NCBI GenBank assembly: GCA_018141785.1 | Contig: CP073341.1 | Location: 1,657,422-1,721,421, forward strand | Length of the DNA: 64,000 nucleotides | DNA from: Candidatus Paraprochloron terpiosi LD05 | GTDB taxonomy: Bacteria > Cyanobacteriota > Cyanobacteriia > Cyanobacteriales > Prochloraceae | Direction of reading: 5' to 3' | Shown here: piece by piece, positions 1-64,000 of the stretch | How the letters are laid out: every line of letters begins with the position of its first letter | Position numbering within the stretch: the first letter of the stretch is position 1 | The notes under the pieces: model-generated | The model's database searches: none | What the model was told of the DNA's origin: nothing | What the model saw: only the letters and a program-made list of their open reading frames with translations | Translations under genes and position numbers: made by a program

Positions 1-22
1 AAAAATCAAGTCTGGTTGTCAT

Positions 23-898
23 TTGTTGGTGCAAGATAAATCCTTTGAGTTCAAGCCTGGGACGTTCTCTCGGGGTCGGTTTTTGCTTCAGAAGATAAAG
101 GGATTCACCAGCAAGGGGGGAATGACTGCTTTAGGGACGGCATTGATTACCCTAACCCCCAGTGTTAGTTTAGCAGCTAGTACTCCTCAATTGATGTTGA
201 ATGAGGGGGTGCGCACCGAGAATTTAGATATTAGTGCTGATTCTTTATCAGTAGAGTTGGCACAAGTTCGGGATAACCGAGAATTAGCAGAAGCGAAAAG
301 GTTAAATCAACAGGTAACACAGCTTTACGAACAAGGTGAGTATGCTGCTGCTGTTCCTCTAGCAGAACAAGCCCTGGCTATCAGGGAGAAAGTATTGCCA
401 GAGCAACATCCCGATGTAGCCCAAAGCCTCAACAACTTAGCTCAATTGTACCATGTCCAAGGAGACTACAGCAAAGCAGAACTCCTCTATCGCCGTTCCC
501 TGGCTATCAGGGAGAAGGTATTGCCAGAGCAACATCCTGATGTAGCCCAAAGCCTTAACAACCTGGCTGAGTTGTACTCGAACCAAGGAGACTACGGCAA
601 AGCAGAAACCCTCTATCTCCGTTCTCTGGCTATCAACGAGAAAATATTGCCAGAGTCTCATCCCAATGTAGCCACCGCTCTTAACAACCTGGCTGAGTTG
701 TACTCGAACCAAGGAGACTACGGCAAAGCAGAACCCCTCTATCTCCGTTCCCTGGCTATCAACGAGAAAGTATTGCCAGAGTCTCATCCCGATTTAGCCC
801 AAAGCCTCAACAACCTAGCTTTGCTGTACTCGAACCAAGGAGAAAACGCCAAAGCAGAACCCCTCTATCGCCGTTCCCGAGAGTGTAACCGGATTTAG
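23..898 (+). CDS. TPR-repeat protein (42-aa kinesin-light-chain-type units), apparently truncated in mid-repeat
   Basis: The translation has at least 4 near-identical units LAIREKVLPEQHPDVAQSLNNLAxLYxxQGDYxKAExLYxRS, a 126-bp DNA period over ~374-880. The ORF ends EPLYRRSRECNRI* where the next unit should start. A hydrophobic stretch, MTALGTALITLTPSVSLAAS, looks like a signal peptide. The TTG start is uncertain. Confidence 0.6.
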   Translation: MLVQDKSFEFKPGTFSRGRFLLQKIKGFTSKGGMTALGTALITLTPSVSLAASTPQLMLNEGVRTENLDISADSLSVELAQVRDNRELAEAKRLNQQVTQLYEQGEYAAAVPLAEQALAIREKVLPEQHPDVAQSLNNLAQLYHVQGDYSKAELLYRRSLAIREKVLPEQHPDVAQSLNNLAELYSNQGDYGKAETLYLRSLAINEKILPESHPNVATALNNLAELYSNQGDYGKAEPLYLRSLAINEKVLPESHPDLAQSLNNLALLYSNQGENAKAEPLYRRSRECNRI

Positions 899-953
899 CC
901 ACCAGCCTCGAACAACCAGACAAAAAATGTTTAATAAACTATGTAAGCCTAAG

Positions 954-3263
954 TTATGCTATAACATTCTCTGCTGCAATTTGAATCACTGCTAATAAGT
1001 CTTCCAGGTTTGGGGGTACGGGAACCAAACAGGGAAAAACGGAAAGATTCTTGACCTGATTTGCCATCTCAGTTATACTAGCATCTAGAGTAACAAGAGG
1101 TAAAGATGCGAGGCCATCCAATTGGCTCAAGCTTTGCAAATAAGCAAGAGGTTCAGTCAATTCCTTACCGAGTAAAATTACATCTGGTTGCCAAACTCGC
1201 GCCAGAATCTCTGCTTGCTCTAAACAATCCACTTCTAAAACACGGTGATTGAAGCGAGATACGTAATTACTCAGAGCAAGAGCAAATTCAGCGTTCCGGA
1301 GAAATCCTCCTAGCTCATAGAGGTGTAAAATTGTCAAACGACGAGTTGGAGCAGATGGTTGAACCTGAAAATGATTGAGTAGCTTCTGCAAAGCCTCCTT
1401 CTGAGGAGGTAAAGCTAAAAAGCCATCCCCCTCGGACCTCCTTTGAGCAGTCCCAGTGGTCATCAAAATCACCGGAATACTCTTGGTGGTAGAGTCTGAT
1501 TTTAGCAGCGTCAAAACATCCCAGCCAGAAAGCAAGGGTAAGACGGGGTTGAGTAAAATTAGACAAGGCTGTAACTGACGGGCTTTCTCCACTGCTTCAG
1601 TGCCAGTACGAGCAATGACAAACCGATAGCCCAGATCCACTAGGTGCACCGTCAAATTTTCAATATACTTAGGAACAGCCTCAATAATTAAAATCAAAGG
1701 GTCTCTAGGTCTGGTAGGTGAACTTTGACGAGGAAAAGGAGGAAGTAAAAGAGTAAACTGACTACCTTTACCCACTTGGGAAATAAAGGAAACATCTCCT
1801 CCGTGAGTGCGAGCAAGATGCTGAGTTAAAACCAACCCCAAACCGCTTCCGTTAAACTCCCGAGTGAGAGGATTTTCTAGCTGTTGGAATTTCTGAAAGA
1901 TTAGATGCTGAGATTCTTCGGCAATACCAATTCCCGTATCCCACACAGTAAAAGCAATCCAACTAAACCAACTCCTGACCCTCAGACCAATTTTACCCCC
2001 CGAGGCGGTAAACTTGAGAGCATTGTTCAAGAGGTGAACTAGCATTTGCCCCAGACGCAGTTCATCAGCCACAATTATCTCCAAATCCGGGTCGATTTCG
2101 AGGCTAAATTGGTGTTCCTCTACAGAAGTCTTCCCTTTTTTTGCTTCTTCGTATGCTCTCTGACATGCCTTTTTAATTGTCACTGGTGTTGGTGTCAATT
2201 TAAGCTGTCCCGTTTCTAAACGGGTCAAATCCAGGATATCATTGACCAATGTCAGGAGCTGACGTCCACTTTGATATATTTGTTTGGCATACTTACTCTG
2301 ACGAGAGTTGAGTGATCCCAGTTTTTGCTCTTTGAGCAGGCTAGATAATCCCATCACTGCGGTGAGAGGAGATTTCAGTTCGTGACTGATACAAGCTAAA
2401 AATTCATCTTTCAGACGATTCAACTGCACACTTTCAGCATTTTTCGCTGCTAGTTCTTGACACAGTCGTTTTTCTTCCGTGATATCTGTTGCCAGTATGA
2501 GCCAGATTGGCTTAGTCAGACTGGGGAAATTGAGGGGAAGTTTGATAAACTGCCAGACTTCCTCTCCCTGATCCCTGTTTGGCTCTTGCAGCCCTCTGGA
2601 GGGACTTTCAGCAAGAGGCAATGAATTTTCTGTCCAGCAGTATGCTTGAAATTCCCCTTGTCTACAGGGGACATTTTGTCCAGCTGCTACTTTGACAGCA
2701 CTGTCATCATGGAGTTGAGGGAGGAATCCAATCCGTTGACACCAGCTAAGATTACGACTGATAATCTGCCCTTCTCCTGTTTGCAACATCACTGGTAGGG
2801 GCAGAGGTTCCAGCAAATGGGATAGAGACTGACAAAATGTGTCCTTGCAATTACTAGCGGGAATTTTGGCTTTTGTCAACTCCACTGTATTTTGGAGTAA
2901 AGTGTAGGTATCTAAGAGTCCCAGGAATTTTCCTTCCGAGTCTACTAAAGCAAAGGATTTATCCCCGTGGAAATTAAATTGAATAGCTCTTCTGAATTCC
3001 CCCACTAGCATCTGTGCTAGTAATGTAGGAATTGGCTCGATCCAATTCCCAATGGTCTCCGGACCATGGTCCCCTGACACCAGATAGGGTATTAAGCGAC
3101 AACAGCGAATCACACCTCTTGGAGATTGCTCTTCATTGACTACAACCAACTGCTCATGCTCACCGGACTGAAAAATGGCCAGCACTGCTGTCTTATTAGC
3201 TTTCTCGGAGCAAACTGGAATGGGTTGAAGAAAATGGGCTAGAGTGAGATCTGAGCTAGACAT
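954..3263 (-). CDS. Sensor histidine kinase with N-terminal CBS-like region and two C-terminal pseudo-receiver domains
   Basis: H-box EFLACISHELKSPLTAV, N-box LLNNALKFT, G-boxes DTGIGI and GSGLGL. Two REC-like folds follow in which the phospho-Asp position is N (CLILLNPVLP) and then G (DVILLGKEL). The gene is divergent from kaiA. Confidence 0.8.
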   Translation of the reverse strand: MSSSDLTLAHFLQPIPVCSEKANKTAVLAIFQSGEHEQLVVVNEEQSPRGVIRCCRLIPYLVSGDHGPETIGNWIEPIPTLLAQMLVGEFRRAIQFNFHGDKSFALVDSEGKFLGLLDTYTLLQNTVELTKAKIPASNCKDTFCQSLSHLLEPLPLPVMLQTGEGQIISRNLSWCQRIGFLPQLHDDSAVKVAAGQNVPCRQGEFQAYCWTENSLPLAESPSRGLQEPNRDQGEEVWQFIKLPLNFPSLTKPIWLILATDITEEKRLCQELAAKNAESVQLNRLKDEFLACISHELKSPLTAVMGLSSLLKEQKLGSLNSRQSKYAKQIYQSGRQLLTLVNDILDLTRLETGQLKLTPTPVTIKKACQRAYEEAKKGKTSVEEHQFSLEIDPDLEIIVADELRLGQMLVHLLNNALKFTASGGKIGLRVRSWFSWIAFTVWDTGIGIAEESQHLIFQKFQQLENPLTREFNGSGLGLVLTQHLARTHGGDVSFISQVGKGSQFTLLLPPFPRQSSPTRPRDPLILIIEAVPKYIENLTVHLVDLGYRFVIARTGTEAVEKARQLQPCLILLNPVLPLLSGWDVLTLLKSDSTTKSIPVILMTTGTAQRRSEGDGFLALPPQKEALQKLLNHFQVQPSAPTRRLTILHLYELGGFLRNAEFALALSNYVSRFNHRVLEVDCLEQAEILARVWQPDVILLGKELTEPLAYLQSLSQLDGLASLPLVTLDASITEMANQVKNLSVFPCLVPVPPNLEDLLAVIQIAAENVIA

Positions 3264-3391
3264 GAAAAATTACCGCTGGGTGTCAGGGGAAAATCCTTCT
3301 CCTTTTTGCTATTATCCCCCTAGGGTGATAGGATAAAGTGAAAGATTACAATTAATTAATAAACACTTAATTTTAGCCTAATTTTTGACCC

Positions 3392-4297
3392 TTGCAATTA
3401 TCGATCTGTATTTTTGCCGATTCTGAACAGCTCACTCAGTCCTTGACTCAAGTACTGAAGGTTGGACGCTATCGCTTGAATGCACTCCATACCCACAAGG
3501 AGTTCGAGAATTTTGTCACCCAGCACAAGGAACAAATCGATTGCTTAGTCTTTGTTAATAACCCTGCTTCGGAACCTCTCCTCAAACAGCTATATGAACA
3601 AGGTACCCTGCTACCAGCCATCATCATTGATGAGGATAATACCATAACACTTCCCACAGACCATAGTACAGAAGGAGAAAATCAAACCTATCTTTACCAC
3701 AGTGGGGAAATTCGACTGGCGGTCAATCAAATCCCAGACCCTGCCTCTTTTATCGACCAAGCGATCGCTCAGTTTCTCCACCTCACTCCCAGTTGTGCTC
3801 TCTCGGAACGTCCCCCTAAGATAGAATTAGTTCCCAACGAAAATACCGAGAACTTTCTCCTACTCCAACAGCGTCGGTTGTCCCAAAAGCTCAAGGAAAG
3901 ACTGGGATACTTAGGATTATATTATAAAAGAAATCCCAAGTTTTTTTATCGGAATCTATCCCCAAAAGAAAAAACAGAACTTACCGAGCAATTAAGGGAA
4001 GAATATCGTCAAATTCTTCTCAATTACTTTGCTAAAGAAATTAATATAAATACAGCCATCGACCAATATGTTAATCGTGCTTTCTTTGCTGATGTTTCTG
4101 TTGAGCAAGTTTTGGAAATCCATATGGAATTAATAGATGAATTCTCGCAACAGCTTAAATTGGAAGGAAGAAGCGATGAAATTATCCTTGACTACCGTCT
4201 AACTTTGATTGATATGATTGCTCACTTGTGCGAAATGTATCGTCGTTCTATTCCCAGGGAAGATATTCCTTTGTCAAGCCACTTCGAAGTAGACTAA
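3392..4297 (+). CDS. kaiA: Circadian clock protein KaiA (full-length, 301 aa)
   Basis: It lies immediately upstream of kaiB and kaiC. It has an N-terminal pseudo-receiver-like region and a C-terminal helical domain (LIDMIAHLCEMYRRS). The start codon is TTG. Confidence 0.9.
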   Translation: MQLSICIFADSEQLTQSLTQVLKVGRYRLNALHTHKEFENFVTQHKEQIDCLVFVNNPASEPLLKQLYEQGTLLPAIIIDEDNTITLPTDHSTEGENQTYLYHSGEIRLAVNQIPDPASFIDQAIAQFLHLTPSCALSERPPKIELVPNENTENFLLLQQRRLSQKLKERLGYLGLYYKRNPKFFYRNLSPKEKTELTEQLREEYRQILLNYFAKEININTAIDQYVNRAFFADVSVEQVLEIHMELIDEFSQQLKLEGRSDEIILDYRLTLIDMIAHLCEMYRRSIPREDIPLSSHFEVD

Positions 4298-4359
4298 AAT
4301 AAATTCTTCTCTCTCAGTTTGCCAACTAATTATTTAACTAGATATTAAGATTTAGGACT

Positions 4360-4668
4360 ATGTTCAAAAAAGCTTATATTTTAAAGCTTTATGTTGCCGG
4401 GAATACTTCCAACTCTGTTCGTGCTCTAAAAACCCTGAAAAATATCCTGGAAGAAGATTTTCAAGGTGTCTACGCACTCAAAGTGATTGATGTGCTCAAA
4501 AATCCCCAACTAGCTGAGGAAGATAAAATCTTAGCCACCCCAACTCTATCGAAAGTTTTGCCTCCTCCAGTGCGCAAGATTATCGGCGATCTTTCCGATC
4601 GGGAAAAAGTATTAATTGGCTTAGATCTTCTGTACGAGGAAATCAGAGACAGAGACTCAGACCTGTAA
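4360..4668 (+). CDS. kaiB: Circadian clock protein KaiB
   Basis: 102 aa. Starts [26 protein letters not shown] and contains [23 protein letters not shown], typical of KaiB. Confidence 0.95.
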
Positions 4669-4729
4669 GTGGAGATTTTTTGACCTCTGGGATATAAACT
4701 ATAAATATGGGTAACTTCCGAGAACTAAC

Positions 4730-6289
4730 ATGAATCAATTGAATCTCAATGCACAAAACAAAGACAAATTAATTCTGAAAGGAGTCCAGAAAATACTGAC
4801 AACAATTGAAGGATTTGATGAAATCACTCATGGTGGTCTCCCTATGGGGAGAACAACTCTGGTAAGCGGCACCTCCGGTACAGGCAAAACCTTGCTAGCG
4901 ATTCAGTTTCTCTATCATGGCATCAAATATTTCGATTATCCCGGCTTATTTGTTACTTTTGAAGAATCGCCTACGGATATTATCCAAAATGCCTATAGTT
5001 TTGGCTGGAATTTGGCAGACTTAATTGATAAGGGTAAATTATTCATTCTCGACGCCTCTCCGGATCCAGAAGGACAGGAAGTGGTGGGGAATTTTGACCT
5101 TTCTGCTTTAATCGAACGGATTCAGTATGCCATTAGCAAATATCAAGCCAAATTAGTTTCCATTGACTCGGTTACGGCGGTATTTCAACAGTACGATGGT
5201 GCTTCAGTCGTTAGACGGGAAATCTTTCGTCTCGTTGCTCGTCTCAAACAACTGAAAGTCACCTCAATTATGACTACAGAAAGGGTAGAGGAATACGGTC
5301 CTGTTGCTCGGTTTGGGGTGGAGGAATTTGTTTCCGACAATGTGGTGATTGTGCGCAACGTCTTGGAAGGGGAACGGCGTCGTCGCACGGTGGAAATTCT
5401 CAAGTTGCGGGGTACCACCCATATGAAAGGGGAGTATCCCTTTACCATTACTAATGATGGCATTAATATTTTCCCATTGGGTGCTATGCGACTGACTCAG
5501 CGTTCCTCCAATGTGAGGATTTCTTCTGGTATCAAAACCTTGGACTCCATGTGTGGCGGGGGTTTCTTCAAAGATTCCATTATTTTGGCAACTGGTGCTA
5601 CGGGAACCGGAAAAACCCTGTTGGTGAGTAAGTTTTTAGAAGAAGGTTGTCGGCGAGGGGAAAGGGCAATTCTTTTTGCTTACGAAGAATCTAGACCCCA
5701 ATTATCCCGCAATGCTTCATCTTGGGGCATTGATTTTGAGGAAATGGAGCAAAAAGGCTTGCTGAAACTGCTTTGTTGCTATCCAGAATCAGCGGGTTTG
5801 GAAGACCATTTGCAAATGATTAAATCGGAGATTTCGGAATTCAAACCCTCTCGCATCGCCATTGATTCTCTCTCAGCTTTGGCTCGGGGGGTTACTAACA
5901 ATGCTTTCCGCCAGTTTGTCATTGGGGTGACTGGTTATGCAAAACAAGAAGAAATTACCGGTTTCTTTACCAACACTACGGATCAGTTTATGGGTGCTCA
6001 TTCCATTACAGAGTCCCATATTTCCACCATTACGGACACCATTATCATGCTCCAATATGTGGAAATTAGGGGAGAAATGTCCCGGGCAATTAATGTATTT
6101 AAAATGCGTGGTTCTTGGCATGATACGGGCATTCGGGAGTACAGTATTAGTGAGGAAGGTCCGGAAATCAAGAATTCCTTCAGTAACTACGAACGGATTA
6201 TTAGCGGTTCTCCCAGTCGCATTTCTGTGGACGAAAAGTCTGAACTTTCACGGATTGTTCGGGGTGTTAGGGACAGAACAAAGGACTAA
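4730..6289 (+). CDS. kaiC: Circadian clock ATPase/autokinase KaiC
   Basis: 519 aa with duplicated RecA-like halves. Two Walker A motifs (GTSGTGKT and GATGTGKT). The phosphosite region ITESHISTITDTII is present. Confidence 0.97.
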   Translation: MNQLNLNAQNKDKLILKGVQKILTTIEGFDEITHGGLPMGRTTLVSGTSGTGKTLLAIQFLYHGIKYFDYPGLFVTFEESPTDIIQNAYSFGWNLADLIDKGKLFILDASPDPEGQEVVGNFDLSALIERIQYAISKYQAKLVSIDSVTAVFQQYDGASVVRREIFRLVARLKQLKVTSIMTTERVEEYGPVARFGVEEFVSDNVVIVRNVLEGERRRRTVEILKLRGTTHMKGEYPFTITNDGINIFPLGAMRLTQRSSNVRISSGIKTLDSMCGGGFFKDSIILATGATGTGKTLLVSKFLEEGCRRGERAILFAYEESRPQLSRNASSWGIDFEEMEQKGLLKLLCCYPESAGLEDHLQMIKSEISEFKPSRIAIDSLSALARGVTNNAFRQFVIGVTGYAKQEEITGFFTNTTDQFMGAHSITESHISTITDTIIMLQYVEIRGEMSRAINVFKMRGSWHDTGIREYSISEEGPEIKNSFSNYERIISGSPSRISVDEKSELSRIVRGVRDRTKD

Positions 6290-6414
6290 ACCAATATTGG
6301 TCAGGTTTGGGTATAATATATACTACTATAGGATATATAGTGCGGCGATCGCGATACATATCCGCTACTTTGTACAGTTCATGATTGTTAGTTTGTTTCA
6401 TTATAGGGGGGGTA

Positions 6415-7614
6415 TTATTTCCCTAGTTCTTTGATCCGCTTCAGGGCGCTCCTGTAATCTCGTCTATATCCTTGTTGCTTATAGAGTTTGGCAGCATTTT
6501 TTAAATCCTCCATAGCTTCTCGTTTTTTTTCTTGTTGTTTGTAAGCTAAACCCCTGTTAATGTAGGCGTGAGCTAAGTTAGGCTCCAAACGGATAGCTTC
6601 GTTGTAATCAGCCATCGCTCCCTTATAATCCTTCAACCCTCTCCGCCGTGCAAAACCTCTGTTATTGTAGGCAGCAGCTAAGTTAGGCTCCAAACGGATA
6701 GCTTCGGTGAAATCAGCGATCGCCCTCTTATAATCCTTCAACTCATTCCGTGCTAAACCCCTATTATTGTAGGTGGTAGCATCGTTAGGCTCCAAACGGA
6801 TAGCTTCGGTGAAATCAGCGATCGCTTCTTTATAATCTTCCAACTCATTCCGTGCAATACCCCTATTATAATAGGCCAGAGCTAAGTTAGGATCCAAATA
6901 GATAGCTTTCGTGTAATCGGTGATCGCCTTCTTATAATCCTTCAACTCATTCCGTGCTAAACCCCTATTATAGTAGGCGCAAGCTAAGTTAGGATCCAAA
7001 CGGATAGCTTTCGTGTGATCGGCGATCGCCCCTTTATAATCGTTCAAGGATTTGCGTGCAATACCCCTGTTATAGTAGGTGGCAGCTAACTTAGGATCCA
7101 AACGGATAGCTGACCTGTAATCGGCGATCGCCCCCTGATAATCTTTCAACCCATTCCGTGCAATGCCCCTGTTAATGTAGGCTACAGCATCGTTTGGCTC
7201 CAAACGAATTGCTTTGGTATAATCTTCTATCGCCCCCTTCCAGTCTCCTTTTCCCCTTTTCTCAAGACCCCGTTTCAACCAATCTTTTGCACTTAGAGAG
7301 GTATTCTTGGGAGAAGAAGTTTGTGTTGGAGTGTTAGGAATAGTAGAAGCTAGGTTTTGAGGAGCAGGAGAAGGAGGAGAGGAAACAGTTACAGTAGGAA
7401 GCAAGTCTAACCACGCTTTCACCGATTGGGGGCGATTTTCTGGATATGGTTCCATTCCAGCGATGATGGCTTTCTTTAACCTATCGCTGACATGGCGTTG
7501 GTGAATTAGAAGATGGATGTGGAATAGACAGATTCTAGAACGTTTCATTTTCACTACTACACATAAAACAAAGAAAAATATGTACACGAATGTATTATGT
7601 ATACCAAAAGGCAC
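6415..7614 (-). CDS. TPR-repeat protein carrying only the last subdomain of a Ser/Thr kinase at its N-terminus (5'-truncated STK-TPR gene)
   Basis: About 8 34-aa TPR units (AIxDYxxAIRLxPNxAxAYxNRGxAR). The N-terminal LKKAIIAGMEPYPENRPQSVKAWLDLL resembles the C-terminal end of Hanks-type kinase domains, but no catalytic core precedes it. Usable starts may be M23 (7548) or M54 (7455). Confidence 0.6.
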   Translation of the reverse strand: MPFGIHNTFVYIFFFVLCVVVKMKRSRICLFHIHLLIHQRHVSDRLKKAIIAGMEPYPENRPQSVKAWLDLLPTVTVSSPPSPAPQNLASTIPNTPTQTSSPKNTSLSAKDWLKRGLEKRGKGDWKGAIEDYTKAIRLEPNDAVAYINRGIARNGLKDYQGAIADYRSAIRLDPKLAATYYNRGIARKSLNDYKGAIADHTKAIRLDPNLACAYYNRGLARNELKDYKKAITDYTKAIYLDPNLALAYYNRGIARNELEDYKEAIADFTEAIRLEPNDATTYNNRGLARNELKDYKRAIADFTEAIRLEPNLAAAYNNRGFARRRGLKDYKGAMADYNEAIRLEPNLAHAYINRGLAYKQQEKKREAMEDLKNAAKLYKQQGYRRDYRSALKRIKELGK

Positions 7615-7665
7615 TTCTTCTAGGATGAAAGAGTTCCTGACGGAAGATAAGAGGTCTGCATCTAT

Positions 7666-8106
7666 TTAAACAAACCTTTGAACTTCAAAGGGTTCAAACT
7701 TTACATATCTTATTTCAAAACGAAGGTCACCACATCGAAATTGTGGACAGGCAAAAAGTGTAATTCCATTCATACCAAAATGTAAATCACGAATAATTCC
7801 TCCTCTTCTTCGATCTAGAAAGCCGTCAATAGCCACTAAATGTTCTCTGCTGTATCGGACAGTATCCATGCCATCACTGATGGTGATATCGAATCTAGAA
7901 ATATCTTCTATACCAAAAAAACTATCACGTTCGCTATCTATCTGGATTATTCCTGTCGCCATATGAACTCTTTCCGGTCCTGCTCTAACAGTCAACCCAT
8001 CAGCATCGCTTCGCCAACGAAATCTCAAAACATGAGATATAGCAGTAGCGGGTTGCGCCAGTAAGAATTGAAAAATTGCAATTATTATTATTGAATATTT
8101 TTTCAT
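7666..8106 (-). CDS. Hypothetical secreted protein
   Basis: The ORF has a signal-peptide-like MKKYSIIIIAIFQFLLAQPATA. I recognise no family. The start is taken at the internal Met rather than at 8148. Confidence 0.4.
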   Translation of the reverse strand: MKKYSIIIIAIFQFLLAQPATAISHVLRFRWRSDADGLTVRAGPERVHMATGIIQIDSERDSFFGIEDISRFDITISDGMDTVRYSREHLVAIDGFLDRRRGGIIRDLHFGMNGITLFACPQFRCGDLRFEIRYVKFEPFEVQRFV

Positions 8107-8116
8107 TTTGATTTCT

Positions 8117-8153
8117 GTAGGTGTGGGTAACGCTTGCGCTTTACCCAACCTAC
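8117..8153. repeat. REP-like hairpin, GTAGGTTGGGT...ACCCAACCTAC family
   Basis: GTAGGTGTGGGTAA-CGCTTGCGCT-TTACCCAACCTAC inverted repeat, immediately 3' of the htrA-like stop (8156). Related copies at 60311-60355, 61082-61111 and 63984-64000. Confidence 0.6.
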
Positions 8154-8155
8154 AA

Positions 8156-9361
8156 CTAAGAGATACTTTCTAGTTGAGCTGTTCGTACATTCAGAGACAA
8201 AGTATTATCTCCTCGTTTGATTTCAAAGCGGAGAGTTTCCCCCACGCCGCTTTTTTCCACAATGGACTGTAATTCCTCCGCATTGGTAATCTTTTGCCCC
8301 GCTACTTTGAGAATAACATCTCCCCGACGAATACCAGAACTAGCAGCAGGGGTATCTGGTAGAACTCCAACTACCAAAACCCCTTCTTCTTCCGGTACAA
8401 AGAAAGGAGAATTGGGGTTTTGATTGTATTGTTGGGCTAATGCTGGGTTCAGGGTAATCATTTGAATGCCCACATAGGGGTGGGGCACTTCTTTACCCGC
8501 AGCGAGAGTGTCTTTCAGGGCTTTTGCCTTATTAATAGGAATGGCAAAGCCGATACCTGTGGCATTGGGGCGAATAGCGGTATTGATCCCGATTACTTCC
8601 CCACGGTCGTTTAATAAGGGGCCACCAGAATTACCGGGATTGATGGCTGCGTCGGTTTGGAGGAAGTCCACTCGCTTATCAGGAACCCCTACCTGGGCAG
8701 AAGAACGATCTAGAGTGCTGATAATGCCCAAGGTGACGGTATTGTTCAAACCTAGGGGATTTCCCACGGCGATCGCCCAATCTCCTACCTGTACTTCACG
8801 AGAATTTCCCAAGGGAGCTATAGGTAAGTCTGCTCCCTGAGGCTCGATTTTCACTACTGCTAAATCCGTGACTGGATCGCTACCTTTCACTTCTCCTTCA
8901 AATTGACGCCCGTCTTTGAGGGTGACGGTGACTGTGTCCGCTCCGCTAACTACATGAGCATTGGTGAGAATGATACCGCTGTTATCGGTAATAAAGCCTG
9001 AACCCTGACCTCGCACTTCTCTTTCCCGGGGTGTTCCTCTCAAGCGATCGCCAAAAAAATCCCGGAAAAAGGGGTCATCAAAAAAGGGGTCCAGATTAGA
9101 GCGACTGGTGACGATTTTGGTAGTATCCAACCGCACCACCGCTGGACCAGTATTCGCTACTGCTGCGGCGACGAAGTTATCACCACTGGTGACGCCTGGT
9201 TTTAGGGCTACTGTGGTGGTAGGTTCTTGGGGTGGCTCCAATACCTCTGTTGGTTTAGCTTGGGAAGATAGCATCCGCAGACTGCTAAAGGCGAGAGCCA
9301 CTCCCAGCACCAGGGCGACGAAATGGGTACTGAATTGTCGAATAAATTTTGAGGATTTCAT
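8156..9361 (-). CDS. HtrA/DegP-family serine protease with C-terminal PDZ domain
   Basis: Catalytic motifs TNAHVV and GNSGGPL, a PDZ-like C-terminus (GDVILKVAGQKI) and an N-terminal signal/TM segment. Confidence 0.9.
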   Translation of the reverse strand: MKSSKFIRQFSTHFVALVLGVALAFSSLRMLSSQAKPTEVLEPPQEPTTTVALKPGVTSGDNFVAAAVANTGPAVVRLDTTKIVTSRSNLDPFFDDPFFRDFFGDRLRGTPREREVRGQGSGFITDNSGIILTNAHVVSGADTVTVTLKDGRQFEGEVKGSDPVTDLAVVKIEPQGADLPIAPLGNSREVQVGDWAIAVGNPLGLNNTVTLGIISTLDRSSAQVGVPDKRVDFLQTDAAINPGNSGGPLLNDRGEVIGINTAIRPNATGIGFAIPINKAKALKDTLAAGKEVPHPYVGIQMITLNPALAQQYNQNPNSPFFVPEEEGVLVVGVLPDTPAASSGIRRGDVILKVAGQKITNAEELQSIVEKSGVGETLRFEIKRGDNTLSLNVRTAQLESIS

Positions 9362-9502
9362 TATTTTGGTACAATTAGGGTAAATTTATTTTAACTTTTA
9401 GATTGGGGTTTTGTCTCGCCCTCGGCATCCCTTCCTTCGGCATCGCGGATGGCGAAGGGATGCCGAAGGAGGGCAAAGGCGCAAAGGGAGGAAGAATCGG
9501 AG

Positions 9503-10171
9503 TCAATAATGTATTTGACGGAGAATGTCACGGAGGCGATCATAATCGTCTTTGAGTAAGATGGACAATTTCTTCCCTGCTTGAATTAACCAATTTCTGT
9601 CAGCATTGCGCAAACGATAAATCTCCCTCATTGTAGCTGCAATTAAAGCTTCTGGGGGCGTTTCATTTGTTTGCAAGAGAATCGGTAAAAAATCCAGCTG
9701 TTCGCTAAAGTGAATCACTTCTGATGGTTCGCAACGGTAAACTCCTTGATGAATTTGGGGGGGATGAGGAGGTAAATATTGATGTACATTACCTAACTTA
9801 TTTAAAGTATAGTTAACTTTATTATTATATTTCTCGAAGCCCACGATTGTGGCGCGAAATTCAGTGACGAGCATGGCAAAAATCTGGGGTTGCTGTTCTC
9901 GCAAATCCCTTAAGGATAAACCCAAAGCTCTGGCTCGATGGACAGAATCAATAGGAGACGAACTTGCATAACTTACTATTGCATATATTTTGCAATATTC
10001 TTCTTCATCCATAGATTTTACCCAACTACCAAAAGTAGGCATTGTGGGGAAGCTCAAGGAATCCGGTTCTAAACATTGGGCCAAAAAGGTGGTTGTCGCC
10101 GTTTCTATTACCTCGGCGATATGGTCGGGGTGGCGATTTTCGTCTGTAAACTGGGGTAAAGGAAGGCGCAT
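9503..10171 (-). CDS. Conserved hypothetical protein
   Basis: Clean 222-aa ORF with coding-like composition. No family recognised. Confidence 0.5.
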   Translation of the reverse strand: MRLPLPQFTDENRHPDHIAEVIETATTTFLAQCLEPDSLSFPTMPTFGSWVKSMDEEEYCKIYAIVSYASSSPIDSVHRARALGLSLRDLREQQPQIFAMLVTEFRATIVGFEKYNNKVNYTLNKLGNVHQYLPPHPPQIHQGVYRCEPSEVIHFSEQLDFLPILLQTNETPPEALIAATMREIYRLRNADRNWLIQAGKKLSILLKDDYDRLRDILRQIHY

Positions 10172-10437
10172 ATTTTCTTTAAGGAGGTTATATTTGATGG
10201 GTGGATCCCCCCGCCCGAGGCATCATCAATGTCATGTAGGGTGGGCATTGCCCACCAACAGCTGGTAGTAGAAAGATTGGCGGTTTGGGGCACTAAATCT
10301 GTAAAATTCGTCCTGGTTGCTCTCGGTGGACAAGGTTTGGGGATCCATAGGCAGAAAATTAGTAAAGTTTATCTTTGTTTACTCTAGGAGTACTATTACG
10401 GAAGCTTTTGGTAGTCAATATATGATATAATAACTCT

Positions 10438-10686
10438 ATGAGTAGTATAGAAAAGTTACTAAAAGCGATTGCCGCCAATCCCAAAGATGTTCGTTTTTCT
10501 GACCTTGATAAGTTATGCACTCACTATTTTGGAAAACCTCGTAACAAGACCATGTCTATAAAACACCCTGGCTTAGAGACCCCCCGTGTTAACATCCAAA
10601 AAGGTAAAGATGGAAAAACAAAAACTTATCAAGTCAAACAAGTATTAGCGGCAATTTACAAACTGAAAGATAAAAACAATGGCTGA
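10438..10686 (+). CDS. HicA-family toxin-like protein (short form)
   Basis: 82 aa. KLLKAIAANPKDVRFSDLDKLCTHYFG ... KTYQVKQVLAAIYKL matches the layout of the HicA_toxin variant family. It overlaps the downstream HicB-like gene by 8 nt. Confidence 0.5.
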   Translation: MSSIEKLLKAIAANPKDVRFSDLDKLCTHYFGKPRNKTMSIKHPGLETPRVNIQKGKDGKTKTYQVKQVLAAIYKLKDKNNG

Positions 10687-11001
10687 ACAAAAACATTATA
10701 CATATCGAGTAACATGGTCAGAAGAGGACGGGGAATATGTAGCCCTTTGTCCTGAATTCCCCAGTCTTTCTTACCTATCAGACGACCCTACAGATGCACT
10801 AAAAAATATGGTTAATTTGGTGGAGGAAGTTGTTGCTGATATGAAGGCTAATGGTGAGTTTATCCCTATACCGCTTGCAGAAAAAAATATAGCGGCAATT
10901 TTCAAATAAACATACCACCCAATAAATATCCTAACCTTGCTATTAAGGCAACAGAACAGGGCATGAGCCTTAGTCATTATATTAGCAGCAGGTTGTTTTA
11001 G
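10679..11001 (+). pseudogene. HicB-family antitoxin (HicB fold + ribbon-helix-helix) split by a -1 frameshift in an A7 run
   Basis: Frame 1 gives YTYRVTWSEEDGEYVALCPEFPSLSYLSDDPTDALKNMVNLVEEVVADMKANGEFIPIPLAE. From the A-run at 10881-10887, frame 3 gives KKYSGNFQINIPPNKYPNLAIKATEQGMSLSHYISSRLF* (RHH part). An A8 run would restore a single ORF. Confidence 0.6.
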
Positions 11002-11031
11002 GGAAAGATTTAAATCTTTCATAATAGTCAT

Positions 11032-11077
11032 GTAGGGCGGCACTGCTGGGACGGCAGCGTCATCGACAGTGCCCTAC
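11032..11077. terminator. Hairpin between convergent hicB-like and ndhS genes
   Basis: GTAGGGCGGCACTG ... CAGTGCCCTAC inverted repeat with an inner CTGC/GCAG stem. It starts at the ndhS stop codon. There is no clear U-tract. Confidence 0.4.
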
Positions 11078-11262
11078 TATCGTTCTGGTTTGAGTTGTAC
11101 CGCTTCTAGTTCTGAGAGTCTGAAGGTGACGAGTTTGTCCCAGTTACCATCTTCAAATAATACTGCTGCTTTACCGTCGCTCACCCGTTGTACCAGTCCT
11201 TGAAAATGGTAGTAGGTATCCTCTGGATTAGTAACGCAAACTGTTGTTCCTGGTAGAATCAC
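11077..11262 (-). CDS. ndhS: NDH-1 subunit S (NdhS/CRR31-like)
   Basis: 61 aa, [47 protein letters not shown], the SH3-like NdhS signature. Confidence 0.8.
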
Positions 11263-11302
11263 GATTTTCTCTCTTTAAATCAATGTATCGGACTCAATTA
11301 TA

Positions 11303-12367
11303 CTACATTAAAGCAGCCAGGGAAACTTGAGCAGCTATTTGTTGGGCGATCGCCGTCAAGGCTTTTGCTGAAGCTGATTCCGGAGCTGATATAGTGATAG
11401 GTACCCCTTCATCTCCTCCCTCTCGCAAGGCAATTTCCAGGGGGACACAACCCAATAAAGGCACTTTTAGTTCACGGGATGTTTTTTCTCCACCTCCGGA
11501 ACCAAATAAATCGTAAGAACGGTCAGGTTGGTCTGGGGGGATAAAATAGCTCATATTCTCCACTATCCCCAATACCTTCACAGACATTTGCTGGAACATC
11601 TTCAAACCCCGACGAGAGTCTAAGAGAGAGACATTCTGAGGGGTAGTAACAATTACTGCTCCTGCCATAGATACTGCTTGTCCTAGGGTTAATTGAGCAT
11701 CTCCAGTTCCCGGGGGCATATCCACAATCAGATAGTCTAATTCCCCCCAGTCTACCTGATAGAGAAATTTGCGGATAATACCGTTTAACATGGGACCGCG
11801 CCAAATCACTGGCTGATCTGGGTCGATTAAACAGCCCATGGAGACCATTTTCACCCCATAATTAAAGGTGGTCTCTAAAATTTCTTCCCCTGAATCTCCC
11901 TTTCGTACCATGATTGGGATATCTTCCAATCCCAACATAGTAGGGACATTGGGGCCGTAGATATCTGCATCTAGTAAACCCACTTTAGCGCCTTTTAGGG
12001 CCAGGGCTACAGCGCAATTAACTGCTACCGTGCTTTTCCCTACACCTCCCTTCCCACTGGAAATGGCCAGAATATTTTTGACTCCAGGAATAGACTGTTT
12101 ATTGGGTTGGGGTTGTTGTGAGGGAGTGTCCGCTGTTACTTTTACCTCTACTGCTTTAACTCCCGGTAACTGCTTGACAGCCTTTTCGCAATCTGCCACA
12201 ATTAGTTCCCGTAGAGGACAAGCAGGGGTAGTGAGGACTAAATTAAATTTGACTAAGCCATCCTCGACGGATATATTGCGAATCATGTTCAAGTCCACTA
12301 AACTTTTTTGTAATTCTGGGTCTTGTACTGGTCGCAAAACTTCTAAAATGGATGATTGATCGAGCAT
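11303..12367 (-). CDS. Mrp/ApbC/NBP35-family Fe-S cluster carrier ATPase
   Basis: N-terminal DUF59-like domain, deviant Walker A SGKGGVGKST and a CPxC-like region. Confidence 0.9.
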   Translation of the reverse strand: MLDQSSILEVLRPVQDPELQKSLVDLNMIRNISVEDGLVKFNLVLTTPACPLRELIVADCEKAVKQLPGVKAVEVKVTADTPSQQPQPNKQSIPGVKNILAISSGKGGVGKSTVAVNCAVALALKGAKVGLLDADIYGPNVPTMLGLEDIPIMVRKGDSGEEILETTFNYGVKMVSMGCLIDPDQPVIWRGPMLNGIIRKFLYQVDWGELDYLIVDMPPGTGDAQLTLGQAVSMAGAVIVTTPQNVSLLDSRRGLKMFQQMSVKVLGIVENMSYFIPPDQPDRSYDLFGSGGGEKTSRELKVPLLGCVPLEIALREGGDEGVPITISAPESASAKALTAIAQQIAAQVSLAALM

Positions 12368-12452
12368 AATGGCGATTGCTTGTTTCTCCCCAGTTTATCA
12401 GGATATAATTCAAATAGCATAAAAGATAATTTTTGTCAACTAATTTACTCCT

Positions 12453-13466
12453 ATGACAGTTACTCAGACAGATAACGTACCCCCAGCTGACTCCAGAGAA
12501 AGGGTCAAGCAATTCATGCAGGACCTGCAAGATGAAATCTGTAACGGTCTAGAAAAGTTGGACGGCAAGGAAACATTTCGGGAAGATAGTTGGTCCAGAC
12601 CGGAAGGTGGAGGAGGACGTTCTCGGGTACTCCAAGAGGGAAATGTTTTAGAACAAGGAGGGGTTAATTTTTCTGAGGTTTGGGGTGAAAAACTTCCTCC
12701 CTCTATCTTACAGCAACGCCCGGAAGCTGCGGGTCATGGTTTCTATGCCACGGGAACCTCTATGGTACTTCATCCTCGCAACCCTTTTGTTCCCACAGTT
12801 CACCTCAATTATCGCTATTTCGAGGCAGGTCCGGTTTGGTGGTTTGGGGGAGGAATAGATTTAACTCCTTACTACCCTTTTGCAGAAGATGCAGTTAATT
12901 TTCACCGCACTCTGAAACAAACTTGTGATAGTCATCACGAAGAATATTATCCGGTATTTAAAAGGTGGTGTGATGAGTATTTTTATTTAAAACATCGAGG
13001 AGAAATGCGAGGAGTAGGGGGACTTTTCCTGGACTATCAAGACGGTAGGGGTGCTTTATATCGCGGTCCCCATCAGGAAGGACCAGCAGCAATTTATAGT
13101 GATAAAATAGGGGAGATACCACCTCGCAGTTGGGAGGATTTATTTGCTTTTATAAAAGATTGCGGTCAAACATTTTTACCCGCTTATTTACCTATAGCAG
13201 AAAAACGGCACCCAACCCAATATGGGGAGCGAGAACGTAATTTTCAGCTCTATCGTCGGGGACGCTACGTTGAATTTAACTTAGTTTATGACCGAGGCAC
13301 TATTTTCGGTCTCCAAACCAACGGACGGACGGAATCCATTTTGATGTCCCTACCTCCTCTGGTTCGTTGGGAGTACGGTTATCAACCGGAACCCAACACC
13401 CCGGAAGCAAAACTCTATGAAACATTCCTCAAACCGCAAGATTGGGTAAATTGGCAACCGTCGTGA
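12453..13466 (+). CDS. hemF: Oxygen-dependent coproporphyrinogen III oxidase
   Basis: 337 aa with [35 protein letters not shown] and [16 protein letters not shown]. Confidence 0.93.
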
Positions 13467-13474
13467 TAAGGTAG

Positions 13475-13491
13475 GGTGGGTATTGCCCACC
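13475..13491. repeat. Dispersed palindrome GGTGGG(C/T)ATTGCCCACC
   Basis: 8-bp arms, preceded by GTAGG, 9 nt after the hemF stop. Other copies at 10240-10256 and at 40763-40779, the latter 6 nt after the ctaB stop. Confidence 0.7.
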
Positions 13492-13636
13492 TTCTTCTTC
13501 ACACAGGGTAAGCGCACTATAATAATAATGATTGCCATGTTATTACGAATATGGCTCACTATTGATAATTAAGGATGAAACTTGCAATATTAGAGACTAA
13601 AATAGTCAAGTTAGGGAAAATAAGAGAGGTTTAATT

Positions 13637-14557
13637 ATGACTCAAGCCATCCGACCCGCCACCAAAATAACTAAAGATAAACCTCGGGAAATTGAACGTC
13701 TGTTAACCTTCCAAGAATATCTCGAATATGAAGGAGAACCAGGTGTTCGATATGAATTAGTTAAAGGACAACTAATACCTATGGGAGCATCAACCCACTT
13801 ACACACCAATATTTGCAAGTTTTTGATTTATAAATTCCAGCGCTACTTTGCCTCCCAAAACTTAGATTTAGTGGCTAACGCTTTAGCAACCGGTGTGCGA
13901 ACGGAAGAAAATACATCCAGAATTCCCGATGTGGTAGTTTTTAGCCAAACTATTTGGCAAAAAGTTCGTCATCGTCTTGGAGCAGGGGTTTTGAATTTTG
14001 AAGACAAACCGATTTTGGTAGTGGAAGTTGTCAGCAGCAATCGCAAAGATGATTATGTAATTAAACGGAATGAATACGAAATGGCGCAAATTGCTGAATA
14101 TTGGATAGTAGATCCAAAAAAGAAACTAGTGAGGGTTTTGACTCATCCTAACCATGAAGAAGGATATAGTTCGGTAGATTTTACTGAAGAGATGACAATT
14201 GTTTCCAGTCAGTTTCAGAACCTAGCTTTATCAGTGAAAGAATTGCTGACTCCTCCCATAGTGGAGGAATTAATTAAAGAAGAACAAACCACGCTCAAAA
14301 CCTTGGAACAAAATGCTCAAAAGGAGCACCAACGAGCTGAAACCGAACGCCAACGGGCTGCAACCTCCCAACAACTTGCAGAAAAGGAGCGCCAACGAGC
14401 TGAAACTGAACGCCAACGGGCTGAAAAGGAAAGTCAACGGGCTGAAACCGAACGCCAACGAGCTGAAAAGGAAAGCCAACGAGCTGAAACCGAACGCCAA
14501 CGAGCTGAAAAATTAGCCTTGCGTTTGCTAGAAATGGGTATTAACCCAGACGAATAG
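13637..14557 (+). CDS. Uma2-family (DUF820) putative endonuclease with C-terminal ERQRAE repeat tail
   Basis: Core has YELVKGQLIPM ... PDVVVF ... LVVEVVSSN ... KRNEYEMAQIAEYWIVDP. The C-terminus carries 7-aa ERQRAET/ESQRAEK repeats. Confidence 0.8.
   Translation: MTQAIRPATKITKDKPREIERLLTFQEYLEYEGEPGVRYELVKGQLIPMGASTHLHTNICKFLIYKFQRYFASQNLDLVANALATGVRTEENTSRIPDVVVFSQTIWQKVRHRLGAGVLNFEDKPILVVEVVSSNRKDDYVIKRNEYEMAQIAEYWIVDPKKKLVRVLTHPNHEEGYSSVDFTEEMTIVSSQFQNLALSVKELLTPPIVEELIKEEQTTLKTLEQNAQKEHQRAETERQRAATSQQLAEKERQRAETERQRAEKESQRAETERQRAEKESQRAETERQRAEKLALRLLEMGINPDE
14330..14510 (+). repeat. In-frame 21/42-bp tandem repeat inside the Uma2 gene
   Basis: GAACGCCAACG(A/G)GCTGAAA(A/C)(G/C) alternates with GAAAG(T/C)CAACG(A/G)GCTGAAACC for about 8 units. 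Confidence 0.8.
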
Positions 14558-14661
14558 GACAAATTAACATTTCTGGTTCGCGCAAAAGTAGGAGCGCGGT
14601 TTTCCCGTCCTCATCTGTGGTATATTAAAATCATCAATAACAGTAAATTATAATAATTCTT

Positions 14662-15369
14662 GTGAATAACGTTCCCACAGTATCAGATACCAAGCGTAAT
14701 TTCTACGCCCGTCACACCCGCCCGATTAATTCTGTATATAGACGAGTAGTAGAAGAGTTGTTGGTGGAAATGCACTTGCTCTCTGTTAATGTGGACTTTC
14801 GCACTGACCCAATTTATTATTTGGGTGTAGTAACTTCTTTCGACCGTTTTATGGAGGGCTATTCACCGGAACGGGATAAGGAGTCTATTTTTGCAGCTCT
14901 TTGCGGGTCCGTAGGGGGGGATGCTGGGGAGTATAGAAAGGTTGCAGAAGAACTGACAACTTTCGCGAAGAGCAAGGGCAAAGAATTAATTCCTATGCTC
15001 TGTACTCCTACTCCTGGGACGGGGGGCGAAAGTCTATTAGTTTCTTTGGAGGCTATAGCCAAAAATACTCGGTTTAAATATACTCGTCTGTTTGCTATTG
15101 GCCTATATACTCTCCTGGAAGAAGCAGATCCTGAGTTGGTGCAAGAGGAAGAAGGGTGGAATAACGCTCTCAAGCAGCTCTCAGAAGCTTTGCACTTACC
15201 CTTGGAGAAGTTACAAAAAGATTTGGAACTCTATGGGAGTAATTTGAAAAAAATGAAGCAAGTGCTCCAAGTTATAGAAGATACTCTCCAAGCAGATAAG
15301 AAAAAACAACAAGAGCGAGCTTTAGAAAAGAAATCTCCAGTGGAAAAACCAGCAATGGAAACAGAGTAG
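14662..15369 (+). CDS. thf1: Thylakoid formation protein Thf1/Psb29
   Basis: VSDTKRNFYARHTRPINSVYRRVVEELLVEMHLL, typical Thf1 N-terminus. GTG start. Confidence 0.85.
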   Translation: MNNVPTVSDTKRNFYARHTRPINSVYRRVVEELLVEMHLLSVNVDFRTDPIYYLGVVTSFDRFMEGYSPERDKESIFAALCGSVGGDAGEYRKVAEELTTFAKSKGKELIPMLCTPTPGTGGESLLVSLEAIAKNTRFKYTRLFAIGLYTLLEEADPELVQEEEGWNNALKQLSEALHLPLEKLQKDLELYGSNLKKMKQVLQVIEDTLQADKKKQQERALEKKSPVEKPAMETE

Positions 15370-15600
15370 GGGAGAAAACTGTCGCCCGCGAATGAATTGC
15401 GGGCTACCTTATAAAACCTCTTCAGAACCCTATTGATGGGTGGTTTTGGCTTCCTTCAACTGTCTCTCAATGCGGTATTTTCCTTGTAACTCATACCCTC
15501 TTGGATACATTATATACCCATGATCTCATCTACTTTGATAATAACGTCCATCTCATGATTTGTCAAGCCTTGTTACAAAACTTAATAATTATTTTTTATT

Positions 15601-15705
15601 GAACCGCAGAGACGCAGAGGACACAGAGAAGAGAAGAAAAGAGAAGAGAAGAGAGGGCAAGAGGAGAAGTTTCCAAAAACCTTTGCGCCTTTGCGCCTTT
15701 GCGCG
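15601..15705. repeat. Low-complexity dispersed repeat module (CGCAGAG / purine run / CCTTTGCG x3)
   Basis: AACCGCAGAGACGCAGAGGACACAGAGAAGAG...CCTTTGCGCCTTTGCGCCTTTGCGCG. Related modules occur at about 26931-27035, 29440-29515, 30697-30725, 33833-33905, 34554-34585, 56511-56550 and 63050-63115. Confidence 0.7.
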
Positions 15706-15707
15706 AT

Positions 15708-17117
15708 TTATCCTAATAAAGCTTCCACAAACTCATAACTAGAAAAAGGACGTAAATCATCGATTCCTTCCCCAGCCCCCACAAAGCGGATAGGCAAATT
15801 TAATTGTTGAGCAACCGCAAGAGCAACTCCACCTTTGGCAGTACTATCCAGCTTAGTTAAAACCACACCGCTCAGTTTAGCAGCTTCGGAGAATACCTGT
15901 GCTTGACGCAAGCTATTTTGACCCAGAGTAGCATCTAATACTAAGAGAGATTCTACCTGAGCATAGGGAGCTTTTTTATCAATTATCCTCCTCATTTTAG
16001 CTAACTCCGCCATGAGATTTTTTTTGTTTTGCAAACGTCCTGCTGTATCTACCAACAATAATTCCACATTCCGAGCCATAGCAGCAGTAATACCATCAAA
16101 AACCACCGCTGCTGGATCCGTATTTTGCCCTGGGTTAGCAATTACATCTGTGTTGCTGCGATCACCCCAAATTTTCACCTGTTCCACAGCAGCAGCCCGG
16201 AAAGTATCAGCAGCAGCAATCAGACAGCTATAACCAGATTCCTGGGCGAGGTGGGCAATTTTGCCTATGGTAGTAGTTTTACCCGCACCATTAACTCCCG
16301 TCAGCAACCAGATATTGAGTTTATCTTTGAGAGGTAAAAATTCCTCATTTGCCAACTTTTCAAGAGGTTTATCCAGTAATTCCCTGAGAATAGCTTTCAG
16401 ATAAGCGATCGCCTCCTCAGGAGGTAATTTTTCCTCTCGTAATTTATTCTCCAAAGCATTAATAATATAATCCGTTGCCTTGATGCCTACATCAGCCTGC
16501 AAGAGCAGGGCTTCGATTTCCATCACTGCATCTTCATTTAGGGGTCCTTGACCAACAATCCCTCTGAGATTATTGATTAAGGAGCGACGAGTTTTTCCCA
16601 GTCCTTCCCGCAGTCGCTTCAGCCAGTTAATTTCTGCAATAGAAACTTCATCGGGTGATCGCCCTTCAAGAGCGAGTACTTTAGCTCCCCAAACAAAATC
16701 TTCATCAAAAGCAATCTCACTCTCTTGCGCCTCTGGGGTTTCGATAGCAGTTTCTTTCAGACGTTCCAACCCCTCTGACTTCTTCATCCAAGCAGGAATC
16801 GCTCTCCTAGTCTCTTCACTAGTCTCCTCAGTGACTCCTTCTTCTACTGCTGTTTCTGTCTCTTGAGTAGTAGTTCCCGTTTCTGGAGTTGCGTCTGTCT
16901 CTGGAGTTGCTTCTACCTCTGGTGTAGTAACTGCTGCTGTTTTTTGCTTTTGAATATTTTGATAAGCCGCTTTAGCCCAGTTAAGATAGTCTTCCTGAGT
17001 AGAAGGAGCAGATTGTGAAGCTACTTCTTCTTCTTTCGGTTTACTCTCCTGCTCAACGGTTGTTGATTTTTGCTTTTCTGCTGTATCCTTAGACTTGCGG
17101 CGGAACCAATTAAACAT
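15708..17117 (-). CDS. ftsY: Signal recognition particle receptor FtsY
   Basis: Acidic repetitive N-terminus followed by an NG domain with GVNGAGKTTTIGK, DTAGR and TKLD. Confidence 0.93.
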   Translation of the reverse strand: MFNWFRRKSKDTAEKQKSTTVEQESKPKEEEVASQSAPSTQEDYLNWAKAAYQNIQKQKTAAVTTPEVEATPETDATPETGTTTQETETAVEEGVTEETSEETRRAIPAWMKKSEGLERLKETAIETPEAQESEIAFDEDFVWGAKVLALEGRSPDEVSIAEINWLKRLREGLGKTRRSLINNLRGIVGQGPLNEDAVMEIEALLLQADVGIKATDYIINALENKLREEKLPPEEAIAYLKAILRELLDKPLEKLANEEFLPLKDKLNIWLLTGVNGAGKTTTIGKIAHLAQESGYSCLIAAADTFRAAAVEQVKIWGDRSNTDVIANPGQNTDPAAVVFDGITAAMARNVELLLVDTAGRLQNKKNLMAELAKMRRIIDKKAPYAQVESLLVLDATLGQNSLRQAQVFSEAAKLSGVVLTKLDSTAKGGVALAVAQQLNLPIRFVGAGEGIDDLRPFSSYEFVEALLG

Positions 17118-17148
17118 ATGCTACAATTTATAAATTGATTTGGTGAAA

Positions 17149-17778
17149 CTATTTCAAAGCTTTCATTCGGTCAGTCACTCGCCGCAATACTCCGTTAATA
17201 AATTTATATCCATCCTCGTCTGAGTATCGTTTTGCCAATTCCACAGCTTCATTAATTGCTACTTGCTCTTCCAGATCGAGAAACAAAATTTCTGCCACCG
17301 CGATACGGAGAATATCCCTGTCAATGCGAGGTAACCGTTCTAATTGCCAATCCACAAGGGATTCTGACAGCAGCTCGGTAATTTCTTTGTTTTTGCGGCG
17401 GACAGTGCTAATTAAATCCAGAGCATATTCTCTGACATCTATATGATTAGAAAGCTGAATAAATTCTGGCAATTCTACTGCTGTCCCGAGACGTTCGATG
17501 GCCGTTCGAGTTAATTGGAGAGCATCAGCTACCATTGCTTTCGCACTCTGGACATTGGTAGCGCCTTGAGATATATTAGAGAGGCGCTCCCTCCCTCTTT
17601 GAACTTCTGCTCCAGCAGTTTCTAGAGTATCTTGAATTTCAGACGTGAGAGTCCGAATTGATGCTAACACTAAATCTTGTAAATCATTTTGTTCGATTTT
17701 TTCCTCTTTTCCCTTGATTATACTCAGAGCTAAGAGGGCTAATTCACGAGCAATGCGGCGTGGTTTTTGGCGTTGCAT
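17149..17778 (-). CDS. nusB: Transcription antitermination factor NusB
   Basis: ARELALLAL ... [12 protein letters not shown] ... [27 protein letters not shown]. Confidence 0.9.
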
Positions 17779-17804
17779 AAAAGTCTCAAGTTGGCGATTT
17801 TAGT

Positions 17805-18554
17805 TTAGTGGGAGGGACTTTCTTCTAAATCAGGTAATACTTGTCGTTTTTCTAACTCTATAGGCTGAAGTGGTACTTTTTTATAAGGTAAGTCCAGATC
17901 AATCGGCACATTCTCATGGTCATTTTTACTGGGACTGACTATACCCCCAGAGATGAGAACTTTAAAAGCGTCTTCAATAGAGATTGACACATTGATTACC
18001 TCATCCTCTGGCACCATAGCATACCAGCCAGAGGTGGGATTAGGAGTGGTGGGAATGAAAATACTCAGCATTGGTTTAGATAAATGGCACTGGAAGTTGC
18101 TGCTGAGAGTTCCCGTCACAAACCCCAAAGTCCAAACACCCTGCCGAGGATATTCTACCATCACCACTCTGCGAAACTTGCTCTTAGAATCTTTCAATAG
18201 GGTTTCTAATATCTGTTTGAGAGTTTTATATACGGAACCTGCCAAAGGAATTGCTTGCAAAAACTTCTCGCCAAAATCTAATAGCCAGCGCCCGACAATA
18301 TTCCGTGCCATTAAGCCAATGAGCAAAATGAAGGTCAACGGTACCGCTAAACCCACCACAAAATTGAGTAGATTTGTCAGGAGCGGGTGAAGACCATCAA
18401 ATGGGTTGAGCTGTTGGGGAATCCGAGTGAGAAACTCGATCGCCCACTTGGCAATGTTAATGGTCAACCAAATGGTAGTAGCTAGGGGTATTACTACCAG
18501 AAGGCCGGCGATCAGGTCATTTTTTAAATCTTGTTTTAAACTTTGGAGCACCAA
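17805..18554 (-). CDS. DUF502-family membrane protein
   Basis: Two N-terminal TM segments, then YKTLKQILETL ... FRRVVMVEYPRQGVWTLGFVT ... IPTTPNPTSG. Confidence 0.75.
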   Translation of the reverse strand: MVLQSLKQDLKNDLIAGLLVVIPLATTIWLTINIAKWAIEFLTRIPQQLNPFDGLHPLLTNLLNFVVGLAVPLTFILLIGLMARNIVGRWLLDFGEKFLQAIPLAGSVYKTLKQILETLLKDSKSKFRRVVMVEYPRQGVWTLGFVTGTLSSNFQCHLSKPMLSIFIPTTPNPTSGWYAMVPEDEVINVSISIEDAFKVLISGGIVSPSKNDHENVPIDLDLPYKKVPLQPIELEKRQVLPDLEESPSH

Positions 18555-18717
18555 TGGGACTCTCCTTACGACTGAATGATAAATCGACCCTGCTGTTGGT
18601 CAAAGTTCAACAGCAGGCTCTGTCTGAAGCATCAATACCCTTAGAAGGGAGTGCCTGTATCATATTATACCATACCAGCGCGCCCCGCGCGCGGGGTTTC
18701 CCAGATCGGAGTTATTC

Positions 18718-19428
18718 ATGAAAAAATTTGTGGAAGTATTCCCAGATAAGCAAGCCCTCCTAGCACGCGCCCTTGTTATTGTCACCTCCCAAATCCAAGC
18801 AGCAATCCAAGAGAAGGAGAAATGCACCATCGCTCTAGCCGGTGGCAGTACTCCCAAACCCCTCTACGAGAGCATTGCCACTCAGAACTTACCAACAGAC
18901 AAAATCCACCTGTTCTGGAGTGATGAGCGTTACGTTCCCCCAGAACATCCCGACAGCAATCAAAGGATGGTTCGCAAGGCTTGGCTGGATAGGGTTGATT
19001 TCCCCCAAGGTAATCTCCATGCCATGCCTACAGGGGCTGGAAATCCAACGGTAGACGCCCAAACCTACGAAAAGGAACTGTTGGCATTTTTTCAAATTCC
19101 CGCCGGAGAATTTCCCATTTTCGATCTTATTTTATTAGGAATGGGAGATGATGGACACACAGCCTCCCTCTTTCCTCACACTGAAGCACTTTCAGTCAAG
19201 GATCGCCTAGTGACTGTGGGCAACAAAGACGGGCAACCCCGTCTCACTTTCACCGCTTCTCTCATTAACCACGCCAGCTGTGTGCTATTTCTTGTTGCTG
19301 GTGCTAATAAGCGTCTTGCTTTAGAACAAGTTTTCGCATCATCCGCCGATCCCATGACCTACCCCAGCCGCTTAATTATGCCCCAAGGGGAACTTTGGTG
19401 GTTATTAGATCAAGCGGCTTCCATGTAA
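18718..19428 (+). CDS. pgl: 6-phosphogluconolactonase
   Basis: IALAGGSTPKPLY, FWSDERYVP, LLGMGDDGHTASLFP. Confidence 0.9.
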   Translation: MKKFVEVFPDKQALLARALVIVTSQIQAAIQEKEKCTIALAGGSTPKPLYESIATQNLPTDKIHLFWSDERYVPPEHPDSNQRMVRKAWLDRVDFPQGNLHAMPTGAGNPTVDAQTYEKELLAFFQIPAGEFPIFDLILLGMGDDGHTASLFPHTEALSVKDRLVTVGNKDGQPRLTFTASLINHASCVLFLVAGANKRLALEQVFASSADPMTYPSRLIMPQGELWWLLDQAASM

Positions 19429-19512
19429 TGAGGATTTATGCTCCGGCCCATGAATCTTTAGCTGAAATCATTACCCCTGAGACTCCCTCATAGCAGAAAC
19501 GAAGAACAAAAA

Positions 19513-20196
19513 ATGATTGTCTGTCCCAACTGCAATCACCAAAATCCGGAAGCAGCACTTGCCTGCGAAGCTTGCTATACTCCTTTACCCACTACCAGTA
19601 GCTGCCCTCATTGCGGCGCTACCATACAACTAGATGCCACCTTCTGCGGTCAATGTGGTTTAAATTTACCACCAGCCGAAAATGCCGAACAATTGAGAGA
19701 AACCATGGTGAATACTTCCGACCTTCCCGGATCAGTTGAAAACCAGAACCCAGATCCTGTAGTAACTCCTGTAATTCAATCTATAGAGAACTCAGAATTG
19801 GTGATGAGCAAGCCAGAATCGGAAGAAAAAACGGCTCCACCCTGTCCCGCTCCCACTTTGCTCCAAATTCGAGCAGCTCAATTAGTACATCTGCAAACCA
19901 ATACAACTATTGAAATACCGTCGAATCTGCCGATTATTCATATCGGTAAACCTAATGACCATATTCCCCCAGATATAGATGTGGCAGGTTTTCCCAATTC
20001 AGAGATTGTTTCTCGAGTTCATGCTGATATTCGCTTAGAAGGAGATACTTTTTTTATTGAGGATTTAGGTAGCTCAAATGGTACTTATGTTAACCATAAC
20101 AACCTGGTTCCTGGCAATCGCCATCGACTTCGGCCAGGCGATCGCATAGCTCTAGGAAAAGAAGACAAGGTTACTTTTATCTTCGAGCTATCTTAA
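19513..20196 (+). CDS. Zinc-ribbon + FHA domain protein
   Basis: N-terminal CPNC...CEAC...CPHC...CGQCG double zinc ribbon. C-terminal FHA with SRVHADIRLEGDTFFIEDLGSSNGTYVN. Confidence 0.8.
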   Translation: MIVCPNCNHQNPEAALACEACYTPLPTTSSCPHCGATIQLDATFCGQCGLNLPPAENAEQLRETMVNTSDLPGSVENQNPDPVVTPVIQSIENSELVMSKPESEEKTAPPCPAPTLLQIRAAQLVHLQTNTTIEIPSNLPIIHIGKPNDHIPPDIDVAGFPNSEIVSRVHADIRLEGDTFFIEDLGSSNGTYVNHNNLVPGNRHRLRPGDRIALGKEDKVTFIFELS

Positions 20197-20226
20197 ACTG
20201 CTGTTATTAATTTATACATAACAGTG

Positions 20227-21198
20227 TTAATAACACTCTAGCATACGCTCAATAGGTCTTTTCGCTGCAATGCGTATCTCCTGGGAAAGAACAATCTCTG
20301 GTGCTCGGTGCTTCATGGCTAAATACAATTTCTCTAAAGTATTCAGCCGCATATGGGGACACTCGTTACAGGCACAATTATTAATGGGCGGAGCAGGAAT
20401 AAAGCATTTGGAAGGCGCTTCCTTTTGCATTTGGTGAATAATTCCCGGCTCTGTAGCGATAATAAATACCTCCCTTGGGCTGGTTTGGCAATATTTTAAC
20501 AGGGCGGTAGTAGAACCAATATAGCTGGCGTGGCGCAGTAGGTTAGGTTCGCATTCTGGGTGAGCGATAATTTCCGCTTCTGGGTATTCTACTTGTAGCT
20601 GCACAATTTTCTTTTCCGAAAATATCTCATGGACAATACAGCTACCTTCCCACAATAACAAGTCCCGCCCCGTTTGCTCCATCACATAGCGACCCAAGTT
20701 TCTGTCTGGGGCAAAGATAATCCCCTGTTCTTCCGGAATTTGATTGACAATCTTAACAGCGTTAGAACTGGTACAAATAATATCGCTCATGGCTTTGATT
20801 GCAGCAGAGCAATTTATATAGGATACTACCACGTGATGGGGATGAGCTGCTTTGAAAGGGGCAAATTCTTCCGGTGGACAACTATCAGCCAGGGAACAAC
20901 CAGCGTTTAAATCCGGTAACAACACAAGTTTGTCGGGATTGAGGATTTTCGCCGTTTCTGCCATGAAGTGAACTCCAGCAAAGACAATGGTATCCGCATT
21001 GGTTGCTGCTGCTTTTTGTGCCAGACCAAGAGAATCGCCGATATAGTCTGCAATATCTTGAATATCCGGATCTTGGTAATAGTGAGCGAGAATGACGGCA
21101 TTTAGTTCCTGTTTGAGCACTTCAATGGCTGCAAATAGATCCTTGGGCAGCAAGTCGTCTCTGGTTCTGGTTTGTTGGGCTAAGGCAGTTGTAAACAC
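20227..21198 (-). CDS. nadA: Quinolinate synthase
   Basis: [16 protein letters not shown] ... [14 protein letters not shown] ... CSLADSC ... [12 protein letters not shown]. Confidence 0.93.
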
Positions 21199-21233
21199 AG
21201 TTGGTTGGGTGAAACCGCTTTCTGGATATGGCT

Positions 21234-21740
21234 TTAATTATAGTCAATTTTACCATATCTCTGAACAGCAGTCTGCAAGTGGGGTGGTAAGCAATGGTAA
21301 TATTGAGGATAAACGGGTAAACGAGGAACTAATTCCCATCCGGCTCCTGCTAAAATTTCTTTGAGATCTGCTTTGGATGTTGTCATCACCACAACTGGTA
21401 TTCTGTGTAGTTTATGGTCCGCTTTAATTTCCTTAAGTGCCTCCCTTCCATCTTTTCTAGGCATATTCAAGTCTAGTAGGATCAGGTTAGGACGGGGGGA
21501 AGAACTCAAGGAGCTATATTGACCGCGATGATAGAGATAATCCATTAATTCCTCCCCATCTTCAACAAAATATACCGCTCTAAAATCCTTCTCTTCTAGG
21601 GCTTCTTCCATCAGGAAACGGTCATCTTCATCGTCGTCTGCAACTAGTATTTCCACTACCTGTACGTGGTTATCCATTTTTTTTTGTCTACTTTCTTTTG
21701 TCTTTTTGTCCTTTTTGGGCAGAACTACTCCTTTTAACAT
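21234..21740 (-). CDS. Single-domain response regulator, paralog of 22483-22932 with a divergent C-terminus
   Basis: [20 protein letters not shown] ... [21 protein letters not shown] ... [10 protein letters not shown] is highly similar to the neighbouring RR. After TSKA the sequence diverges. The real start is possibly the Met at 21677. Confidence 0.7.
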
Positions 21741-21798
21741 CGCTTTATGCGATATTTTATCAAAGCATTAATTCCAAAAACTTGGATATCTTTGACTG

Positions 21799-22467
21799 TT
21801 AATCCTCTGTTTTTTCTTCTACTAGGTTTTTAAATCGAGAATCATTCATAAAATTATCAATTTTTTCCTTCATGCGCCCGACGTTTTTTTTGATTAACAA
21901 TAACATATTTTTACCCTTCTCGTCCAACTTATCCTCATAATAAGTTATCATAAATTCAGCTAGAGAGCCAAGGGCTCGCATAGGAACCTGTAAATCTTGG
22001 GAAATAAAATAAGTAAAGTTCTTCAACTCTCGATTTGCTTCTTCCAATTCAGCTAAAAGCTGGTCTTGTTTTGCGTCTCTCTGCTTCCGTTCAAGGGCGT
22101 GGAGGATGGACCTTTCCAGTATAGCCGTATCCATCTGATCCTTCATGAGATAGTCTGCCGCCCCTATCTTCATAGCTTCTTGATCTATTTGATTGTCTCC
22201 CAACCCAGTGAGTAAAATAATCGGAGCACTAACGCCCCGGTTGATAGCTTCTTTGAGAAGTTCTAAACCAGTTTCTGGACCGAGACGGTAGTCTAAAAGA
22301 TAAATATCATGGCGCTTTTCCCCAATTACCTCAAGGGCTTCTGAGTAGGTATCGATCCAGTCGAGCTCAAACAAGCCTATTTCAGCAGTCTCCAGTAATT
22401 CTTCCGTGACAATATAATCATCCTCATCGTCATCGACCAATAAAACTTTCAAGTAGCTATTTTTCAT
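21799..22467 (-). CDS. Receiver domain fused to a DHp/HisKA-like domain lacking the phospho-His (H->Q) and lacking an ATPase domain
   Basis: The REC part is VLLVDDDEDD ... DIYLLDYRLG ... ILLTG ... GAADYLMK. It is followed by a coiled coil and FTYFISQDLQVPMRALGSLAEF. This aligns to FASVASHDLQEPLRKIQTFGDRL in the adjacent kinase, with Q at the His position. Confidence 0.75.
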   Translation of the reverse strand: MKNSYLKVLLVDDDEDDYIVTEELLETAEIGLFELDWIDTYSEALEVIGEKRHDIYLLDYRLGPETGLELLKEAINRGVSAPIILLTGLGDNQIDQEAMKIGAADYLMKDQMDTAILERSILHALERKQRDAKQDQLLAELEEANRELKNFTYFISQDLQVPMRALGSLAEFMITYYEDKLDEKGKNMLLLIKKNVGRMKEKIDNFMNDSRFKNLVEEKTED

Positions 22468-22482
22468 GAATAACTCCCTAAA

Positions 22483-22932
22483 TTACGCCCTGGGTAACTC
22501 GACAAGTCCAAACCAGTAGTGATCTAACATTTTCATGATGGCTACCATGGACTCAAATGTCACTGGTTTAGCAATGAAGGAATTTACCCCTAAGTCATAA
22601 GTCCGAAAGATGTCTTCTTCTGCTTTGGAGGTTGTCAGAACCACAACGGGGATTTTCTTCAGTTCTGGGTTCTCTTTAATCTCCTTCAGGGCTTCCCTTC
22701 CGTCTTTTCTGGGCATATTCAGATCCAGGAGAATCAGACTGGGACGGGGGGAGGAATCAGGATCCCTATATGGACCCCGATGGTACAAAAAATCCATTAG
22801 TTCCTCTCCATCCTCAACGAAATAAAAGTCTCCCAAATCGTTTTCTTCGAAGGCTTCCTCCATCAAGAAGCGATCGTCTTCATCATCCTCTGCCACCAGG
22901 ATTACGGTTGGCTGTCCTTCCTTTCTCATCAT
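22483..22932 (-). CDS. Single-domain CheY-like response regulator
   Basis: ILVAEDDEDD ... [13 protein letters not shown] ... VVVLTTS ... GVNSFIAKPV. Its start overlaps the kinase stop in an ATGA arrangement (22929-22932). Confidence 0.85.
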   Translation of the reverse strand: MMRKEGQPTVILVAEDDEDDRFLMEEAFEENDLGDFYFVEDGEELMDFLYHRGPYRDPDSSPRPSLILLDLNMPRKDGREALKEIKENPELKKIPVVVLTTSKAEEDIFRTYDLGVNSFIAKPVTFESMVAIMKMLDHYWFGLVELPRA

Positions 22933-24620
22933 CTATTTTCATCTGTAGTTTGTTTGGCAGGAATTGTCACAATAAAGGTGGAACCTTCACCAGGAATACT
23001 CTTGGCTGTGATTTCCCCACCGTGTCTTTCCACAATCTTGCGGCAAATAGCTAAACCAACCCCAGTGCCTTCATAAGTATTGCGCCCATGGAGACGTTGG
23101 AAAACGGTAAAGATTTTCTCCACATATTTTTCCTCGAAACCGATACCGTTATCGGTGACAGTGAGGCGACACATTTCCTTGCTAATGGGTTCTTCATCAG
23201 GGTTTTCAACTTTCTCCTCATATAAATCTGCTTGAATCTGGATTTGAGGGGTGACTTCTTCTCGGCGATACTTGAGAGCATTCCCAATGAGATTTTGGAG
23301 TAATTGTCGCATTTGCAGTCGGTCAGCTTGAATAGTGGGTAAATCTCCCAGTTCTATTTCAGCTTTTGTTTCCTCAATGCGCACTTCCAAATCGGACAAA
23401 ACCCCTTGTAAGACCCTGTTCAGATCTGCCTTGACAAAGGGTTGAGCTTTGGTGGTTACCCGGGAGAAAGCCAGGAGGTCATTAATGAGGGTTTGGGCCC
23501 TAGAAGCAGCACTCTGCATTCTTTCCAGGTAATCTTTCCCCTTATCGGGGAGCCCATCAGCAAATTTAGCTTTCAGGCGATCGCCAAAAGTTTGGATTTT
23601 ACGCAGGGGTTCCTGCAAGTCATGGGAAGCTACAGAGGCAAAGTCCTGTAACTCCCGGTTACTCTGTTCTAGTTTAGAGGTAAATTCCCGCAAATCCTGT
23701 TCTACTTTTTTCCGCTCGGAGATTTCGGAGGCTAATTCTTTGTTCGCTTCTAATAACTCAGAGGTACGGACTTGAACCCGATGGTCTAATTCTGCGTTTA
23801 ACTGCAACAGGGATTGTTCGTACTCCTTGGCTTGTGCAAAAACCTTGTCAAAAGTAGTCGTCAAAAATCCGATCTCATTTTGAGGTGGATCGGGAGGCTC
23901 AAAAATTCCCTTCTCATTACTGACTTCAACTGCTAAATTCAGTTTTTCCAATGGTCTCAGAACAGTAATATTAATGAGTATTCCCATGAACACCAGGATT
24001 ACCACTATTCCTGTGACCATGGTTACGGTGGAAGTGGAAAAAGTTTGCCACGCCGAACGTTCCATTTCCTCAAGATCCACCATCACGATGGCTATCCCGC
24101 GACTTTCGGCTGCCGGACCAAACAGAACACTGCTAAAGAAGGGAAATACTTCCACCCAAACTGATTGACCGTCCAGAATTCCCTGCCAATAAGCTTCAAC
24201 CCCGGTGCTAGCGGCTTGATCCATGGCGGTGGTCAATTCCGGATAAACCAGCCTATAGGGACCTTTTTCTTGTTGCCTCACCCCCTTACCATAAGCTAAT
24301 GTCTTCCCTGTGGGTGTTACAATTGCTACTTCCTCGATGGCTGGCAGATTGGCATAATTTTGCACCACCCGTCGCAGTATGAAAGGGGTATACCCTCCCT
24401 CCTGAACTATCTGGATCTCAATGGCTCCTTCTGTAGCAAATATTAAACCTTGGGTAATGGAATGAGCCCTTTGGCGAACTTGCTCCTCTAAGTCGGAGCG
24501 AATCAAAAGGTAATTGATACCGAGGGTAGTGGCTCCCACCGTTACCAGGGATATACCGAAGCCAGTTAGGAGTTGCCGAGACAGACTGCCCTTAAATATT
24601 CCTTTCTTCATGGTTTCCAT
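22929..24620 (-). CDS. Membrane sensor histidine kinase (extracytoplasmic loop, HAMP-like linker, coiled coil, HisKA, HATPase)
   Basis: Two TM segments, H-box SHDLQEPLRK, N-box LIGNALKY, then DNGIGF and GTGVGLAICRKIV. Confidence 0.9.
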   Translation of the reverse strand: METMKKGIFKGSLSRQLLTGFGISLVTVGATTLGINYLLIRSDLEEQVRQRAHSITQGLIFATEGAIEIQIVQEGGYTPFILRRVVQNYANLPAIEEVAIVTPTGKTLAYGKGVRQQEKGPYRLVYPELTTAMDQAASTGVEAYWQGILDGQSVWVEVFPFFSSVLFGPAAESRGIAIVMVDLEEMERSAWQTFSTSTVTMVTGIVVILVFMGILINITVLRPLEKLNLAVEVSNEKGIFEPPDPPQNEIGFLTTTFDKVFAQAKEYEQSLLQLNAELDHRVQVRTSELLEANKELASEISERKKVEQDLREFTSKLEQSNRELQDFASVASHDLQEPLRKIQTFGDRLKAKFADGLPDKGKDYLERMQSAASRAQTLINDLLAFSRVTTKAQPFVKADLNRVLQGVLSDLEVRIEETKAEIELGDLPTIQADRLQMRQLLQNLIGNALKYRREEVTPQIQIQADLYEEKVENPDEEPISKEMCRLTVTDNGIGFEEKYVEKIFTVFQRLHGRNTYEGTGVGLAICRKIVERHGGEITAKSIPGEGSTFIVTIPAKQTTDENR

Positions 24621-25082
24621 GCATCTATTGCTGCTGTTACTGCTTCTGGGTTGATTTCCACGTCTTGTCGAATAATACGACTATGACGCTGGTCGTAATC
24701 GTCCTTCTGGTTGTAACATCCTTTGATTCAAGGGAATGTCGCGTTTTTTACAGTCCAGAGTAATCCTGAGCCAAAAATTCCTGACTTTGGACCAGTTGGT
24801 TGGCCACTACGGCAAATACTTCCTCTGGTTGGTTTTCCACGGCATCCATTATGTCAAACCAGGTTAACATAAATTGGGTTAACTCATCTTGATCAGATAC
24901 CACAAAACTAGACCGAGTCATGAGACAATCAATCACCAGGCTATCCACATATCAAATAGTGGCTTGCTGGTTGTCATTGGTATTGGCTTCCTAATGGTGA
25001 GGACTCAAAATTAGACTCGGTTGTTATGGTGAATGATAAGTATTACTTATACTTTCCATGAGTAAATTTTTCTGGATATCCC

Positions 25083-25111
25083 TTGACAAAGAAAAAAAAA
25101 CCCTTTATATT
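25083..25111 (+). promoter_or_regulatory. Putative sigma70-type psbA promoter
   Basis: TTGACA (25083-25088), a 17-nt spacer, then TATATT (25106-25111), about 50 nt upstream of the psbA ATG. Confidence 0.5.
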
Positions 25112-25159
25112 AGAAATATAGATTCAGTACCTTGATAATTCAATAGCAATCATAAGAAC

Positions 25160-26242
25160 ATGACAACTACCCTGCAACAGCGCGAGAGCGCCTCAGCATG
25201 GGAGCAGTTCTGCCAGTGGATCACCAGCACCGACAACCGTCTCTATGTAGGCTGGTTTGGTGTCCTCATGATTCCCTGCCTGCTCACTGCAACCACCTGC
25301 TTCATCATCGCTTTCATCGCTGCTCCCCCTGTGGACATTGATGGTATCCGCGAGCCTGTAGCCGGTTCCTTGCTCTACGGCAACAACATCATCTCCGGTG
25401 CAGTTGTGCCCTCCTCCAACGCTATTGGTCTGCACTTCTATCCCATTTGGGAAGCAGCCTCCTTGGATGAGTGGCTCTACAACGGCGGTCCTTACCAGCT
25501 CGTTGTTTTCCACTTCCTCATTGGCGTATTCTGCTACATGGGTCGTCAGTGGGAACTGAGCTACCGCTTGGGAATGCGTCCTTGGATTTGCGTGGCTTAC
25601 AGCGCTCCTGTAGCTGCTGCCACCTCTGTATTCCTCATCTACCCCATCGGACAAGGTTCCTTCTCTGATGGAATGCCTTTGGGAATCAGCGGCACCTTCA
25701 ACTTCATGTTCGTGTTCCAAGCAGAGCACAACATCCTCATGCACCCCTTCCATATGTTGGGAGTAGCTGGTGTATTTGGTGGTTCTCTGTTCAGCGCAAT
25801 GCACGGTTCTTTGGTAACTTCCTCCTTAGTGCGGGAAACCACCGAAACCGAATCTCAGAACTACGGCTATAAGTTTGGTCAAGAAGAAGAGACCTACAAT
25901 ATCGTTGCCGCTCACGGCTACTTCGGTCGTCTTATCTTCCAATATGCTTCCTTCAACAACAGCCGTTCCTTGCACTTCTTCTTGGGTGCATGGCCAGTAG
26001 TTGGTATTTGGTTCACTGCTATGGGTATCAGCACCATGGCTTTCAACCTGAACGGTTTCAACTTCAACCAGTCTATTCTTGACTCACAAGGTCATGTAAT
26101 CGGTACCTGGGCTGACGTTCTGAACCGGGCTAACCTGGGTTTTGAAGTAATGCACGAGCGGAATGCTCACAACTTCCCCTTAGATTTGGCTGCTGGTGAG
26201 GCTGCTCCTGTAGCTCTCACTGCTCCTGCTATCCACGGGTAA
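25160..26242 (+). CDS. psbA: Photosystem II D1 protein, Gln-130 (D1:1-type) form
   Basis: 360 aa, essentially canonical D1 throughout. [11 protein letters not shown] places Q at position 130. The C-terminal extension after ...LDLAA is present. Confidence 0.98.
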
Positions 26243-26277
26243 TAATCAGTTACCGGGTGACTGGAATGCTTAAAAAA

Positions 26278-26310
26278 GCGTCCTCCAATTTTGGGGGGCG
26301 TTTTTTTTTT
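26278..26310 (+). terminator. Rho-independent terminator of psbA
   Basis: GCGUCCUCC-AAUUUU-GGGGGGCGU stem (9 bp including G-U pairs) followed by a T10 run. Confidence 0.7.
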
Positions 26311-26573
26311 GATGCTGTTAGAATTGATCTACATTAACACCATTGCAAATCTGTTGGGCAGCAGAGATAAAAGTCAGGTTCTCAAGTTGCAATCCACAAA
26401 ATTGTTAAAGCTTTTTGCATGACGTTCATCTAGGTTGCTCCCACAGGAATTTCCCCATCTGTCTGAGCTAGCCCAGCTTATGGACTCAAAGTTATTTTTA
26501 TGATACTACTGGCAAGGTTAGTACTTCTAAAATAATGAAATACATTAACAACCCTCATCATTTTTGCCGGCGG

Positions 26574-26825
26574 TTAAAACCGCCGGCAATAAATTGACGG
26601 GGCTACCAACCTCCCGTAAAATTCTGTGTTATTAGCTACATCTTGTTCTAGTTCTTGGAATTTAAGTAGCTCTTCTGTTTGAAGAATATCCGTCGCCTTG
26701 CTCAAATAAGATGTTAAAGCTTGGGGGACAATTTCTGTAGCTGAAGTTTGCTCTTCGGAGGCTTTTGCTTGAACTGCTTGAAGTAAATCTTCTGGAAGCT
26801 TAAAGTCAATTTGCTTTCTGCCCAT
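26574..26825 (-). CDS. Possible ribbon-helix-helix (CopG/antitoxin-like) small protein
   Basis: MGRKQIDFKLPEDLLQAVQAKASEEQTSATEIV resembles an RHH N-terminus. The 3' end of the ORF runs into the perfect hairpin GCCGGCGG-TTAAAA-CCGCCGGC (26566-26587). No partner ORF. Confidence 0.35.
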   Translation of the reverse strand: MGRKQIDFKLPEDLLQAVQAKASEEQTSATEIVPQALTSYLSKATDILQTEELLKFQELEQDVANNTEFYGRLVAPSIYCRRF

Positions 26826-27221
26826 ATTGGTCTTCTTATCTTCTTTGTGTACATTAGTACTAGATCGGCCAAATGTTATATTTGATACATTTTATAAGTA
26901 AAAGTAACTAATTCTTCATGGTGATTGACAGGAATCTGAACCGCACCAAAGACGCAGATAAACGCAGATGGGTACAGATATTTCTCCTTCTTTCCACTCT
27001 CTGCGACTCTGCGCCGGAGCGCGCAAAATTACCTCATGATGAGAAGAATTTGTGAAATAATGACTATTGTTGCGGTTTGGTAAACTATTGTTGCGAATTA
27101 TATACACTCCAGCTGACCAGTTACAAATCGGCTATGGTGGGAATATTAGAGGAAATAATGAGTAGAATAAGAGAGTATTTTTACTTCTTCCTCAATTTTC
27201 TGTCAGCCAATAGGAGAAGAA

Positions 27222-27434
27222 ATGACCCCGAAAATGCTACGTCAGTTATGGGCTTTGATTGAAAACACTCAGCCCAATGTGCTGCTCAAAGAAGATGATG
27301 CCACTTTAATCCAGTGGCTGCTGAATCGACTGGGTGATCGCCAATCTCTAGATCGTCATCAGGCGGATATTGTCACGGATTATATCCGCAGCAAAATGCC
27401 CCTGATTCGGGATTTAGCGGAAACTAGATGTTAA
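27222..27434 (+). CDS. Small hypothetical protein, overlaps the cobA/hemD start
   Basis: 70-aa ORF whose stop overlaps the next gene's start (27428-27434). No family recognised. Confidence 0.4.
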   Translation: MTPKMLRQLWALIENTQPNVLLKEDDATLIQWLLNRLGDRQSLDRHQADIVTDYIRSKMPLIRDLAETRC

Positions 27435-28963
27435 TCAACCCAGGGAAAACAAAAGGAGGTAAAGTCTATCTCGTCGGTGCTGGTCCTGGTGGGAGCGCTT
27501 ATCTCACCCTGAGAGGACAAGAATTGCTTGCTCAAGCGGAGGTATTGGTGTACGATGCTCTGATAGACTCCCAATTATTACAATTAGTCCCCAGCAGTTG
27601 CCTGAAATTAGATGTAGGTAAACGAGGGGGAGGGGTCAGTACCCCCCAAGAACGAATTAACCAATACCTGGTAGCTTATTGTCTTCAGGGGAAACAAGTG
27701 GTGCGACTCAAAGGGGGGGATCCTTTTATTTTCGGTCGCTCTCAGGAGGAAATGGCAGCTTTGCAGGCAGTCGGTTGTCCATTTGAGGTGGTTTCAGGTA
27801 TTTCTTCTGCTCTCGCAGCCCCTTTATTTGCTGGTATCCCCCTCACGGATAAGGTATTGAGTAGCTGTTTTGGGGTGGTGGATGGTCATAATCCGGCGGT
27901 TTTAGATTGGGAAGCACTGGCGCGACTTGATACTTTAGTAATCTTAATGGGGGGAGGAACTCTGGGGCAAATTGTCCATCTCCTCCAGGAACAAGGACGC
28001 CATTCTGACTGTCCCGTGGCCATAATTCGTCATGGTGGCAGGGTAGAACAAAAAATATTCAAAGGTAATTTAGGTAATATTGTAGCTGCTACTGCTGGGG
28101 AAATGCTCTCGCCTACAGTTATTGTTATTGGTGAAGTAGTTAACTTAAATAATAATTTTATGCACTTAGTTTTGCCATTAAGGGGAAAAACTGTCCTAGT
28201 GACTCGCGCTGCGCAACAGTCCACTAAGTTTACGAATCTGTTGCAAGAGCAAGGAGCAACGGTAATTGAAATGGCAGCGCTGGAAATTCGTCCTCCTTCT
28301 AGTTGGGAGGGTTTAGATAGAGCAATAACTAATTTGGAGTATTTTGACTGGTTGATCCTCACTTCTGCTAATGGGGTAGAATATTTTTGCAACCGTTTAG
28401 CAACTTTGGGTAAAGATGCTCGCGCTTTAGGGAAAATAAAAATAGCTGTAGTGGGTAAGAAAACTGCTACTTACTTGCAACAGCGTCAACTAAAACCAGA
28501 TTTTATCCCCCCCAACTTTGTTGCCGACTCCCTGGTAGAACATTTTCCCGAACCTCTTCTGGGGAAAAAGATTCTCTTTCCTCGGGTAGAAACTGGGGGG
28601 AGAGAAGTGTTAGTTACGGAATTAGGCGATGGCGGTGCTGAGGTTGTGGAAGTGGCTGCCTATGAGTCGGGGTGTCCTGCTGCAATTACTCCTGCTGCTT
28701 GGTCTGCTTTAGAACAGGGTAAAATAGATGTGGTTACTTTTGCTAGTTCTAAGACAGTGCGAAACTTTTATCAACTCATTGTAGCAGCAGTGAGGAAGAA
28801 TGAGGAAGGTAAATTGCAATCACTATGGGAAAAAGTGACTATCGCTTCTATCGGTCCTCAAACTTCCAAAACCTGTGAGCAAATTTTCGGCAGGGTGGAT
28901 ATTGAAGCCCAGGAATATACTTTAGAAGGTTTAACTACAGCGATCGCAACTTATTATTCATAA
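27428..28963 (+). CDS. cobA: Uroporphyrinogen-III C-methyltransferase fused to uroporphyrinogen-III synthase
   Basis: The N-terminal half has VYLVGAGPGG ... VLVYDAL ... VVRLKGGDPFIFGR (SUMT). The C-terminal half has GKTVLVTRA ... DWLILTSANGV ... VTFASSKTV (HemD). Confidence 0.9.
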   Translation: MLINPGKTKGGKVYLVGAGPGGSAYLTLRGQELLAQAEVLVYDALIDSQLLQLVPSSCLKLDVGKRGGGVSTPQERINQYLVAYCLQGKQVVRLKGGDPFIFGRSQEEMAALQAVGCPFEVVSGISSALAAPLFAGIPLTDKVLSSCFGVVDGHNPAVLDWEALARLDTLVILMGGGTLGQIVHLLQEQGRHSDCPVAIIRHGGRVEQKIFKGNLGNIVAATAGEMLSPTVIVIGEVVNLNNNFMHLVLPLRGKTVLVTRAAQQSTKFTNLLQEQGATVIEMAALEIRPPSSWEGLDRAITNLEYFDWLILTSANGVEYFCNRLATLGKDARALGKIKIAVVGKKTATYLQQRQLKPDFIPPNFVADSLVEHFPEPLLGKKILFPRVETGGREVLVTELGDGGAEVVEVAAYESGCPAAITPAAWSALEQGKIDVVTFASSKTVRNFYQLIVAAVRKNEEGKLQSLWEKVTIASIGPQTSKTCEQIFGRVDIEAQEYTLEGLTTAIATYYS

Positions 28964-28972
28964 ATACATAGC

Positions 28973-29161
28973 TCAAAATTTCGGATATAATCCTGCCTGC
29001 TTACAAATTTGATTTGCTGTAATTCTATCAAATGTTTTATGTCGTTTGACGGGTATCTTTTTGCTGTCATTTGTGTAGATTGAGTGATTACCACCTTCTC
29101 TTAAAAGATAAAAGCCATTTTCTTTCAAATAGGACAATAGTTCACGGCGTTTGACCGACAT
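28973..29161 (-). CDS. hicA: HicA-family mRNA interferase toxin
   Basis: MSVKRRELLSYLKENGFYLLREGGNHSIYTN...IPVKRH..., the YcfA/HicA signature. Start taken at the internal Met. Confidence 0.8.
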   Translation of the reverse strand: MSVKRRELLSYLKENGFYLLREGGNHSIYTNDSKKIPVKRHKTFDRITANQICKQAGLYPKF

Positions 29162-29381
29162 AATTAACCTCAACGGGCACTTGTTCTATCAGACTATTAC
29201 CTAAGGGGATCTCTTGGTTTTGCTGACAGTAGGCTAATACCATTTCCTGGGCTGCATCTCGCAACATTCGACGGCATTCTTCCAGGTCTTTTCCTTCTGT
29301 AACTACTTCTGGCCACTCCACTAGTTGCCCCATATAACCAGCATCAATTTTAGTGTATTTGGCGGTGTAAGTTTGAATCAT
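29142..29381 (-). CDS. hicB: HicB-family antitoxin (UPF0150-type, no DNA-binding extension)
   Basis: YTAKYTKIDAGYMGQLVEWPEVVTEGKDLEECRRMLRDAAQEMVLAY. It lies upstream of hicA and overlaps it by 20 nt. Confidence 0.75.
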   Translation of the reverse strand: MIQTYTAKYTKIDAGYMGQLVEWPEVVTEGKDLEECRRMLRDAAQEMVLAYCQQNQEIPLGNSLIEQVPVEVNYVGQTP

Positions 29382-29519
29382 TTTGTATTTTAGCTGATGT
29401 TGCTTGAAATTCTCAAGGTATCCAGGTTAAACTGTGCTGCTGTAGGGGCGCAAGGCTTGCGCCCTCTCAGATGTAAAATTCATTCATCCGCGTCTTTGGT
29501 GCGGTTCAAATAATCTACC

Positions 29520-30608
29520 ATGAACAAGAACGTTATTTTTCTCATTTTACTCCTTTTTATCCCAGTTTCCATCATCGGTAACTTTCTGGAGTGGGGATCA
29601 GTGGTAGTATTCATTACTGCTGGTTTAGGTATTGTACCCCTAGCTGCCTTTATGGGAGAAGCCACGGAAGAAATCGCTGTGGTAGTGGGACCAAATTTAG
29701 GGGGGCTGTTAAATGCTACCTTTGGTAATGCTACGGAACTGATTTTGGCTTTTTTCGCTCTGAAAGCAGGGCTAATTGAGGTAGTTAAAGCTACTCTTAC
29801 AGGCTCGATTATCAGTAATATCCTGTTGGTAATGGGTTTTGCTATGGTTTTGGGGGGACTCCGTTATAAGGAGCAAGAATTTCAGACAGCAGTTGCTCAG
29901 ACTAACTCTTCCCTCATGAATTTAGCAGTAATTGCCTTGTTAGTACCCACCGCAGTGGAATATACTTCTACTGGTATTGGGGAAGAAACTATCCAAACAC
30001 TTTCCGTTGCTGTTGCGGTTGTGCTTATTTTAGTCTATGGATTGAGTCTTTTGTTCTCTATGAAAACCCACTCCTATCTCTATGAGGTGGGGGTAGCTGA
30101 CTTAGAACAGGAAGAGGAACAGGATACAGAACCTCCTAAGATTTGGTTTTGGGTTATAGTGCTCTTAGCTGTCACTATCGGGGTAGCAGTGGAATCGGAA
30201 TTGTTGGTAGACTCTTTAGAAGAAGCTACTTCTAGTTTGGGACTAACTGCATTGTTTACTGGGGTGATTTTGCTACCTATTATCGGCAATGCTGCTGAAC
30301 ATGCTACTGCTGTGACGGTAGCCATGAAGGATAAGATGGATCTGTCTGTTTCTGTAGCTATTGGTTCTAGTTTACAAATTGCCTTATTTGTTGCTCCTGT
30401 GTTAGTTATTACTGGGTGGGCGATGGGTCAACCTATGGATCTGAATTTCAACCCCTTTGAGTTAGTTGCAGTTGCAGTAGCAGTGTTAATTATCAATTCT
30501 ATCAGTGCGGACGGGAAATCTAACTGGTTGGAAGGAGGTTTGCTGTTAGCTACTTACACTGTCTTGGGTTTAGCGTTTTATTTCCATCCTGTGGTGGTAG
30601 GGTTATAG
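29520..30608 (+). CDS. Ca2+/H+ antiporter (CaCA/CAX family)
   Basis: About 11 TM segments. Duplicated alpha-repeat motifs GNATELI and GNAAEHATAV. Confidence 0.9.
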   Translation: MNKNVIFLILLLFIPVSIIGNFLEWGSVVVFITAGLGIVPLAAFMGEATEEIAVVVGPNLGGLLNATFGNATELILAFFALKAGLIEVVKATLTGSIISNILLVMGFAMVLGGLRYKEQEFQTAVAQTNSSLMNLAVIALLVPTAVEYTSTGIGEETIQTLSVAVAVVLILVYGLSLLFSMKTHSYLYEVGVADLEQEEEQDTEPPKIWFWVIVLLAVTIGVAVESELLVDSLEEATSSLGLTALFTGVILLPIIGNAAEHATAVTVAMKDKMDLSVSVAIGSSLQIALFVAPVLVITGWAMGQPMDLNFNPFELVAVAVAVLIINSISADGKSNWLEGGLLLATYTVLGLAFYFHPVVVGL

Positions 30609-30743
30609 GAATAAATTCTAGGGGGACAAATTTTCTAGTTGAGAATTTCATAATTTTCTCATTCCCCCTATAGTACATCAAAATACCATTCCCATAACCC
30701 TTTGCGCCTTTGCGTCTTGGCGCGAAACTCAAATATCGGTTCT

Positions 30744-31613
30744 TTAGGTATTTGTCTCCAACCACCGAATTAAATCTGCCACTTGGTCAAAATCCAACAC
30801 CGCTTCACCTAATGTTTCTAACCGCTCCAAGGGTAAGATTTCAACTTGAGACTGTTGGGCTGGGGAAAGGGAGCCAACACGATGGCGCAGCAGCCTTATA
30901 ATTAACCTCCGTTCTCCTTCCCAACGTCCTTCAACTCGTCCCTCTTGGAGTCCTTCAATTCGTCCTTCTTGTAAGCCTTCTTGTAGTCCTTCCTGATAAA
31001 CCCTGGTGTGCTTGACGCTTTCTGCTAATCCCAACATTGCTGCAATCTCCTTACGACTTAATTGGGGAAACTTGTATACCATTGTAGTCTCAATCAACTC
31101 CAAGATTTTTTCCTTGGGAATTTTTGTATCCTCGGTTTGGTTGACTTGCGCCCATAATGTTCTTGCGAGTTTAGGTACTTGCTTGTCAGGTTTGACAATT
31201 AATTCCATCAGCCCTAGGGTAGGGGAAAACTCACCTGTTGAAGACAGCAGTTCATTGAGATAAAAACGTTGAACCTGTTCAGAGTTTCGGGGAGTCAGGT
31301 TCCAAGGAGCGCCGAGGAAAAATAACAACTGCCTGCTAATCCGAGATATTGGGATGAAAGAGCTAAAAACATAAATAGTTCCCCAAACAAGCGATGATAG
31401 AGTAATTCATCTTTTTGGAATTGAACTTCTACAAAAAAACCGGTTCATCCACTGCGTCGGGAGGGGGTAGAAATACTCCATCAATCCTGAAAGCTGTTTG
31501 TTTGACTTCTATGGAACGAAAATGATACCTTGCTCGGTAGGGTTGTCCAATGAGTTCAAAGAAAATCTCCGGCACACTCTGGAAAATACGGTAGAAGAGG
31601 GAGGGCGACTCGT
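30744..31613 (-). pseudogene. Rpn/YhgA-like (DUF2887 + DUF4351-type) putative nuclease/transposase, frameshifted copy 1
   Basis: The C-terminal part is intact (EIAAMLGLAESVKHTRVYQEGLQEG...LSPAQQSQVEILPLERLETLGEAVLDF). The N-terminal homology (SLFYRIFQSVPEIFFELIGQPYRARYHFRSIEVKQTAFRIDGVFLPPPDAVDEP) is in another frame and is broken at a T7 run (TAG). Copy 1 also carries a ~24-nt deletion relative to copy 2. Confidence 0.65.
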
Positions 31614-32798
31614 TCTGAGCGAAAAAGTCGCGGCTTAATAGGCCAAAACTATAATCTCAGGCTAGGTGCACTACACCTTGACAACTAAATCAGGAATGTT
31701 GGTGAGGAGCTGGTCAGCAATCAGTCTTCCAAGTCCAACCGCTTAAGGGATAAGCGAATCTCTATCTGCCCACACGCGACTGTGAATTCAAGCAGGCTCG
31801 CCGGGTTAGCCTCCGGGGCGTGAAGCTGGGGACAGGGCGCAATCAGAGCCGAAAGGCGCACTGGCGCTAATGGGGAGAATCCATGGTTAACAGGTATCCT
31901 AGAAATAGGTACGCACTCACCGGAAAAAGCGTCTAATATACCGAAGCACAACCTCGTTGGGCTTTCGTATCGGCATACAAATCCCGCTCTGTCTTTTCCT
32001 CGACAAGAGCATCTCTGGGGGTCGATAGGCGAATTGGTGAGACCTAAAGGTTCAGTGCGGCTCGAAAGTCGCAGTAGTTAGTGGGTAAAACCCCATGGGA
32101 AGTGTCTTCCCCGGTTCCCGCCCGAAGAAGCTTTGGCAGTAATGCCGGAGTTTCACAGCTAGAGGGTTAAATGGCCAAGCTACTATCAGTCCGATGATGG
32201 TAGCGGCCTAGGGAAAGTCTGATATGGTGAGCATAAAGCAAAGCTTGCAACCTCGTCATAGGTAATGAGTGAAAGCGGTACTGTTACACTCTAACCAAAA
32301 CGGTATGCGGCATATGTGAAAGATGGACTGGAATCGTCATCGCGTAGACACCACGCCGCCGGGGGATGGAGCAGCCCGCCGTCAGACGTATCTAACTATT
32401 GTGGAACGAGTTAACCTCCACAGGGTCTGAGAAATCAGTAGGGAAGCTGTAAAGCGAACCAACTCCCTGGGGAGAAAGGACTCTCCTAAAAAGCGAACGC
32501 TGCCAGGACGAAAGTTCAGGGGAATCAATAACCCGGCAGATAGGCAAATGTCTACTCGAAAGGGGAGCTGACGTAGGAGAGGGTGAAACGTAACGGTAAA
32601 ATCCCTTATCACTTGCGATTTTGCCTTTCCATTAGCTGGAACTTGAAACTCAAAGCTCCTCAGAAGTTAGAGGCGTCGGGCAAACGTCAATGGCGAGGAG
32701 GTTGGAATTTAAGGACTCAAAGCCCAATCTGAATGAGACCTGAAAGCCGACACAAGTAATGAGGAGTAAACGCGCCAGCGAGTAGGATGATACACCAG

Positions 32799-32832
32799 GA
32801 GCCGGGTGCTTAGAAACTTGCACGCCCGGTAC
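32799..32832 (+). ncRNA. Degenerate group II intron domain V-like hairpin
   Basis: GAGCCGGGUGCUUAGAAACUUGCACGCCCGGUAC has the same 34-nt architecture as 33317-33350 (AGC triad, AC bulge, GAAA loop). It differs by an A-A mismatch in the lower helix and a weak upper helix. Confidence 0.5.
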
Positions 32833-33316
32833 TGTGAGGGGGAAAACCTGTAAGGTCTCACCTATCTCGACAAACAATTTCTGATTTTGGAACGAGGAAA
32901 AACGGATGGTTCTTTCTCCTAGGGGTGGTACCCGGAGTGGGAAGGCAGGCATACTTCTATCGAGGCCATTCGGATAGGACGCGGGAACGAAAGCCACGAT
33001 GCTAAACAATTGCCCGCAATGTGTTGGAGCTAATTACCAACCAGTTAGGAGACGCCCACAGGCTGAAAATATGCCACATATACGCCATATAGCAGAAGGG
33101 ATAACTCTAGTTCCGAATTTTAGGTCGGGGTAAGATGACGCCGAGTAGGAATATAATCCGAATTTTAGGCTCCCGTTAAATCCGAGTAGGAACCAGCAAA
33201 ACTGAGACTGGACAGTATTTAAGGCGAAGATTGCCACAATCTGACTTCCATAACTAGATAGAGGCAATCAATGGATTTTCTATCTTTTGCGGTAGGTTTC
33301 AATCCACAGGTCATAG

Positions 33317-33350
33317 GAGCCGTGTGAGGCGAAAGTTTCACGCACGGTTC
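33317..33350 (+). ncRNA. Canonical group II intron domain V
   Basis: GAGCCGUGUGAGGC-GAAA-GUUUCACGCACGGUUC forms a 9-bp lower helix with the AGC catalytic triad, a 2-nt AC bulge, a 5-bp upper helix and a GAAA tetraloop. Confidence 0.85.
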
Positions 33351-33461
33351 TGAAAGGGAGCTGGGGTGGGTGACCACTCCTTCGACCCGAACATCTACTT
33401 TTCATGAATCATTACTCTGTCAGCTAAATAATTTCAGTTCAATAAAATTGTGATTAACTAT

Positions 33462-33596
33462 TTAACTGAACCGATGATAACCTAGTACTTCTACATAACT
33501 CAAGGCTGAGACGGCTGGCGTACATTGGGCTATGAAACGTCTCAGCTCAGAATTTTCTGGTCTAGCTGCATAAATGATAATATTGCTATCCAGGAG
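33462..33596 (-). pseudogene. VapC (PIN-domain) toxin remnant, N-terminal ~45 aa only
   Basis: MLLDSNIIIYAARPENSELRRFIAQCTPAVSALSYVEVLGYH then stop. PIN proteins are ~130 aa. Upstream (33650-33790) an antitoxin-like frame (VDYAVLKGNHLEWTDDVPLSDRP) carries a TAA at codon 3. Confidence 0.5.
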
Positions 33597-33905
33597 CATT
33601 CTTAGTTTCTCTGGGGAAGGGAACGGTCTTGGCGCAACTTTCGCTGCCATGTCATGGGATCTACGTCAGAGTAGGCTTTACTTTGAGTTAATTGCTCAAG
33701 AGCCGAACCGCCCTAGGGCGATCGCTGAGAGGAACATCATCAGTCCACTCTAGGTGGTTTCCCTTCAATACAGCGTAGTCAACATTTTCTTAAATCATTG
33801 TATTTCCCTTCTTATTATATAACAAACTTATTCCTTTGCGCCTTTGCGTCTTTGCGCGAGACATAGAATTTTTGGTTTCACGCTCCGGCGCTCCGGCGCG
33901 GAGAG

Positions 33906-34529
33906 TTAGAGGAGATAAACGAGAACGAAGAGAATAACCCAGACTACGTCCACAAAGTGCCAGTAAAGTTCGGCTGCTTCTACTCCAAAATGACTGTTTT
34001 CGGAATAGTGTTCTGGTTGGCGGGATCGCCACAAAACGGCTAAAATGAGCAACAGCCCTAGGGTAACATGTAAACCGTGAAATCCAGTGAGAACGTAGAA
34101 GCAACTGGTAAAGACATTCAGGGTTAAACCAAATTCGGCGTGGCTATATTCATATAGCTGTCCCAGGAGAAAAATTGCTCCCATAGCCGCAGTAATAGCA
34201 AACCAAAGCTGCAACCCAGGAACATCATTTTTCTGAATGGCACTTTGACCTTTGTGCATGACGAAGCTGCTCGAAATCAGGATAATACTATTGATTCCCG
34301 GTATCAAAAGTTCCAACTCGGGGGTTCCTTCTGGAGGCCAAACTGGCATCATGCTCCGATAGATTAAGAAGGCACCAAAGAGACCGAGGAAAATCATGCT
34401 TTCGGCCACGAGAAAGACGATGACACCTAACATGCGATGGTCAGGATGTTCCCCGTGAGTACCTTCATTTTTCAGCTCTTTGTGATAGTTGAGGGCTAGT
34501 TTTGGATCTTCTACAGTTGAACTTTGCAT
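33906..34529 (-). CDS. ctaE: Cytochrome c oxidase subunit III
   Basis: 207 aa with 5 TM segments. FYVLTGFHGLHVTLG and WHFVDVVWVILF. Confidence 0.93.
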   Translation of the reverse strand: MQSSTVEDPKLALNYHKELKNEGTHGEHPDHRMLGVIVFLVAESMIFLGLFGAFLIYRSMMPVWPPEGTPELELLIPGINSIILISSSFVMHKGQSAIQKNDVPGLQLWFAITAAMGAIFLLGQLYEYSHAEFGLTLNVFTSCFYVLTGFHGLHVTLGLLLILAVLWRSRQPEHYSENSHFGVEAAELYWHFVDVVWVILFVLVYLL

Positions 34530-34586
34530 CTTGTTGTTGGTGGTTGTTATAGAAACCGCAGATGAACACAGATGAACGCAGATAAA

Positions 34587-36269
34587 TTAAGATTGGGCGC
34601 TCACTTCTGTTAACATGTCTTCTACGTCTTCTTCATCCTCATTTTCACTGTCAATGCCGTATTCGTAGGGGCCAGCCCACAAAACTGGTTCTGACTCAAA
34701 GTTTTCTATGGCGGGAGGTGAAGTGGTTTGCCACTCTAAGGTTAGGGCACGCCAGGGATTCCGACCTGCTTTTTTTCCTTTTATTAAACTCCACAAAACG
34801 TTAATTACTAAGGGCAGAGTAGAAACAGCTAAGATATAAGAACCGATAGTACAAACTTGGTTCAAGGATTGAAATTGGGGGTCATAAAGGGCAATGCGAC
34901 GATTCATCCCTAATAAACCCAATTGGTGCATGGGCAAAAAGGTCATGTTGAAGCCAATAAAGGTGAGGGCAAAGTGAATTCTCCCCCAAGTTTCATTGAG
35001 CATTCGTCCTGTCATTTTGCCAAACCAATGATACAGTCCCGCAAAGAGAGCAAAAACAGAACCTCCGAAGAGAACGTAGTGGAAATGAGCTACAATGAAG
35101 TAGGTGTCGTGAACATGAATGTCAAAGGGTACGGCTGCTACCATTACTCCACTCAATCCCCCAATTAAGAAGGAGGAAATAAAGCCGATCCCAAAGAGCA
35201 TAGCGCTGTTGAGTTCGATTTTACCACCCCAAATGGTGGCACACCAACTAAATATTTTAATCCCTGTGGGTACTGCAATAAGCATGGTGGTGGCCATGAA
35301 AAACATCCGCAACCAACCGGGAGTACCACTCGTAAACATGTGGTGTGCCCAAACAATTAGTCCCAAAAAGGCGATCGCCAAACTGGAATAGGCGATGGCC
35401 CGATAGCCAAAAATGGGCTTGCGGGCATGGACTGGTATTACTTCGGAAATGACCCCAAAAAAGGGCATCACCATAATGTATACCGCTGGGTGGGAGTAGA
35501 ACCAGAACATATGCTGGTAAATAATGGGATCTCCTCCCCCTACCGGATTAAAAAAGCTAGTTCCGGCGATTAAGTCAAAGGAAAGGAGAATTAAAGCTGC
35601 TGCTAAAACAGGGGTACCGATTAACACCAGAGCGGAAGTAGCCAACATGGACCAGCAAAACAGGGGCATACTGTTGAGATCCATCTCTGGAATGCGCATT
35701 GTTAGGATGGTAATGCCAAAATTGAGGGCACCCAAAATGGAAGATGTGCCTAAAATTAACAGGCTCATAATCCAAATTTCCTCTCCCCATTTCCCCGACA
35801 TTAAGCTTAAAGGGGGGTAAGAAGTCCAACCTGCTTGAGGAGCGCCCACAAAAAAGCTACTTATTAACAGCACACCCCCTACAGGAATCATCCAAAATGC
35901 CACCGCATTTAACCGGGGAAATGCCATATCCTCTGCACCGATCATCAGGGGAATGAGATAGTTAGCAAAGGCAGCACCCGCTGGAATAATCCACAGGAAC
36001 AGCATTATGGTGCCGTGCATGGTAAACATTTGATTGTACATTTCCGGTTGCACCAAGTCCGGATCGGGAGTGGCTAATTCTGTGCGCACTATTTCCGCTA
36101 AGAAACCCCCGATGAAGTAGAAGAAAAATGAGGTGACTAGGTATTGAATGCCGATTACTTTGTGATCGGTGCTGAAGGTAAAATAATCCTGCCATTTCCT
36201 TTGCTTGTGGGAGGAACCGTGTCCGTTTTGACTGACAGGATTTTCTTTCGTTTCTGTTGCTGTGGACAT
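34587..36269 (-). CDS. ctaD: Cytochrome c oxidase subunit I
   Basis: 560 aa. WFYSHPAVYIMVMP, HHMFTSG and FHDTYFIVAHFHYVLFGG (heme/CuB ligand regions). Confidence 0.97.
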   Translation of the reverse strand: MSTATETKENPVSQNGHGSSHKQRKWQDYFTFSTDHKVIGIQYLVTSFFFYFIGGFLAEIVRTELATPDPDLVQPEMYNQMFTMHGTIMLFLWIIPAGAAFANYLIPLMIGAEDMAFPRLNAVAFWMIPVGGVLLISSFFVGAPQAGWTSYPPLSLMSGKWGEEIWIMSLLILGTSSILGALNFGITILTMRIPEMDLNSMPLFCWSMLATSALVLIGTPVLAAALILLSFDLIAGTSFFNPVGGGDPIIYQHMFWFYSHPAVYIMVMPFFGVISEVIPVHARKPIFGYRAIAYSSLAIAFLGLIVWAHHMFTSGTPGWLRMFFMATTMLIAVPTGIKIFSWCATIWGGKIELNSAMLFGIGFISSFLIGGLSGVMVAAVPFDIHVHDTYFIVAHFHYVLFGGSVFALFAGLYHWFGKMTGRMLNETWGRIHFALTFIGFNMTFLPMHQLGLLGMNRRIALYDPQFQSLNQVCTIGSYILAVSTLPLVINVLWSLIKGKKAGRNPWRALTLEWQTTSPPAIENFESEPVLWAGPYEYGIDSENEDEEDVEDMLTEVSAQS

Positions 36270-36444
36270 AGGTTATGATTGCTGGTTAGTTTAGGTTTGG
36301 TTTAGTTATTGAGTTAACGGTTTCGTTCCTAACTCGCCCGCGAATAAATTGCTGGCTCACAGATCAAGTCCACCCTTCGGAGGACTGTTATCGTGTTTCT
36401 TATCTTTTTTTGGTGACGGACAACATCAGATGTGAGGATTATTG

Positions 36445-37323
36445 TCATGGTACGTGATAATTGGCAACTGCTTCATCTAAGAATGATTCTTGGGCAAAAG
36501 TATTGTTTTGTACCCACTGATTGTACTCTGCCTCCGTCTCTATAAACAAGGTGGTTTTCATAGCGCCATGGTATGCACCGCATAACTCAGCGCAAATGAT
36601 AGGATACTCTCCCACTCGGTCAGGAACAAAGGTCAACTGAGCCTCTCGCCCGGGAACTGCATCTTGTTTCAAACGCAGTTGAGGCACCCAGAAAGCGTGA
36701 ATTACGTCCGCTGCTGAGATATTTAGGGTCACTTGGCGATTCACGGGAACGTGGAGTTCTCCAGAGACAACACCAGTGTCGGGATAGGTAAAAAGCCAAG
36801 CGTACTGAAGTCCATTCACGTCCACAACTAAACTTTCTTCATCTTTATTTCCAGGGGAAGCACCCAATCCGAGAGCCATTTCTTGCCCTTCTAGGTCTAA
36901 AGCCACCAGGTTGTCATTATGATGGTGATGAGCCATTTGGGTTCCCATATCGTGGGAAGCCATGGGATCCAGACCCCCCATTTTGTTATAGACCTCAAAA
37001 CTGTAGATGGCTAGGATAAAGACAATAACAGCAGGAATCGCAGTCCAAACAATTTCCAGAGGAATATTGCCTTCAATGGGGGGACCGTCCGTTAGATCCC
37101 CTTTACGTCTGCGAAATTTAAAGATGGAGATGATGAGCACCCCTTCAATGAGTAAAAAGAGACCCGTGGCTATGGTCATCATGAAATTGAAGAGTTCGTC
37201 AACCGTCCTCGCCTCTGCTGAAGCTGCTATGGGCATCAGACCGTGATTTTGTCCGTACCACAGGCAAATCAGGGTTAGGGCGATTCCGGCTATGAGAGTG
37301 AGAATGTTACTTGGAATCTTCAC
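36445..37323 (-). CDS. ctaC: Cytochrome c oxidase subunit II
   Basis: Two N-terminal TM segments. CuA site DVIHAFWVP ... CAELCGAYHGAM. GTG start. Confidence 0.93.
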   Translation of the reverse strand: MKIPSNILTLIAGIALTLICLWYGQNHGLMPIAASAEARTVDELFNFMMTIATGLFLLIEGVLIISIFKFRRRKGDLTDGPPIEGNIPLEIVWTAIPAVIVFILAIYSFEVYNKMGGLDPMASHDMGTQMAHHHHNDNLVALDLEGQEMALGLGASPGNKDEESLVVDVNGLQYAWLFTYPDTGVVSGELHVPVNRQVTLNISAADVIHAFWVPQLRLKQDAVPGREAQLTFVPDRVGEYPIICAELCGAYHGAMKTTLFIETEAEYNQWVQNNTFAQESFLDEAVANYHVP

Positions 37324-37442
37324 GATTATAGCTTCCCTTAATTGCCTATGTATATAAGGATAACGAAAAATAATTGATTGGACCTGTCTCTGTGAATCTT
37401 TTGTTTTTTTTCGGGATCACCTTAACAGTGACCAGTTATCAG

Positions 37443-37685
37443 TTACCAGCTCCTGAGGGGTGAGGGGAATAGTTGATACAGAATATATTCTAGCAATATC
37501 TGTAAATAGGCTCGCGCCCCCAAATTAAAGACTTGATCACTTCTACATCCCTTGCAGGTAGATAGTTTCCCAAATCCATATAGTTTGACCGCTGCTGCTG
37601 GGTGCATTTCCCCACCAAGTTGTTCGGGAGTAACCTTGAGCGCTAAAGCTGTCTCTTCCGGTAAAGATAAAGTCACATGTATCAT
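37443..37685 (-). CDS. Possible UPF0175-like small protein (weak)
   Basis: The N-terminus MIHVTLSLPEETALALKVTPEQLGGEMHPAAAVKLYGFGKLS resembles UPF0175 antitoxin-like proteins. The C-terminal half does not, and the ORF ends in an STRR-like heptamer repeat. Confidence 0.25.
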   Translation of the reverse strand: MIHVTLSLPEETALALKVTPEQLGGEMHPAAAVKLYGFGKLSTCKGCRSDQVFNLGARAYLQILLEYILYQLFPSPLRSW

Positions 37686-37795
37686 GAATCATTCCTATGT
37701 TCCATTTAAATAAAATTTTTTCCCAAACCACCAAAATGCTCGCCCCTAAACCCTTTGCGCCTACTCGGTGGGCGCGAAACTCAAATATCGGTTCT

Positions 37796-38690
37796 TTAGG
37801 TATTTGTCTCCAACCACCGCATTAAATCTGCCACCTGGTCAAAATCCAACAGCGCTTCACCTAATGCTTCTAACCGCTCCAAGGGTAAGGCTTCAACTTG
37901 AGACTGTTGGGCTGGGGAAAGGGAGCCAACACGATGGCGCAGCAGCCTTATAATTAACCTCTGCTCTCCTTCCCAACGCCCCTCAACTCGTCCCTCTTGA
38001 AGTCCTTCAATTCGTCCCTCTTGAAGTCCTTCTTGTAGACCTTCCTGATAGACTCTGGTGTGCTTCACACTTTCTGCTAATCCTAACATTGCTGCAATCT
38101 CCTTACGACTTAATTGGGGAAATTTATAAACCATTGTAGTCTCAATCAACTCCAAGATTTTTTCCTTGGCAATTTTTGTATCCTCGGTTTGGTTGACTTG
38201 TTGCCATAATGTTCTTGCTAGTTTAGGTACTTGCTTCTCTGGTTTGACAATTAATTCCATCAGCCCTATGGTAGGGGAAAACTTACCTGTCTCAGACAGC
38301 AGTTCATTGAGATAAAAACGTTGAACCTGCTCACTCGACAATAATGCTTCATAGAGTTTTCTCTTGTCAGGTGACCGGGTGCGTCGAGGAAAGATAACAA
38401 CTGCCTGCCAATCTGAAATATGGGGATGAAAGAGCCAAAAACATGAATAGCTCCCCAAACAAGCGATGATAGAGTAATTCATCTTTTTGGAATTGGACTT
38501 CTACAAAAAAAACCGGTTCATCCACTGCGTCGGGAGGGGGTAGAAATACTCCATCAATCCTGAAAGCTGTTTGTTTGACTTCTATAGAGCGAAAATGATA
38601 CCCTGCTTGGTACGGTTGTCCAATGAGTTCAAAGAAAATTTCCGGTCCACTCTGGAAAATGCGGTAAAATAGGGAATCTGTTTTCAGAAT
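37796..38690 (-). pseudogene. Rpn/YhgA-like (DUF2887 + DUF4351-type) gene, copy 2, at least one frameshift and no ATG
   Basis: N-terminal frame: TDSLFYRIFQSGPEIFFELIGQPYQAGYHFRSIEVKQTAFRIDGVFLPPPDAVDEPVFFVEVQFQKDELLYHRLFGELFMFL. C-terminal frame: SDWQAVVIFPRR...DUF4351-like tail. The frame switch is near 38425-38440. Confidence 0.65.
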
Positions 38691-38929
38691 TTAATCGACT
38701 TACCGCCATTAATAGTATAACCCAAAAGATATTGAATTAGCGAAGTATTACCAATGACATTAAGTACGCAATTACCCAAACTAATTGATTGGATCCCCAG
38801 GGGAGGGGATCAAGCGATACCAGGGAGCTGCCACATCCTAATCTAAATCTGAAGAATAGCTAAAGTAATCCAGGAATTCCCATATAGAGTAATTATGCTC
38901 TAAGATAGCTTAACCCTTTCCTTTGTTTC

Positions 38930-39823
38930 ATGACAGAATCAGTCCTTCATCATCAGCAGGAAACACGTTCGCCAGAAAAATGGATTCGCAGCTTAGTGTG
39001 GAAGATAGGGATCGCCACTTTGTTGCTCATGGCTATCGGTAGTGCCACCCGAGTGATGAATGCAGGTCTTGCCTGTCCCGACTGGCCCCTGTGTTACGGC
39101 CAACTCATACCCAGCCAGCAGATGAATTTCCAGGTATTCCTGGAGTGGTTTCATCGCCTGGACGCCTCCCTTATTGGCTTAAGCACCATTGGACTGGTGT
39201 CCCTGAGCTGGTGGTGGCGGCGGGACTTGCCCTCATGGCTGCCTTGGGCGTCCCTCTTTGCTTTATTCCTGGTGGTTTTCCAAGGTATTCTCGGTGGACT
39301 GACAGTAACGGAAATGCTGCGGTTCGATATTGTCACCGCTCATTTGGGCACAGCACTGTTATTCTTCAGTACCTTAGTGGCTATAGGAGCTATGCTAACG
39401 CCCATAGATGCAAAAATACCAAGACACCTCTCCTGGGTGGGTTTAACGGCTGCTATCCTTGTCTACGGGCAGAGTTTAGTTGGGGGTTTAGTGGCCTCCC
39501 GTTGGGCTTTACATCAATGTCTCGGTGGTGCTGGACTCTGTACTGTGATGAATAGTCACCTCTTTGGAGTATTACCCCCCACCCTAGCCACCTTAACCCT
39601 CTTCTTCCTAGGGCGACGTAAAGCTGTCGCACACCCAATTTTAAGGCAGTTAGCTAACCTGGGGGCTGGTTTAGTTCTGGGGCAAATTCTCCTGGGTATT
39701 GCCACTTTTCGCTTCCATTTACAAGTAGAACTGCTGACGGTTTCCCACCAAACCGTGGGAGCAGTCTTGCTCGGTACCCTAGTGGCTTTTACAGTTTTAG
39801 CCAATAGAAGCCAGCAGATATGA
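38930..39823 (+). CDS. ctaA: Heme A synthase (COX15/CtaA family)
   Basis: 8 TM segments. GLACPDWPLCYG, EWFHRL and VSHQTVGAVL motifs. Confidence 0.85.
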   Translation: MTESVLHHQQETRSPEKWIRSLVWKIGIATLLLMAIGSATRVMNAGLACPDWPLCYGQLIPSQQMNFQVFLEWFHRLDASLIGLSTIGLVSLSWWWRRDLPSWLPWASLFALFLVVFQGILGGLTVTEMLRFDIVTAHLGTALLFFSTLVAIGAMLTPIDAKIPRHLSWVGLTAAILVYGQSLVGGLVASRWALHQCLGGAGLCTVMNSHLFGVLPPTLATLTLFFLGRRKAVAHPILRQLANLGAGLVLGQILLGIATFRFHLQVELLTVSHQTVGAVLLGTLVAFTVLANRSQQI

Positions 39824-39851
39824 ATTTTAATAAGGAAATAAGGTACAATCA

Positions 39852-40757
39852 ATGATTGGGACAACTGTTGCTCGCCGGAATACAAACCTCCTGGAAGTGG
39901 TACAAAGCTACTATCAATTGACCAAACCCCGCATTATTCCCCTGTTGCTCATTACTACAGCAGCAGCTATGTGGATAGCTTCCTCAGGAAGTGTAGATCC
40001 TCTACTTCTCTTCTTTACCCTCCTAGGGGGAACTTTAGCTTCAGCTTCAGCCCAAACTTTCAACTGCATTTACGACCAAGACATAGACTATGAAATGCTG
40101 CGCACTAGGTCTCGTCCCATTCCTGACGGTCAAGTGCAGCCCAGTCACGCTCTCATTTTTGCCATTATTTTAGGTGTTCTTTCCTTTACCATTCTAACAG
40201 TCTTTGTCAATCTCTTGGCTGCCCTCTTAGCTATCTCTGGCATTGTTTTTTACATGGTAATCTATACCCACCTACTCAAACGTCATACCGTGCAAAACAT
40301 CGTTATTGGTGGTGCTGCTGGTGCTATTCCCCCCTTAGTAGGTTGGGCTGCGGTGACTGGGAACTTGAGTTGGACTCCCTGGGTGCTGTTTGGGATAGTT
40401 TTCCTCTGGACTCCACCTCATTTCTGGGCCTTATCTTTAATCATTAAAGAAGATTACGCTCAAGTAGGAGTACCCATGCTCCCTGTAGTAGCTGGGGAAG
40501 AATCTACTGCCAATCAAATTTGGCTATATACCCTCTTGACTGTTCCTTTTACCTTATTATTGGTGTATCCTTTGGCAGCTTCCGGGGTAGTTTATGGCCT
40601 AATTGCTTTGTTTTTGGGAGGTATTTTTCTGCGCAAAGCATGGCAATTGAAACAGGAACCCTCTGATAAAGAATTGGCCCGCTCTCTGTTTAAGTATTCC
40701 ATTCTCTACATGATGTTATTGTGTACGGGTATGGTGGTAGATAGTCTACTGCCATAG
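39852..40757 (+). CDS. ctaB: Protoheme IX farnesyltransferase (heme O synthase)
   Basis: UbiA-family motifs [19 protein letters not shown] and WTPPHFWAL. It follows ctaA. Confidence 0.93.
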
Positions 40758-40829
40758 TGTAGGGTGGGCATTGCCCACCACCTGTCATCTGGTGTAATAG
40801 TTTTTTTTTAGGAACTAATTTGTCAAACA

Positions 40830-41213
40830 ATGTCAAAAAAAATAATTTTAAACCTTGTCCAGACTTATTTTGCAAACATGGAAGCCATGAATGCTGAGAG
40901 TTGGTTGGCAATTTTTGCCCTGGATGCCATCATTTACGATCCAGTGGACAGCCCTGGTAAAAAAATCCATGAGACTGCCCAAGAATTTTTTGCCATAATG
41001 TCTCGTTTCTTTACTAAGTTAAAGCTTTCCCAAGATTATCTCTTTATTGCCAATAATGAAGCAGCAGCTAAATGGACCATGAAAGTAGTTGCTAAAAATG
41101 GCAAAACTGCTACTGCTGAAGGAATTAGTTTATTTACCATTAATGAAGCTGGTAAAATTCAACAAGTTCGTTCTTATTGGGATGAAGTTACTATGATGGC
41201 TCAATTGAGATAA
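40830..41213 (+). CDS. NTF2/SnoaL-like fold protein
   Basis: 127 aa. The pattern VQTYFANMEAMNAESWLAIFALDAIIYDPV ... GKIQQVRSYWD is typical of SnoaL-like/ketosteroid-isomerase-like proteins. Confidence 0.55.
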   Translation: MSKKIILNLVQTYFANMEAMNAESWLAIFALDAIIYDPVDSPGKKIHETAQEFFAIMSRFFTKLKLSQDYLFIANNEAAAKWTMKVVAKNGKTATAEGISLFTINEAGKIQQVRSYWDEVTMMAQLR

Positions 41214-41256
41214 ATTGGGCATGATACAATAAATCGCGGGGGTTGGTGGGCGTTGC

Positions 41257-41490
41257 CTAAGATAAAATTGTCCAAGCTTGTGCTACCATCTTCCCTAACC
41301 AGTGTCTTTCTACCGGATCTAAAATCTCATCCTCCTCTAACACCTCAGCTGTCAGCTCCTCTAGAGATTTACCGGATCGACGCGCCATTTCCACCACACC
41401 CGCCATGGCTGCTGCAAGCAATTCTGCGTTTACAGGGTGTTTCCGTAACGCGAGGATTTCTTCAACTGTGGTAGGAATGGTATAATCCAT
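41257..41490 (-). CDS. Small hypothetical protein
   Basis: 77-aa ORF with plausible coding composition. No family recognised. Confidence 0.4.
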   Translation of the reverse strand: MDYTIPTTVEEILALRKHPVNAELLAAAMAGVVEMARRSGKSLEELTAEVLEEDEILDPVERHWLGKMVAQAWTILS

Positions 41491-41570
41491 GGTCTGTTAA
41501 CTTTTGTTAACCCTTCTCATAATTTAGTGTGGGGAATATTAGCACACTTTGGTAAATATAGAATACAGAC

Positions 41571-43565
41571 ATGAAAGAAATTCTCTATCTCGAAGTCCCT
41601 ACCCCTGATACCCCGGCTGTTTGCAACTGGTTACAAGCAGAATGGACACCGGATCGGGGGCAGAAAGTGGTGACACCGGACGGTATTCTTCTCCAATTTT
41701 CCCAGGGAGAACTTTCCCTCTTTGTCTGGTCTTTACAGCGCACTACCTACCTGAAAGTCTTTCAATGGTGTGAAAAGTCTATTCCTGGTACTGATAAAAT
41801 CTGTCAAGGGTTGACTACTGAAATTCGGAATCGTTTTCCTCAGGAATATCCCGAACCTCCTGAGATAGATTTGTCCCAGCAGTCTATTTTTGATGCACTC
41901 GCTCCCTATTACCCAAAAACTGTCCGTTACTTTCAGAAAATGCCCCAGGGGGAATACGATCTGAACCGAGTCTATTGGTGGGAAAAGCGTTGGCGGGAAA
42001 GTGTTCGTAATCCTCAACAACCGAAACAGGTAGTATATAAGCAAGAAGAAGGGGAAAATTTTAGTTCTGATTATGACCTTATTTATATCGGTGGCGCTCT
42101 GGGGGCGATCCACGGAGCAGTGATGTCCCTGAGAGGTTATCGGGTACTATTGGTGGAACGGTTGAGTTTTGGGAGAATGAACCGGGAGTGGAATATTTCT
42201 CGTTCTGAATTTCAAAGTTTAATTGATTTGGGTTTGTTTACGGAAGCAGAATTTGCTAGTGTTATCGCCGCTGAGTATTTAGATGGTTTCAGTAAGTTCT
42301 TTGATGGAAATAATCCTCCTCATTTGAAGGCACCTGTTTTACATACTCCCACTGTTCTCAATGTGGCTATCGATACCCAAAAGTTACTTGATTTGTGCGC
42401 TAAGAAGTTGTGTGAGGCTGGGGGGGAAATCTGGGATCAGACGGAGTTTGTGCGGGCTGATATTGGTTCTGAGGGAGTGAGGGTACAGATGGTTAATTTG
42501 TTCACTAGAGAACCAAGACAGGCTACGGGAAGGTTGTTGATGGATGCCATGGGAACTGCTTCTCCCATTGCTTGGCAATTAAATGGTGAACGGACTTTTG
42601 ATAGTGTTTGTCCCACGGTAGGAGGTATAATTAAGGAGGGTTTTGCCCCAGAAGTTTGGGATTCTCGTTATGGGGATGTACTCAATTCCCACGGGGATAT
42701 CTCTCGGGGGAGACAGTTGATTTGGGAGTTATTTCCTGGTAAGGATGGAGAATTAACTGTTTATCTCTTTCACTACCACCAAGTTCATCTCGATAACCCT
42801 GGTTCTTTATTAGAAATGTATGAGGACTTCTTTACCATTTTACCAGAGTATAGGCGTTGTGACATGGATAAGTTGGTGTGGGGGAAGGCTACTTTTGGTT
42901 ATATTCCCGGTTATTATAGTGTGGGGAGTGGCGATCGCACTGTTGCTTTTGACCGACTTCTTGCTATTGGGGATGCTGCTTCCCTTCAATCTCCTTTGGT
43001 TTTTACCGGGTTTGGTTCTTTGGTGAGAAATTTAGCTCGTTTAACTACTTTATTAGATATTGCTCTCAAACATGACCTTCTGGAAGCAGAACATTTAAAT
43101 CAAATTCGCGCTTATCAAAGCAATATTGCTGTTACCTGGTTGTTCTCTAAGGGAATGATGGTACCTACAGGGAAAACTTTGCCTCCCCAACGCATTAATG
43201 CTATGTTGAACACTTTCTTTGGTGTCCTTGCTGATGAACCCCTAGAAGTAGGGGATACCTTTATTAAAGATAGGACAAATTGGCTTATGTTTAACCGTTT
43301 AGCACTGAAAGCAGCATGGCAAAATCCCGCTCTGATTGGGTGGATTTGGGAAATGGCTGGTACGAAGGATATGCTTCGTTGGGTTGGGTCTTATTTGGCT
43401 TTTACTTGGGATGCGTTCATCGGTTTTATCCTCATGGGATGGTTTCCTAAGTTGTTGGAGAAGTTACAACCTTGGTTGGAGGTTAATTATCCTGCATTAT
43501 GGCTGAAATTGCTTTCTTTTAATTATACTGTAGGGTGCTTTACCAACGGCACTTTCCTCCGTTGA
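41571..43565 (+). CDS. CruA/CruP-like FAD-dependent lycopene cyclase family protein
   Basis: 664 aa. Dinucleotide-binding YDLIYIGGALGAIHGAVMS ... LLVERLSFGRMNREWNISRSEF. The size and motifs recall cyanobacterial CruA; this is from memory only. Confidence 0.5.
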   Translation: MKEILYLEVPTPDTPAVCNWLQAEWTPDRGQKVVTPDGILLQFSQGELSLFVWSLQRTTYLKVFQWCEKSIPGTDKICQGLTTEIRNRFPQEYPEPPEIDLSQQSIFDALAPYYPKTVRYFQKMPQGEYDLNRVYWWEKRWRESVRNPQQPKQVVYKQEEGENFSSDYDLIYIGGALGAIHGAVMSLRGYRVLLVERLSFGRMNREWNISRSEFQSLIDLGLFTEAEFASVIAAEYLDGFSKFFDGNNPPHLKAPVLHTPTVLNVAIDTQKLLDLCAKKLCEAGGEIWDQTEFVRADIGSEGVRVQMVNLFTREPRQATGRLLMDAMGTASPIAWQLNGERTFDSVCPTVGGIIKEGFAPEVWDSRYGDVLNSHGDISRGRQLIWELFPGKDGELTVYLFHYHQVHLDNPGSLLEMYEDFFTILPEYRRCDMDKLVWGKATFGYIPGYYSVGSGDRTVAFDRLLAIGDAASLQSPLVFTGFGSLVRNLARLTTLLDIALKHDLLEAEHLNQIRAYQSNIAVTWLFSKGMMVPTGKTLPPQRINAMLNTFFGVLADEPLEVGDTFIKDRTNWLMFNRLALKAAWQNPALIGWIWEMAGTKDMLRWVGSYLAFTWDAFIGFILMGWFPKLLEKLQPWLEVNYPALWLKLLSFNYTVGCFTNGTFLR

Positions 43566-43838
43566 ACATGGGTGTGGTCAAAACCAGTTGGTAATATTTC
43601 AAGCTTAGATGACTAGTTCAGGTCGCCCATACCAGTATTTTGATTAGTAAAATAGCTAAAAGCTAAGTCCAGTAACCAACTCAGCTTATTTATGTTGTTA
43701 GAGAGTCACTGCGCAAAACCTACGTGAAACACTCCGTGGGATGCAGCGCGGGCGGATTTATCCGCCGCCAAAAAAAAGCTTGACATAATTTCAAGAGTTG
43801 TGCTACAGTTTTAAGCATAGGGTATAGATCGTTGAGCC

Positions 43839-44485
43839 ATGATAGTTTACGAGTTCAAAGCAAAAGGGAAGCAGGAGCAATACAGAGCCATTGACGAGGC
43901 GATTTGCACCTCCGAGTTCATCCAGAATAAGTGCTTGCGTTACTGGATAGATAACCGTGGAGTAGGGAGGTAGAACCTCAATAAATATTGCAAAGTATTG
44001 GCTGAAGAGTTTGCTTTTGCCAAAGAACTAAATTCTCAGGGAAGACTTGAATGTAAAAGGGCTAGTTAAAAATCGGAAACTTGCCAAGTCGATAAGTGAT
44101 GCGGGGTGGTATATATTTCGCACGCGGCTAGAGTATTTTGGCAAGAAATATGGGAAGGTAACAGTTGCTGTTGCTCCTCATTACATTTCTCAAAATTGCT
44201 CTAATTGCGGCAAAACCGTCAAGAAATCTCTATCAACCAGAACACATATTTGCCCCCATTGCGGATATGTCGAAGATAGGGATGTAAATGGGGCAAAAAA
44301 CATCTTGCAAAAAAAGATTAACTACGGTGGGGCACACCGAAAGTCATACGCTTGGGGAGATTGAACCTCTAGCTGTGTTGGGGTAGTCCTGCTCAGTTAA
44401 GCTCGGTCGTTGTCACCGAAGGTGCCGCCCAAGGCGTCCCAAGAATCCCACGGCAAAGCGCGTAGCGGAGCCGTGGGAGTGTCAA
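43839..44485 (+). mobile_element. tnpB: Decayed IS200/IS605-family TnpB element (nonsense codon, ~250-aa internal deletion, frameshift) with omega-RNA/right-end-like tail
   Basis: The N-terminal fragment MIVYEFKAKGKQEQYRAIDEAICTSEFIQNKCLRYWIDNRGVGR*NLNKYCKVLAEEFAFAKELNSQ is joined directly to the C-terminal LNVKGLVKNRKLAKSISDAGW...SQNCSNCG...CPHCG...RDVNGAKNI. The 3' tail has the hairpin CCCACGG...CCGTGGG followed by AGTGTCA (44447-44484). Confidence 0.75.
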
Positions 44486-44508
44486 ATAGCAATCAATGGT
44501 CAGAAATA

Positions 44509-46284
44509 ATGCGATTGTCTCAAATGCTTTTGATGACGCTGCGGCAAGACCCAGCCGAAGCAGAAATTCCCAGCCATAAATTACTCTTGCGTGCCGGTTA
44601 TATCCGTCGCATCGGCAGCGGGATTTACGCCTATTTACCTCTAATGTGGCGTGTCTTGCAAAAAATCTCTCAAATTGTCAGGGAAGAAATGAATGCTACG
44701 GGAGCTTTGGAGTGCCTGCTACCCCAGCTACAACCTGCCCAGCTGTGGCAAGAATCAGGTCGTTGGGACACCTACACAAAAGCGGAAGGCATCATGTTTG
44801 CCCTCAGGGACAGACAAGAACGGGATTTGGGACTTGGTCCCACCCATGAGGAGGTCATCACCACTATTGCCAAGAAGACAATCAATTCCTACCGCCAACT
44901 TCCAGTCCACCTTTATCAAATCCAAACCAAATTCCGCGATGAAATACGCCCCCGATTTGGCTTGATGCGAGGACGGGAATTTATTATGAAGGATGGTTAT
45001 TCCTTTCATAGCGATGAAGAAAGCCTGAAGGAAACTTATCGCCAGATGGATCGAGCCTATCGCCAGATACTGGGTCGCTGCGGTTTAGCTTTTAGAGCAG
45101 TAGAGGCTGACTCCGGGGCAATTGGAGGGGCCGGTTCTCAGGAGTTTATGATCTTGGCGGATGCAGGGGAGGATGAGATTCTCTACACTTCCGATGGCAA
45201 GTACGCTGCTAATGTGGAAAAGGCTGTATCTAGACCACCTGTTGTGGAAGCTTCCCCTTTTACCAGCTATGACAAAAAAGAAACCCCAGGAACCGAAACC
45301 ATCTCTAAGTTATGTCAAATCTTGAATTGTTCCCCTACTGTAATAGTAAAGAATGTTCTCTACGAAGCAATGTATGATAATGGGAAAAAAGTGCTGGTGG
45401 TAGTTAGTATCCGGGGCGATCGCGACGTGAATGAGGTGAAGCTACAAAATGAATTAGTAAAGTTGGCCGGGCGTTATCAAGCTAAGACAGTCCTGGCGCT
45501 GAAAGTACCGTCTGCAAAGGAATTACAGGAATGGACAACACAGCCTTTACCCTTGGGTTATATCGCCCCTAACCTTCCAAAAGATTATCTTCGTTCTCCT
45601 CAGTTCCTCTCTTTGGCGGATACTACTGTAGTCGGCTTAACTAATTTTATTACTGGCAGTAATGAGTTAGGTGATCACGTGGTGGGAGCCAATTGGGGGG
45701 CGCAATTCCAGTTACCCGAACTGACGGTAGACGTGCAGAAAGCCAAAGCTGGCGATCGCGCACTTCACGATACCAGCCAAATTCTCCAAAGTGCAAGAGG
45801 GATAGAAGTAGGACATATCTTCCAGTTAGGGACCAAGTATTCCCAAGTAATGGGGGCAACCTATACTAACGAGGAAGGGGAAGAAGTGCCCTTGGTAATG
45901 GGTTGCTATGGTCTGGGGGTTTCTCGATTAGCTCAAGCAGCAGTGGAGCAGTCCTACGATAAGGATGGCATTATCTGGCCCGTGGCGATCGCTCCTTATC
46001 ATGTTATTATCGTGATTCCCAATATCTCTGATGCCAAACAAGTAGAAGCTGCTGAAAAACTTTACCATGACTTCAAAGTTGCTGGTGTGGACACTTTATT
46101 AGATGACCGTCCTGAAAGAGCAGGAGTTAAGTTTAAAGATGCAGATTTAATTGGCATTCCCTATCGAGTGGTAACGGGACGCAGTCTCAAATCTGGCCAA
46201 GTGGAAGTGGTAGAACGAGCAACAAAAAAATCTCACGCCATACCTCTTGATGAAGTTGTCTCTACCTTAAAGCAGTGGTTATAG
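44509..46284 (+). CDS. proS: Prolyl-tRNA synthetase
   Basis: [44 protein letters not shown], a class II core, an INS editing domain and an anticodon-binding domain. Start moved to the internal Met because 44410-44508 is the IS tail. Confidence 0.95.
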
Positions 46285-46413
46285 AAGAATTACCCGTACT
46301 AAGAAGAAAAGGAGGAACTATATACCAGTGGACCCTACTTTCTCCCCTCCTATGGTAGAATGGAGATATCCTGGTGGTTTTAACCCCAGGAAGTTCTCAA
46401 TCTTCTTGCTTCC

Positions 46414-47238
46414 ATGGAACTCCTCGCTATCATTCTCTCCGGTTTAATAACTTTAGTTTCTCCTGTAGGCTTGATTCTTGACCGCACCCTAGCCAAAGCA
46501 GTACGGGAGAGTGTTACAGCAGTGGATCAATTGGCAGTCAGGGTTGACAATGCCCCCAGTTATAGAATTCTACAGGGAAAAGTAGAGCGAGTCAGAATTG
46601 CCAGTCGGGGAGTCAAGCTAGCCCCCAATGTGAAAATCCATACTCTCGAATTAGAAATGGACCCCATTGCTGACTTGAGCAGTTTATCCGCCGGAACTGC
46701 TCCTGAAAATCTAGGGGTCCGACAACCATTACAAGGGGCAATGCGTTTGGTTTTAACTGAAGAGGATATAAACCTTGCGCTACAATCGCAACAAATAAAG
46801 GCAAAACTCGAAGAGTTACTTAATGGGTTAATACCTACCAGAGGTAATTCCTCGACTCGTGGTTACGAATTGTTAAACCTGCGCCTTCAATTGCTGGATA
46901 ATAATCGTCTGAGTTTCCAAGTAGGATTATCCCAATCCGGAGATCCACAATCTGAACAGCTGGATCTGATGTTAGAGTCAGGGGTAAAAGTGGTAGCAGG
47001 CAGAAGTCTCCAGTTGCAGAACCCAAAGGTATCCGTGAATGGGAGACAAATTAGTTCCCGTCTAGTTGCAAGCCTTACTAATGGTCTTACCCAGCGCTTC
47101 GATTTGCGTCAGCTTGAAGACGAGGGTATTACAGCTCGGCTCCTACAATTCGATATAGTTGGCGACCGAGTCGATTTGGCAGCTTTCATTCGCTTTGATC
47201 CAGCCTCCTCACGGGAGTCGGAAAGCCCCTCTGATTGA
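46414..47238 (+). CDS. DUF2993 (LmeA-like) family protein
   Basis: An N-terminal TM segment, then LAVRVDNAPSYRILQGKVERVRIASRGV, typical of DUF2993. Confidence 0.55.
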   Translation: MELLAIILSGLITLVSPVGLILDRTLAKAVRESVTAVDQLAVRVDNAPSYRILQGKVERVRIASRGVKLAPNVKIHTLELEMDPIADLSSLSAGTAPENLGVRQPLQGAMRLVLTEEDINLALQSQQIKAKLEELLNGLIPTRGNSSTRGYELLNLRLQLLDNNRLSFQVGLSQSGDPQSEQLDLMLESGVKVVAGRSLQLQNPKVSVNGRQISSRLVASLTNGLTQRFDLRQLEDEGITARLLQFDIVGDRVDLAAFIRFDPASSRESESPSD

Positions 47239-47308
47239 TCCAGGGGAGGAACGACGACGCGGAATAATAAATTACCCCGCAATAGTTACTTGTGGTATAA
47301 TCAAGCTT

Positions 47309-48365
47309 ATGAAACAAGTTCTGACATTGGTTTGCAAGCTCAACCCTTCTAAAAAAGTGACTCAAAAAATTGAGTCTACCTTGGAGGCTTTTTCTAATGC
47401 TTGTAATTACGCCAATCAGAACGTAAAGCCATCAATAACTAGCAAAACAACTATTCAATCTCAGGTTTATCAAACCATTAGAGAGATATATAGTTTGTCT
47501 GCTAATTTAGCTGTTAGGGCTTGCGCGAGGGTTGGTGCTAACAGAAAAACTGCCAAACAAAAGAAACGTACAGTCAAAGAATTTAAGCCAACATCGGCAC
47601 AGCTTTGTAAACATAGAGATGGCAACTACTATATTCATATTCAAATTAAGGATGATGCGCCAAAACCGCTCAACTCGGATAACGTAATTGGTGTTGATTT
47701 TGGACGTACCGATTTGGCGGTAACGTCTGATGGAAAGAAATGGTCGGGAAAAGAAATTAGAGACGTAAGAGACAAATACTTTTGCGTTCGTGCTTCTGGA
47801 CAAAAAAGAGCCTCGAAAGGCACAAGGTTTAGTCGGCGGAGATGCCGTCAGATTTTGAAACGGTTGTCTGGGCGCGAGAGAAGATTTCAACGCCATGTTA
47901 ACCACGTCATCAGCAAAACCATAATCAAAAATGCCAAAAAATCTAATAGTCTGGTGGCTATTGAGGATTTGACAGGCATCAGAGATAGAACTAACCAGCA
48001 ACCTAGAAGTAAGACCGAAAGAAGACGCTCTAATTCTTGGGCATTTTTTCAGCTTTGGACTTTTCTTGAGTACAAAGGATTGATTAACGGGGTTCAAGTT
48101 ATCCCCGTTACGCCAAGGTATAGCAGTCAAACTTGCCGAGAAGTGGGAAAAGATTTAGGTGTACTAATAGTGACTGTGGTTGGCATGGTGACGCTGATGA
48201 AAATGCAAGCTATGTCTTGTTAATTATTGGAGGGGTTGTAAGCCTCCTCCGAGGTTCGGAGATTCTCAGTTGTGAACTCAATCGAGATGATTTAGGGCTA
48301 CTAAAACATATCGCTAACGGCGAAGGGCGAAGAGCACCGCCGTTTTAACGCGGGGTAGCTCTACC
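47309..48365 (+). mobile_element. tnpB: Decayed IS1341/IS607-type TnpB element (internal deletions, C-terminal frameshift) plus omega-RNA-like 3' region
   Basis: MKQVLTLVCKLNPS...ANLAVRACARVGANRKTAKQK...GVDFGRTDLA...SKGTRFSRRRCRQILKRLSGRERRFQRHVNHVISK...AIEDLTGI...SNSWAFFQL...YSSQTC. The zinc-finger/RuvC-III part (RSGKRFRCTNSDCGWHGDADENAS) is in another frame from 48133. TATAAT at 47295-47300. Confidence 0.75.
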
Positions 48366-48398
48366 AGAAAGTTAATTACAGTTTTAAGGAGGAATATT

Positions 48399-48998
48399 AT
48401 GCAAGACAGACCCAAAATACGTAGTGGTTCTCTGGGGTTCACCATCGCCGCTACCGCCGTAGTAGTGGTAGCTGCTGGCGGCGGAATGACTTGGTGGGCT
48501 TTTAAATCCCTCTTTAACAATGTTATCGTAACATTACCTGAAGGAAAAGGGCCTGGGAAACAAGAGTCAGAGAAAGTACGAGCTTTGATTTATTGGCTCG
48601 ATCCCAATGCCAGCGATGTTAAACTAATTGCCAGTCCAGTCACAATTGAAAAGTCTGCTGACAAAAAAGAAATTCTCGCCAGTGCATTTCAGCGTCTCTT
48701 GGCAGATCCGAATGGAGATTATAATACCACCATTCCCCAAAGCACGAAATTACTAGGAGTCACTGTAGAGACAGACGGGGTTCATGTCAATTTATCCGCC
48801 AAATTCAAAGAAGGTGGCGGTAGTACTTCCATGGTTGGTCGTTTGGGCCAGATTATTTACACCGCTACCAGTTTAAACCCCTCCGCTCCCGTTTGGCTTG
48901 ATGTTGAAGGAGAAGCACTTCCGGTTTTGGGTGGTGAAGGAATTGTACTACAACAACCCATGACCCGGGAATACTTTGAAGCCAATTTTCTGCCTTAA
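48399..48998 (+). CDS. GerMN-domain protein with N-terminal membrane anchor
   Basis: A TM segment, then IYWLDPN...LLGVTVETDGVHVNLS...GGSTSMVGRLGQIIYTATSL...VWLDVEGE. Confidence 0.6.
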   Translation: MQDRPKIRSGSLGFTIAATAVVVVAAGGGMTWWAFKSLFNNVIVTLPEGKGPGKQESEKVRALIYWLDPNASDVKLIASPVTIEKSADKKEILASAFQRLLADPNGDYNTTIPQSTKLLGVTVETDGVHVNLSAKFKEGGGSTSMVGRLGQIIYTATSLNPSAPVWLDVEGEALPVLGGEGIVLQQPMTREYFEANFLP

Positions 48999-49014
48999 TT
49001 GGTGGGTAGTCGAT

Positions 49015-49035
49015 CTTCGGTAGGGCATACCGAAG
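49015..49035. terminator. Hairpin between convergent GerMN-like gene and accB
   Basis: CTTCGGTA-GGGCA-TACCGAAG, a perfect 8-bp stem. No U-tract on either strand. Confidence 0.3.
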
Positions 49036-49056
49036 GCGACCACTACAGAAAAACAT

Positions 49057-49536
49057 CTAGTTCGGATCGAGCCTCATCAAAGTTTGGCCAAACTCAACTG
49101 GTTGACCATTTTCTACGGTAATTTCCATCAAAGTACCAGAAATTTCCGCTTCTATTTCATTCATCAGTTTCATTGCTTCAATAATGCACACAGTGCCACC
49201 AAGGCTGATTTTATCCCCTACCTCTACAAAGGGAGGTTCTCCAGGTGCAGGAGCGCGATAGAAAGTACCTACCATGGGAGATGTAATTTCGAGCCATTTT
49301 TTATATCCGGGAGAAGGTACTGAAACCTCTGGTGCGGTAGGGGTAACGGGCACATCAGTTTTAGGCTGGGGTGGAGTTTTGGTTGGGGGAAGCAACTCCA
49401 TTGAAGCTGTCGAGGTACGGGTAGGATCCTTACGAACCGTGAGTTCAAACTCTTCGCTTTTGAGCATAAACTCGGTGATGTCGGTTTGAGCGATCGCCGC
49501 TAAAAGTTCTCTGAGTTGATTAAAATCTATCGACAC
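49057..49536 (-). CDS. accB: Biotin carboxyl carrier protein of acetyl-CoA carboxylase
   Basis: Pro/Thr-rich linker and biotinylation motif [17 protein letters not shown] start. Confidence 0.93.
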
Positions 49537-49617
49537 GAATTATACAGTCCTATTTATTTTTTTGTCTTGGTGCGCTTTCCACCTGGAATTGCATTCCAGA
49601 AAACGTGGGTGCTACCG

Positions 49618-50190
49618 TTACTTTACAATTTCTGATTCCCGTCCCTGGTAAGAATCATTGCGGGTGTCGATTTTTATTTTTTCTCCTAGGTCAATAAATA
49701 AAGGTACCATCACCTGAGCACCAGTTTCCAAGATAGCAGGTTTAGTGCCACCAGTAGCAGTATCCCCTTTTACTTCCGGATCTGTCTGGACAACTTCCAG
49801 GACAACTGATGTGGGGAGTTCCACTTCCAACACCTGGTCTTCCCAGAAAATGGCGTTTACCTCCATCCCTTCCTTGAGATACTTGACGCCATCGCTAATT
49901 TGCTCGGGGGCGAGACGAGTTTCTTCAAAAGTTTCCATATCCATCAAGACAAACTGGTCGGAGTCTTTATAGGTATATTGCATGGTCCGTTTGTCCAGAT
50001 TCGCTTGTTTAACCGTCTCCCCAGCTCGGAAAGTTCGTTCCACCACATTACCGCTTTGTACGTTTTTGAGCTTGGTGCGCACAAAAGCCGAACCTTTACC
50101 TGGTTTGACATGGAGAAACTCTACAACTCGCCAAACAGAGCCGTCCAATTCTATGGTAACACCACTGCGAAAGTCATTAGAAGAAATCAT
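49618..50190 (-). CDS. efp: Elongation factor P
   Basis: [43 protein letters not shown]. Start taken at the internal Met. Confidence 0.95.
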
Positions 50191-50342
50191 TACTGTTTTA
50201 ACCGTCCGAAAACGCACAGAAAGGACAATTCCGACCTAGTATAGCATCACTTCATCCGATTTTAAGTTAATACTATAGCACAGCAACGGGCGATAAAGTT
50301 TAGGCTCCAAATGTTCTAACCCTCTTTCTGACTGCAATTTTC

Positions 50343-50455
50343 GGCGTTGCTGCAATCTTGATATGAAATAATAATAAACCGCTCCGGCGCAGTTGGAGCA
50401 GAGGAAAAAGAGAGCAGCTCCTTCTTACTCATTCATGTCTCAATTATGCAACGCC
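50343..50455. mobile_element. MITE-like element, copy A (113 bp)
   Basis: The termini GGCGTTGC...GCAACGCC are inverted, with an imperfect extension to ~24 nt. The first 50 nt are identical to copy B at 62887-62998. Confidence 0.6.
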
Positions 50456-50504
50456 AACAGGTAAAATCGGTACTGCTGCGTGGTTAAAAGGAAAAGATAA
50501 ATTG

Positions 50505-51659
50505 ATGAAACCAGGAAAAACTCCGAAGAGACTGGGATGGGGTCAACGTTTATTGCGTACTTCAGTTCTAGCTGTGCTGCTTTTTACCCTGTCAGTAGGC
50601 TTAAGCGGGGCTTGGTGGGATTTCTTGGGGGGCGGTAGCAGTACTCCTGCAAGGAAAAGCATCTTAGCTCAGGGAGCTGCCATTACAGACCCAGAAGCTA
50701 TTTTAAGATACTCTCTGCCCATTGATAACCCTACAGTGCGGGAACTACAAGGAAGTTTAGAGGACATTTCCTATCACCTGCGCAAAAAACTGTGGAGTTC
50801 GGTGAACCGAGATGTGAGAACTGCTTCGAGAATTTTGAACATCAGCGCGGAAAAATTGCTCGCCACGGTTCCCGAAGAGCGCCAATCTCTAGCTAGAGAG
50901 CACCTCCAGCAGATGTCCCAGGAGATGGTAACTTTGAAAGAGGCAGTAGATGCTAAGGATCCAGAACAAATAACCTCTCTTAAAGATGGAATTCTCCACC
51001 AGGTGACAGACTTAGAAGAATTGATGGTTCCCGGATTTCCCTTTGCAGTACCCGAGGAATATGCTCATTTGCCTCAATTGCTAGGTCGCGCTAAGGTAGT
51101 CATGACTACCACTAAAGGGGATCTGAAAATTGTCGTCGATGGTTATAGCGCTCCTGTGAATGGGGGTAATTTTGTGGATCTGGTGCAGCGAGGTTTCTAT
51201 GACGGTTTACCATTTATCGACATTGAAGAATCCTTCGTTTTACAAACAGGGAAACCCCCAGGGAAGGAACAAGGGTTTATTGACCCGGACACTGGGGAAT
51301 ATCGGGCTGTTCCTTTGGAAGTGCTAATTCAAGGTGACTCGGAGCCTATTTACGGCATTACCCTGGAAGATGCAGGTTTTTACTTGGAACAACCTGCCCT
51401 TCCCTTCAACGCTTATGGAGCTGTAGCTATGGCTCGCCCTGGTGAAGAACCTAATGGTGGTTCTTCTCAGTTCTTTTTCTTTAAGTTCGATACTGAATTA
51501 ACGCCTCCTGGTTACAATTTGATGGACGGGCGTTACTCTGTTTTTGGTTATTTAGTCCAAGGAAAAGAGGTTCTCCAACAACTGACAGATCAGGACAAGG
51601 TTATTACTGCTCAAGTAGTTAAGGGAATCGAAAATTTAGTTCAACCTCAACGCGATTAG
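50505..51659 (+). CDS. Cyclophilin-type peptidyl-prolyl isomerase with long N-terminal domain (TLP40-like, lumenal)
   Basis: Signal/TM segment and helical N-domain. C-terminal cyclophilin with APVNGGNFVDLVQRGFYDG ... GSSQFFF ... GRYSVFGYLV. Confidence 0.85.
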   Translation: MKPGKTPKRLGWGQRLLRTSVLAVLLFTLSVGLSGAWWDFLGGGSSTPARKSILAQGAAITDPEAILRYSLPIDNPTVRELQGSLEDISYHLRKKLWSSVNRDVRTASRILNISAEKLLATVPEERQSLAREHLQQMSQEMVTLKEAVDAKDPEQITSLKDGILHQVTDLEELMVPGFPFAVPEEYAHLPQLLGRAKVVMTTTKGDLKIVVDGYSAPVNGGNFVDLVQRGFYDGLPFIDIEESFVLQTGKPPGKEQGFIDPDTGEYRAVPLEVLIQGDSEPIYGITLEDAGFYLEQPALPFNAYGAVAMARPGEEPNGGSSQFFFFKFDTELTPPGYNLMDGRYSVFGYLVQGKEVLQQLTDQDKVITAQVVKGIENLVQPQRD

Positions 51660-51660
51660 C

Positions 51661-52659
51661 ATGAATCTTCCCCCACAAACTGTTGGTGATGTTGGCGAGC
51701 AGGGTCTTTTACAAAGACTGCTGCCCTTTTGCGCCACTAACATAGTGGGGGACGATGGCGCTTTATTGGCCATCGGGATCGGTCAATCTTTAGTGGTGAC
51801 AACCGATGTGCTGGTGGATGGAGTGCATTTTAGCGATCGCACCACCAGTGCAGAAGATATTGGTTGGCGTGCTGCTGCGGCTAATTTATCCGATCTAGCT
51901 GCCATGGGAGCGGCTCCCCTGGGTATTACTGTCGGTTTAAGTCTTCCCCCTGATGTGACCTTGGATTGGGTGGAGGGTCTCTATCGTGGCTTAAACTTAT
52001 GCTTAAATAAATTTAATACCAAAATTATTGGTGGCGATGTATGTCGTTCTTCGGTCATTACAGTAGCTATTACCGCTTGTGGTCAAGTTGCGCCCCACCG
52101 TGCGATTCGCCGTTCTGCTGCCCGTCCGGGAGATGCCATTGTCGTTACTGGACCCCACGGCGGTTCTCGGGCAGGGCTGGAATTACTTTTGCACCCAGAA
52201 CAAAACAACCATCTGGAAGTTGCTCTGAGGCAGTCCTTGATTGAGAACCACAGGCGACCTATACCCAGGTTAGACATTATAGCACAAATAAACGAAATTG
52301 TCAAGGATAATTGGCCCGTTGGGGGCATGGATAGCAGCGATGGTTTGGCGGATGCTGTGATGCAAATTTGTCGTTGTAGTGGGGTGGGGGCAGAAATTGA
52401 TTGCAATGCTATTCCTTTATTTCCTGGTTGGCAAAAATTTGGTTGCACAGCATTAGACTATGCTCTCTATGGGGGTGAGGACTTTGAATTGGTGCTGTGT
52501 CTTCCTGAGAAAGAGGCGATATCTTTGGTAAGGCAGTTAGGAGAAGGAGCAGCAGTTATTGGGAAAATAACTGCCGGAGTTGAGGTTAAGCTAGTAGATG
52601 CAAAAGGGGTTTATCCTGAGCAAATGTTAAATTTGGAAGCAGGGTTTCAGCACTTTTGA
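51661..52659 (+). CDS. thiL: Thiamine-monophosphate kinase
   Basis: GDDGALL ... TTDVLVDGVHF ... NLSDLAAMGA ... GGDV; AIR-synthase-like fold. Confidence 0.9.
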   Translation: MNLPPQTVGDVGEQGLLQRLLPFCATNIVGDDGALLAIGIGQSLVVTTDVLVDGVHFSDRTTSAEDIGWRAAAANLSDLAAMGAAPLGITVGLSLPPDVTLDWVEGLYRGLNLCLNKFNTKIIGGDVCRSSVITVAITACGQVAPHRAIRRSAARPGDAIVVTGPHGGSRAGLELLLHPEQNNHLEVALRQSLIENHRRPIPRLDIIAQINEIVKDNWPVGGMDSSDGLADAVMQICRCSGVGAEIDCNAIPLFPGWQKFGCTALDYALYGGEDFELVLCLPEKEAISLVRQLGEGAAVIGKITAGVEVKLVDAKGVYPEQMLNLEAGFQHF

Positions 52660-52678
52660 AGAAGATATAATTTCAATT

Positions 52679-55564
52679 ATGACAGATACCAATCTTAAAA
52701 TTAAGAGTTTTATTGAGTATACACGAAAATTGAAAGGGGACGAAAAAGGAGAAGCTCAAGTATTTTGCGAGCGCCTCTTTCAAGCCTTCAATCATGCTGG
52801 TTACAAAGAAGCAGGAGCAGAACTAGAATATCGAGTCAAGACGAAGGGACAATCCACTAAATTTGCTGATTTACTCTGGGGAAACCGGTTGCTGCTGGAG
52901 ATGAAAAAGCGTGGGGAAAAGTTAGAGAAACACTACCAACAGGTGTTTGAATATTGGCTGGAGTTGGTTCCCCAGCGTCCTAAATATGTGATTCTTTGCA
53001 ACTTTGATGAGTTCTGGATTTATGACTTCAATAGTCAACTGCGAGAACCAGTGGATAAAGTAAAACTAGAAGACTTACCACAACGTTGCACAGCTTTAAA
53101 TTTTCTTTTTCCCGAGGAGCGCAAACCCCAATTTCAGAACGATTTGGTGAATGTTACTCGCAAAGCAGCAGATAATGTAGCTCAAGTCTTTAACTCTTTG
53201 ATAGCAAAAGGTGAGGATGCTAAAATTGCTCAAAGGTTCATTCTTCAGTGTGTTGTTGCCTTATTTGCAGAAGATATTGACCTTTTGCCCCCTGGGCTAT
53301 TTACTCAACTGCTAGATGATTGTAGGGTAAAGGCAAGTTCCTATGATTTAATCGGTGGACTATTCCGACAAATGGGCAACCTTCGCCCTGCTCCCCCAGA
53401 CAGCCGTTATGGAGATGTACCTTATTTTAACGGTGGTTTGTTTTCAATCATTGAATCAATTTCTCTAACTCAAGGAGAAATTAAACTTCTCCTGTCAGCG
53501 GCTTCAGAGAAATGGTCAAAAGTAGAACCTGCTATTTTTGGGACGTTATTTCAGTCTAGTATGGGCAAAAAAGAACGTCATGCTTTGGGAGCGCACTATA
53601 CTAGCGAGGCGGATATTCAGAAAGTGGTGTTGCCCACTATTGTCATACCTTGGCAAAAGCGAATTGAAGCTGCTAAGACTTTGAAAGATTTGCATGCTCT
53701 ACGGAAAGAGTTAATTAGCTTCAAAGTGCTTGATCCAGCTTGTGGTAGTGGCAATTTTCTCTATGTGGCTTATCGGGAACTGAAACGATTAGAAGCTAAA
53801 CTCCTGGCCAAAATTCAGCAAAATTTTAGCAGCAAAGTTGCCGATCCCATCGGTACCCTGTCTATGTTGAAAACTACCCAATTTTACGGTTTAGACATCA
53901 AACCCTTTGCAGTGGAACTAGCAAAAGTTACCCTAATGCTGGCGAAAAAGCTGGCACTAGATGAAGAAAACCCGTTGCTCAACAGCGTCCAAATGAACCT
54001 GCCATTGGAACTGGAGCCAGCTTTGCCTTTGGATAATTTGGACAGGAATATCCGCTGTGAGGATGCTTTATTTTGTGATTGGGATTCAGTAGACGCTATT
54101 ATCGGCAATCCTCCTTACCAAAGTAAAAATAAGATGCAGCAGGAATATGGGGCTGCCTATGTAAGACGGGTGCGAGGAAAATACCCTGAAGTCCCGGGAA
54201 GAGCTGATTACTGCGTTTACTGGTTCCGACGCACTCACGATGAACTGAAACCGGAAGCAAGAGCTGGTTTGGTGGGTACCAATACTATCCGTCAGAACTA
54301 TTCCCGTGAAGGAGGTTTGGATTATATCCTCCACAACGGCGGCACCATTACTGAAGCTGTGTCTACTCAAGTTTGGTCAGGGGAAGCAGCAGTTCATGTC
54401 TCTATTGTGAATTGGACTAAGGGTAAACAAACAGGGAGAAAGAAACTTTATACTCAAGTGGGAGATGCTAAAGATAGCCCTTGGGAAGTGGTGGAATTAG
54501 AGGAAATTAATTCTGCTCTGTCACCTGAGTTTGATGTCACACAAGCAAAAAAACTAATTGTTAATGCTGGCTCCGGGACTTGCTATCAGGGTCAAACTCA
54601 TGGTCATAAAGGATTTCTACTGACTCCTGATGAAGCGGCTGTTATGATTGAACAATGTCAAAGCAATGTGGAGGTTATTTTCTCCTACTTAACTGGGGAT
54701 GACTTGCTTTCTAGAAATGCTCCCCAAAGATATATCATTGATTTTCATCCTCTTGATGTCCTGAAAGCTAGTAAATATACTGAACTATTCACCAGAATAA
54801 AGGAGCTGGTTTTGCCACATCGTGAAGCTGCTGCTGAGAAAGAAAGACAGCGCAACGAGGAAGCTTTGAAGGATAATCCAGGAGCAAAAGTAAACCGAGA
54901 TCATCAGAATTTTTTAGCCAAGTGGTGGCTGCTTTCTCGTCCACGTCCTGAGTTAATTGAAAAAATTGCCTCCCTACCTAGATATATAGTTTGCAGCCAA
55001 GTTACAAAAAGACCTATCTTTGAATTTATTCAGACTGACATTCGCCCAAATGCAGCTCTAATTGTTTTTCCCTTACCTGATGATTACTCATTTGGCATTT
55101 TGCAATCAGGTATTCATTGGGCTTGGTTTACTGCCCGTTGTTCAACCCTAAAAGGTGATTTTCGCTATACTTCTAACACCGTTTTCAATTCTTTTCCCTT
55201 CCCCCAATCTCCCACACTAGCAGAGATTCAAAAAGTTGCAGCAGCAGCGGTAAAATTGCGCCAGTTACGACGGAAGGTAATGGCAGAAAATCAGTGGAGT
55301 TTACGAGAACTATATCGCACCCTAGATTTACCTGGAGATAATCCTCTTCGTAGAGCACAGAAGGAACTAGATAATGCTGTCAGAAAAGCTTATAAGATGA
55401 AAGGGAAAGAAGATCCTCTTAAGTTTTTGTTGGCTCGTAACAAAGATGTAGCAACACGAGAAGCACAAGGTAAACCCGTTGTTGCTCCCGGTTTACCTTC
55501 TTGGGTAGAGGATATCAATGAGTTCATCACCGAAGATTGTGTTGGTTCTGGTTACAGGATGTGA
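52679..55564 (+). CDS. MmeI-like Type IIL restriction-modification enzyme (fused PD-ExK nuclease, N6-adenine methyltransferase and TRD)
   Basis: N-terminal EKGEAQVFCERLFQAF ... FADLLWGNRLLLEMKKRG (D...ExK). GAHYTSEADIQKVV. MTase motif I VLDPACGSGNFLYVA and motif IV IIGNPPYQS. A ~450-aa C-terminal region with WWLLSRPRPEL. Confidence 0.75.
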   Translation: MTDTNLKIKSFIEYTRKLKGDEKGEAQVFCERLFQAFNHAGYKEAGAELEYRVKTKGQSTKFADLLWGNRLLLEMKKRGEKLEKHYQQVFEYWLELVPQRPKYVILCNFDEFWIYDFNSQLREPVDKVKLEDLPQRCTALNFLFPEERKPQFQNDLVNVTRKAADNVAQVFNSLIAKGEDAKIAQRFILQCVVALFAEDIDLLPPGLFTQLLDDCRVKASSYDLIGGLFRQMGNLRPAPPDSRYGDVPYFNGGLFSIIESISLTQGEIKLLLSAASEKWSKVEPAIFGTLFQSSMGKKERHALGAHYTSEADIQKVVLPTIVIPWQKRIEAAKTLKDLHALRKELISFKVLDPACGSGNFLYVAYRELKRLEAKLLAKIQQNFSSKVADPIGTLSMLKTTQFYGLDIKPFAVELAKVTLMLAKKLALDEENPLLNSVQMNLPLELEPALPLDNLDRNIRCEDALFCDWDSVDAIIGNPPYQSKNKMQQEYGAAYVRRVRGKYPEVPGRADYCVYWFRRTHDELKPEARAGLVGTNTIRQNYSREGGLDYILHNGGTITEAVSTQVWSGEAAVHVSIVNWTKGKQTGRKKLYTQVGDAKDSPWEVVELEEINSALSPEFDVTQAKKLIVNAGSGTCYQGQTHGHKGFLLTPDEAAVMIEQCQSNVEVIFSYLTGDDLLSRNAPQRYIIDFHPLDVLKASKYTELFTRIKELVLPHREAAAEKERQRNEEALKDNPGAKVNRDHQNFLAKWWLLSRPRPELIEKIASLPRYIVCSQVTKRPIFEFIQTDIRPNAALIVFPLPDDYSFGILQSGIHWAWFTARCSTLKGDFRYTSNTVFNSFPFPQSPTLAEIQKVAAAAVKLRQLRRKVMAENQWSLRELYRTLDLPGDNPLRRAQKELDNAVRKAYKMKGKEDPLKFLLARNKDVATREAQGKPVVAPGLPSWVEDINEFITEDCVGSGYRM

Positions 55565-55569
55565 TATTA

Positions 55570-56022
55570 TTACTTCCTGGAAGGATAAAGTTGATGCTCG
55601 GGGTCTAGCCAAACTATATAAAAGACTTGCTCAATGAAAAATCCATGTACTCTACCATGCTTATTGGCAGAAAGAGAAAATTGATAGGGACCATCTACTA
55701 ATTGCTCTTCATTAGGAATACCAAAACTATTCTCGCTGGTATCTTTCCAATCGATGGGATGACAGCGCAATGTTTTGCTACTATTCCCCTTGAGTTCCTG
55801 TACGGATAAAGAAGATAAGTCTTTCAGTCTACTCAACAAGGCAATTAAGTACTGAATATCTCGTTGGCGGATGGAAAACTTAGGGTGCTCTTCTTGCAGG
55901 TATTTATAAGAGAAGGCAATCCCTTTTTGTAGTTGGCTTAATTCTGTAGGTTTAAGATTATCTGGCTTTCTATCAGTTGAAGTTTTCTTAAGCCGCTTCT
56001 TCCGTTTCGACACGTGCTCCAA
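55570..56022 (-). CDS. Unassigned 150-aa protein, candidate toxin partner of the upstream Panacea-domain gene
   Basis: Basic N-terminus (KRKKRLKKTSTDRKPD). C-terminus HGRVHGFFIEQVFYIVWLDPEHQLY. It overlaps the upstream gene by 35 nt. I recognise no family. Confidence 0.4.
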   Translation of the reverse strand: MEHVSKRKKRLKKTSTDRKPDNLKPTELSQLQKGIAFSYKYLQEEHPKFSIRQRDIQYLIALLSRLKDLSSLSVQELKGNSSKTLRCHPIDWKDTSENSFGIPNEEQLVDGPYQFSLSANKHGRVHGFFIEQVFYIVWLDPEHQLYPSRK

Positions 56023-56449
56023 AGTAATTCTTCATAGATTCTTTAGTGATAATCTCCTGAGAAGGCTCATCTTGGGCAAGGTTACCCCTAGCTTTAATCC
56101 AAGGATCTTCTAAATGAGTCATCCGTTCTAAATCGTAAGCATCTACTGAGAAGTAAACTTCAACAACCTCTTCTAGAAACTCTCCGACCTCTTCAGAAAA
56201 GTTGGGCTGCTTTACCTCTTCTTCGATGGGCTTCCACTGATAGTGCTTATAACGGTCATAGAGTTGTGGAATAACTGGTCCGTGAATCCACGCCTCAAAA
56301 TCTTCTTCAAAGAGTTGTTCTCCGTAGATAGCTAGGTACCACGCTTGAGCGTAGTAAACCAGCTTTTGCAGCTTGAGGTTACTAATAAAAGACCCGGTTT
56401 CGTGAGCTAGCCAGATGAAGTATTGGGCGATGTCGTGACAGGTAAGCAT
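55988..56449 (-). CDS. Panacea (DUF4065/SocA-like) antitoxin-domain protein
   Basis: IAQYFIWLAHETGSFISNLKLQKLVYYAQAWYLAIYGEQLFEEDFEAWIHGPVIPQLYDRY matches the DUF4065 signature (KLQKL-YY-Q ... AW-GPV). Confidence 0.7.
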   Translation of the reverse strand: MLTCHDIAQYFIWLAHETGSFISNLKLQKLVYYAQAWYLAIYGEQLFEEDFEAWIHGPVIPQLYDRYKHYQWKPIEEEVKQPNFSEEVGEFLEEVVEVYFSVDAYDLERMTHLEDPWIKARGNLAQDEPSQEIITKESMKNYFGARVETEEAA

Positions 56450-56630
56450 CTTGTAAACCTCTTTCCATCTTGAATACCACTATTTTACCTCAAATCTGCA
56501 CATTCTCTACAACTTCCTCTCTCTGCGTCCTCTGCGCCTCTGCGGTTAAATAAAAACAATACCCTCGTTGGTGCATTACGAGGGGGCAAAACCTGCTGGG
56601 CGCACAACCTGCGCCCCTAGGAATTAAATC

Positions 56631-57773
56631 TTAATGGTGATGATGGTGGTGAGAATGAGAATGATGATGATGGCCATTACTCCCATTTAGCACTTGACCA
56701 TTCACCGTCACCCCTTCTGAGGATAATAATGCTTCAATTTGGGGATTTGCCCATGCTGCTGCCATTTGGAGAAACTCAAGGCGATCGTTAACACAAGGCA
56801 TCCTGAGGAATTTCACCTGGGAATTGCGATGCTGCAAGTGATGAATGATATGATCCACGTCTAGTAGGGTTTCGTGATTTTCCGTGGCAAAACCAATGGG
56901 CATCATTACTATAGCAGTGGCTCCTAAATCCATGACATTTTTGGCTGCTAACTCTACATTGGGTTGGGTCCATTCAATCAGGGGGGTATCGTGATTCAGC
57001 CAGCCAATGGAAATTAAGGGATATTTATAAATTAGTTCTTCCCGGACTAATTCGTACAGTGCTTGACTTTCCTCAATCCCGGAAGTAAATCCTTTCGCTT
57101 TGTGGGGACAACCGTGGTTCATTAGCACAATGCCAATTTGGGATGGTAAATGGGTTTTCGCTAAATCTGTGGCTATTTTCTCCTCTACCATTTTCGCCAG
57201 CAATTTAATATAAGCTGGTTCCTTGTAAAAGGAGGGAATATAACGAGTACCTTGGAGCCAATGTTCTTCCCCATCATTTAATTTACTCAGAGCGTTATTT
57301 ACTTGCTCTACAGCAATACCGCTGGTGAAGATGGAATCTACCACTAACAGGGGATAGATTAAAATTTTATCATATCCCTGTTCTTTAATTTCTGCTAGCA
57401 CTTGTTCCGGGAGAAAAGGAGCGCAAAAGTTAAAGGCTTTGAAAACTTTAACCCTTTCCCCCCATTGATACTGCAATTCTTTTTCAATCCCCGCCCGTTG
57501 AGCTTCAAATATTTTATTGTGGGGGGAGATAAAATTGCCGTGCTGGTGACTCCACTCGTGGAGGTCAAACACAGCTAGGAGTTTGGCTAGGGGTGGATAG
57601 ATCCAAGTAGGTACTGGGGCAAATTTAGCTGTGAGGAGATTCAATGCTTGTTCGTTGTAGTTAGCAAAGTCTTCGTAGCTTTCTACTTCCCCGTATCCCA
57701 TTAACAAAACCGCTACGGTATCTGTCTTAGCTGTTTGGGATAGTTGTGTTGTTTTTTCTGAGGTAGCAACCAT
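56631..57773 (-). CDS. Ferrochelatase-family (class II chelatase) paralog with natural poly-His C-terminus
   Basis: VAVLLMGYGEVESYEDF and MPIGFATENHETLLDVD resemble the HemH N-terminal and H-E-T-L motifs. There is no CAB-type TM tail. It ends GSNGHHHHSHSHHHHHH*. Confidence 0.6.
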   Translation of the reverse strand: MVATSEKTTQLSQTAKTDTVAVLLMGYGEVESYEDFANYNEQALNLLTAKFAPVPTWIYPPLAKLLAVFDLHEWSHQHGNFISPHNKIFEAQRAGIEKELQYQWGERVKVFKAFNFCAPFLPEQVLAEIKEQGYDKILIYPLLVVDSIFTSGIAVEQVNNALSKLNDGEEHWLQGTRYIPSFYKEPAYIKLLAKMVEEKIATDLAKTHLPSQIGIVLMNHGCPHKAKGFTSGIEESQALYELVREELIYKYPLISIGWLNHDTPLIEWTQPNVELAAKNVMDLGATAIVMMPIGFATENHETLLDVDHIIHHLQHRNSQVKFLRMPCVNDRLEFLQMAAAWANPQIEALLSSEGVTVNGQVLNGSNGHHHHSHSHHHHHH

Positions 57774-57867
57774 TGACGCTCCAATACAATATTCTTGTCA
57801 CCACGTAATGCTAATATACAATATATTATCCCTCTTAGGGGTATAGGTAGAACTCATCAGTAAATAA

Positions 57868-58410
57868 ATGGTTGTTGTCCTATGTCCTGGAATCCATAGC
57901 CCTCAACTAACCCAGGATTTTTTAGCTAGTTTAGCCCAATCTCAAACTCAAGATTTATTTAATAATTGGCTCGTTTTTCCCGCGACCGAATATCCTCCTT
58001 ATTCTCCTCTTGCGGTGTTGACGTTTCTCAAAAAGAATGTTACCTTAGAAGAGGTTTTATTAATTTGTTTTAGTGCTGGAGTAGTTGGGGCCATGGGAGC
58101 TGCCCCACTATGGCAAATGCAAGGGGGTAAGGTGAAAGCTTTCATTGCTATAGATGGTTGGGGCATGGCTTTATGGGGCAATTTTCCCATTTACAGGGTG
58201 AGTCACGACTATTTTACTCATTGGAGTTCCGCTCTCCTGGGAGGGGGTTGGGGGGTGGGTTTCTATTGCGAACCGGGGGTAGAACACCTGTCCTTGTGGC
58301 GATCGCCTCATCAAGCTTGGGGTTGGTGGGTAAAATCCCCCGGCTGCAAGGTAAAATGTTCCGCAGCGGCTTTCTTGAAAGTTATATTAAAACAATATAA
58401 AGAAATGTAA
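57868..58410 (+). CDS. Hypothetical protein (possible alpha/beta-hydrolase-like)
   Basis: 180-aa ORF. LLICFSAGVVGAMG resembles a nucleophile elbow (the small-x-S-x-G pattern is only approximate). Confidence 0.4.
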   Translation: MVVVLCPGIHSPQLTQDFLASLAQSQTQDLFNNWLVFPATEYPPYSPLAVLTFLKKNVTLEEVLLICFSAGVVGAMGAAPLWQMQGGKVKAFIAIDGWGMALWGNFPIYRVSHDYFTHWSSALLGGGWGVGFYCEPGVEHLSLWRSPHQAWGWWVKSPGCKVKCSAAAFLKVILKQYKEM

Positions 58411-58507
58411 CAAATACCCCAGATGACGCAATCTATATTATAATAATAAAGACAGCAGGTACCATTAGTACTGATAAGTGTCATAGTACGTGCTAACTGC
58501 TCACTGG

Positions 58508-58535
58508 TAACTGATAACTGATAACTGATAACTGG
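58508..58535. repeat. STRR-like heptanucleotide tandem repeat (TAACTGA)x4
   Basis: TAACTGATAACTGATAACTGATAACTGG abuts the predicted ilvB GTG start. The same heptamer in reverse orientation (ACCAGTT ATCAGTT ACCAGCT) occurs at ~37430-37450. Confidence 0.8.
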
Positions 58536-60286
58536 TGGTTTCCTCAACTATCCTTCCCCCAAAAATATCCGTTACTCGTCAAACAGGGGCATTTGCCCTC
58601 ATTGACAGCTTAGTGCGTCACGGAGTCAAGCATATTTTCGGCTATCCCGGTGGCGCGATCCTGCCCATATATGATGAGGTATATCGGGCAGAATCTCGGG
58701 GAGACATTCAGCATATTCTCGTCCGTCACGAACAAGGAGCAGTTCATGCAGCAGACGGCTATACCCGCGCCACGGGTAAAGTAGGGGTGTGTTTCGCAAC
58801 TTCTGGTCCCGGTGCTACGAACCTGGTAACGGGCATCGCTACGGCTCACATGGATTCTATTGCTATGGTGGCGGTTACAGGGCAGGTGCCTCTAGGGGCC
58901 ATCGGTACCGATGCTTTCCAAGAAACGGATATCTTCGGTATTACCCTACCTATTGTGAAACATTCCTACCTGGTAAGGGATGGCAAGGATATGGCCCGCA
59001 TCGTTGCCGAAGCCTTCCATATCGCCAGTACAGGTCGTCCGGGACCGGTTTTAATCGATGTGCCCAAGGATGTGGCCTTAAAAGAAGTGGACTATGTACC
59101 TGTGGAACCGGGTGCAGTGCATTTAACAGGCTATAAACCTATCCTCAAGGGTGATATCAGTAAAATCGATGCTGCTTTGCGCCTCATGGAGGTGGCGAAA
59201 CAACCTCTCCTCTACGTGGGGGGTGGGGCAATTTCTGCTAATGCTCATCTTCAAGTAAAGGAACTGGCAGAACGGTTTCAAATCCCTGTAACCACTACTC
59301 TCATGGGGTTAGGAGCCTTTGATGAAAACCATCCTCTCTCCGTGTCTATGTTGGGAATGCATGGCACCGCTTATGCTAACTTCGCCGTCAGTGAGTGTGA
59401 TTTGCTTATTGCTGTGGGTGCTCGATTTGATGACCGAGTAACAGGTAAGTTAGATGAATTTGCCTCCCGTGCTCAGGTAATTCACATCGACATCGATTCC
59501 GCAGAAGTGGGGAAAAACCGCGCCCCGGAGGTGGGTATTGTAGGGGACGTAAGGCAGGTATTAGAGCAGATGCTGTCCCGGGCGCGAGAATTAGGGTTTC
59601 CTACTGATGTTAAACGGACAGCTAAGTGGTGGTCCCGCATTGATGGCTGGCGCAAAGATTATCCTTTAATGGTACCGAACCATAAGGATAATTTGTTTCC
59701 CCAAGAAGTTATTGTAGAGATAGGGCGTCAAGCTCCTCATGCTTATTATTCTACCGATGTGGGTCAACACCAAATGTGGGCGGCTCAGTTCCTGAAAAAT
59801 GGTCCCCGTCGCTGGATTTCCAGTTCTGGGTTGGGAACGATGGGTTACGGTCTTCCCGCTGCTCTGGGGGTAAAGGTAGCATTACCCCATGAAGAAGTTA
59901 TCTGTATCAGCGGAGATGGCAGTTTCCAGATGAATTTGCAGGAGTTGGGAACGCTTTATCAGTATAATATTAACGTCAAGACGGTTATTATTAATAATGG
60001 CTGGCAGGGTATGGTGCGCCAATGGCAGCAAACTTTCTACGGTGAGCGTTATGTGGCTTCCAATTTAGAATTGGGAATGCCTGATTTTGAGTTGTTAGCC
60101 AAAGCTTACGGTATCAAAGGGATGGTTATTAGGGAGCGGGCACAATTATCGGATGGTATTGCTGCTATGTTAGCCCATGATGGTCCGGTGTTGATGGATG
60201 TACGGGTGAAGAAGGACGAAAACTGTTACCCCATGGTTGCTCCTGGTAAGAGCAATGACCAAATGCTGGGACTGCCACAAAAATAA
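58535..60286 (+). CDS. ilvB: Acetolactate synthase large (catalytic) subunit
   Basis: [30 protein letters not shown] and the ThDP motif [14 protein letters not shown]...NN. GTG start uncertain. Confidence 0.93.
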
Positions 60287-60310
60287 TTGGCTCCGTAGGG
60301 TTCATTAATT

Positions 60311-60355
60311 GTAGGTTGGGTAGAGCGCAAGCGTTACCCAACAGCGCCAACCTAC
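60311..60355. repeat. REP-like hairpin, GTAGGTTGGGT...ACCCAAC...CCTAC family
   Basis: GTAGGTTGGGTAGAGCGCAAGCGTTACCCAACAGCGCCAACCTAC, 25 nt after the ilvB stop. Confidence 0.6.
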
Positions 60356-60366
60356 AGTTCATTTTG

Positions 60367-60984
60367 TCAATTATCTGAACGCCAGGTAAAAATAATTTCC
60401 TCGTCAGCCTGCCTAAATTCAATATTGAATTGGTCAAATACCACCTCTCTGCCCAAAATTATTTCTTCACATTCATCTGTTTGCACCCAAGCCACTGGAA
60501 CAGTCAGGGTATGGGAATCTAATGTGATTTCTATATTTCTTAAGAGGTAATTAATACTTCCTCCTATTCCTTCAGCTTTGCTTGTAACTTCCCCAGGAGC
60601 TTGACTATAACCCAAGTCAATACCCAATTGTTTGGTTATTAAACTAAAATCAGCCCCGGAATCAACTAGCATTTTAACCTGAAGAGGAGAAGATTGATTA
60701 AATTTGAGACTAACATCGTATTTAGGTTGCCACTCGTGATACTTGACCGTTTTTAACCTAATTGTCCTAAATTTAATCGGCTCGCAAAACTCATTCTCAA
60801 AGATGCGATCGATGATATATGCCGATGGATCTAGGTGAATACTTTCCCTTAATTGCCGATATTGGCGATTGTGGGCTATAATCCCATCTTTAGAAAAAGC
60901 AATCCACTCCCCCCGATATTTTTTTAATTCTTTTTTATTATCTGAATACCATTCATTTGGTGTTTGGTATAGTTTACTCATCAA
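60367..60984 (-). CDS. DUF5678-like N-terminal domain fused to retropepsin-like aspartyl protease
   Basis: N-terminal KKYRGEWIAFSKDGIIAH. C-terminal MLVDSGADFSLIT (the D-S/T-G-A active-site motif) and IILGREVV. Confidence 0.6.
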   Translation of the reverse strand: MMSKLYQTPNEWYSDNKKELKKYRGEWIAFSKDGIIAHNRQYRQLRESIHLDPSAYIIDRIFENEFCEPIKFRTIRLKTVKYHEWQPKYDVSLKFNQSSPLQVKMLVDSGADFSLITKQLGIDLGYSQAPGEVTSKAEGIGGSINYLLRNIEITLDSHTLTVPVAWVQTDECEEIILGREVVFDQFNIEFRQADEEIIFTWRSDN

Positions 60985-61153
60985 CTACCTCCCTCTCCAA
61001 TCCTAGTATACAAGATATTTGAATGACTTAGTGATATTTTAACATAATTTAACAATTCTACAATCTATCCTTCAATGATTTTGTTGGGTTTCGTGCCTCA
61101 ACCCAACCTACACTCCTCTCATAGCCCGCTGTGCCTCTGCGTGAAACAAAACC

Positions 61154-62743
61154 CTATATAGCTAAACTAACAAATACCTCAACCCCATACACAATTTCAA
61201 ACACCTCTTTTTTATAATCCAAACTCCACAATTCCAAAGCGCAATCATCATCAGATATCCTGGGAATTAAATGTAAATACAACACCCCCTTCTTGGCATT
61301 ATAATCACATTTTACCCTGGCGATCGCCCCAATTGGCCGCCGATCCAAAGCCACAGCCAAACGTAAAATAGCACTCAACTGCTCCACTATCTGGCGCTGC
61401 TTGGGAGGCAAGTTATTATAGGCTGAGTGCTTTTTCTTCGGCTTGTTCTTACGATGATAGCGAGCAATATTGGCAATAGTTTCCAACTCTATCTCAGTAA
61501 AGCCCAATAATTCCCCATGGCGAATCAAATAATAAGAATGCTTATGGTGGGCACCGTGACTAATATAGATACCGCAGTTATGCAAAATGGCTCCCACCCA
61601 GAGCAGTTGTCGTTCTTCAGCACCCCAGTCATGGAGATATCCTTGGGTTTGGTCAAAGATACTGAGAGCAAAATCAGCCACCCTCTCACCATAATCCAGA
61701 TCCACTCCATATTTGTCTGCTATTTTCATCACGCTGCGCTTTCTAATTTCGCTTTGGTAGCGTAAGTGACTGGAAATTAAGCCCTGGTTTAGCATCCAGT
61801 CTACAATTATCCCTTCCCGCAACGCCCGCTCACAGATAATTATTTCATCACAGGACAACATATTCATGGCTTCTTGCAAAATCATTGCCCCAGCTAGAAT
61901 GATTTCTCCTCGTCTCTGGGATACCCCAGGAATGGCAACCCGCTGGCGACAATTCATAGCAGCCAACTTCTTAACTATTCCCTTAATGTCTCCATAGCTC
62001 ATGGAATAGCCATTGAGAGGGTTGGGTTGAGTATTTAACTTCTCCAGAGCGTGAATAATAGCTAAAGTCTCAATCGTACCCGAAGTCCCCACCAAACGAG
62101 GTATTTCCCCCCTTTTTAGGTTACCCTGCAACTCCTCAACTGGACGTTCTAACATCCCCCTAATGTAAGCCTGAAGAGACTGTAACTCTTTCTGACTCAC
62201 GGGATCCGTAGTGATAAATTCCCGGGTCAAGCGCACTGCTCCCACCTTAGTACTGCTCAAAAAACGGGCGTCCATGGTGTCTGCGAGAATCAATTCTGTG
62301 GAACCCCCCCCAATATCGATAATAATATGGGGTTGGTTATAGAAGTTCATACAGGAAAGAACCCCCAGATAGATCCGGCGGGCTTCTTCTTGACCAGAGA
62401 TGAGATTCACAACCAAGCCCAATTTATCATAGATCCGATCTAAAAATGCCTGTCCGTTTTCGCTCTCACGGGTAGCGGAGGTAGCCACGGCAATAATATG
62501 TTCTGCATTGAAACTGACAGCTAAATCCTTGCACCGTTGTAAAGCGGCTAGAGACCTTGCCATCGCCTCTTCTGTAAGATTCCCCGTAACGGGATCCCGA
62601 TCCCCCAACCGCACCGTATCCTTCTGGCGGGCAATAATAGTAAAAGCAGCTCGGGACTTATTAATGCGCACCACCACCATATGGATCGAGTTAGTACCCA
62701 TATCAATGGCAGCGAGAATGCAGTCGTCAGAGTCAATCATCAT
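61154..62743 (-). CDS. ppx: Exopolyphosphatase / guanosine pentaphosphate phosphohydrolase (Ppx/GppA) with C-terminal HD domain
   Basis: AAIDMGTNSIHMVV, DIGGGSTE, then the HD region LHNCGIYISHGAHHKHSYYLI. Confidence 0.9.
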   Translation of the reverse strand: MMIDSDDCILAAIDMGTNSIHMVVVRINKSRAAFTIIARQKDTVRLGDRDPVTGNLTEEAMARSLAALQRCKDLAVSFNAEHIIAVATSATRESENGQAFLDRIYDKLGLVVNLISGQEEARRIYLGVLSCMNFYNQPHIIIDIGGGSTELILADTMDARFLSSTKVGAVRLTREFITTDPVSQKELQSLQAYIRGMLERPVEELQGNLKRGEIPRLVGTSGTIETLAIIHALEKLNTQPNPLNGYSMSYGDIKGIVKKLAAMNCRQRVAIPGVSQRRGEIILAGAMILQEAMNMLSCDEIIICERALREGIIVDWMLNQGLISSHLRYQSEIRKRSVMKIADKYGVDLDYGERVADFALSIFDQTQGYLHDWGAEERQLLWVGAILHNCGIYISHGAHHKHSYYLIRHGELLGFTEIELETIANIARYHRKNKPKKKHSAYNNLPPKQRQIVEQLSAILRLAVALDRRPIGAIARVKCDYNAKKGVLYLHLIPRISDDDCALELWSLDYKKEVFEIVYGVEVFVSLAI

Positions 62744-62886
62744 TAAAGAAACGAAGGTAGAGCCATGACCATGATAACATTTTACACCAAAAATATTTAT
62801 TCAAAAAGGGGTTGACAATATTAAGTTTTAGAGTTAGGGTTTTACCATAGGAGAGGAGTATCCCTTCTGTATGGGTCTTTTTTATT

Positions 62887-62998
62887 TGGCGTTGCTGCAA
62901 TCTTGATATGAAATAATAATAAACCGCTCCGGCGCAGAGGACACAGAGGAAAAAGAGAGAGCTAGTTCTTGCTCATTCATGTCTCAATTATGCAATGC
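62887..62998. mobile_element. MITE-like element, copy B (112 bp), flanked by TTTTTATTT on both sides
   Basis: GGCGTTGC...GCAATGCC. The 9-mer TTTTTATTT is at 62878-62886 and again at 62999-63007, a possible target-site duplication. Confidence 0.6.
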
Positions 62999-63128
62999 CT
63001 TTTATTTGACTTCGTACCTCTATAATAAAATAAAAACCCATTTCATGTAATCCTTCCCTCTTACCTTTGCGACTTTGCGCCTCTGCGAGTCTTTCGAGCG
63101 GCTACTTTGCGCGAAATTAAAATATTTG

Positions 63129-63986
63129 ATGAAACAAACTTGGCTTACCGTCATTAAACTGCTGCGCTGGGATAAACCCGCAGGAAGACTAATCCTCATG
63201 ATTCCAGCTTTGTGGGCAGTATTTCTAGCGGCATCCGGCACACCCCCATTACCCTTAGTGGTGGTGATTATTTTAGGCAGTATAGCAACCAGTGCCGCTG
63301 GCTGCGTCATCAACGACCTCTGGGACAGGGACATAGATCCCCTTGTAGAAAGAACCAGCGATCGCCCTCTTGCCTCCCGGGCACTTTCAGTTAAACTAGC
63401 CCTAGGGATAGCCTTCATTGCCCTAGCTTGCGCTGCCATAGCAGCATTCTATCTCAACCCCCTCAGCTTTTCTTTGTGCGTCGCCGCAGTGCCCGTAATT
63501 ATTTGCTATCCGGGAGCCAAGCGCTTCTTTCCCGTTCCCCAACTGGTGCTTTCTATAGCTTGGGGTTTTGCAGTTCTCATCTCATGGAGTGCAGTAACCG
63601 GGAACTTAGCCCAGGAAACTTGGCTCCTCTGGGGGGCTACCGTACTCTGGACTTTAGGATTTGATACGGTTTATGCTATGAGCGATCGGGAAGATGACCT
63701 CAAAATAGGAGTTAATTCCAGCGCTATCTTCTTCGGTAAATATGCAGCAGATGCAGTAGGGGTATTTTTTAGCGCTACCGCTGCCATACTTGCCTATTTG
63801 GGTATCTTTAGGGAGTTAAACCTAGGATTTTGGCTTGCTTGGAGTATAGCAGTTCTAGGTTGGTGTTGGCAATATACTCGTCTACGTACTGATGACATTC
63901 TCAAATCAGTTTACGGTGCTATTTTCCGGGAGAACGTTTGGCTGGGATTTATTTTACTAGCAGGAATGATTGGCGGTTCTTTGTAG
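63129..63986 (+). CDS. ubiA: 4-hydroxybenzoate polyprenyltransferase (UbiA family)
   Basis: LLRWDKPAGRLILMIPALWAV ... NDLWDRDIDPLVERTSDRPLASR ... YAMSDREDDLKIGVNS. Start taken at the internal Met. Confidence 0.85.
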   Translation: MKQTWLTVIKLLRWDKPAGRLILMIPALWAVFLAASGTPPLPLVVVIILGSIATSAAGCVINDLWDRDIDPLVERTSDRPLASRALSVKLALGIAFIALACAAIAAFYLNPLSFSLCVAAVPVIICYPGAKRFFPVPQLVLSIAWGFAVLISWSAVTGNLAQETWLLWGATVLWTLGFDTVYAMSDREDDLKIGVNSSAIFFGKYAADAVGVFFSATAAILAYLGIFRELNLGFWLAWSIAVLGWCWQYTRLRTDDILKSVYGAIFRENVWLGFILLAGMIGGSL

Positions 63987-64000
63987 GTTGGGTTGAAGAA

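Follow-up and report, generated by a model that had tools for sequence, protein, structure and literature searches.

Candidatus Paraprochloron terpiosi LD05, a sponge-symbiont cyanobacterium, very probably carries two independently placed and inactivated copies of an Rpn-family gene on the two sides of cta genes that still occupy their ancestral place. We have examined 64 kb of the LD05 genome (the window), in which ctaE, ctaD and ctaC are bracketed by both rpn copies, each on the minus strand and each disrupted. A gapped local alignment of the segments 30696-31602 and 37749-38675 has 835 identical columns out of 929 (89.9%), and blastn reports 89.7% over 928 nt (E=0) for the same pair; weaker similarity runs on to about 30676/37729. 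The two segments have the same orientation and an offset of about 7,053 nt. Thus a sequence-only reading, in which decayed Rpn/DUF4351-type genes form same-orientation repeats of some 90% identity around ctaCDE, holds for the repeat as well as for the gene family. Both copies are Rpn-family genes that combine a DUF2887 nuclease domain (PF11103) with DUF4351 (PF14261), and an intact ortholog (P0001) passes TIGR01784 (score 81.9, cut-off 52.1) and reaches 247.7 bits with PF11103.

The domain architecture is identical to that of the cyanobacterial DUF2887 + DUF4351 proteins of TIGR01784 ([quoted passage not shown]), a family for which we find 3,921 homologs at E <=1e-20 among 8,000 candidates scored. 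P0001 and P0123, both of them intact orthologs, are unremarkable members of it, whereas the window holds pseudogene versions only, annotated by NCBI as separate proteins of 228 aa and 194 aa.

Copy 1 and its intron

Copy 1 is the resident ortholog, because an intact 296-aa rpn gene stands at the same place, between the cta side and a Na/Ca exchanger, in two relatives with 4.7-Mb genomes (L082 and L084). From codon 5 to its stop the copy 1 pseudogene runs over 30744-31602 (minus strand), collinear with these orthologs, and it is followed by a conserved 3′ flank (30696-30743) that is also present in copy 2, L082 and L084. The CCTTTGCG octamer module (30699-30724 in copy 1), which forms a GCGCC...GGCGC hairpin and had been noticed in both copies, lies in this flank in each of them. 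The first four codons of copy 1 are found at 33393-33405, with the ATG at 33405-33403, cut off from the remainder by a group II intron block of 1,790 nt (31603-33392, plus strand) that sits antisense between codons 4 and 5. In L082 and L084 the intron site is empty, and the equivalent of window position ~33399 is joined directly to that of 31602. The sequence-only reading had correctly seen the repeat and an intron between the copies, but the intron is inside copy 1, and the repeat ends at 31602 and not at 31655, positions 31603-31655 being the intron 5′ end.

Copy 1 has four further lesions. There is a −1 frameshift in an A/T run of 7 (31433-31439), where copy 2 has a run of 8 (38505-38512), the same difference that had been noticed from the sequence. 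A +1 frameshift patch at 31351-31363, common to copy 2, and a TAG stop within 31331-31342 go beyond that earlier account. It did include a large indel, which is a 20-nt deletion in copy 1, not one of about 24 nt, with its junction within 31274-31288.

The 3′ end of the intron block (...CCCGAAC) is the end of an Rfam domain V/VI match (33315-33392, plus strand; RF00029, 59.4 bits, gathering score 40), which belongs to the outer intron. Inside the block, a candidate inner intron would occupy 32055-32871 on the same strand: it starts GTGCGGCTCG..AAAGTCGC, with a GTGCG motif at 32055, and has its own domain V/VI at 32797-32871 (RF00029, 46.1 bits, above the gathering score of 40). The block is probably a twintron, one intron inside another, a nesting that we read from one 5′ motif and two domain V/VI matches. 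ORF-less bacterial group II introns and twintrons have been described in cyanobacteria such as Thermosynechococcus. The block resembles those twintrons in having two domain V/VI elements on one strand in a single precise 1.79-kb insertion, with no reverse-transcriptase ORF and no ORF of at least 120 aa. It is unlike them in that the outer intron begins GGGCG, not GUGYG, and in being antisense to the gene it interrupts, and therefore it would not be spliced out of the copy 1 mRNA. We found no exon-binding pairing of at least 7 nt for the intron, and no related intron copy in the window or in any relative locus compared. The LD05 genome has been reported with 50 reverse-transcriptase genes (PMC9298193), and these could serve an ORF-less intron in trans.

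Next to the start of copy 1 there is a truncated vapC (PIN; 33462-33650, minus strand). It has the same cut point in the window, L082 and L084, which is where the rpn upstream region begins, and vapC is full length and intact in SP5CPC1 (L001). This PIN remnant completes the inventory of elements between the copies (two intron domain V/VI matches, PIN remnant, ctaE/D/C, UPF0175-like ORF), in agreement with what had been listed from the sequence. We infer the following order of events. The rpn gene would have entered the locus before LD05 and the two relatives split, truncating vapC by that entry; in LD05, an ORF-less group II intron would then have killed copy 1 by inserting antisense between codons 4 and 5, after which the copy would have gathered a frameshift, a stop codon and the 20-nt deletion.

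Copy 2 in the ctaA/ctaC spacer

The genes ctaE (33906-34529), ctaD (34587-36269) and ctaC (36445-37323), all on the minus strand, are intact and in ancestral order. SP5CPC1, L082 and L084 keep the order ctaB-ctaA / ctaC-ctaD-ctaE, and Prochloron (L002) keeps ctaA / ctaC-ctaD-ctaE; none of these four genomes has an rpn copy in the ctaA/ctaC spacer. It is in this divergent spacer that copy 2 lies, as had been stated. Sequence conservation reaches into the upstream regions of both genes, for 124 nt from ctaC and 87 nt from ctaA. Between these flanks, LD05 has its own patchwork block of 1.4 kb (37448-38842, minus strand) in place of 143-188 nt of ancestral spacer, with the same breakpoints against L001 and L082: homology is lost at 37447 and regained at 38843. 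The ancestral spacers of L001 and L082 match each other at 83 of 96 positions, and they have no counterpart in the block or elsewhere in the window.

Copy 2 occupies 37796-38687 (minus strand) within the block. The frame switch and the missing ATG that had been described for it are both there: the frame changes in a single +1 frameshift patch at 38423-38435, and at 38687-38685, where the relatives have ATG or GTG, copy 2 carries CTG. Elsewhere its reading frames stay open, and it retains the catalytic D, D and ExQ residues. Over window positions 38690-37749 it is 93.3-93.5% identical to the L082/L084 genes. At another locus the relatives also bear extra rpn copies, among them four in a tandem array, and to the array genes the identity of copy 2 is 81-84%; judged by these identities, copy 2 is of the resident type and not of the array type. 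Scattered copies with no special relation to cta had been named in advance as a sign of ordinary repeat-family noise; copies at another locus do exist, unlinked to cta, and go in that direction only in part. In comparison with the four relatives, copy 2 is seen in LD05 only.

The rest of the block is made of fragments. Upstream of copy 2, at 38704-38764 (minus strand), the start of a DUF3368 (PIN-like) gene (its first ~14 codons, 38764-38725) is fused to the end of a dockerin-domain gene (last codons, 38726-38704), and in translation they read VLNVIGNTSLIQYL / LGYTINGG, in agreement with the L082 genes at 12952 and 12605-12627. On the ctaC side there is a UPF0175-like remnant (37443-37685, minus strand), for which homology to the L082 UPF0175 gene (89%) is limited to the first 126 nt (37685-37560). 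A heptamer tandem repeat (CAGTGAC CAGTTAT CAGTTAC; 37424-37449) lies at the ctaC-side breakpoint. Neither inverted terminal repeats nor a target duplication accompany the block. Copy 2 would thus have arrived in the LD05 lineage only, as part of a 1.4-kb patchwork with pieces of a dockerin / UPF0175 / DUF3368 cassette, a cassette that adjoins the resident rpn in one relative. Because inverted terminal repeats and a target duplication are absent and one junction falls in the heptamer repeat, the patchwork would have replaced the middle of the spacer by illegitimate recombination.

Could the repeats instead delimit a composite mobile unit, or an acquired island, that brought cta? The arrangement looks like a composite transposon, with same-orientation repeats of about 0.9 kb around a cargo-like operon; the repeated gene is annotated "putative transposase"; and mobile-type elements (the intron, toxin-antitoxin remnants) are nearby. 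Yet these repeats are not insertion sequences: they come without a transposase of known type, terminal inverted repeats or target duplications, and rpn genes have been found not to act as transposases (PMC10400941). The cta genes show ordinary orthologous divergence, and their order and flanks are conserved in relatives without copy 2. With the order ancestral in four relatives, the supposed cargo is at its ancestral position and therefore was not acquired between the repeats. We regard this possibility as almost certainly wrong, and the earlier suggestion of a composite acquisition or rearrangement of the operon fails with it.

Another concern is the assembly itself, since LD05 was assembled from Nanopore plus Illumina reads (PMC9298193) and the region is repeated. 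One lesion is a difference in homopolymer length, so the copy 1 frameshift could be a sequencing error, and the shared patch, which is beside a stretch of 95-99% identity where short-read polishing can cross-correct copies, could be an artefact of reads from one copy correcting the other. Against this, homopolymer-type errors do not take the form of an inserted intron, a 20-nt deletion, a TAG stop, a CTG start or patchwork pieces. Moreover, an independent short-read contig (Logan, SRR14292612) agrees with the window at every position of 33834-37800, a span that takes in the ctaC-side block junction and the first 52 nt of the copy 2 segment; it supports that junction only, and the ctaA-side junction comes from the LD05 assembly alone. 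That the lesions or the block are artefacts is very improbable.

The age of the pair and excision of ctaCDE

The two copies are not sisters. We find 61 sites at which copy 1 agrees with the orthologs, 26 at which copy 2 does, and only 5 that join the two copies, 3 of them within the frameshift patch, the one tiny feature that the copies have in common. Synonymous divergence is 0.062 between copy 1 and L082, 0.156 between copy 2 and L082, and 0.21 between the copies, in three-taxon distances that are unrooted; neighbouring orthologs give 0.11-0.19. Copy 2 would then be an allele or paralog that came in separately and whose age is close to that of the species split, and we reject a recent duplication bracketing cta. 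These values may also have arisen if the gene was duplicated in the LD05 lineage and other paralogs then contributed sequence by gene conversion. The shared +1 patch is a complex change next to the stretch in which the copies resemble each other most (95-99%), and the reading we prefer for it is a short tract of gene conversion.

These data bear on the proposal that rpn was recently duplicated in place, and that the repeats delete or reversibly excise ctaCDE in part of the symbiont population. The geometry is correct, and such excision would be possible in principle: the copies have the same orientation, 90% identity and ten identical tracts of at least 25 nt, the longest of 73 and 70 nt, and the shared patch suggests that they exchanged sequence at least once. 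But at synonymous sites the copies have diverged from each other no less than the species have, both the Logan contig and the LD05 assembly have the undeleted arrangement, and homologous recombination is strongly reduced at 90% identity. We consider this scenario unlikely.

The nested reading frame and the Rpn family

The Rpn (YhgA-like) proteins of E. coli are recombination-promoting nucleases, and RpnL/RpnS form gene-within-gene toxin-antitoxin and phage-defence systems (PMC5350276, PMC10400941). In this family the small C-terminal protein, RpnS (DUF4351), is nested within a PD-(D/E)XK nuclease, RpnL. Both window copies keep an intact RpnS-like internal ORF of 97 aa on the minus strand, in copy 1 at 30744-31037 (AAGGAG at 31052-31047, ATG at 31037-31035) and in copy 2 at 37796-38089 (AAGGAG at 38104-38099, ATG at 38089-38087), each with AAGGAG 9 nt before the ATG and with seven 4-aa repeat units followed by DUF4351. 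The internal ATG is kept in 66/66 sequence clusters of the family. The Glu codon before it is GAG in 62 cases vs GAA in 3, for a GAG background of 27% (P about 8e-32), and the K/Q codon preceding that Glu codon is G-ending by 33:1. At the level of sequence, a conserved internal start with its own Shine-Dalgarno matches the published RpnL/RpnS gene-within-gene model (PMC10400941).

The likeness to E. coli Rpn extends to the N-terminal D, D...E-x-Q, spaced by 19 and 2 residues just as in RpnA D63/E82/Q84, to 4-aa repeats that begin at residue 14 of the internal ORF and vary from 3 to 11 units among paralogs, to tandem arrays, and to movement without inverted repeats or target duplications and with variable ends. 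The N-terminus here is the cyanobacterial DUF2887 (PF11103), not Transposase_31 (PF04754), and we found no sequence-level match to solved structures or PADLOC models. With both copies disrupted, nuclease, toxin, antitoxin and defence roles are putative here.

The internal ORFs may be expressed in LD05, and one could ask whether the copies are dead at all, or whether the 97-aa protein still acts as a stand-alone antitoxin or regulator. Both ORFs are complete with their AAGGAG, the internal start is conserved family-wide beyond any amino-acid requirement, and stand-alone DUF4351 genes are known (PMC10400941). Between copy 2 and L082, the 97-aa part shows 13 synonymous differences but only 2 nonsynonymous ones (P about 5e-7 under neutrality). 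However, the same part of copy 1 has 5 nonsynonymous changes to 1 synonymous, which fits no constraint, and the own branch of copy 2 has 8 synonymous to 8 nonsynonymous over the whole gene, so that constraint is only partial. At such low divergence, frames of about 300 nt are expected to stay open by chance alone, and within the 64-kb window no cognate intact RpnL with 7 repeats is known. Continued function of the small protein seems to us rather unlikely.

The cta operon is a bystander, ancestral and intact. The repeats on its two sides are broken copies of rpn, a nuclease/antitoxin gene of defence type that was already known, and they amount to ordinary genome decay.

Two decayed rpn genes in the window

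The segments 30696-31602 and 37749-38675 lie in the same orientation and are identical in 835 of 929 alignment columns (89.9%, E=0), a result on which repeat finding, gapped alignment and blastn agree, and a weaker similarity carries the repeats on to ~30676/37729. The repeat pair is genuine and far above chance. The sequence-only reading had described such repeats, of about 0.95 kb and roughly 90% identity, around ctaCDE, and three methods including a pairwise alignment recover them; the one large length difference it reported is also real, but its size is 20 nt (copy 1 being the shorter) and not ~24 nt. When the frame-corrected protein is compared by tblastn to the whole window, the two copies (minus strand, 30744-31602 and 37796-38687) are the only matches in these 64 kb of the LD05 genome. 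Between them lie two plus-strand matches to group II intron domains V/VI, a short PIN-like ORF, ctaE, ctaD, ctaC and a UPF0175-like ORF, after which ctaA and ctaB follow divergently. All the elements that had been named between the copies were thus located by ORF, profile or Rfam matches.

The longest ORFs of the two minus-strand genes have 228 and 194 aa. They score 111.4 and 77.8 bits against PF11103 (DUF2887, cut-off 24.1), and 78.2 and 74.3 bits against PF14261 (DUF4351, cut-off 25). An exact-protein look-up of the 228-aa ORF found no record. The closest database protein, P0001, is an intact ortholog of 296 aa, 94% identical to the frame-corrected copy 2, and both window ORFs belong to its 90% cluster. 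P0001 scores 81.9 against TIGR01784 ([quoted passage not shown]), above the cut-off of 52.1, under which the truncated window ORFs alone fall (32.3 and 28.5). The identification of the repeats as decayed Rpn/DUF4351-type genes therefore stands, with both Pfam profiles above threshold and an intact ortholog that passes TIGR01784.

E. coli Rpn proteins are PD-(D/E)XK nucleases, and RpnA mutants in D11, D63, E82 or Q84 are inactive (PMC5350276). The motifs KTD, FRIDG and VEVQ are present in P0001 and in the copy 2 reading frame, with the same 19-residue spacing from D to E as in RpnA and then E-x-Q; this correspondence is one of motif and spacing, as opposed to an explicit alignment. P0001 has no credible match in PDB by sequence (best E 0.75), and none among the PADLOC models. 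It has been reported that rpn genes move without transposon ends (PMC10400941). The same holds at this locus, where the ends are variable and there are neither inverted terminal repeats nor target duplications; no inverted repeats were found in 29000-40500. The gene thus resembles the published Rpn system, and its predicted function is that of a nuclease with an antitoxin.

Both copies also carry in their 3′ flank the repeat module that had been noted at their ends. This is the octamer CCTTTGCG, which recurs in intergenic DNA as 2-3 tandem units at 9478-9487, 15680-15705, 30699-30724 (copy 1), 33833-33858, 37752-37761 (copy 2) and 63064-63081. Allowing at most one mismatch, CCTTTGCGCC has 16 matches versus 3.2 expected. 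Several follow closely on a stop codon, namely that of rpn copy 1, of rpn copy 2, of ctaE or of the ORF that ends at 15708, and in this position they could form a GCGCC/GGCGC hairpin; the octamer may be a terminator-associated dispersed repeat.

Probable separate histories for copy 1 and copy 2

As comparison loci, we used SP5CPC1 (L001, L083), Prochloron didemni (L002), a 4.74-Mb relative (L082, L085) and a 4.72-Mb relative (L084); the Paraprochloron-type genomes have ~93-96% identity to the window. In L082 and L084, an intact single rpn gene adjoins the Na/Ca-exchanger gene on the ctaE side, in the same place as copy 1. Moreover, the equivalent of window position ~33399 is joined directly to 31602 in both relatives, and once 31603-33392 is left out, copy 1 stays collinear with them past the ATG and through the region upstream of it. 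Copy 1 is evidently the resident gene.

The insertion 31603-33392 is 1,790 nt long, and its site is empty in L082 and L084. Its 3′ end, ...CCCGAAC, is the exact end of the stronger Rfam match and has the AY of a group II intron 3′ end, and directly after it comes ATCTAC TTTTCAT, the reverse complement of the first rpn codons. Therefore the group II intron region, which had been read as merely lying between the copies, is an insertion within copy 1, between codons 4 and 5. The intron is on the strand opposite to rpn, so it could not be spliced out of the rpn message. The two RF00029 domain V/VI matches score 59.4 and 46.1 bits (gathering score 40). Compared to the GUGYG consensus for 5′ ends, the outer element starts with GGGCG (31603) and the putative inner one with the canonical GTGCG (32055), and the 5′ sequence that follows the latter resembles the start of the outer intron. 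Given two domain V/VI elements and this 5′ end, we infer that an inner intron (32055-32871) is nested in the outer one. No similarity between the two introns could be detected. A long ORF is missing from 31603-33392, that is, there is no intron-encoded reverse transcriptase; elsewhere the LD05 genome is reported to carry 50 reverse-transcriptase genes (PMC9298193). An Rfam scan by E-value reported the two domain V/VI matches and no domain I-IV intron model, no exon-binding pairings of at least 7 nt were found, and nothing similar to the intron block occurs in the rest of the 64 kb or among the fetched loci.

Neither copy has an uninterrupted full-length frame. In addition to the intron, copy 1 has the 20-nt deletion, a TGG codon turned into TAG, a -1 shift in the A/T run at 31433-31439, and a +1 change at 31351-31363 that it shares with copy 2. 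Copy 2 has the one +1 frame change, at 38423-38435, and at 38685-38687 a CTG where the start codon is expected. The run of 7 in copy 1 against 8 in copy 2, and the frame change and missing ATG of copy 2, had been seen before, and a three-frame reading bears them out.

The resident gene would itself be an earlier arrival, one that truncated vapC. In SP5CPC1 the vapC (PIN) gene is intact and ~80 codons longer; in the window, L082 and L084 it ends at one common point, and the rpn upstream region starts there. The stretch between ctaE and rpn in L084 (6609-8438) also contains two small ORFs and a gene for an amidohydrolase, all absent from the window and from L082, and these L084-only genes point to the ctaE-rpn intergenic region as a hotspot of gain and loss.

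Copy 2 has a different setting. It had been placed within the divergent ctaA/ctaC spacer, as the breakpoints against L001 and L082 confirm: in both, homology to the window is lost at 37447 and regained at 38843. Instead of this LD05-specific block, the middle of the spacer has 143 nt in L001 and 188 nt in L082, stretches that match each other at 83/96 positions. The whole spacer is ~430 nt in L084 and ~360 nt in Prochloron, with no rpn gene in either spacer. Could the block be a pure insertion? This is ruled out, since neither ancestral spacer (L001 or L082) aligns to the 1,395 nt of the block with scores any better than shuffled controls. With no block homology in these spacers and with short rpn-free spacers in L084 and Prochloron, it follows that the block replaced the middle of the ancestral spacer. 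Beside it, conservation extends over the 124 nt before ctaC and the 87 nt before ctaA.

The block is a patchwork. In the direction of the gene it starts with ~75 nt that include a palindrome (38792-38811), followed on the minus strand by the end of a UPF0175 gene with the first 14 codons of a DUF3368 gene (38764-38725, matching L082 genes), the last codons of a dockerin-domain gene (38726-38704), rpn copy 2 with its 3′ flank (38690-37749), and the first 126 nt of a UPF0175 gene (37685-37560); its tail ends in a heptamer repeat at the junction. In L082 the dockerin, UPF0175 and DUF3368 genes are in a 2.2-kb cassette that lies in the exchanger gene and adjoins the resident rpn. No terminal inverted repeats or target duplication were found at the block. 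An independent short-read contig (SRR14292612) matches the window without a difference over 33834-37800 and so confirms the junction on the ctaC side only.

The L082 cassette, consisting of a heptamer-repeat ORF, the dockerin-domain gene and a UPF0175 + DUF3368 toxin-antitoxin pair, splits the Na/Ca-exchanger gene (11018-14517); the window (29520-30608) and L084 have this gene unbroken. Tandem heptamer repeats of CAGTTAC/CAGTGAC type occur at 37424-37449 and 58470-58536 of the window, and at 11716-11839 and 20068-20129 of L082, where a long array lies within a 186-aa ORF. The one at 37424-37449 forms the ctaC-side breakpoint of the block.

To relate the copies, we aligned both of them with two orthologs and two outgroup paralogs. 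At 61 sites copy 1 agrees with the orthologs and copy 2 differs (for 30 of these, the copy 2 state occurs in an outgroup paralog); copy 2 groups with the orthologs at 26, and copy 1 with copy 2 at 5, three of them in the frameshift patch. The pS value is 0.062 between copy 1 and L082, 0.156 between copy 2 and L082, and 0.21 between the copies; for most neighbouring genes, window versus relatives, it is 0.11-0.19, with hicB lower. Copy 2 is of resident type, having 93.3-93.5% identity to the L082/L084 genes and 81-84% to the genes of a tandem array at the CobA locus, which discards that array as its source. Site patterns, pS values and resident-type identity together argue against a fresh duplication, and copy 2 is probably an allele or paralog roughly as old as the species split. 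A single metagenome scan with the frame-corrected copy 2 protein for a donor found a closest relative at 57%; the loci it returned served for the test of the internal start. The 141-nt fragment in which L083 ends has much the same identity (90-92%) to every resident-type gene, and a 12-nt match between the leaders of the UPF0175 remnant and rpn (E 0.31) is too weak for any conclusion.

In both copies the shared +1 patch is GCTCTTTCATCCC, as against GCTC-AAAATCCC in one outgroup paralog and in L082. The change is complex, and on each side of it copy-specific sites lie within 5-25 nt. A very short gene-conversion tract is the best reading of it, and possibly it is a polishing artefact. The LD05 genome was assembled from Nanopore and Illumina reads (PMC9298193), and by that method the homopolymer lesion of copy 1 is uncertain as well. 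Errors of the homopolymer type would not, on the other hand, account for the stop codon, the CTG start, the 20-nt deletion, the intron insertion or the patchwork.

The resident rpn allele (copy 1; 10001-10891 in both L082 and L084) varies much less between the three genomes than the genes around it. For this allele, synonymous divergence amounts to 0.06 for window versus L082 and to 0.01 for L082 versus L084, compared to 0.08-0.19 for most neighbours, and ~300 nt are identical between copy 1 and L082. The hicB gene (29142-29381) is likewise unusually similar (0.02-0.04). This similarity suggests a recent exchange of alleles between these symbiont lineages.

How did copy 2 arrive? One scenario, which we regard as improbable in its entirety, is that RecA-independent, microhomology-type joining of several short pieces from a related rpn neighbourhood brought it into the cta spacer, that short-patch gene conversion made the frameshift common to both copies, and that both would persist as nuclease-dead, RpnS-only genes making a 7-repeat antitoxin-like protein. 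Rpn nucleases promote such joining in E. coli. If true, the locus would be a natural record of the movement and death of rpn.

The cta operon between the repeats

A crossover of the two copies would leave one hybrid copy and delete ctaE, ctaD and ctaC together with the intron block and the vapC and UPF0175 remnants. The longest identical tracts between the copies are 73 and 70 nt, and at only 90% identity such crossing-over should be rare. Thus, the geometry of the repeats would suit a deletion of cta, as an infrequent event.

The sequence-only reading had also proposed that the repeats might mark an acquisition of the operon. This does not hold: cta gene order is kept in L001, L002, L082 and L084, and cta divergence is ordinary in the relatives. 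A composite transposon carrying cta can be rejected because the repeats are not insertion sequences with terminal inverted repeats and target duplications, and an acquired island because the bracketed segment is neither absent nor relocated in any of these four. For the cta operon itself the repeats have little import, the oxidase genes being ancestral and intact with their proximal upstream regions kept. Copies with no relation to cta, which the same reading had considered a sign of ordinary repeat-family noise, do exist: at the CobA/CobO locus there are four tandem rpn genes with 6, 5, 11 and 4 repeat units in L085 (3463-6936), and at least two in L083 (SP5CPC1, 4270-5279), the array genes overlapping by ~20 nt. 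The cta-flanking pair is still real. The earlier observation is correct but ordinary, in that an ancestral operon happens to have two decayed members of a known gene family at its sides, in the genome of a symbiont with many mobile elements.

A separate feature of the SP5CPC1 contig is a gap at L001 5256-5264 versus window 36161-36462, where ~300 nt are absent, a stretch that runs from the last ctaC codons across the ctaC-ctaD spacer and through the initial ~36 codons of ctaD. It is either a real deletion in the symbiont or a misassembly of the bin.

A conserved internal start

In E. coli, the small protein RpnS (DUF4351 when stand-alone) is made from an internal translation start and inhibits the long form, and its 4-aa repeats, variable in number, start 8-20 residues after the RpnS start (PMC10400941). 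We find the internal ATG invariant in 66 of 66 clusters of family genes from diverse cyanobacteria. Nine nt upstream of it, an AGGAG-type motif is kept by synonymous codon choice. The Glu codon before the ATG is GAG in 62 cases and GAA in 3, versus a GAG background of 27% in the same genes (P about 8e-32), and the K/Q codon preceding it ends in G by 33:1. Such bias against background indicates that the region upstream of the internal start is under selection at the nucleotide level, as expected for a ribosome-binding site.

Both window copies have AAGGAG with the ATG 9 nt on, and in both the 97-aa internal ORF is intact (30744-31037 in copy 1, 37796-38089 in copy 2), with xxEG repeat units starting at its residue 14. 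There are 7 units in both copies and in their orthologs; the paralogs in L082-L085 have 3, 4, 5, 6, 7 or 11, and P0002, another protein of the family, has 9 by eye. Compared to L082, the internal part of copy 2 has 13 synonymous and 2 nonsynonymous changes, and that of copy 1 has 1 and 5. These counts would mean that purifying selection acted on copy 2 through most of its history, with a recent death of the gene, and that copy 1 has been drifting. The internal start and the repeats are alike in E. coli RpnL/RpnS and in the window copies, for which these features are read from the sequence.

The relatives provide before and after states for two separate rpn arrivals, and for their spread and decay; transposon-like ends are absent in both, as in the published work on Rpn. 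For the LD05 annotation, it follows that two pseudogene fragments are annotated as proteins, and that an apparently nested group II intron is unannotated. The added value of this analysis is modest, and consists of these before and after states and of DNA-level evidence that cyanobacterial genes of the DUF2887/DUF4351 family share a conserved RpnS start. Such a start would extend the "antitoxin within a toxin" model of E. coli to many cyanobacterial DUF2887/DUF4351 genes, which still carry labels such as "unknown function" or "putative transposase".

Follow-up and report, generated by a model that had tools for sequence, protein, structure and literature searches.

The closest described counterparts of the locus considered here are the TeI3/TeI4 introns of Thermosynechococcus elongatus, in which both the mobilisation of ORF-less introns in trans and the formation of twintrons have been described (Mohr, Ghanem & Lambowitz 2010, PMC2882425). 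The common features include the cyanobacterial host and the IIB type, a class for which the present introns are candidates, compact derivatives that lack an ORF and pair well at EBS/IBS, mobilised in T. elongatus by IEPs supplied in trans, and the location of introns within introns, including an ORF-less one inside another ORF-less one (TeI3h) (PMC2882425). The T.el4h IEP (6ME0_C, the closest solved protein) is also the best match of the IEPs of relatives of both present introns. In T. elongatus, however, the inner intron is located in D4, where it separates the first and the second ATG of the IEP ORF, whereas at the present locus it is located in D1; the T. elongatus partners go back to a single ancestral intron and retain ORF remnants, whereas the present introns share D5 only and show no detectable ORF remnant; and activity was shown experimentally there, whereas the present element is known from sequence alone.

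The Tery_4732 twintron of Trichodesmium erythraeum (Pfreundt & Hess 2015, PMC4649490) resembles the present one in two respects: the inner intron is inserted in domain 1 of its host, and its own domain V is atypical. Splicing of Tery_4732, shown by RT-PCR and Northern blotting, is sequential (PMC4649490), as is predicted for the present twintron. Both Tery_4732 introns carry IEP ORFs and are inserted in sense orientation in a conserved protein-coding gene, whereas the present pair is ORF-less and antisense in a pseudogene. In Methanosarcina, nested group II introns reportedly home into the ORFs of related introns (Dai & Zimmerly 2003, as cited in the two studies above), unlike the inner intron described here, the target of which is the ribozyme RNA sequence of D1 and not an IEP coding sequence. 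Repeated insertion of related introns into one another, as found in Methanosarcina, also occurs among relatives of the present introns, where the L020 intron lies in the YADD codons of its host IEP, Crinalium L002 lies in the RT-0 region of the host IEP, and L108 contains three nested D5s. The chloroplast twintrons of Euglena, a subject associated with Copertino and Hallick, are reportedly small ORF-less introns inserted into various domains of other ORF-less introns, with a need for sequential splicing; they are organellar, highly degenerate and located in expressed genes, whereas the introns described below possess full-size D1–D6.

The window, that is, the whole analysed stretch of 64,000 nucleotides from the contig CP073341.1 of Candidatus Paraprochloron terpiosi LD05, contains at 31603–33392 an element of about 1.8 kb, which is read here, with a probability of about 0.88, as a group II twintron composed of two unrelated ORF-less ribozymes, candidates for the chloroplast-like/IIB type. 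The two segments of the outer intron make up 973 nt in total, and the inner intron comprises 817 nt. The coordinates of the features are listed in Table 1.

Table 1. Features of the twintron and of the interrupted gene; positions are those of the window.
Feature	Start	End	Strand	Description	Basis
DUF2887/DUF4351 (Rpn-like) pseudogene body	30744	31602	-		Pfam DUF2887 and DUF4351; paralog alignment; frameshifts
Outer 5' exon target	31591	31602	+	IBS2 GUAGA 31591–31595, spacer A, IBS1 GAGGGA 31597–31602	Same geometry in six members
Outer intron, 5' segment	31603	32054	+	GGGCG 5' end and most of domain 1 (EBS2, EBS1, tetraloop-receptor-like motif)	Homology to paralogous DUF2887 copy ends at 31602/31603; first-base alignment with L037, Crinalium, Nostoc, L039, L107
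Outer D1 basal closing helix, 5' strand	31609	31616	+	CUCGUUCU; pairs with 32889–32896 beyond the inner intron	93.8% paired in six sequences
Outer D1 second closing helix, 5' strand	31687	31697	+	AAAUCAGGAAU; pairs with 32877–32887 (AUUUCUGAUUU)	
Outer EBS2	31937	31941	+	UAUAC, two bases past conserved AAAAGCGUCU	
Outer EBS1	31996	32001	+	UUCCUC, loop of hairpin GCUCU...AGAGC	Stem covaries
Inner target in outer D1	32042	32054	+	IBS2 ACCUA 32042–32046, IBS1 GGUUCA 32049–32054; overlaps conserved CCUAAAG	
Inner ORF-less group II intron	32055	32871	+	GUGCG to CUCGAC, own D1–D6	Absent at the exact site in five outer-family homologs; standalone homolog L025; Rfam D5–D6; D1 closing-helix covariation
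Inner EBS2 (putative)	32259	32263	+	UAGGU, directly after conserved CGUCA	Position and L025 analogy
Inner EBS1 (candidate)	32329	32334	+	UGGAAU, loop of hairpin GAUGG...UCAUC; weaker than the outer assignment	
Inner D5	32799	32832	+	AGC triad, A2.A33 mismatch, tandem U.U upper helix, GAAA loop	Rfam alignment
Inner D6 and 3' end	32836	32871	+	Predicted branch A32864, 8 nt from the end	Rfam alignment
Outer intron, 3' segment	32872	33392	+	3' strands of D1 closing helices, D2, D3, ORF-less D4, D5, D6, CGAAC end	Continued alignment with L037 and Crinalium-type introns; Rfam D5–D6; Crinalium 3'-end frame restoration
Outer D1 closing helices, 3' strands	32877	32896	+	AUUUCUGAUUU 32877–32887, GGAACGAG 32889–32896	
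Imperfect direct repeat in outer D4	33111	33195	+	UCCGAAUUUUAGG then CCGAGUAGGAA, present twice; only two identical blocks (13 and 11 nt)	
Outer D5	33317	33350	+	Canonical: AGC triad, 2-nt bulge, GAAA loop	Rfam, 59.4 bits
Outer D6 and 3' end	33354	33392	+	Predicted branch A33385, 8 nt from the end; ends AC	Rfam alignment
Remnant of DUF2887/DUF4351 gene start	33393	33405	-	ATGAAAAGTAGAT (M K S R), parted from the body by the twintron	

A comparison with homologs clearly indicates the nested architecture. Once the inner intron is removed, the outer sequence can be aligned over its full length with a 989-nt intron of a Prochloron MAG that lacks the interruption (L037, 73.6% identity); L037 likewise begins with GGGCG and ends with CGAAC, and its sequence at the junction 32054|32872 is GATTCAAAACAATTTCTGA. 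The introns of Crinalium and of the metagenome loci L106, L107 and L108 are also contiguous at the insertion site, and the ligated outer sequence matches these five uninterrupted copies. A standalone homolog of the inner intron is located at another locus of a Prochloron MAG (L025). The earlier note, made from the letters alone, had proposed an ORF-less inner intron beginning at 32055 within an ORF-less outer one, and both comparisons support this proposal. The scan of genome contigs for relatives yielded at least 101 stretches, and more relatives probably exist; a BLAST search of plasmids matched D1 relatives of the outer intron and revealed no homolog of the inner one, and a degenerate D5 pattern had no matches in viral contigs. 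The best relatives of both introns among the matches listed are in a Prochloron MAG, which is no proof of kinship between the organisms.

The exact boundaries differ in part from those proposed earlier. The inner intron does begin with the GUGCG at 32055, but its 3' end lies at 32871 (..CUCGAC) instead of 32865. The outer intron had been assigned a GUGCA start at 31666, but this position falls inside the homology to D1 of other introns, and the true start, 63 nt upstream, was set at the boundary 31602/31603 by comparison with the empty-site paralog; the outer 3' end, placed earlier near 33396–33398, lies 4–6 nt away at 33392 (..CGAAC). An end at 33393, derived from the start frame of the DUF2887 gene, was rejected; the gene carries frameshifts in any case, and 33392 is favoured by the alignment with the paralog as well as by Crinalium, where in silico removal of the intron at the homologous 3' end restores a reading frame of 638 aa. 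The ends of the inner intron (GUGCG/GAC) fit the 5' GUGYG and 3' AY consensus and recur in both L025 and L020 intron A; in silico removal of the L020 intron at the homologous boundaries (5' GUGCG, 3' CGAC type) restores the host frame ..RYADDFVILHED... The GGGCG 5' end of the outer intron deviates from GUGYG (U2 to G) and is shared with L037, and the outer-family introns of Crinalium, L039 and L107 begin with GUGCG. Since GGGCG is a documented functional variant, found at the 5' end of organellar introns and of circularly permuted group II RNAs that are active, this start is a deviation and not an exclusion from group II membership.

The search with the Rfam family Intron_gpII (RF00029, gathering score 40) revealed two matches on the + strand, 33315–33392 at 59.4 bits and 32797–32871 at 46.1 bits, and both D5s occupy the positions claimed for them earlier. 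In the outer D5, the loop-closing pair C-G is replaced by G-C in L037; the CGA-NNNN-AAC geometry of the outer 3' end is common to the Crinalium-type relatives, and in the Rfam alignment two pairs of the lower stem of the outer D6 are non-canonical. The inner D5 had been described as decayed, and it does contain an A.A mismatch, adjoining the catalytic triad, and a non-Watson-Crick upper helix; the same A.A, however, is found in L025, and the tandem U.U is a lineage trait, present both in L025 and in the IEP-encoding L020 intron A, and only the A.C pair closing the GAAA loop is specific to the window copy. A helix GUGAG/CUCAC, suggested earlier for the inner D6, is not conserved in L025; the helix GAGG/UCUC is kept there by compensatory change (GUGG/UCAC). 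The second-best Rfam matches of the D5s are the plastid ndhA/ndhB IIB D5 families, which remain below the threshold. The Rfam search of 30500–34500 (E ≤ 10) gave no match to any group-II-D1D4 model and, besides Intron_gpII, only these sub-threshold plastid D5 families. The earlier note had named as an adverse outcome that D5 alone would score and that homologs would be absent; its first half came true, but homologs and covariation support D1–D4, and the predicted D1–D3 of the introns can be considered supported despite the missing match to the D1–D4 models.

The covariation and EBS set of the outer family contains six sequences, in which the predicted D1 structure comprises 74 pairs, with 95.7% of cells paired and changes on both sides at 34 pairs; this number compares with 15.7 ± 2.6 compensatory pairs in shuffles (0 of 500 reach 34) and with 3–8 when the partners are slid. 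Conserved D1 motifs include GGCGAAKTGGTGANACCTAAAG and GCTGGAACTTGAAACTC, and CAUGG...CCUAAAG in the outer D1 is taken here to resemble the 11-nt tetraloop receptor. The cognate EBS1–IBS1 pairing is 6/6 in all six family members, versus 1–5 in non-cognate combinations, and the EBS2–IBS2 pairing (exon −12 to −8) is 5/5 in the five relatives and 4/5, with one mismatch, in the window copy. In the inner family, represented by only three sequences, D1 has 83 predicted pairs, 28 of them compensatory, and both closing helices are included in the latter. The inner EBS2, read from the sequence at its putative site, would pair 5/5 with IBS2, and L025 has UAUCC at this position opposite GGAUA in the exon (−12 to −8); the candidate EBS1 would form five of six pairs, two of them G.U, with one mismatch, and the homologous loops of L025 (AUCCAC) and L020 (UUACGA) each form 5/6 pairs with their own exons. 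The folding z-scores are −2.8 for the inner and −2.7 for the outer intron. Two other structural features suggested earlier proved less substantial. The long-range complement of 9 nt exists, and even extends to 10 nt (32036–32045 and 32853–32862), but eight such 9-mer pairs were counted versus 4.9 ± 2.8 in shuffles, and it is not conserved; the tandem duplication of 45 nt is real only as the imperfect direct repeat of the outer D4, in which Tandem Repeats Finder reported nothing and which lies in a poorly conserved region (54% identity to L037).

The element had also been considered to interrupt no functional exon, which is wrong in detail: it splits, in antisense orientation and near codon 4, a small DUF2887/DUF4351 gene of unknown function, which is now a pseudogene with an N-terminal part readable in two frames. 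The remnant of the gene start matches the empty site of the paralog, ...AAAACAGAT|TCCCTA (K T D S L), over a short stretch of homology (about 14 of 17 nt). A PIN/VapC fragment was considered for the 62-aa ORF at 33462–33650, but Pfam and NCBIfam searches did not confirm it. Because the insertion is antisense to the gene, its mRNA cannot lose the intron by splicing.

These observations are consistent with a history in which the outer intron would have reverse-spliced into the bottom strand of the DUF2887/DUF4351 gene, guided by EBS1–IBS1 (6/6) and EBS2–IBS2 (4/5), and the inner intron, of a different lineage, would have reverse-spliced into the outer D1, 5 nt past the conserved CCUAAAG and 5' of the 3' strands of both D1 closing helices; either order of the two insertions is possible. 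The twintron contains no + strand ORF, and the tblastn search with four related IEPs revealed no IEP or RT remnant in the element or in the whole 64-kb window, in agreement with the earlier note; both introns are ORF-less derivatives. Neither of them encodes a protein, so mobility, and probably splicing in vivo as well, would need an RT/maturase of the L039/L020 type, encoded elsewhere and supplied in trans. Splicing would be sequential, with the inner intron leaving first, because only then can the outer D1 close.

The main competing explanation, whose chances fall a little short of even, accepts the twintron architecture and regards the element as a dead fossil, stranded antisense in a pseudogene, unspliced and subject to neutral decay. 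The antisense position in a frameshifted gene and the lack of an IEP within 64 kb agree with it, as does the promoter scan, which gave six promoter-like sites versus 4.3 ± 2.1 in shuffles, only one of them on the + strand and none convincing, so the signal is no greater than chance; the promoter and terminator scan as a whole was uninformative. The related inner copy L025, moreover, is itself disrupted by an IscB/HEARO element. At the level of the RNA, the indications diverge. The A.A mismatch of the inner D5 and its copy-specific A.C pair could be counted as damage, but the A.A and U.U are shared traits of the lineage and not private damage; one mismatch each is present in the outer EBS2–IBS2 and the inner EBS1–IBS1 pairings, but the outer EBS1–IBS1 pairing still has all six pairs, no core helix of either D1 is broken, and the two D5–D6 modules are intact. 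The identity of the outer intron to L037 is 83% in D1, 81% in D2–D3, 54% in D4 and 96% in D5–D6, a distribution that would be expected under selection on the ribozyme core and that speaks against the fossil. The odds that both ribozymes could still splice, if transcribed, are put at about even. A more far-reaching proposal, that both ribozymes are active and are spliced in sequence by a single "driver" IEP encoded elsewhere, that GGGCG and the D5 with A.A and tandem U.U are functional natural variants, and that an antisense transcript over the DUF2887 start might regulate, is rather unlikely.

It is still more doubtful that the element was co-opted, either as a stable structured antisense RNA silencing the DUF2887 gene or as a composite moving as a unit. 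The twintron does lie across the gene's start codon in antisense orientation, and ribozyme cores can be long-lived RNAs, but the gene is already a frameshifted pseudogene. Composite mobility of twintrons has been proposed for T. elongatus (PMC2882425), but a second copy of the present composite was not found among the matches listed.

A pair of tandem or fragmentary intron copies, which could be suspected from two D5–D6 modules in the same orientation 518 nt apart, has next to no chance, being refuted by the L037 alignment: 32872–33392 continues the alignment of 31603–32054 against the five uninterrupted homologs, 32872–33316 contains neither GUGYG nor a D1, and the inner element lies between the paired strands of both D1 closing helices, the second of which shows two-sided changes at 9 of its 11 pairs. 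The same negligible chance applies to a single large intron, in which the inner D5-like element would be a duplication or an accessory domain in keeping with the 75% identity of the two D5s over 44 nt, as L025 and L037 refute it: beyond D5 the inner intron has no similarity to the outer one, and it has a GUGCG, a D1 that is closed and covaries, EBS sites and a D6 branch A of its own, as well as the standalone homolog elsewhere.

The twintron is thus an element of a known sort; twintrons and ORF-less introns are already documented in cyanobacteria (Thermosynechococcus, Trichodesmium), where mobilisation in trans is also established, and current ideas are unchanged by it. At the level of the genome, it explains an "empty" annotation gap of 1.8 kb and the splitting of the flanking pseudogene. 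It provides a natural twintron with clear limits, composed of two ORF-less introns from different lineages, the inner of which splits the outer D1 and not D4. Two small cyanobacterial families of compact ribozymes (about 800–1000 nt) also emerge from the comparison, with boundaries, EBS sites and a covariation-supported D1, which are missed by the Rfam D1–D4 models; the GGGCG 5' end and the D5 with tandem U.U are retained by copies that evidently moved to separate sites. If a single driver IEP does act on both ribozymes, the element would exemplify, in bacteria, nested introns made up entirely of RNA and served by one trans-acting splicing factor.

In silico removal of positions 32055-32871 joins 31603-32054 to 32872-33392, and the resulting outer intron of 973 nt aligns over positions 1-973 (BLAST, 73.6% identity) with a homolog at one locus of a Prochloron sp. 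MAG (L037), which has the same ends (start GGGCGACUCGUU, finish CCCCGAAC) and reads uninterrupted ...CCTAAAGATTCAAAACAATTTCTGA... where the window has GGTTCA, then 817 nt, then AAACAATTTCTGA. The excised inner intron has its match elsewhere in that genome, at L025 (BLAST), located just downstream of murA and outside any outer-type intron, with ends GUGCGACCUG to UAUCACGAC. A degenerate D5 pattern, scanned against one genome per species, gave at least 101 stretches, and a conserved outer D1 motif, searched against metagenomes, revealed three more ORF-less outer relatives (L106-L108), all uninterrupted at the insertion site. Similarity between the outer and inner introns is confined to D5 (75% over 44 nt), and the two, judged from this comparison, are unrelated to each other. 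A single intron is excluded by these uninterrupted outer homologs, the standalone inner homolog and the restriction of similarity to D5, and so are two tandem copies. The interval holds two independent ORF-less introns, one nested in the other, and alignment with the homologs places the inner one at exactly 32055-32871. The twintron proposed in the earlier note is supported as to the nesting, with its coordinates corrected, and related copies were found in other genomes, including the intron-encoded protein (IEP)-bearing loci L039 (an outer relative) and L020 (an inner relative).

The left flank of the interval encodes, on the minus strand, a DUF2887/DUF4351 protein (Pfam) that weakly matches the Rpn family TIGR01784, scoring below threshold; a second copy of the gene is present in the window. 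The alignment of this paralog shows homology as far as 31602, where it ends abruptly (...GAAGAGGGA/GGGCGACTCG, the slash marking the breakpoint); past the breakpoint the paralog reads ATCTGTTTTCAGAAT, which on the minus strand gives K-T-D as its first codons, and the window reads ATCTACTTTTCATGAAT directly after 33392, which together assign the element to 31603-33392. On this alignment, the gene is interrupted near codon 4 by the element, which is antisense to it and so not removable from its mRNA. The gene body at the left flank carries frameshift(s), and the interrupted gene is a pseudogene. The two copies are >90% identical, with the frame disrupted in both, and flank the ctaCDE operon, one on each side, in the same orientation; short Logan contigs of run SRR14292612 bearing window genes stop near these repeats. 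A 62-aa ORF (MAAKVAPRPF...LLDSNIIIYAARPE...), whose end is ~70 nt from the twintron 3' end, has no Pfam or NCBIfam match; it presumably resembles the N-terminus of a PIN/VapC toxin and may be a truncated gene.

D1-like matches to the outer intron were found in Crinalium and Nostoc (plasmid BLAST). At the Crinalium locus, which has two D5 matches (Rfam), an ORF-less intron of ~950 nt lies within another intron's IEP ORF, and the start of this ORF-less intron, GUGCGGCUCGUU, aligns with the window GGGCGACUCGUU at 31603; the GUGCA at 31666, earlier taken as the outer start, is 63 nt inside this homology, and the true start is 31603. Removal of intron A of L020 (219-2602, GUGCG to CGAC) restores ...LIRYADDFVILHEDIKV... 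in the interrupted IEP gene, and removal of the Crinalium ORF-less intron (1807-2755, end CUAAC) gives a 638-aa open frame, which is broken when the cut is moved by one base. By homology with these relatives, the 3' ends of the window introns are assigned to 32871 (inner) and 33392 (outer), replacing the previous estimates of 32865 and ~33398; the predicted branch adenosines, A32864 (inner) and A33385 (outer), each lie 8 nt from the intron end.

Both introns exceed the gathering score of 40 of the Rfam D5-D6 model Intron_gpII (RF00029), and the 64-kb window contains no further match above this score. A permissive Rfam scan of 30500-34500 matched no group-II-D1D4 family, its extra matches being plastid D5 families, all sub-threshold; Rfam support, which the earlier note had sought from both kinds of model, comes from D5-D6. 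No plus-strand ORF of at least 50 aa is present in the twintron interval, and tblastn with four IEPs of related introns as queries found no IEP in the interval or the rest of the window, in agreement with the earlier reading that no RT/maturase ORF or remnant is visible. The gene content of the window is cyanobacterial (psbA, ctaC/D/E, HicAB), and its GC content is 44% vs 50% in the twintron interval. Two overlapping small ORFs are HicA-toxin-like and UPF0150 (HicB-like), according to the Pfam labels of a matching Logan contig (L109).

Features of the twintron and its surroundings (window coordinates)
Feature	Position	Strand	Evidence
Outer D5-D6	33315-33392	+	RF00029, 59.4 bits, E 4e-9 (Rfam)
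Inner D5-D6	32797-32871	+	RF00029, 46.1 bits, E 7e-6 (Rfam)
Outer D1 closing helix, first	CUCGUUCU 31609-31616 with GGAACGAG 32889-32896	+	RNAalifold
Outer D1 closing helix, second	AAAUCAGGAAU 31687-31697 with AUUUCUGAUUU 32877-32887	+	compensatory 9/11 pairs
Putative inner EBS2 UAGGU	32259-32263, just past conserved CGUCA	+	5/5 with ACCUA 32042-32046
Candidate inner EBS1 loop 6-mer UGGAAU	32329-32334	+	5/6 with GGUUCA 32049-32054: two G.U, one mismatch
DUF2887/DUF4351 copy, interrupted	30744-31602	-	Pfam
DUF2887/DUF4351 copy, paralog	37796-about 38760	-	
62-aa ORF	33462-33650	-	
HicA-toxin-like and UPF0150 ORFs	28973-29381	-	Pfam labels of L109

The outer family was compared in six members (the window, L037, Crinalium, Nostoc, L039 and L107). 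In all six, a 6-mer in the loop of a covarying hairpin (EBS1) pairs 6/6 with the last six nt of its own 5' exon, vs 1-5 pairs with non-cognate exons; for the EBS2 5-mer, two bases past the conserved AAAAGCGUCU, pairing to exon positions -12 to -8 is 5/5 in five of the members and 4/5 in the window (UAUAC vs GUAGA). This cognate pairing fixes the outer 5' splice site; the comparison also indicates that the members reached different sites via base-pairing-guided insertion. RNAalifold predicted 74 pairs from the six D1 sequences, with 95.7% of cells paired in an independent count; 34 pairs changed on both sides, vs 15.7 +/- 2.6 in shuffles (reached by 0/500), and sliding the partners by 1-3 columns left 3-8 such pairs. 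The strands of both D1 closing helices lie on opposite sides of the inner intron. D2, D3, D5 and D6 are alignable throughout the family, and identity to L037 is 83% in D1, 81% in D2-D3, 54% in D4 and 96% in D5-D6, as would be expected if the ribozyme core is constrained and D4 is free to vary; the MFE z-score of the outer intron is -2.7.

The window and L037 share GGGCG as the outer 5' end, at unrelated loci and with differing EBS sequences, each cognate. Since the motif is common to two copies at unrelated loci, we infer that it is older than at least one transposition and is tolerated in splicing as well as reverse splicing. The same motif forms the 5' boundary of circularly permuted group II RNAs that are catalytically active (PMC8637638) and is among the listed organellar 5' splice-site variants (PMC6867995). 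The outer EBS1 loop (31994-32002, UUUUCCUCG) is also an exact complement of CGAGGAAAA at the D1 3' end (32893-32901), probably by chance, since L037 lacks this complementarity. The Nostoc edaphicum plasmid pNe_3 (L003) carries at ~3835-4700 an outer-family intron starting with GUGUA, with cognate EBS1 and EBS2; it looks like a 3'-truncated copy, because Rfam found no D5 across the locus (8 kb) and the sole ORF downstream is a short 'RT N-terminal' one.

The inner family comprised three sequences: the window, L025 without its insertion, and intron A of L020. Of 83 predicted D1 pairs, 28 are compensatory, and both closing helices are compensatory (CUCG/CGAG in the window vs CCUG/CAGG in the other two); the MFE z-score is -2.8. 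In L025 the counterpart of the D6 helix GAGG/UCUC is GUGG/UCAC, and the previously suggested GUGAG/CUCAC helix is absent. Inner D5 (GAGCCGGGUGCUUAGAAACUUGCACGCCCGGUAC) does have the A2.A33 mismatch, common to the window and L025, and the altered upper helix that the earlier note took for decay; its tandem U.U is found also in L025 and in intron A, which encodes an intact 504-aa RT-X-En protein, so the helix is better read as a lineage trait, the A.C loop-closing pair being the sole feature private to the window copy. The inner homolog in L025 (OZ240666.1) is interrupted by a 1640-nt insertion (~4997-6636, minus strand) adjoining EBS2; this insertion contains a HEARO/omega RNA (RF02033, 118.9 bits) and an apparently IscB-like, HNH-containing ORF of 445 aa, and D4 holds another insertion, palindromic and ~120 nt long.

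The inner target was assigned by reading the sequence with the homologs as a guide; the counterparts are UAUCC vs GGAUA and AUCCAC vs GGGGAU in L025, and UUACGA vs UCGUUA in L020. The target and the conserved outer D1 motif CCUAAAG overlap; with CAUGG at 31882, this motif may resemble the 11-nt tetraloop receptor. The inner intron lies between the body of outer D1 and the 3' strands of the D1 closing helices. A long-range 9-nt complement proposed earlier exists, near chance level (8 inverted 9-mer pairs vs 4.9 +/- 2.8 in shuffles), and a proposed 45-nt tandem duplication, located in D4, was not found by Tandem Repeats Finder; both are chance-level or unremarkable.

Group II biology and the T. 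elongatus experiments (PMC2882425) suggest that both introns would have arrived via reverse splicing guided by EBS/IBS pairing and would depend on an IEP in trans; the closest solved relative of the L039 and L020 IEPs is the T.el4h IEP (6ME0_C). A promoter scan gave six promoter-like sites, one of them on the plus strand, vs 4.3 +/- 2.1 in shuffles. The inner intron would splice out first, outer D1 closing only afterwards; the odds that the twintron is splicing-competent at present appear about even.

Nesting is common among the relatives: in the Crinalium plasmid (NC_019735), the ORF-less intron lies within the RT-0 region of the host IEP; in L020, a Microcoleaceae MAG locus, intron A interrupts the YADD codons in the RT of a second intron; and L108 (JAABUX010046102.1), with three D5-D6 matches on one strand within 3.8 kb, has an IEP-encoding intron inserted in D1 of an outer-type ORF-less intron. 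Thermosynechococcus has ORF-less group II introns mobilised in trans and twintrons, including TeI3h, an ORF-less intron within another ORF-less intron (PMC2882425), and resembles the window twintron in its ORF-less partners and nesting; the Trichodesmium twintron (PMC4649490) likewise has its inner intron in D1, with an atypical D5. The distinctive feature of the window twintron is the combination of two ORF-less partners of different lineages, insertion in D1 and an antisense position in a gene. The twintron is tidy, well supported and unsurprising to a specialist, and the case yields two families of compact ribozymes overlooked by the Rfam D1-D4 models.

Follow-up and report, generated by a model that had tools for sequence, protein, structure and literature searches.

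A PanA-linked gene cassette of Candidatus Paraprochloron terpiosi LD05, a likely member of cluster T1 with a predicted RelE/HigB-fold partner

Two overlapping genes, panA and panT, lie on the minus strand of the window (the 64,000-nt stretch of the Candidatus Paraprochloron terpiosi LD05 genome analyzed here) and form a conserved two-gene cassette, which very likely belongs to cluster T1 of the PanAT systems as judged by profile and pairwise sequence comparison. On balance, we favor a reading of this T1-class cassette in which the partner encoded by panT is a RelE/HigB-fold mRNA endonuclease that is held by direct binding of PanA. The first-pass annotation had presented the genes as a candidate new PanA-toxin pair; this novelty does not hold, given that panT matches by profile the T1 member of phage Emek, and that T1 has already been labeled “mRNase” and tested in part. 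The cassette most likely adds no new kind of system, and is a further member of a cluster that was predicted in 2022.

The positions of the two genes and of the features around them are collected in Table 1. Both reading frames had been reported before and are present as described. The longest panT reading frame opens with TTG and encodes the 150 aa originally assigned to it, with the 35-nt overlap that was described; this overlap applies to the TTG start alone, and the gene is better read as encoding 147 aa from a downstream GTG. The GTG was chosen by two independent gene calls (P0001 and L084, with a product identical to the window sequence), the N-termini of homologues (MSKK or VSKK) fall at the matching position, and a GGAG motif precedes it by 3 nt. 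The shorter, 26-nt overlap between panA and panT is likely because it follows from this start. Overlaps of approximately 17 to 62 nt occur in the called homologous pairs, and the layout of overlap and GGAG probably reflects translational coupling.

Table 1. Positions of the panA-panT cassette and neighboring features in the window.
Feature	Position	Strand	Description
MmeI-type (IIL/IIG) restriction-modification gene	52679-55564		Full-length, 961 aa
panT, longest reading frame	55570-56022	-	TTG start, 150 aa
panT, preferred reading	55570-56013	-	GTG start at 56013, 147 aa; from gene calls and homologue N-termini
Overlap of panA 3' end and panT 5' end	55988-56013	-	26 nt, read from the sequence
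GGAG motif	56017-56020		3 nt upstream of the panT GTG
panA	55988-56449	-	ATG start, 153 aa; standalone Panacea (DUF4065) protein, presumed antitoxin
Sigma-70-like promoter candidate, weak	56482-56509	-	TAGAGA-16-TAAAAT, ~30 nt upstream of panA
GC-rich hairpins and heptamer run	56520-56625	-	Between the chelatase stop and panA
Ferrochelatase/CbiX-family gene	56631-57773	-	Histidine-rich C-terminal tail
Retropepsin-like reading frame	60367-60984	-	205 aa

The panA product carries the DUF4065/SocA signature that had been read from its translation, in which the quoted motifs are found. The Pfam model PF13274 (SocA_Panacea) matches residues 27-117 with an E-value of 9.4e-23 and 81.7 bits (gathering cut-off 25.7), and Pfam places no extra N-terminal or other domain beside it; phrog_1281 also matches, at an E-value of 5e-51. 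The copy in the sister genome is 99% identical, with a dN/dS of 0.04. The same domain is present in the antitoxin of SocAB, a type VI toxin-antitoxin system of Caulobacter crescentus. In that system, the toxin, SocB (cluster T10), is unrelated, and SocA is its adaptor to ClpXP; with the SocA equivalog model (NF047745, cut-off 190 bits), the window PanA reaches 70.9 bits.

Upstream of panA, the promoter candidate is not significant, since three matches turned up in the scanned region where chance alone would give 2.4. A terminator scan of the region found nothing above chance. The interval between the chelatase stop and panA contains two GC-rich hairpins, one of them ggggcgcaggttgtgcgccc and the other ccctcgtaatgcaccaacgaggg with a T-run after it, on which the terminator scan made no call, and a short run of GCAGAGG-like heptamers (cgcagaggcgcagaggacgcagagagagg).

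Homologues of panT are numerous, and they occur next to panA. A word-seeded search returned 364 clusters at 90% identity, nearly all of them cyanobacterial “hypothetical proteins,” and the overall count ranges from 364 to 584 such clusters when a second search, seeded from a Nostocales member, is included. An exhaustive profile search recovered 1,104 family representatives (50% identity) at E ≤ 1e-3, 569 of them at E ≤ 1e-10. The recurrent adjacency to DUF4065 genes that had been named as a check is found: a PanA gene stands directly upstream on the same strand in 75 of the 80 genome loci with a panT homologue, and a contig end truncates three of the other five. The module of PanA plus partner, as first described, is thus genuine and recurs across loci, which include cyanobacteria, an Acidobacteriota MAG, Mucilaginibacter, and Paenibacillus, where panT is seemingly interrupted. 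In Paenibacillus sp. TAB 01 (L075 4001-4417), the homologue is listed as an 88-aa reading frame from an internal ATG, and tblastn nonetheless aligns panT residues 18-146; this copy may be an interrupted pseudogene.

The surroundings of the cassette are not conserved. Flanking reading frames are singletons in 39 of 57 cases upstream and 36 of 57 downstream, the Pfam content of the neighbors differs from genome to genome, and the cassette moves independently of its flanks. A search of 72,556 plasmids gave one weak match, so panAT is essentially chromosomal in that collection. Purifying selection acts on both genes, with a median dN/dS over 370 locus pairs of 0.12 for panT and 0.16 for panA. Between the window and the sister genome, the panT value is 0.70, from approximately 15 substitutions at non-conserved positions; relaxed selection was rejected as a reading of so few changes, and the estimate from 370 pairs was preferred. 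From the conserved pair, the variable flanks and the purifying selection, it follows that panAT is an autonomous, selected two-gene cassette. The operational definition of PanAT systems is that the genes are at most 100 nt apart, occur in at least two species, and lie outside a longer conserved operon (Kurata et al., 2022; PMC8832971), and here the genes overlap by 26 nt, are kept as a pair in the 75 loci, and have unconserved flanks. The homologue clusters, the conserved synteny and the selection together place panAT far beyond chance. Hundreds of panT homologues under purifying selection exclude a spurious downstream reading frame, a reading that we group with a reversal of roles, in which PanA is harmful and the 147-aa protein counteracts it; taken together, these are extremely improbable.

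The genes beside the cassette in the window were correctly described at the outset, both the thiL and chelatase flanks (from the reading frame list and Pfam) and the Type IIL restriction-modification neighbor, which is a full-length MmeI-type (IIL/IIG) enzyme whose gene converges on panT, with the two ends 5 nt apart. The view of this region as a defense islet is weak, given that no MmeI-like gene lies within 4 kb in any of the 80 related loci and that the flanks are mostly unique. For the same reason, the restriction-modification neighbor is lineage-specific, and an association between it and panAT was rejected. The sister genome (ENA ERZ22157276) has the same panAT/MmeI arrangement as the window; its MmeI-type gene is called as two genes of 667 aa and 268 aa (L087 6453-9339), which looks like a frameshift or pseudogene, and the adjacent panAT is intact. 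The GC content around panAT is only slightly lower. In one cyanobacterial genome (L097 3468-4634), the neighbor of the cassette is a pPIWI_RE-type RNase H gene and the 6.4-kb stretch ends with a resolvase gene, a defense or mobile-element context unlike that of the window. Farther upstream of panA in the window, the ferrochelatase/CbiX-family protein has a histidine-rich C-terminal tail (GHHHHSHSHHHHHH), which suggests a metal-binding tail, and the motif LVDSGADFSLI in the 205-aa reading frame is retropepsin-like; the corresponding protein of the sister genome carries the annotation Asp_protease_2.

Cluster T1 derives from a scan of 20,209 genomes for neighbors of DUF4065 genes, which yielded 88 putative toxin clusters (Kurata et al., 2022; PMC8832971). 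T1 is the first-numbered PanT cluster of that study, heads its Dataset S1, and is among the largest of the survey. Its members come from Chloroflexi, Mollicutes, Actinobacteria, Firmicutes, Bacteroidetes, Proteobacteria, phages, and several cyanobacteria (Scytonema, Cylindrospermum, Chroococcidiopsis, Anabaena cylindrica, Calothrix, and Oscillatoria), with Emek, E. coli MOD1 and Spiroplasma among its entries, and in the rows covered here the antitoxin is listed first, with small gaps or overlaps (PMC8832971). The window genes share this organization: the standalone PanA comes first and is followed directly, at a small overlap, by a hypothetical protein of approximately 140-160 aa. The tested T1 members are labeled “mRNase” in SI Table S1 (PMC8832971).

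The assignment of panT to T1 runs through the Salmonella phage Emek. An HMM of the panT family, built from 146 divergent relatives, matches the Emek partner (YP_006560566.1) at 36.2 bits, that of phage E212 at 40.2 bits, and that of Pseudomonas phage CF60a at 30.1 bits. Comparison of the panT family with YP_006560566.1 by hhalign gives a probability of 92.4% and an E-value of 5e-7, and pairwise BLASTP an E-value of 6e-6; by all three methods, panT is homologous to this T1 member. Direct tblastn of panT against phages found only a cyanophage remnant, and the relatives in enterobacterial phages were reached with the HMM. None of the listed cyanobacterial T1 accessions (among them WP_015208861.1, WP_017741687.1, WP_015217522.1, and WP_015178107.1) or assemblies was found among the panT homologues by cluster look-ups, the Nostocales-seeded homologue search, or contig look-ups, and the very likely membership in T1 is thus linked through Emek and not through those accessions.

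A further relationship concerns the MAG6440/MAG6450 pair of Mycoplasma agalactiae. The NCBIfam model NF046006 (“MAG6450 family”) is matched by 127 of 128 panT-family members at E ≤ 0.01, and the window panT itself scores 28.9 bits against a cut-off of 40, over its C-terminal 27 residues only. By sequence, the panT family is thus related to the MAG6450 family, below the curated cut-off. MAG6450 adjoins MAG6440, a “prophage protein ps3,” and the ps3 label is also found on phage genes that match PanA; this link fits the Mollicute entries in T1.

The first-pass annotation could place panT in no toxin family, and by sequence none claims it. Pfam and PADLOC assign no family to the window panT, a PDB profile search found nothing, and the RelE-like Pfam models match none of the 128 family members, even at E ≤ 10. 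Comparison by hhalign of the panT family with a 30-sequence HigB alignment (probability 0.8%, E-value 0.067) and with a single HigB sequence (identical to 4mct_B) was not significant. Neither sequence nor profile comparison thus placed panT in the RelE/ParE superfamily (HigB-like).

An AlphaFold model of panT, built on a 128-sequence alignment, has a mean pLDDT of 91.6 and comprises a basic N-terminal tail of approximately 30 residues, predicted at low confidence, and an alpha/beta core that resembles RelE/HigB. The elements follow the order beta-alpha-alpha-beta-(helix)-beta-beta-beta: a strand at residues 33-35, helices at 53-67 and 71-76, a strand at 84-86, a short helix, and strands at 109-113, 121-127, and 130-137. 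In this model, the order is that expected for the RelE/HigB fold, extended by the basic tail and by an insertion that separates strands two and three, and it agrees with the initial hunch of a RelE/ParE-type ending. Among the top 18 Foldseek matches in the PDB, 17 are RelE-superfamily toxins (HigB, YafQ, HP0892/0894-type, and archaeal RelE), led by Proteus vulgaris HigB 4px8 (probability 0.84, E-value 0.08, 20% identity), and a first, lower-confidence model gave the same list. The structural check that had been proposed thus placed RelE/HigB-like proteins on top, although no PDB match reached E ≤ 0.001 with either model. A search of viral structures (BFVD) with the model returned heterogeneous, unrelated matches with best E-values of 0.6-1, within approximately tenfold of the best PDB match.

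The C-terminal block that had been described as conserved-looking is real. Across the 146 divergent relatives, R86, H88, G123, R124, G127, F134, W138, D140, H143, and L145 are each present in at least 85%, and H126 and Y146 in approximately 80%; H88, R124, and H143 are kept in 132-140 of the 146. Among known families, the HigB/RelE ribosome-dependent mRNA endonucleases (Pfam PF05015 and its relatives, for example P. vulgaris HigB, PDB 4MCT and 4PX8) are close in predicted structure. Two separate local hhalign alignments, neither of them significant, place H88 on HigB H54 and R124 on HigB R73, and gapless extension of the second sets H143 on HigB H92. H54, R73, and H92 are invariant in the HigB alignment; H54 and H92 are catalytic in HigB, and PDB entries for the delta-H92 and Y91A variants of HigB are consistent with a catalytic C-terminal histidine. 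R86, H88, R124, H126, D140, and H143 may have catalytic roles in panT. The fold matches and the register of His, Arg and His are the reasons for which a HigB-like mRNA endonuclease is favored, and on these model-based grounds, panT is predicted to be one.

Within this resemblance, panT differs from the HigB/RelE mRNA endonucleases in several respects. The two agree in the order of predicted secondary-structure elements and in the best structural matches, whereas significant similarity by sequence or profile is absent; relative to HigB, panT is longer by approximately 55 residues, which include the basic tail and the inter-strand insertion. In addition, panT is paired with a Panacea protein instead of a HigA-type HTH antitoxin, and its antitoxin gene comes first, unlike in higBA, where the toxin gene is first. 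ParE, which poisons gyrase and has no RNase activity, also has the RelE fold, and a few of its structures are found far down the Foldseek list of the first model (ranks 24 and 49). That panT is a ParE-like gyrase poison is nevertheless very unlikely: HigB, YafQ, and RelE, which lead the structural matches, belong to the RNase branch, and the conserved Arg/His set, including the C-terminal histidine that falls in register with HigB H92, is typical of that branch.

In the mechanism that we propose, the panT product would be an endoribonuclease of RelE/HigB fold with mRNA as its substrate, which it would probably cleave on the ribosome, and the panA product would bind it directly and hold it inactive in the manner of a type II antitoxin. 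Direct binding is proposed by analogy, because the window PanA is a bare Panacea domain, and standalone Panacea domains have been found by mutagenesis to neutralize toxins directly (Ernits et al.; PMC10440598). In one such case, the contacts involve the unstructured N-terminus and first short helix of the toxin (PMC10440598), and PanA-PanT complexes have been pulled down (PMC8832971). Under this mechanism, panT would be toxic and would be neutralized by direct binding, and any role in phage defense would likewise be putative.

The published results for T1 members bear on whether the partner is a free-standing toxin. When tested in E. coli, the T1 members of phage Emek and of E. coli MOD1 showed no toxicity, and that of Clostridium cadaveris (WP_074844970.1) was toxic and was not neutralized by its own PanA (SI Table S1; PMC8832971). 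With two of three tested members non-toxic and the third not rescued, the cassette could instead be a conserved PanA-linked module in which the partner is inactive, has a non-toxic role, or acts conditionally, for example as a phage-triggered effector with Panacea as the sensor. A sensory role for Panacea has been proposed by Ernits et al. (PMC10440598). We regard this alternative as rather unlikely, in part because the phage proteins differ from the window branch at the positions of interest. When aligned to the panT family model, the partners of Emek, E212, and CF60a all keep F37, S38, G127, F134, W138, D140, and Y146, and all lack R86, Q114, N120, R124, H126, and H143 (H143 is replaced by F); H88 is also missing in Emek and E212. 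In contrast, R86, H88, Q114, N120, R124, H126, and H143 are kept in the branch of the window panT, and the Mucilaginibacter relative keeps the same polar set except for H126, which is I. The Emek sub-branch thus lacks R86, H88, R124, H126, and H143, and the negative result for Emek may for this reason not transfer to the cyanobacterial branch; the missing Arg and His residues, near-invariant in that branch, are a possible explanation for the absence of toxicity. The near-invariance of the polar residues in more than 140 divergent relatives also points to catalysis.

Natural disruptions of the cassette provide a second line of evidence on the same question. In three assemblies (L100, L101, and L102, positions 1-140), panA is identical to that of L099 (2562-3017) only from approximately codon 44. 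Upstream of codon ~43 in these assemblies is IS607-type (MerR-like HTH recombinase) or IS605 OrfB-type sequence, at which the contig ends, and panT is intact and 100% identical to that of L099, which makes it a natural “orphan” partner. An intact panT beside an IS-disrupted panA is in keeping with a conditional or non-toxic partner and argues against strong constitutive toxicity of panT, although a truncated PanA (residues 44-151) might still be made. This leaves two readings, a panT that does no constitutive harm or a truncated PanA that remains functional.

Cyanophages carry close relatives of PanA with a truncated partner, which is also in keeping with a conditional or non-toxic role. Intact PanA is encoded by Cylindrospermopsis raciborskii virus CrV-01T (MH636380.1; L083 2501-3466) and phage Cr-LKS4 (OQ625504.1; L082 1822-3389), and both proteins share 64-65% identity with that of the window. 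The reading frame that follows PanA in CrV-01T is the N-terminus of PanT (49.6 bits, HMM positions 3-64), which ends approximately 65 residues in at a phage CRISPR repeat array, so that it lacks the catalytic half; CRISPR arrays flank the PanA gene of Cr-LKS4 on both sides. The cyanophage PanA could be an antitoxin kept as an anti-defense gene, or the remnant of a decayed toxin-antitoxin pair.

These same observations bear on the reversal of roles mentioned above. PanA itself was toxic in E. coli in three of the PanAT pairs tested by Kurata et al. (PMC8832971), and the annotation “GepA-like toxin” is attached to PanA homologues in some phage records. Yet the phages keep PanA alone, without its partner, and it is panA, not panT, that is found disrupted, the reverse of what would be expected if PanA were toxic.

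Returning to the favored reading, in which panT is a HigB-like RNase held by PanA, a more far-reaching version can be formulated: the cyanobacterial T1 branch would be a catalytically competent, HigB-like RNase with a full Arg/His site, the phage-borne T1 members tested so far would be derivatives that have lost catalysis, panAT would act in phage-triggered abortive infection in cyanobacteria, and the cyanophages would counter it with a close PanA copy that lacks a working toxin. We offer this combination as speculation and consider it improbable as a whole. The cluster still has no pair that has passed a test of both toxicity and rescue, and the comparison made here gives a testable reason for the published negatives. 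Because the non-toxic Emek protein lacks Arg and His residues that the cyanobacterial branch keeps almost without exception, a pair from cyanobacteria, such as that of the window, would be a better test case for T1 partners as HigB-like RNases, and would also test how a bare Panacea domain restrains such a partner.
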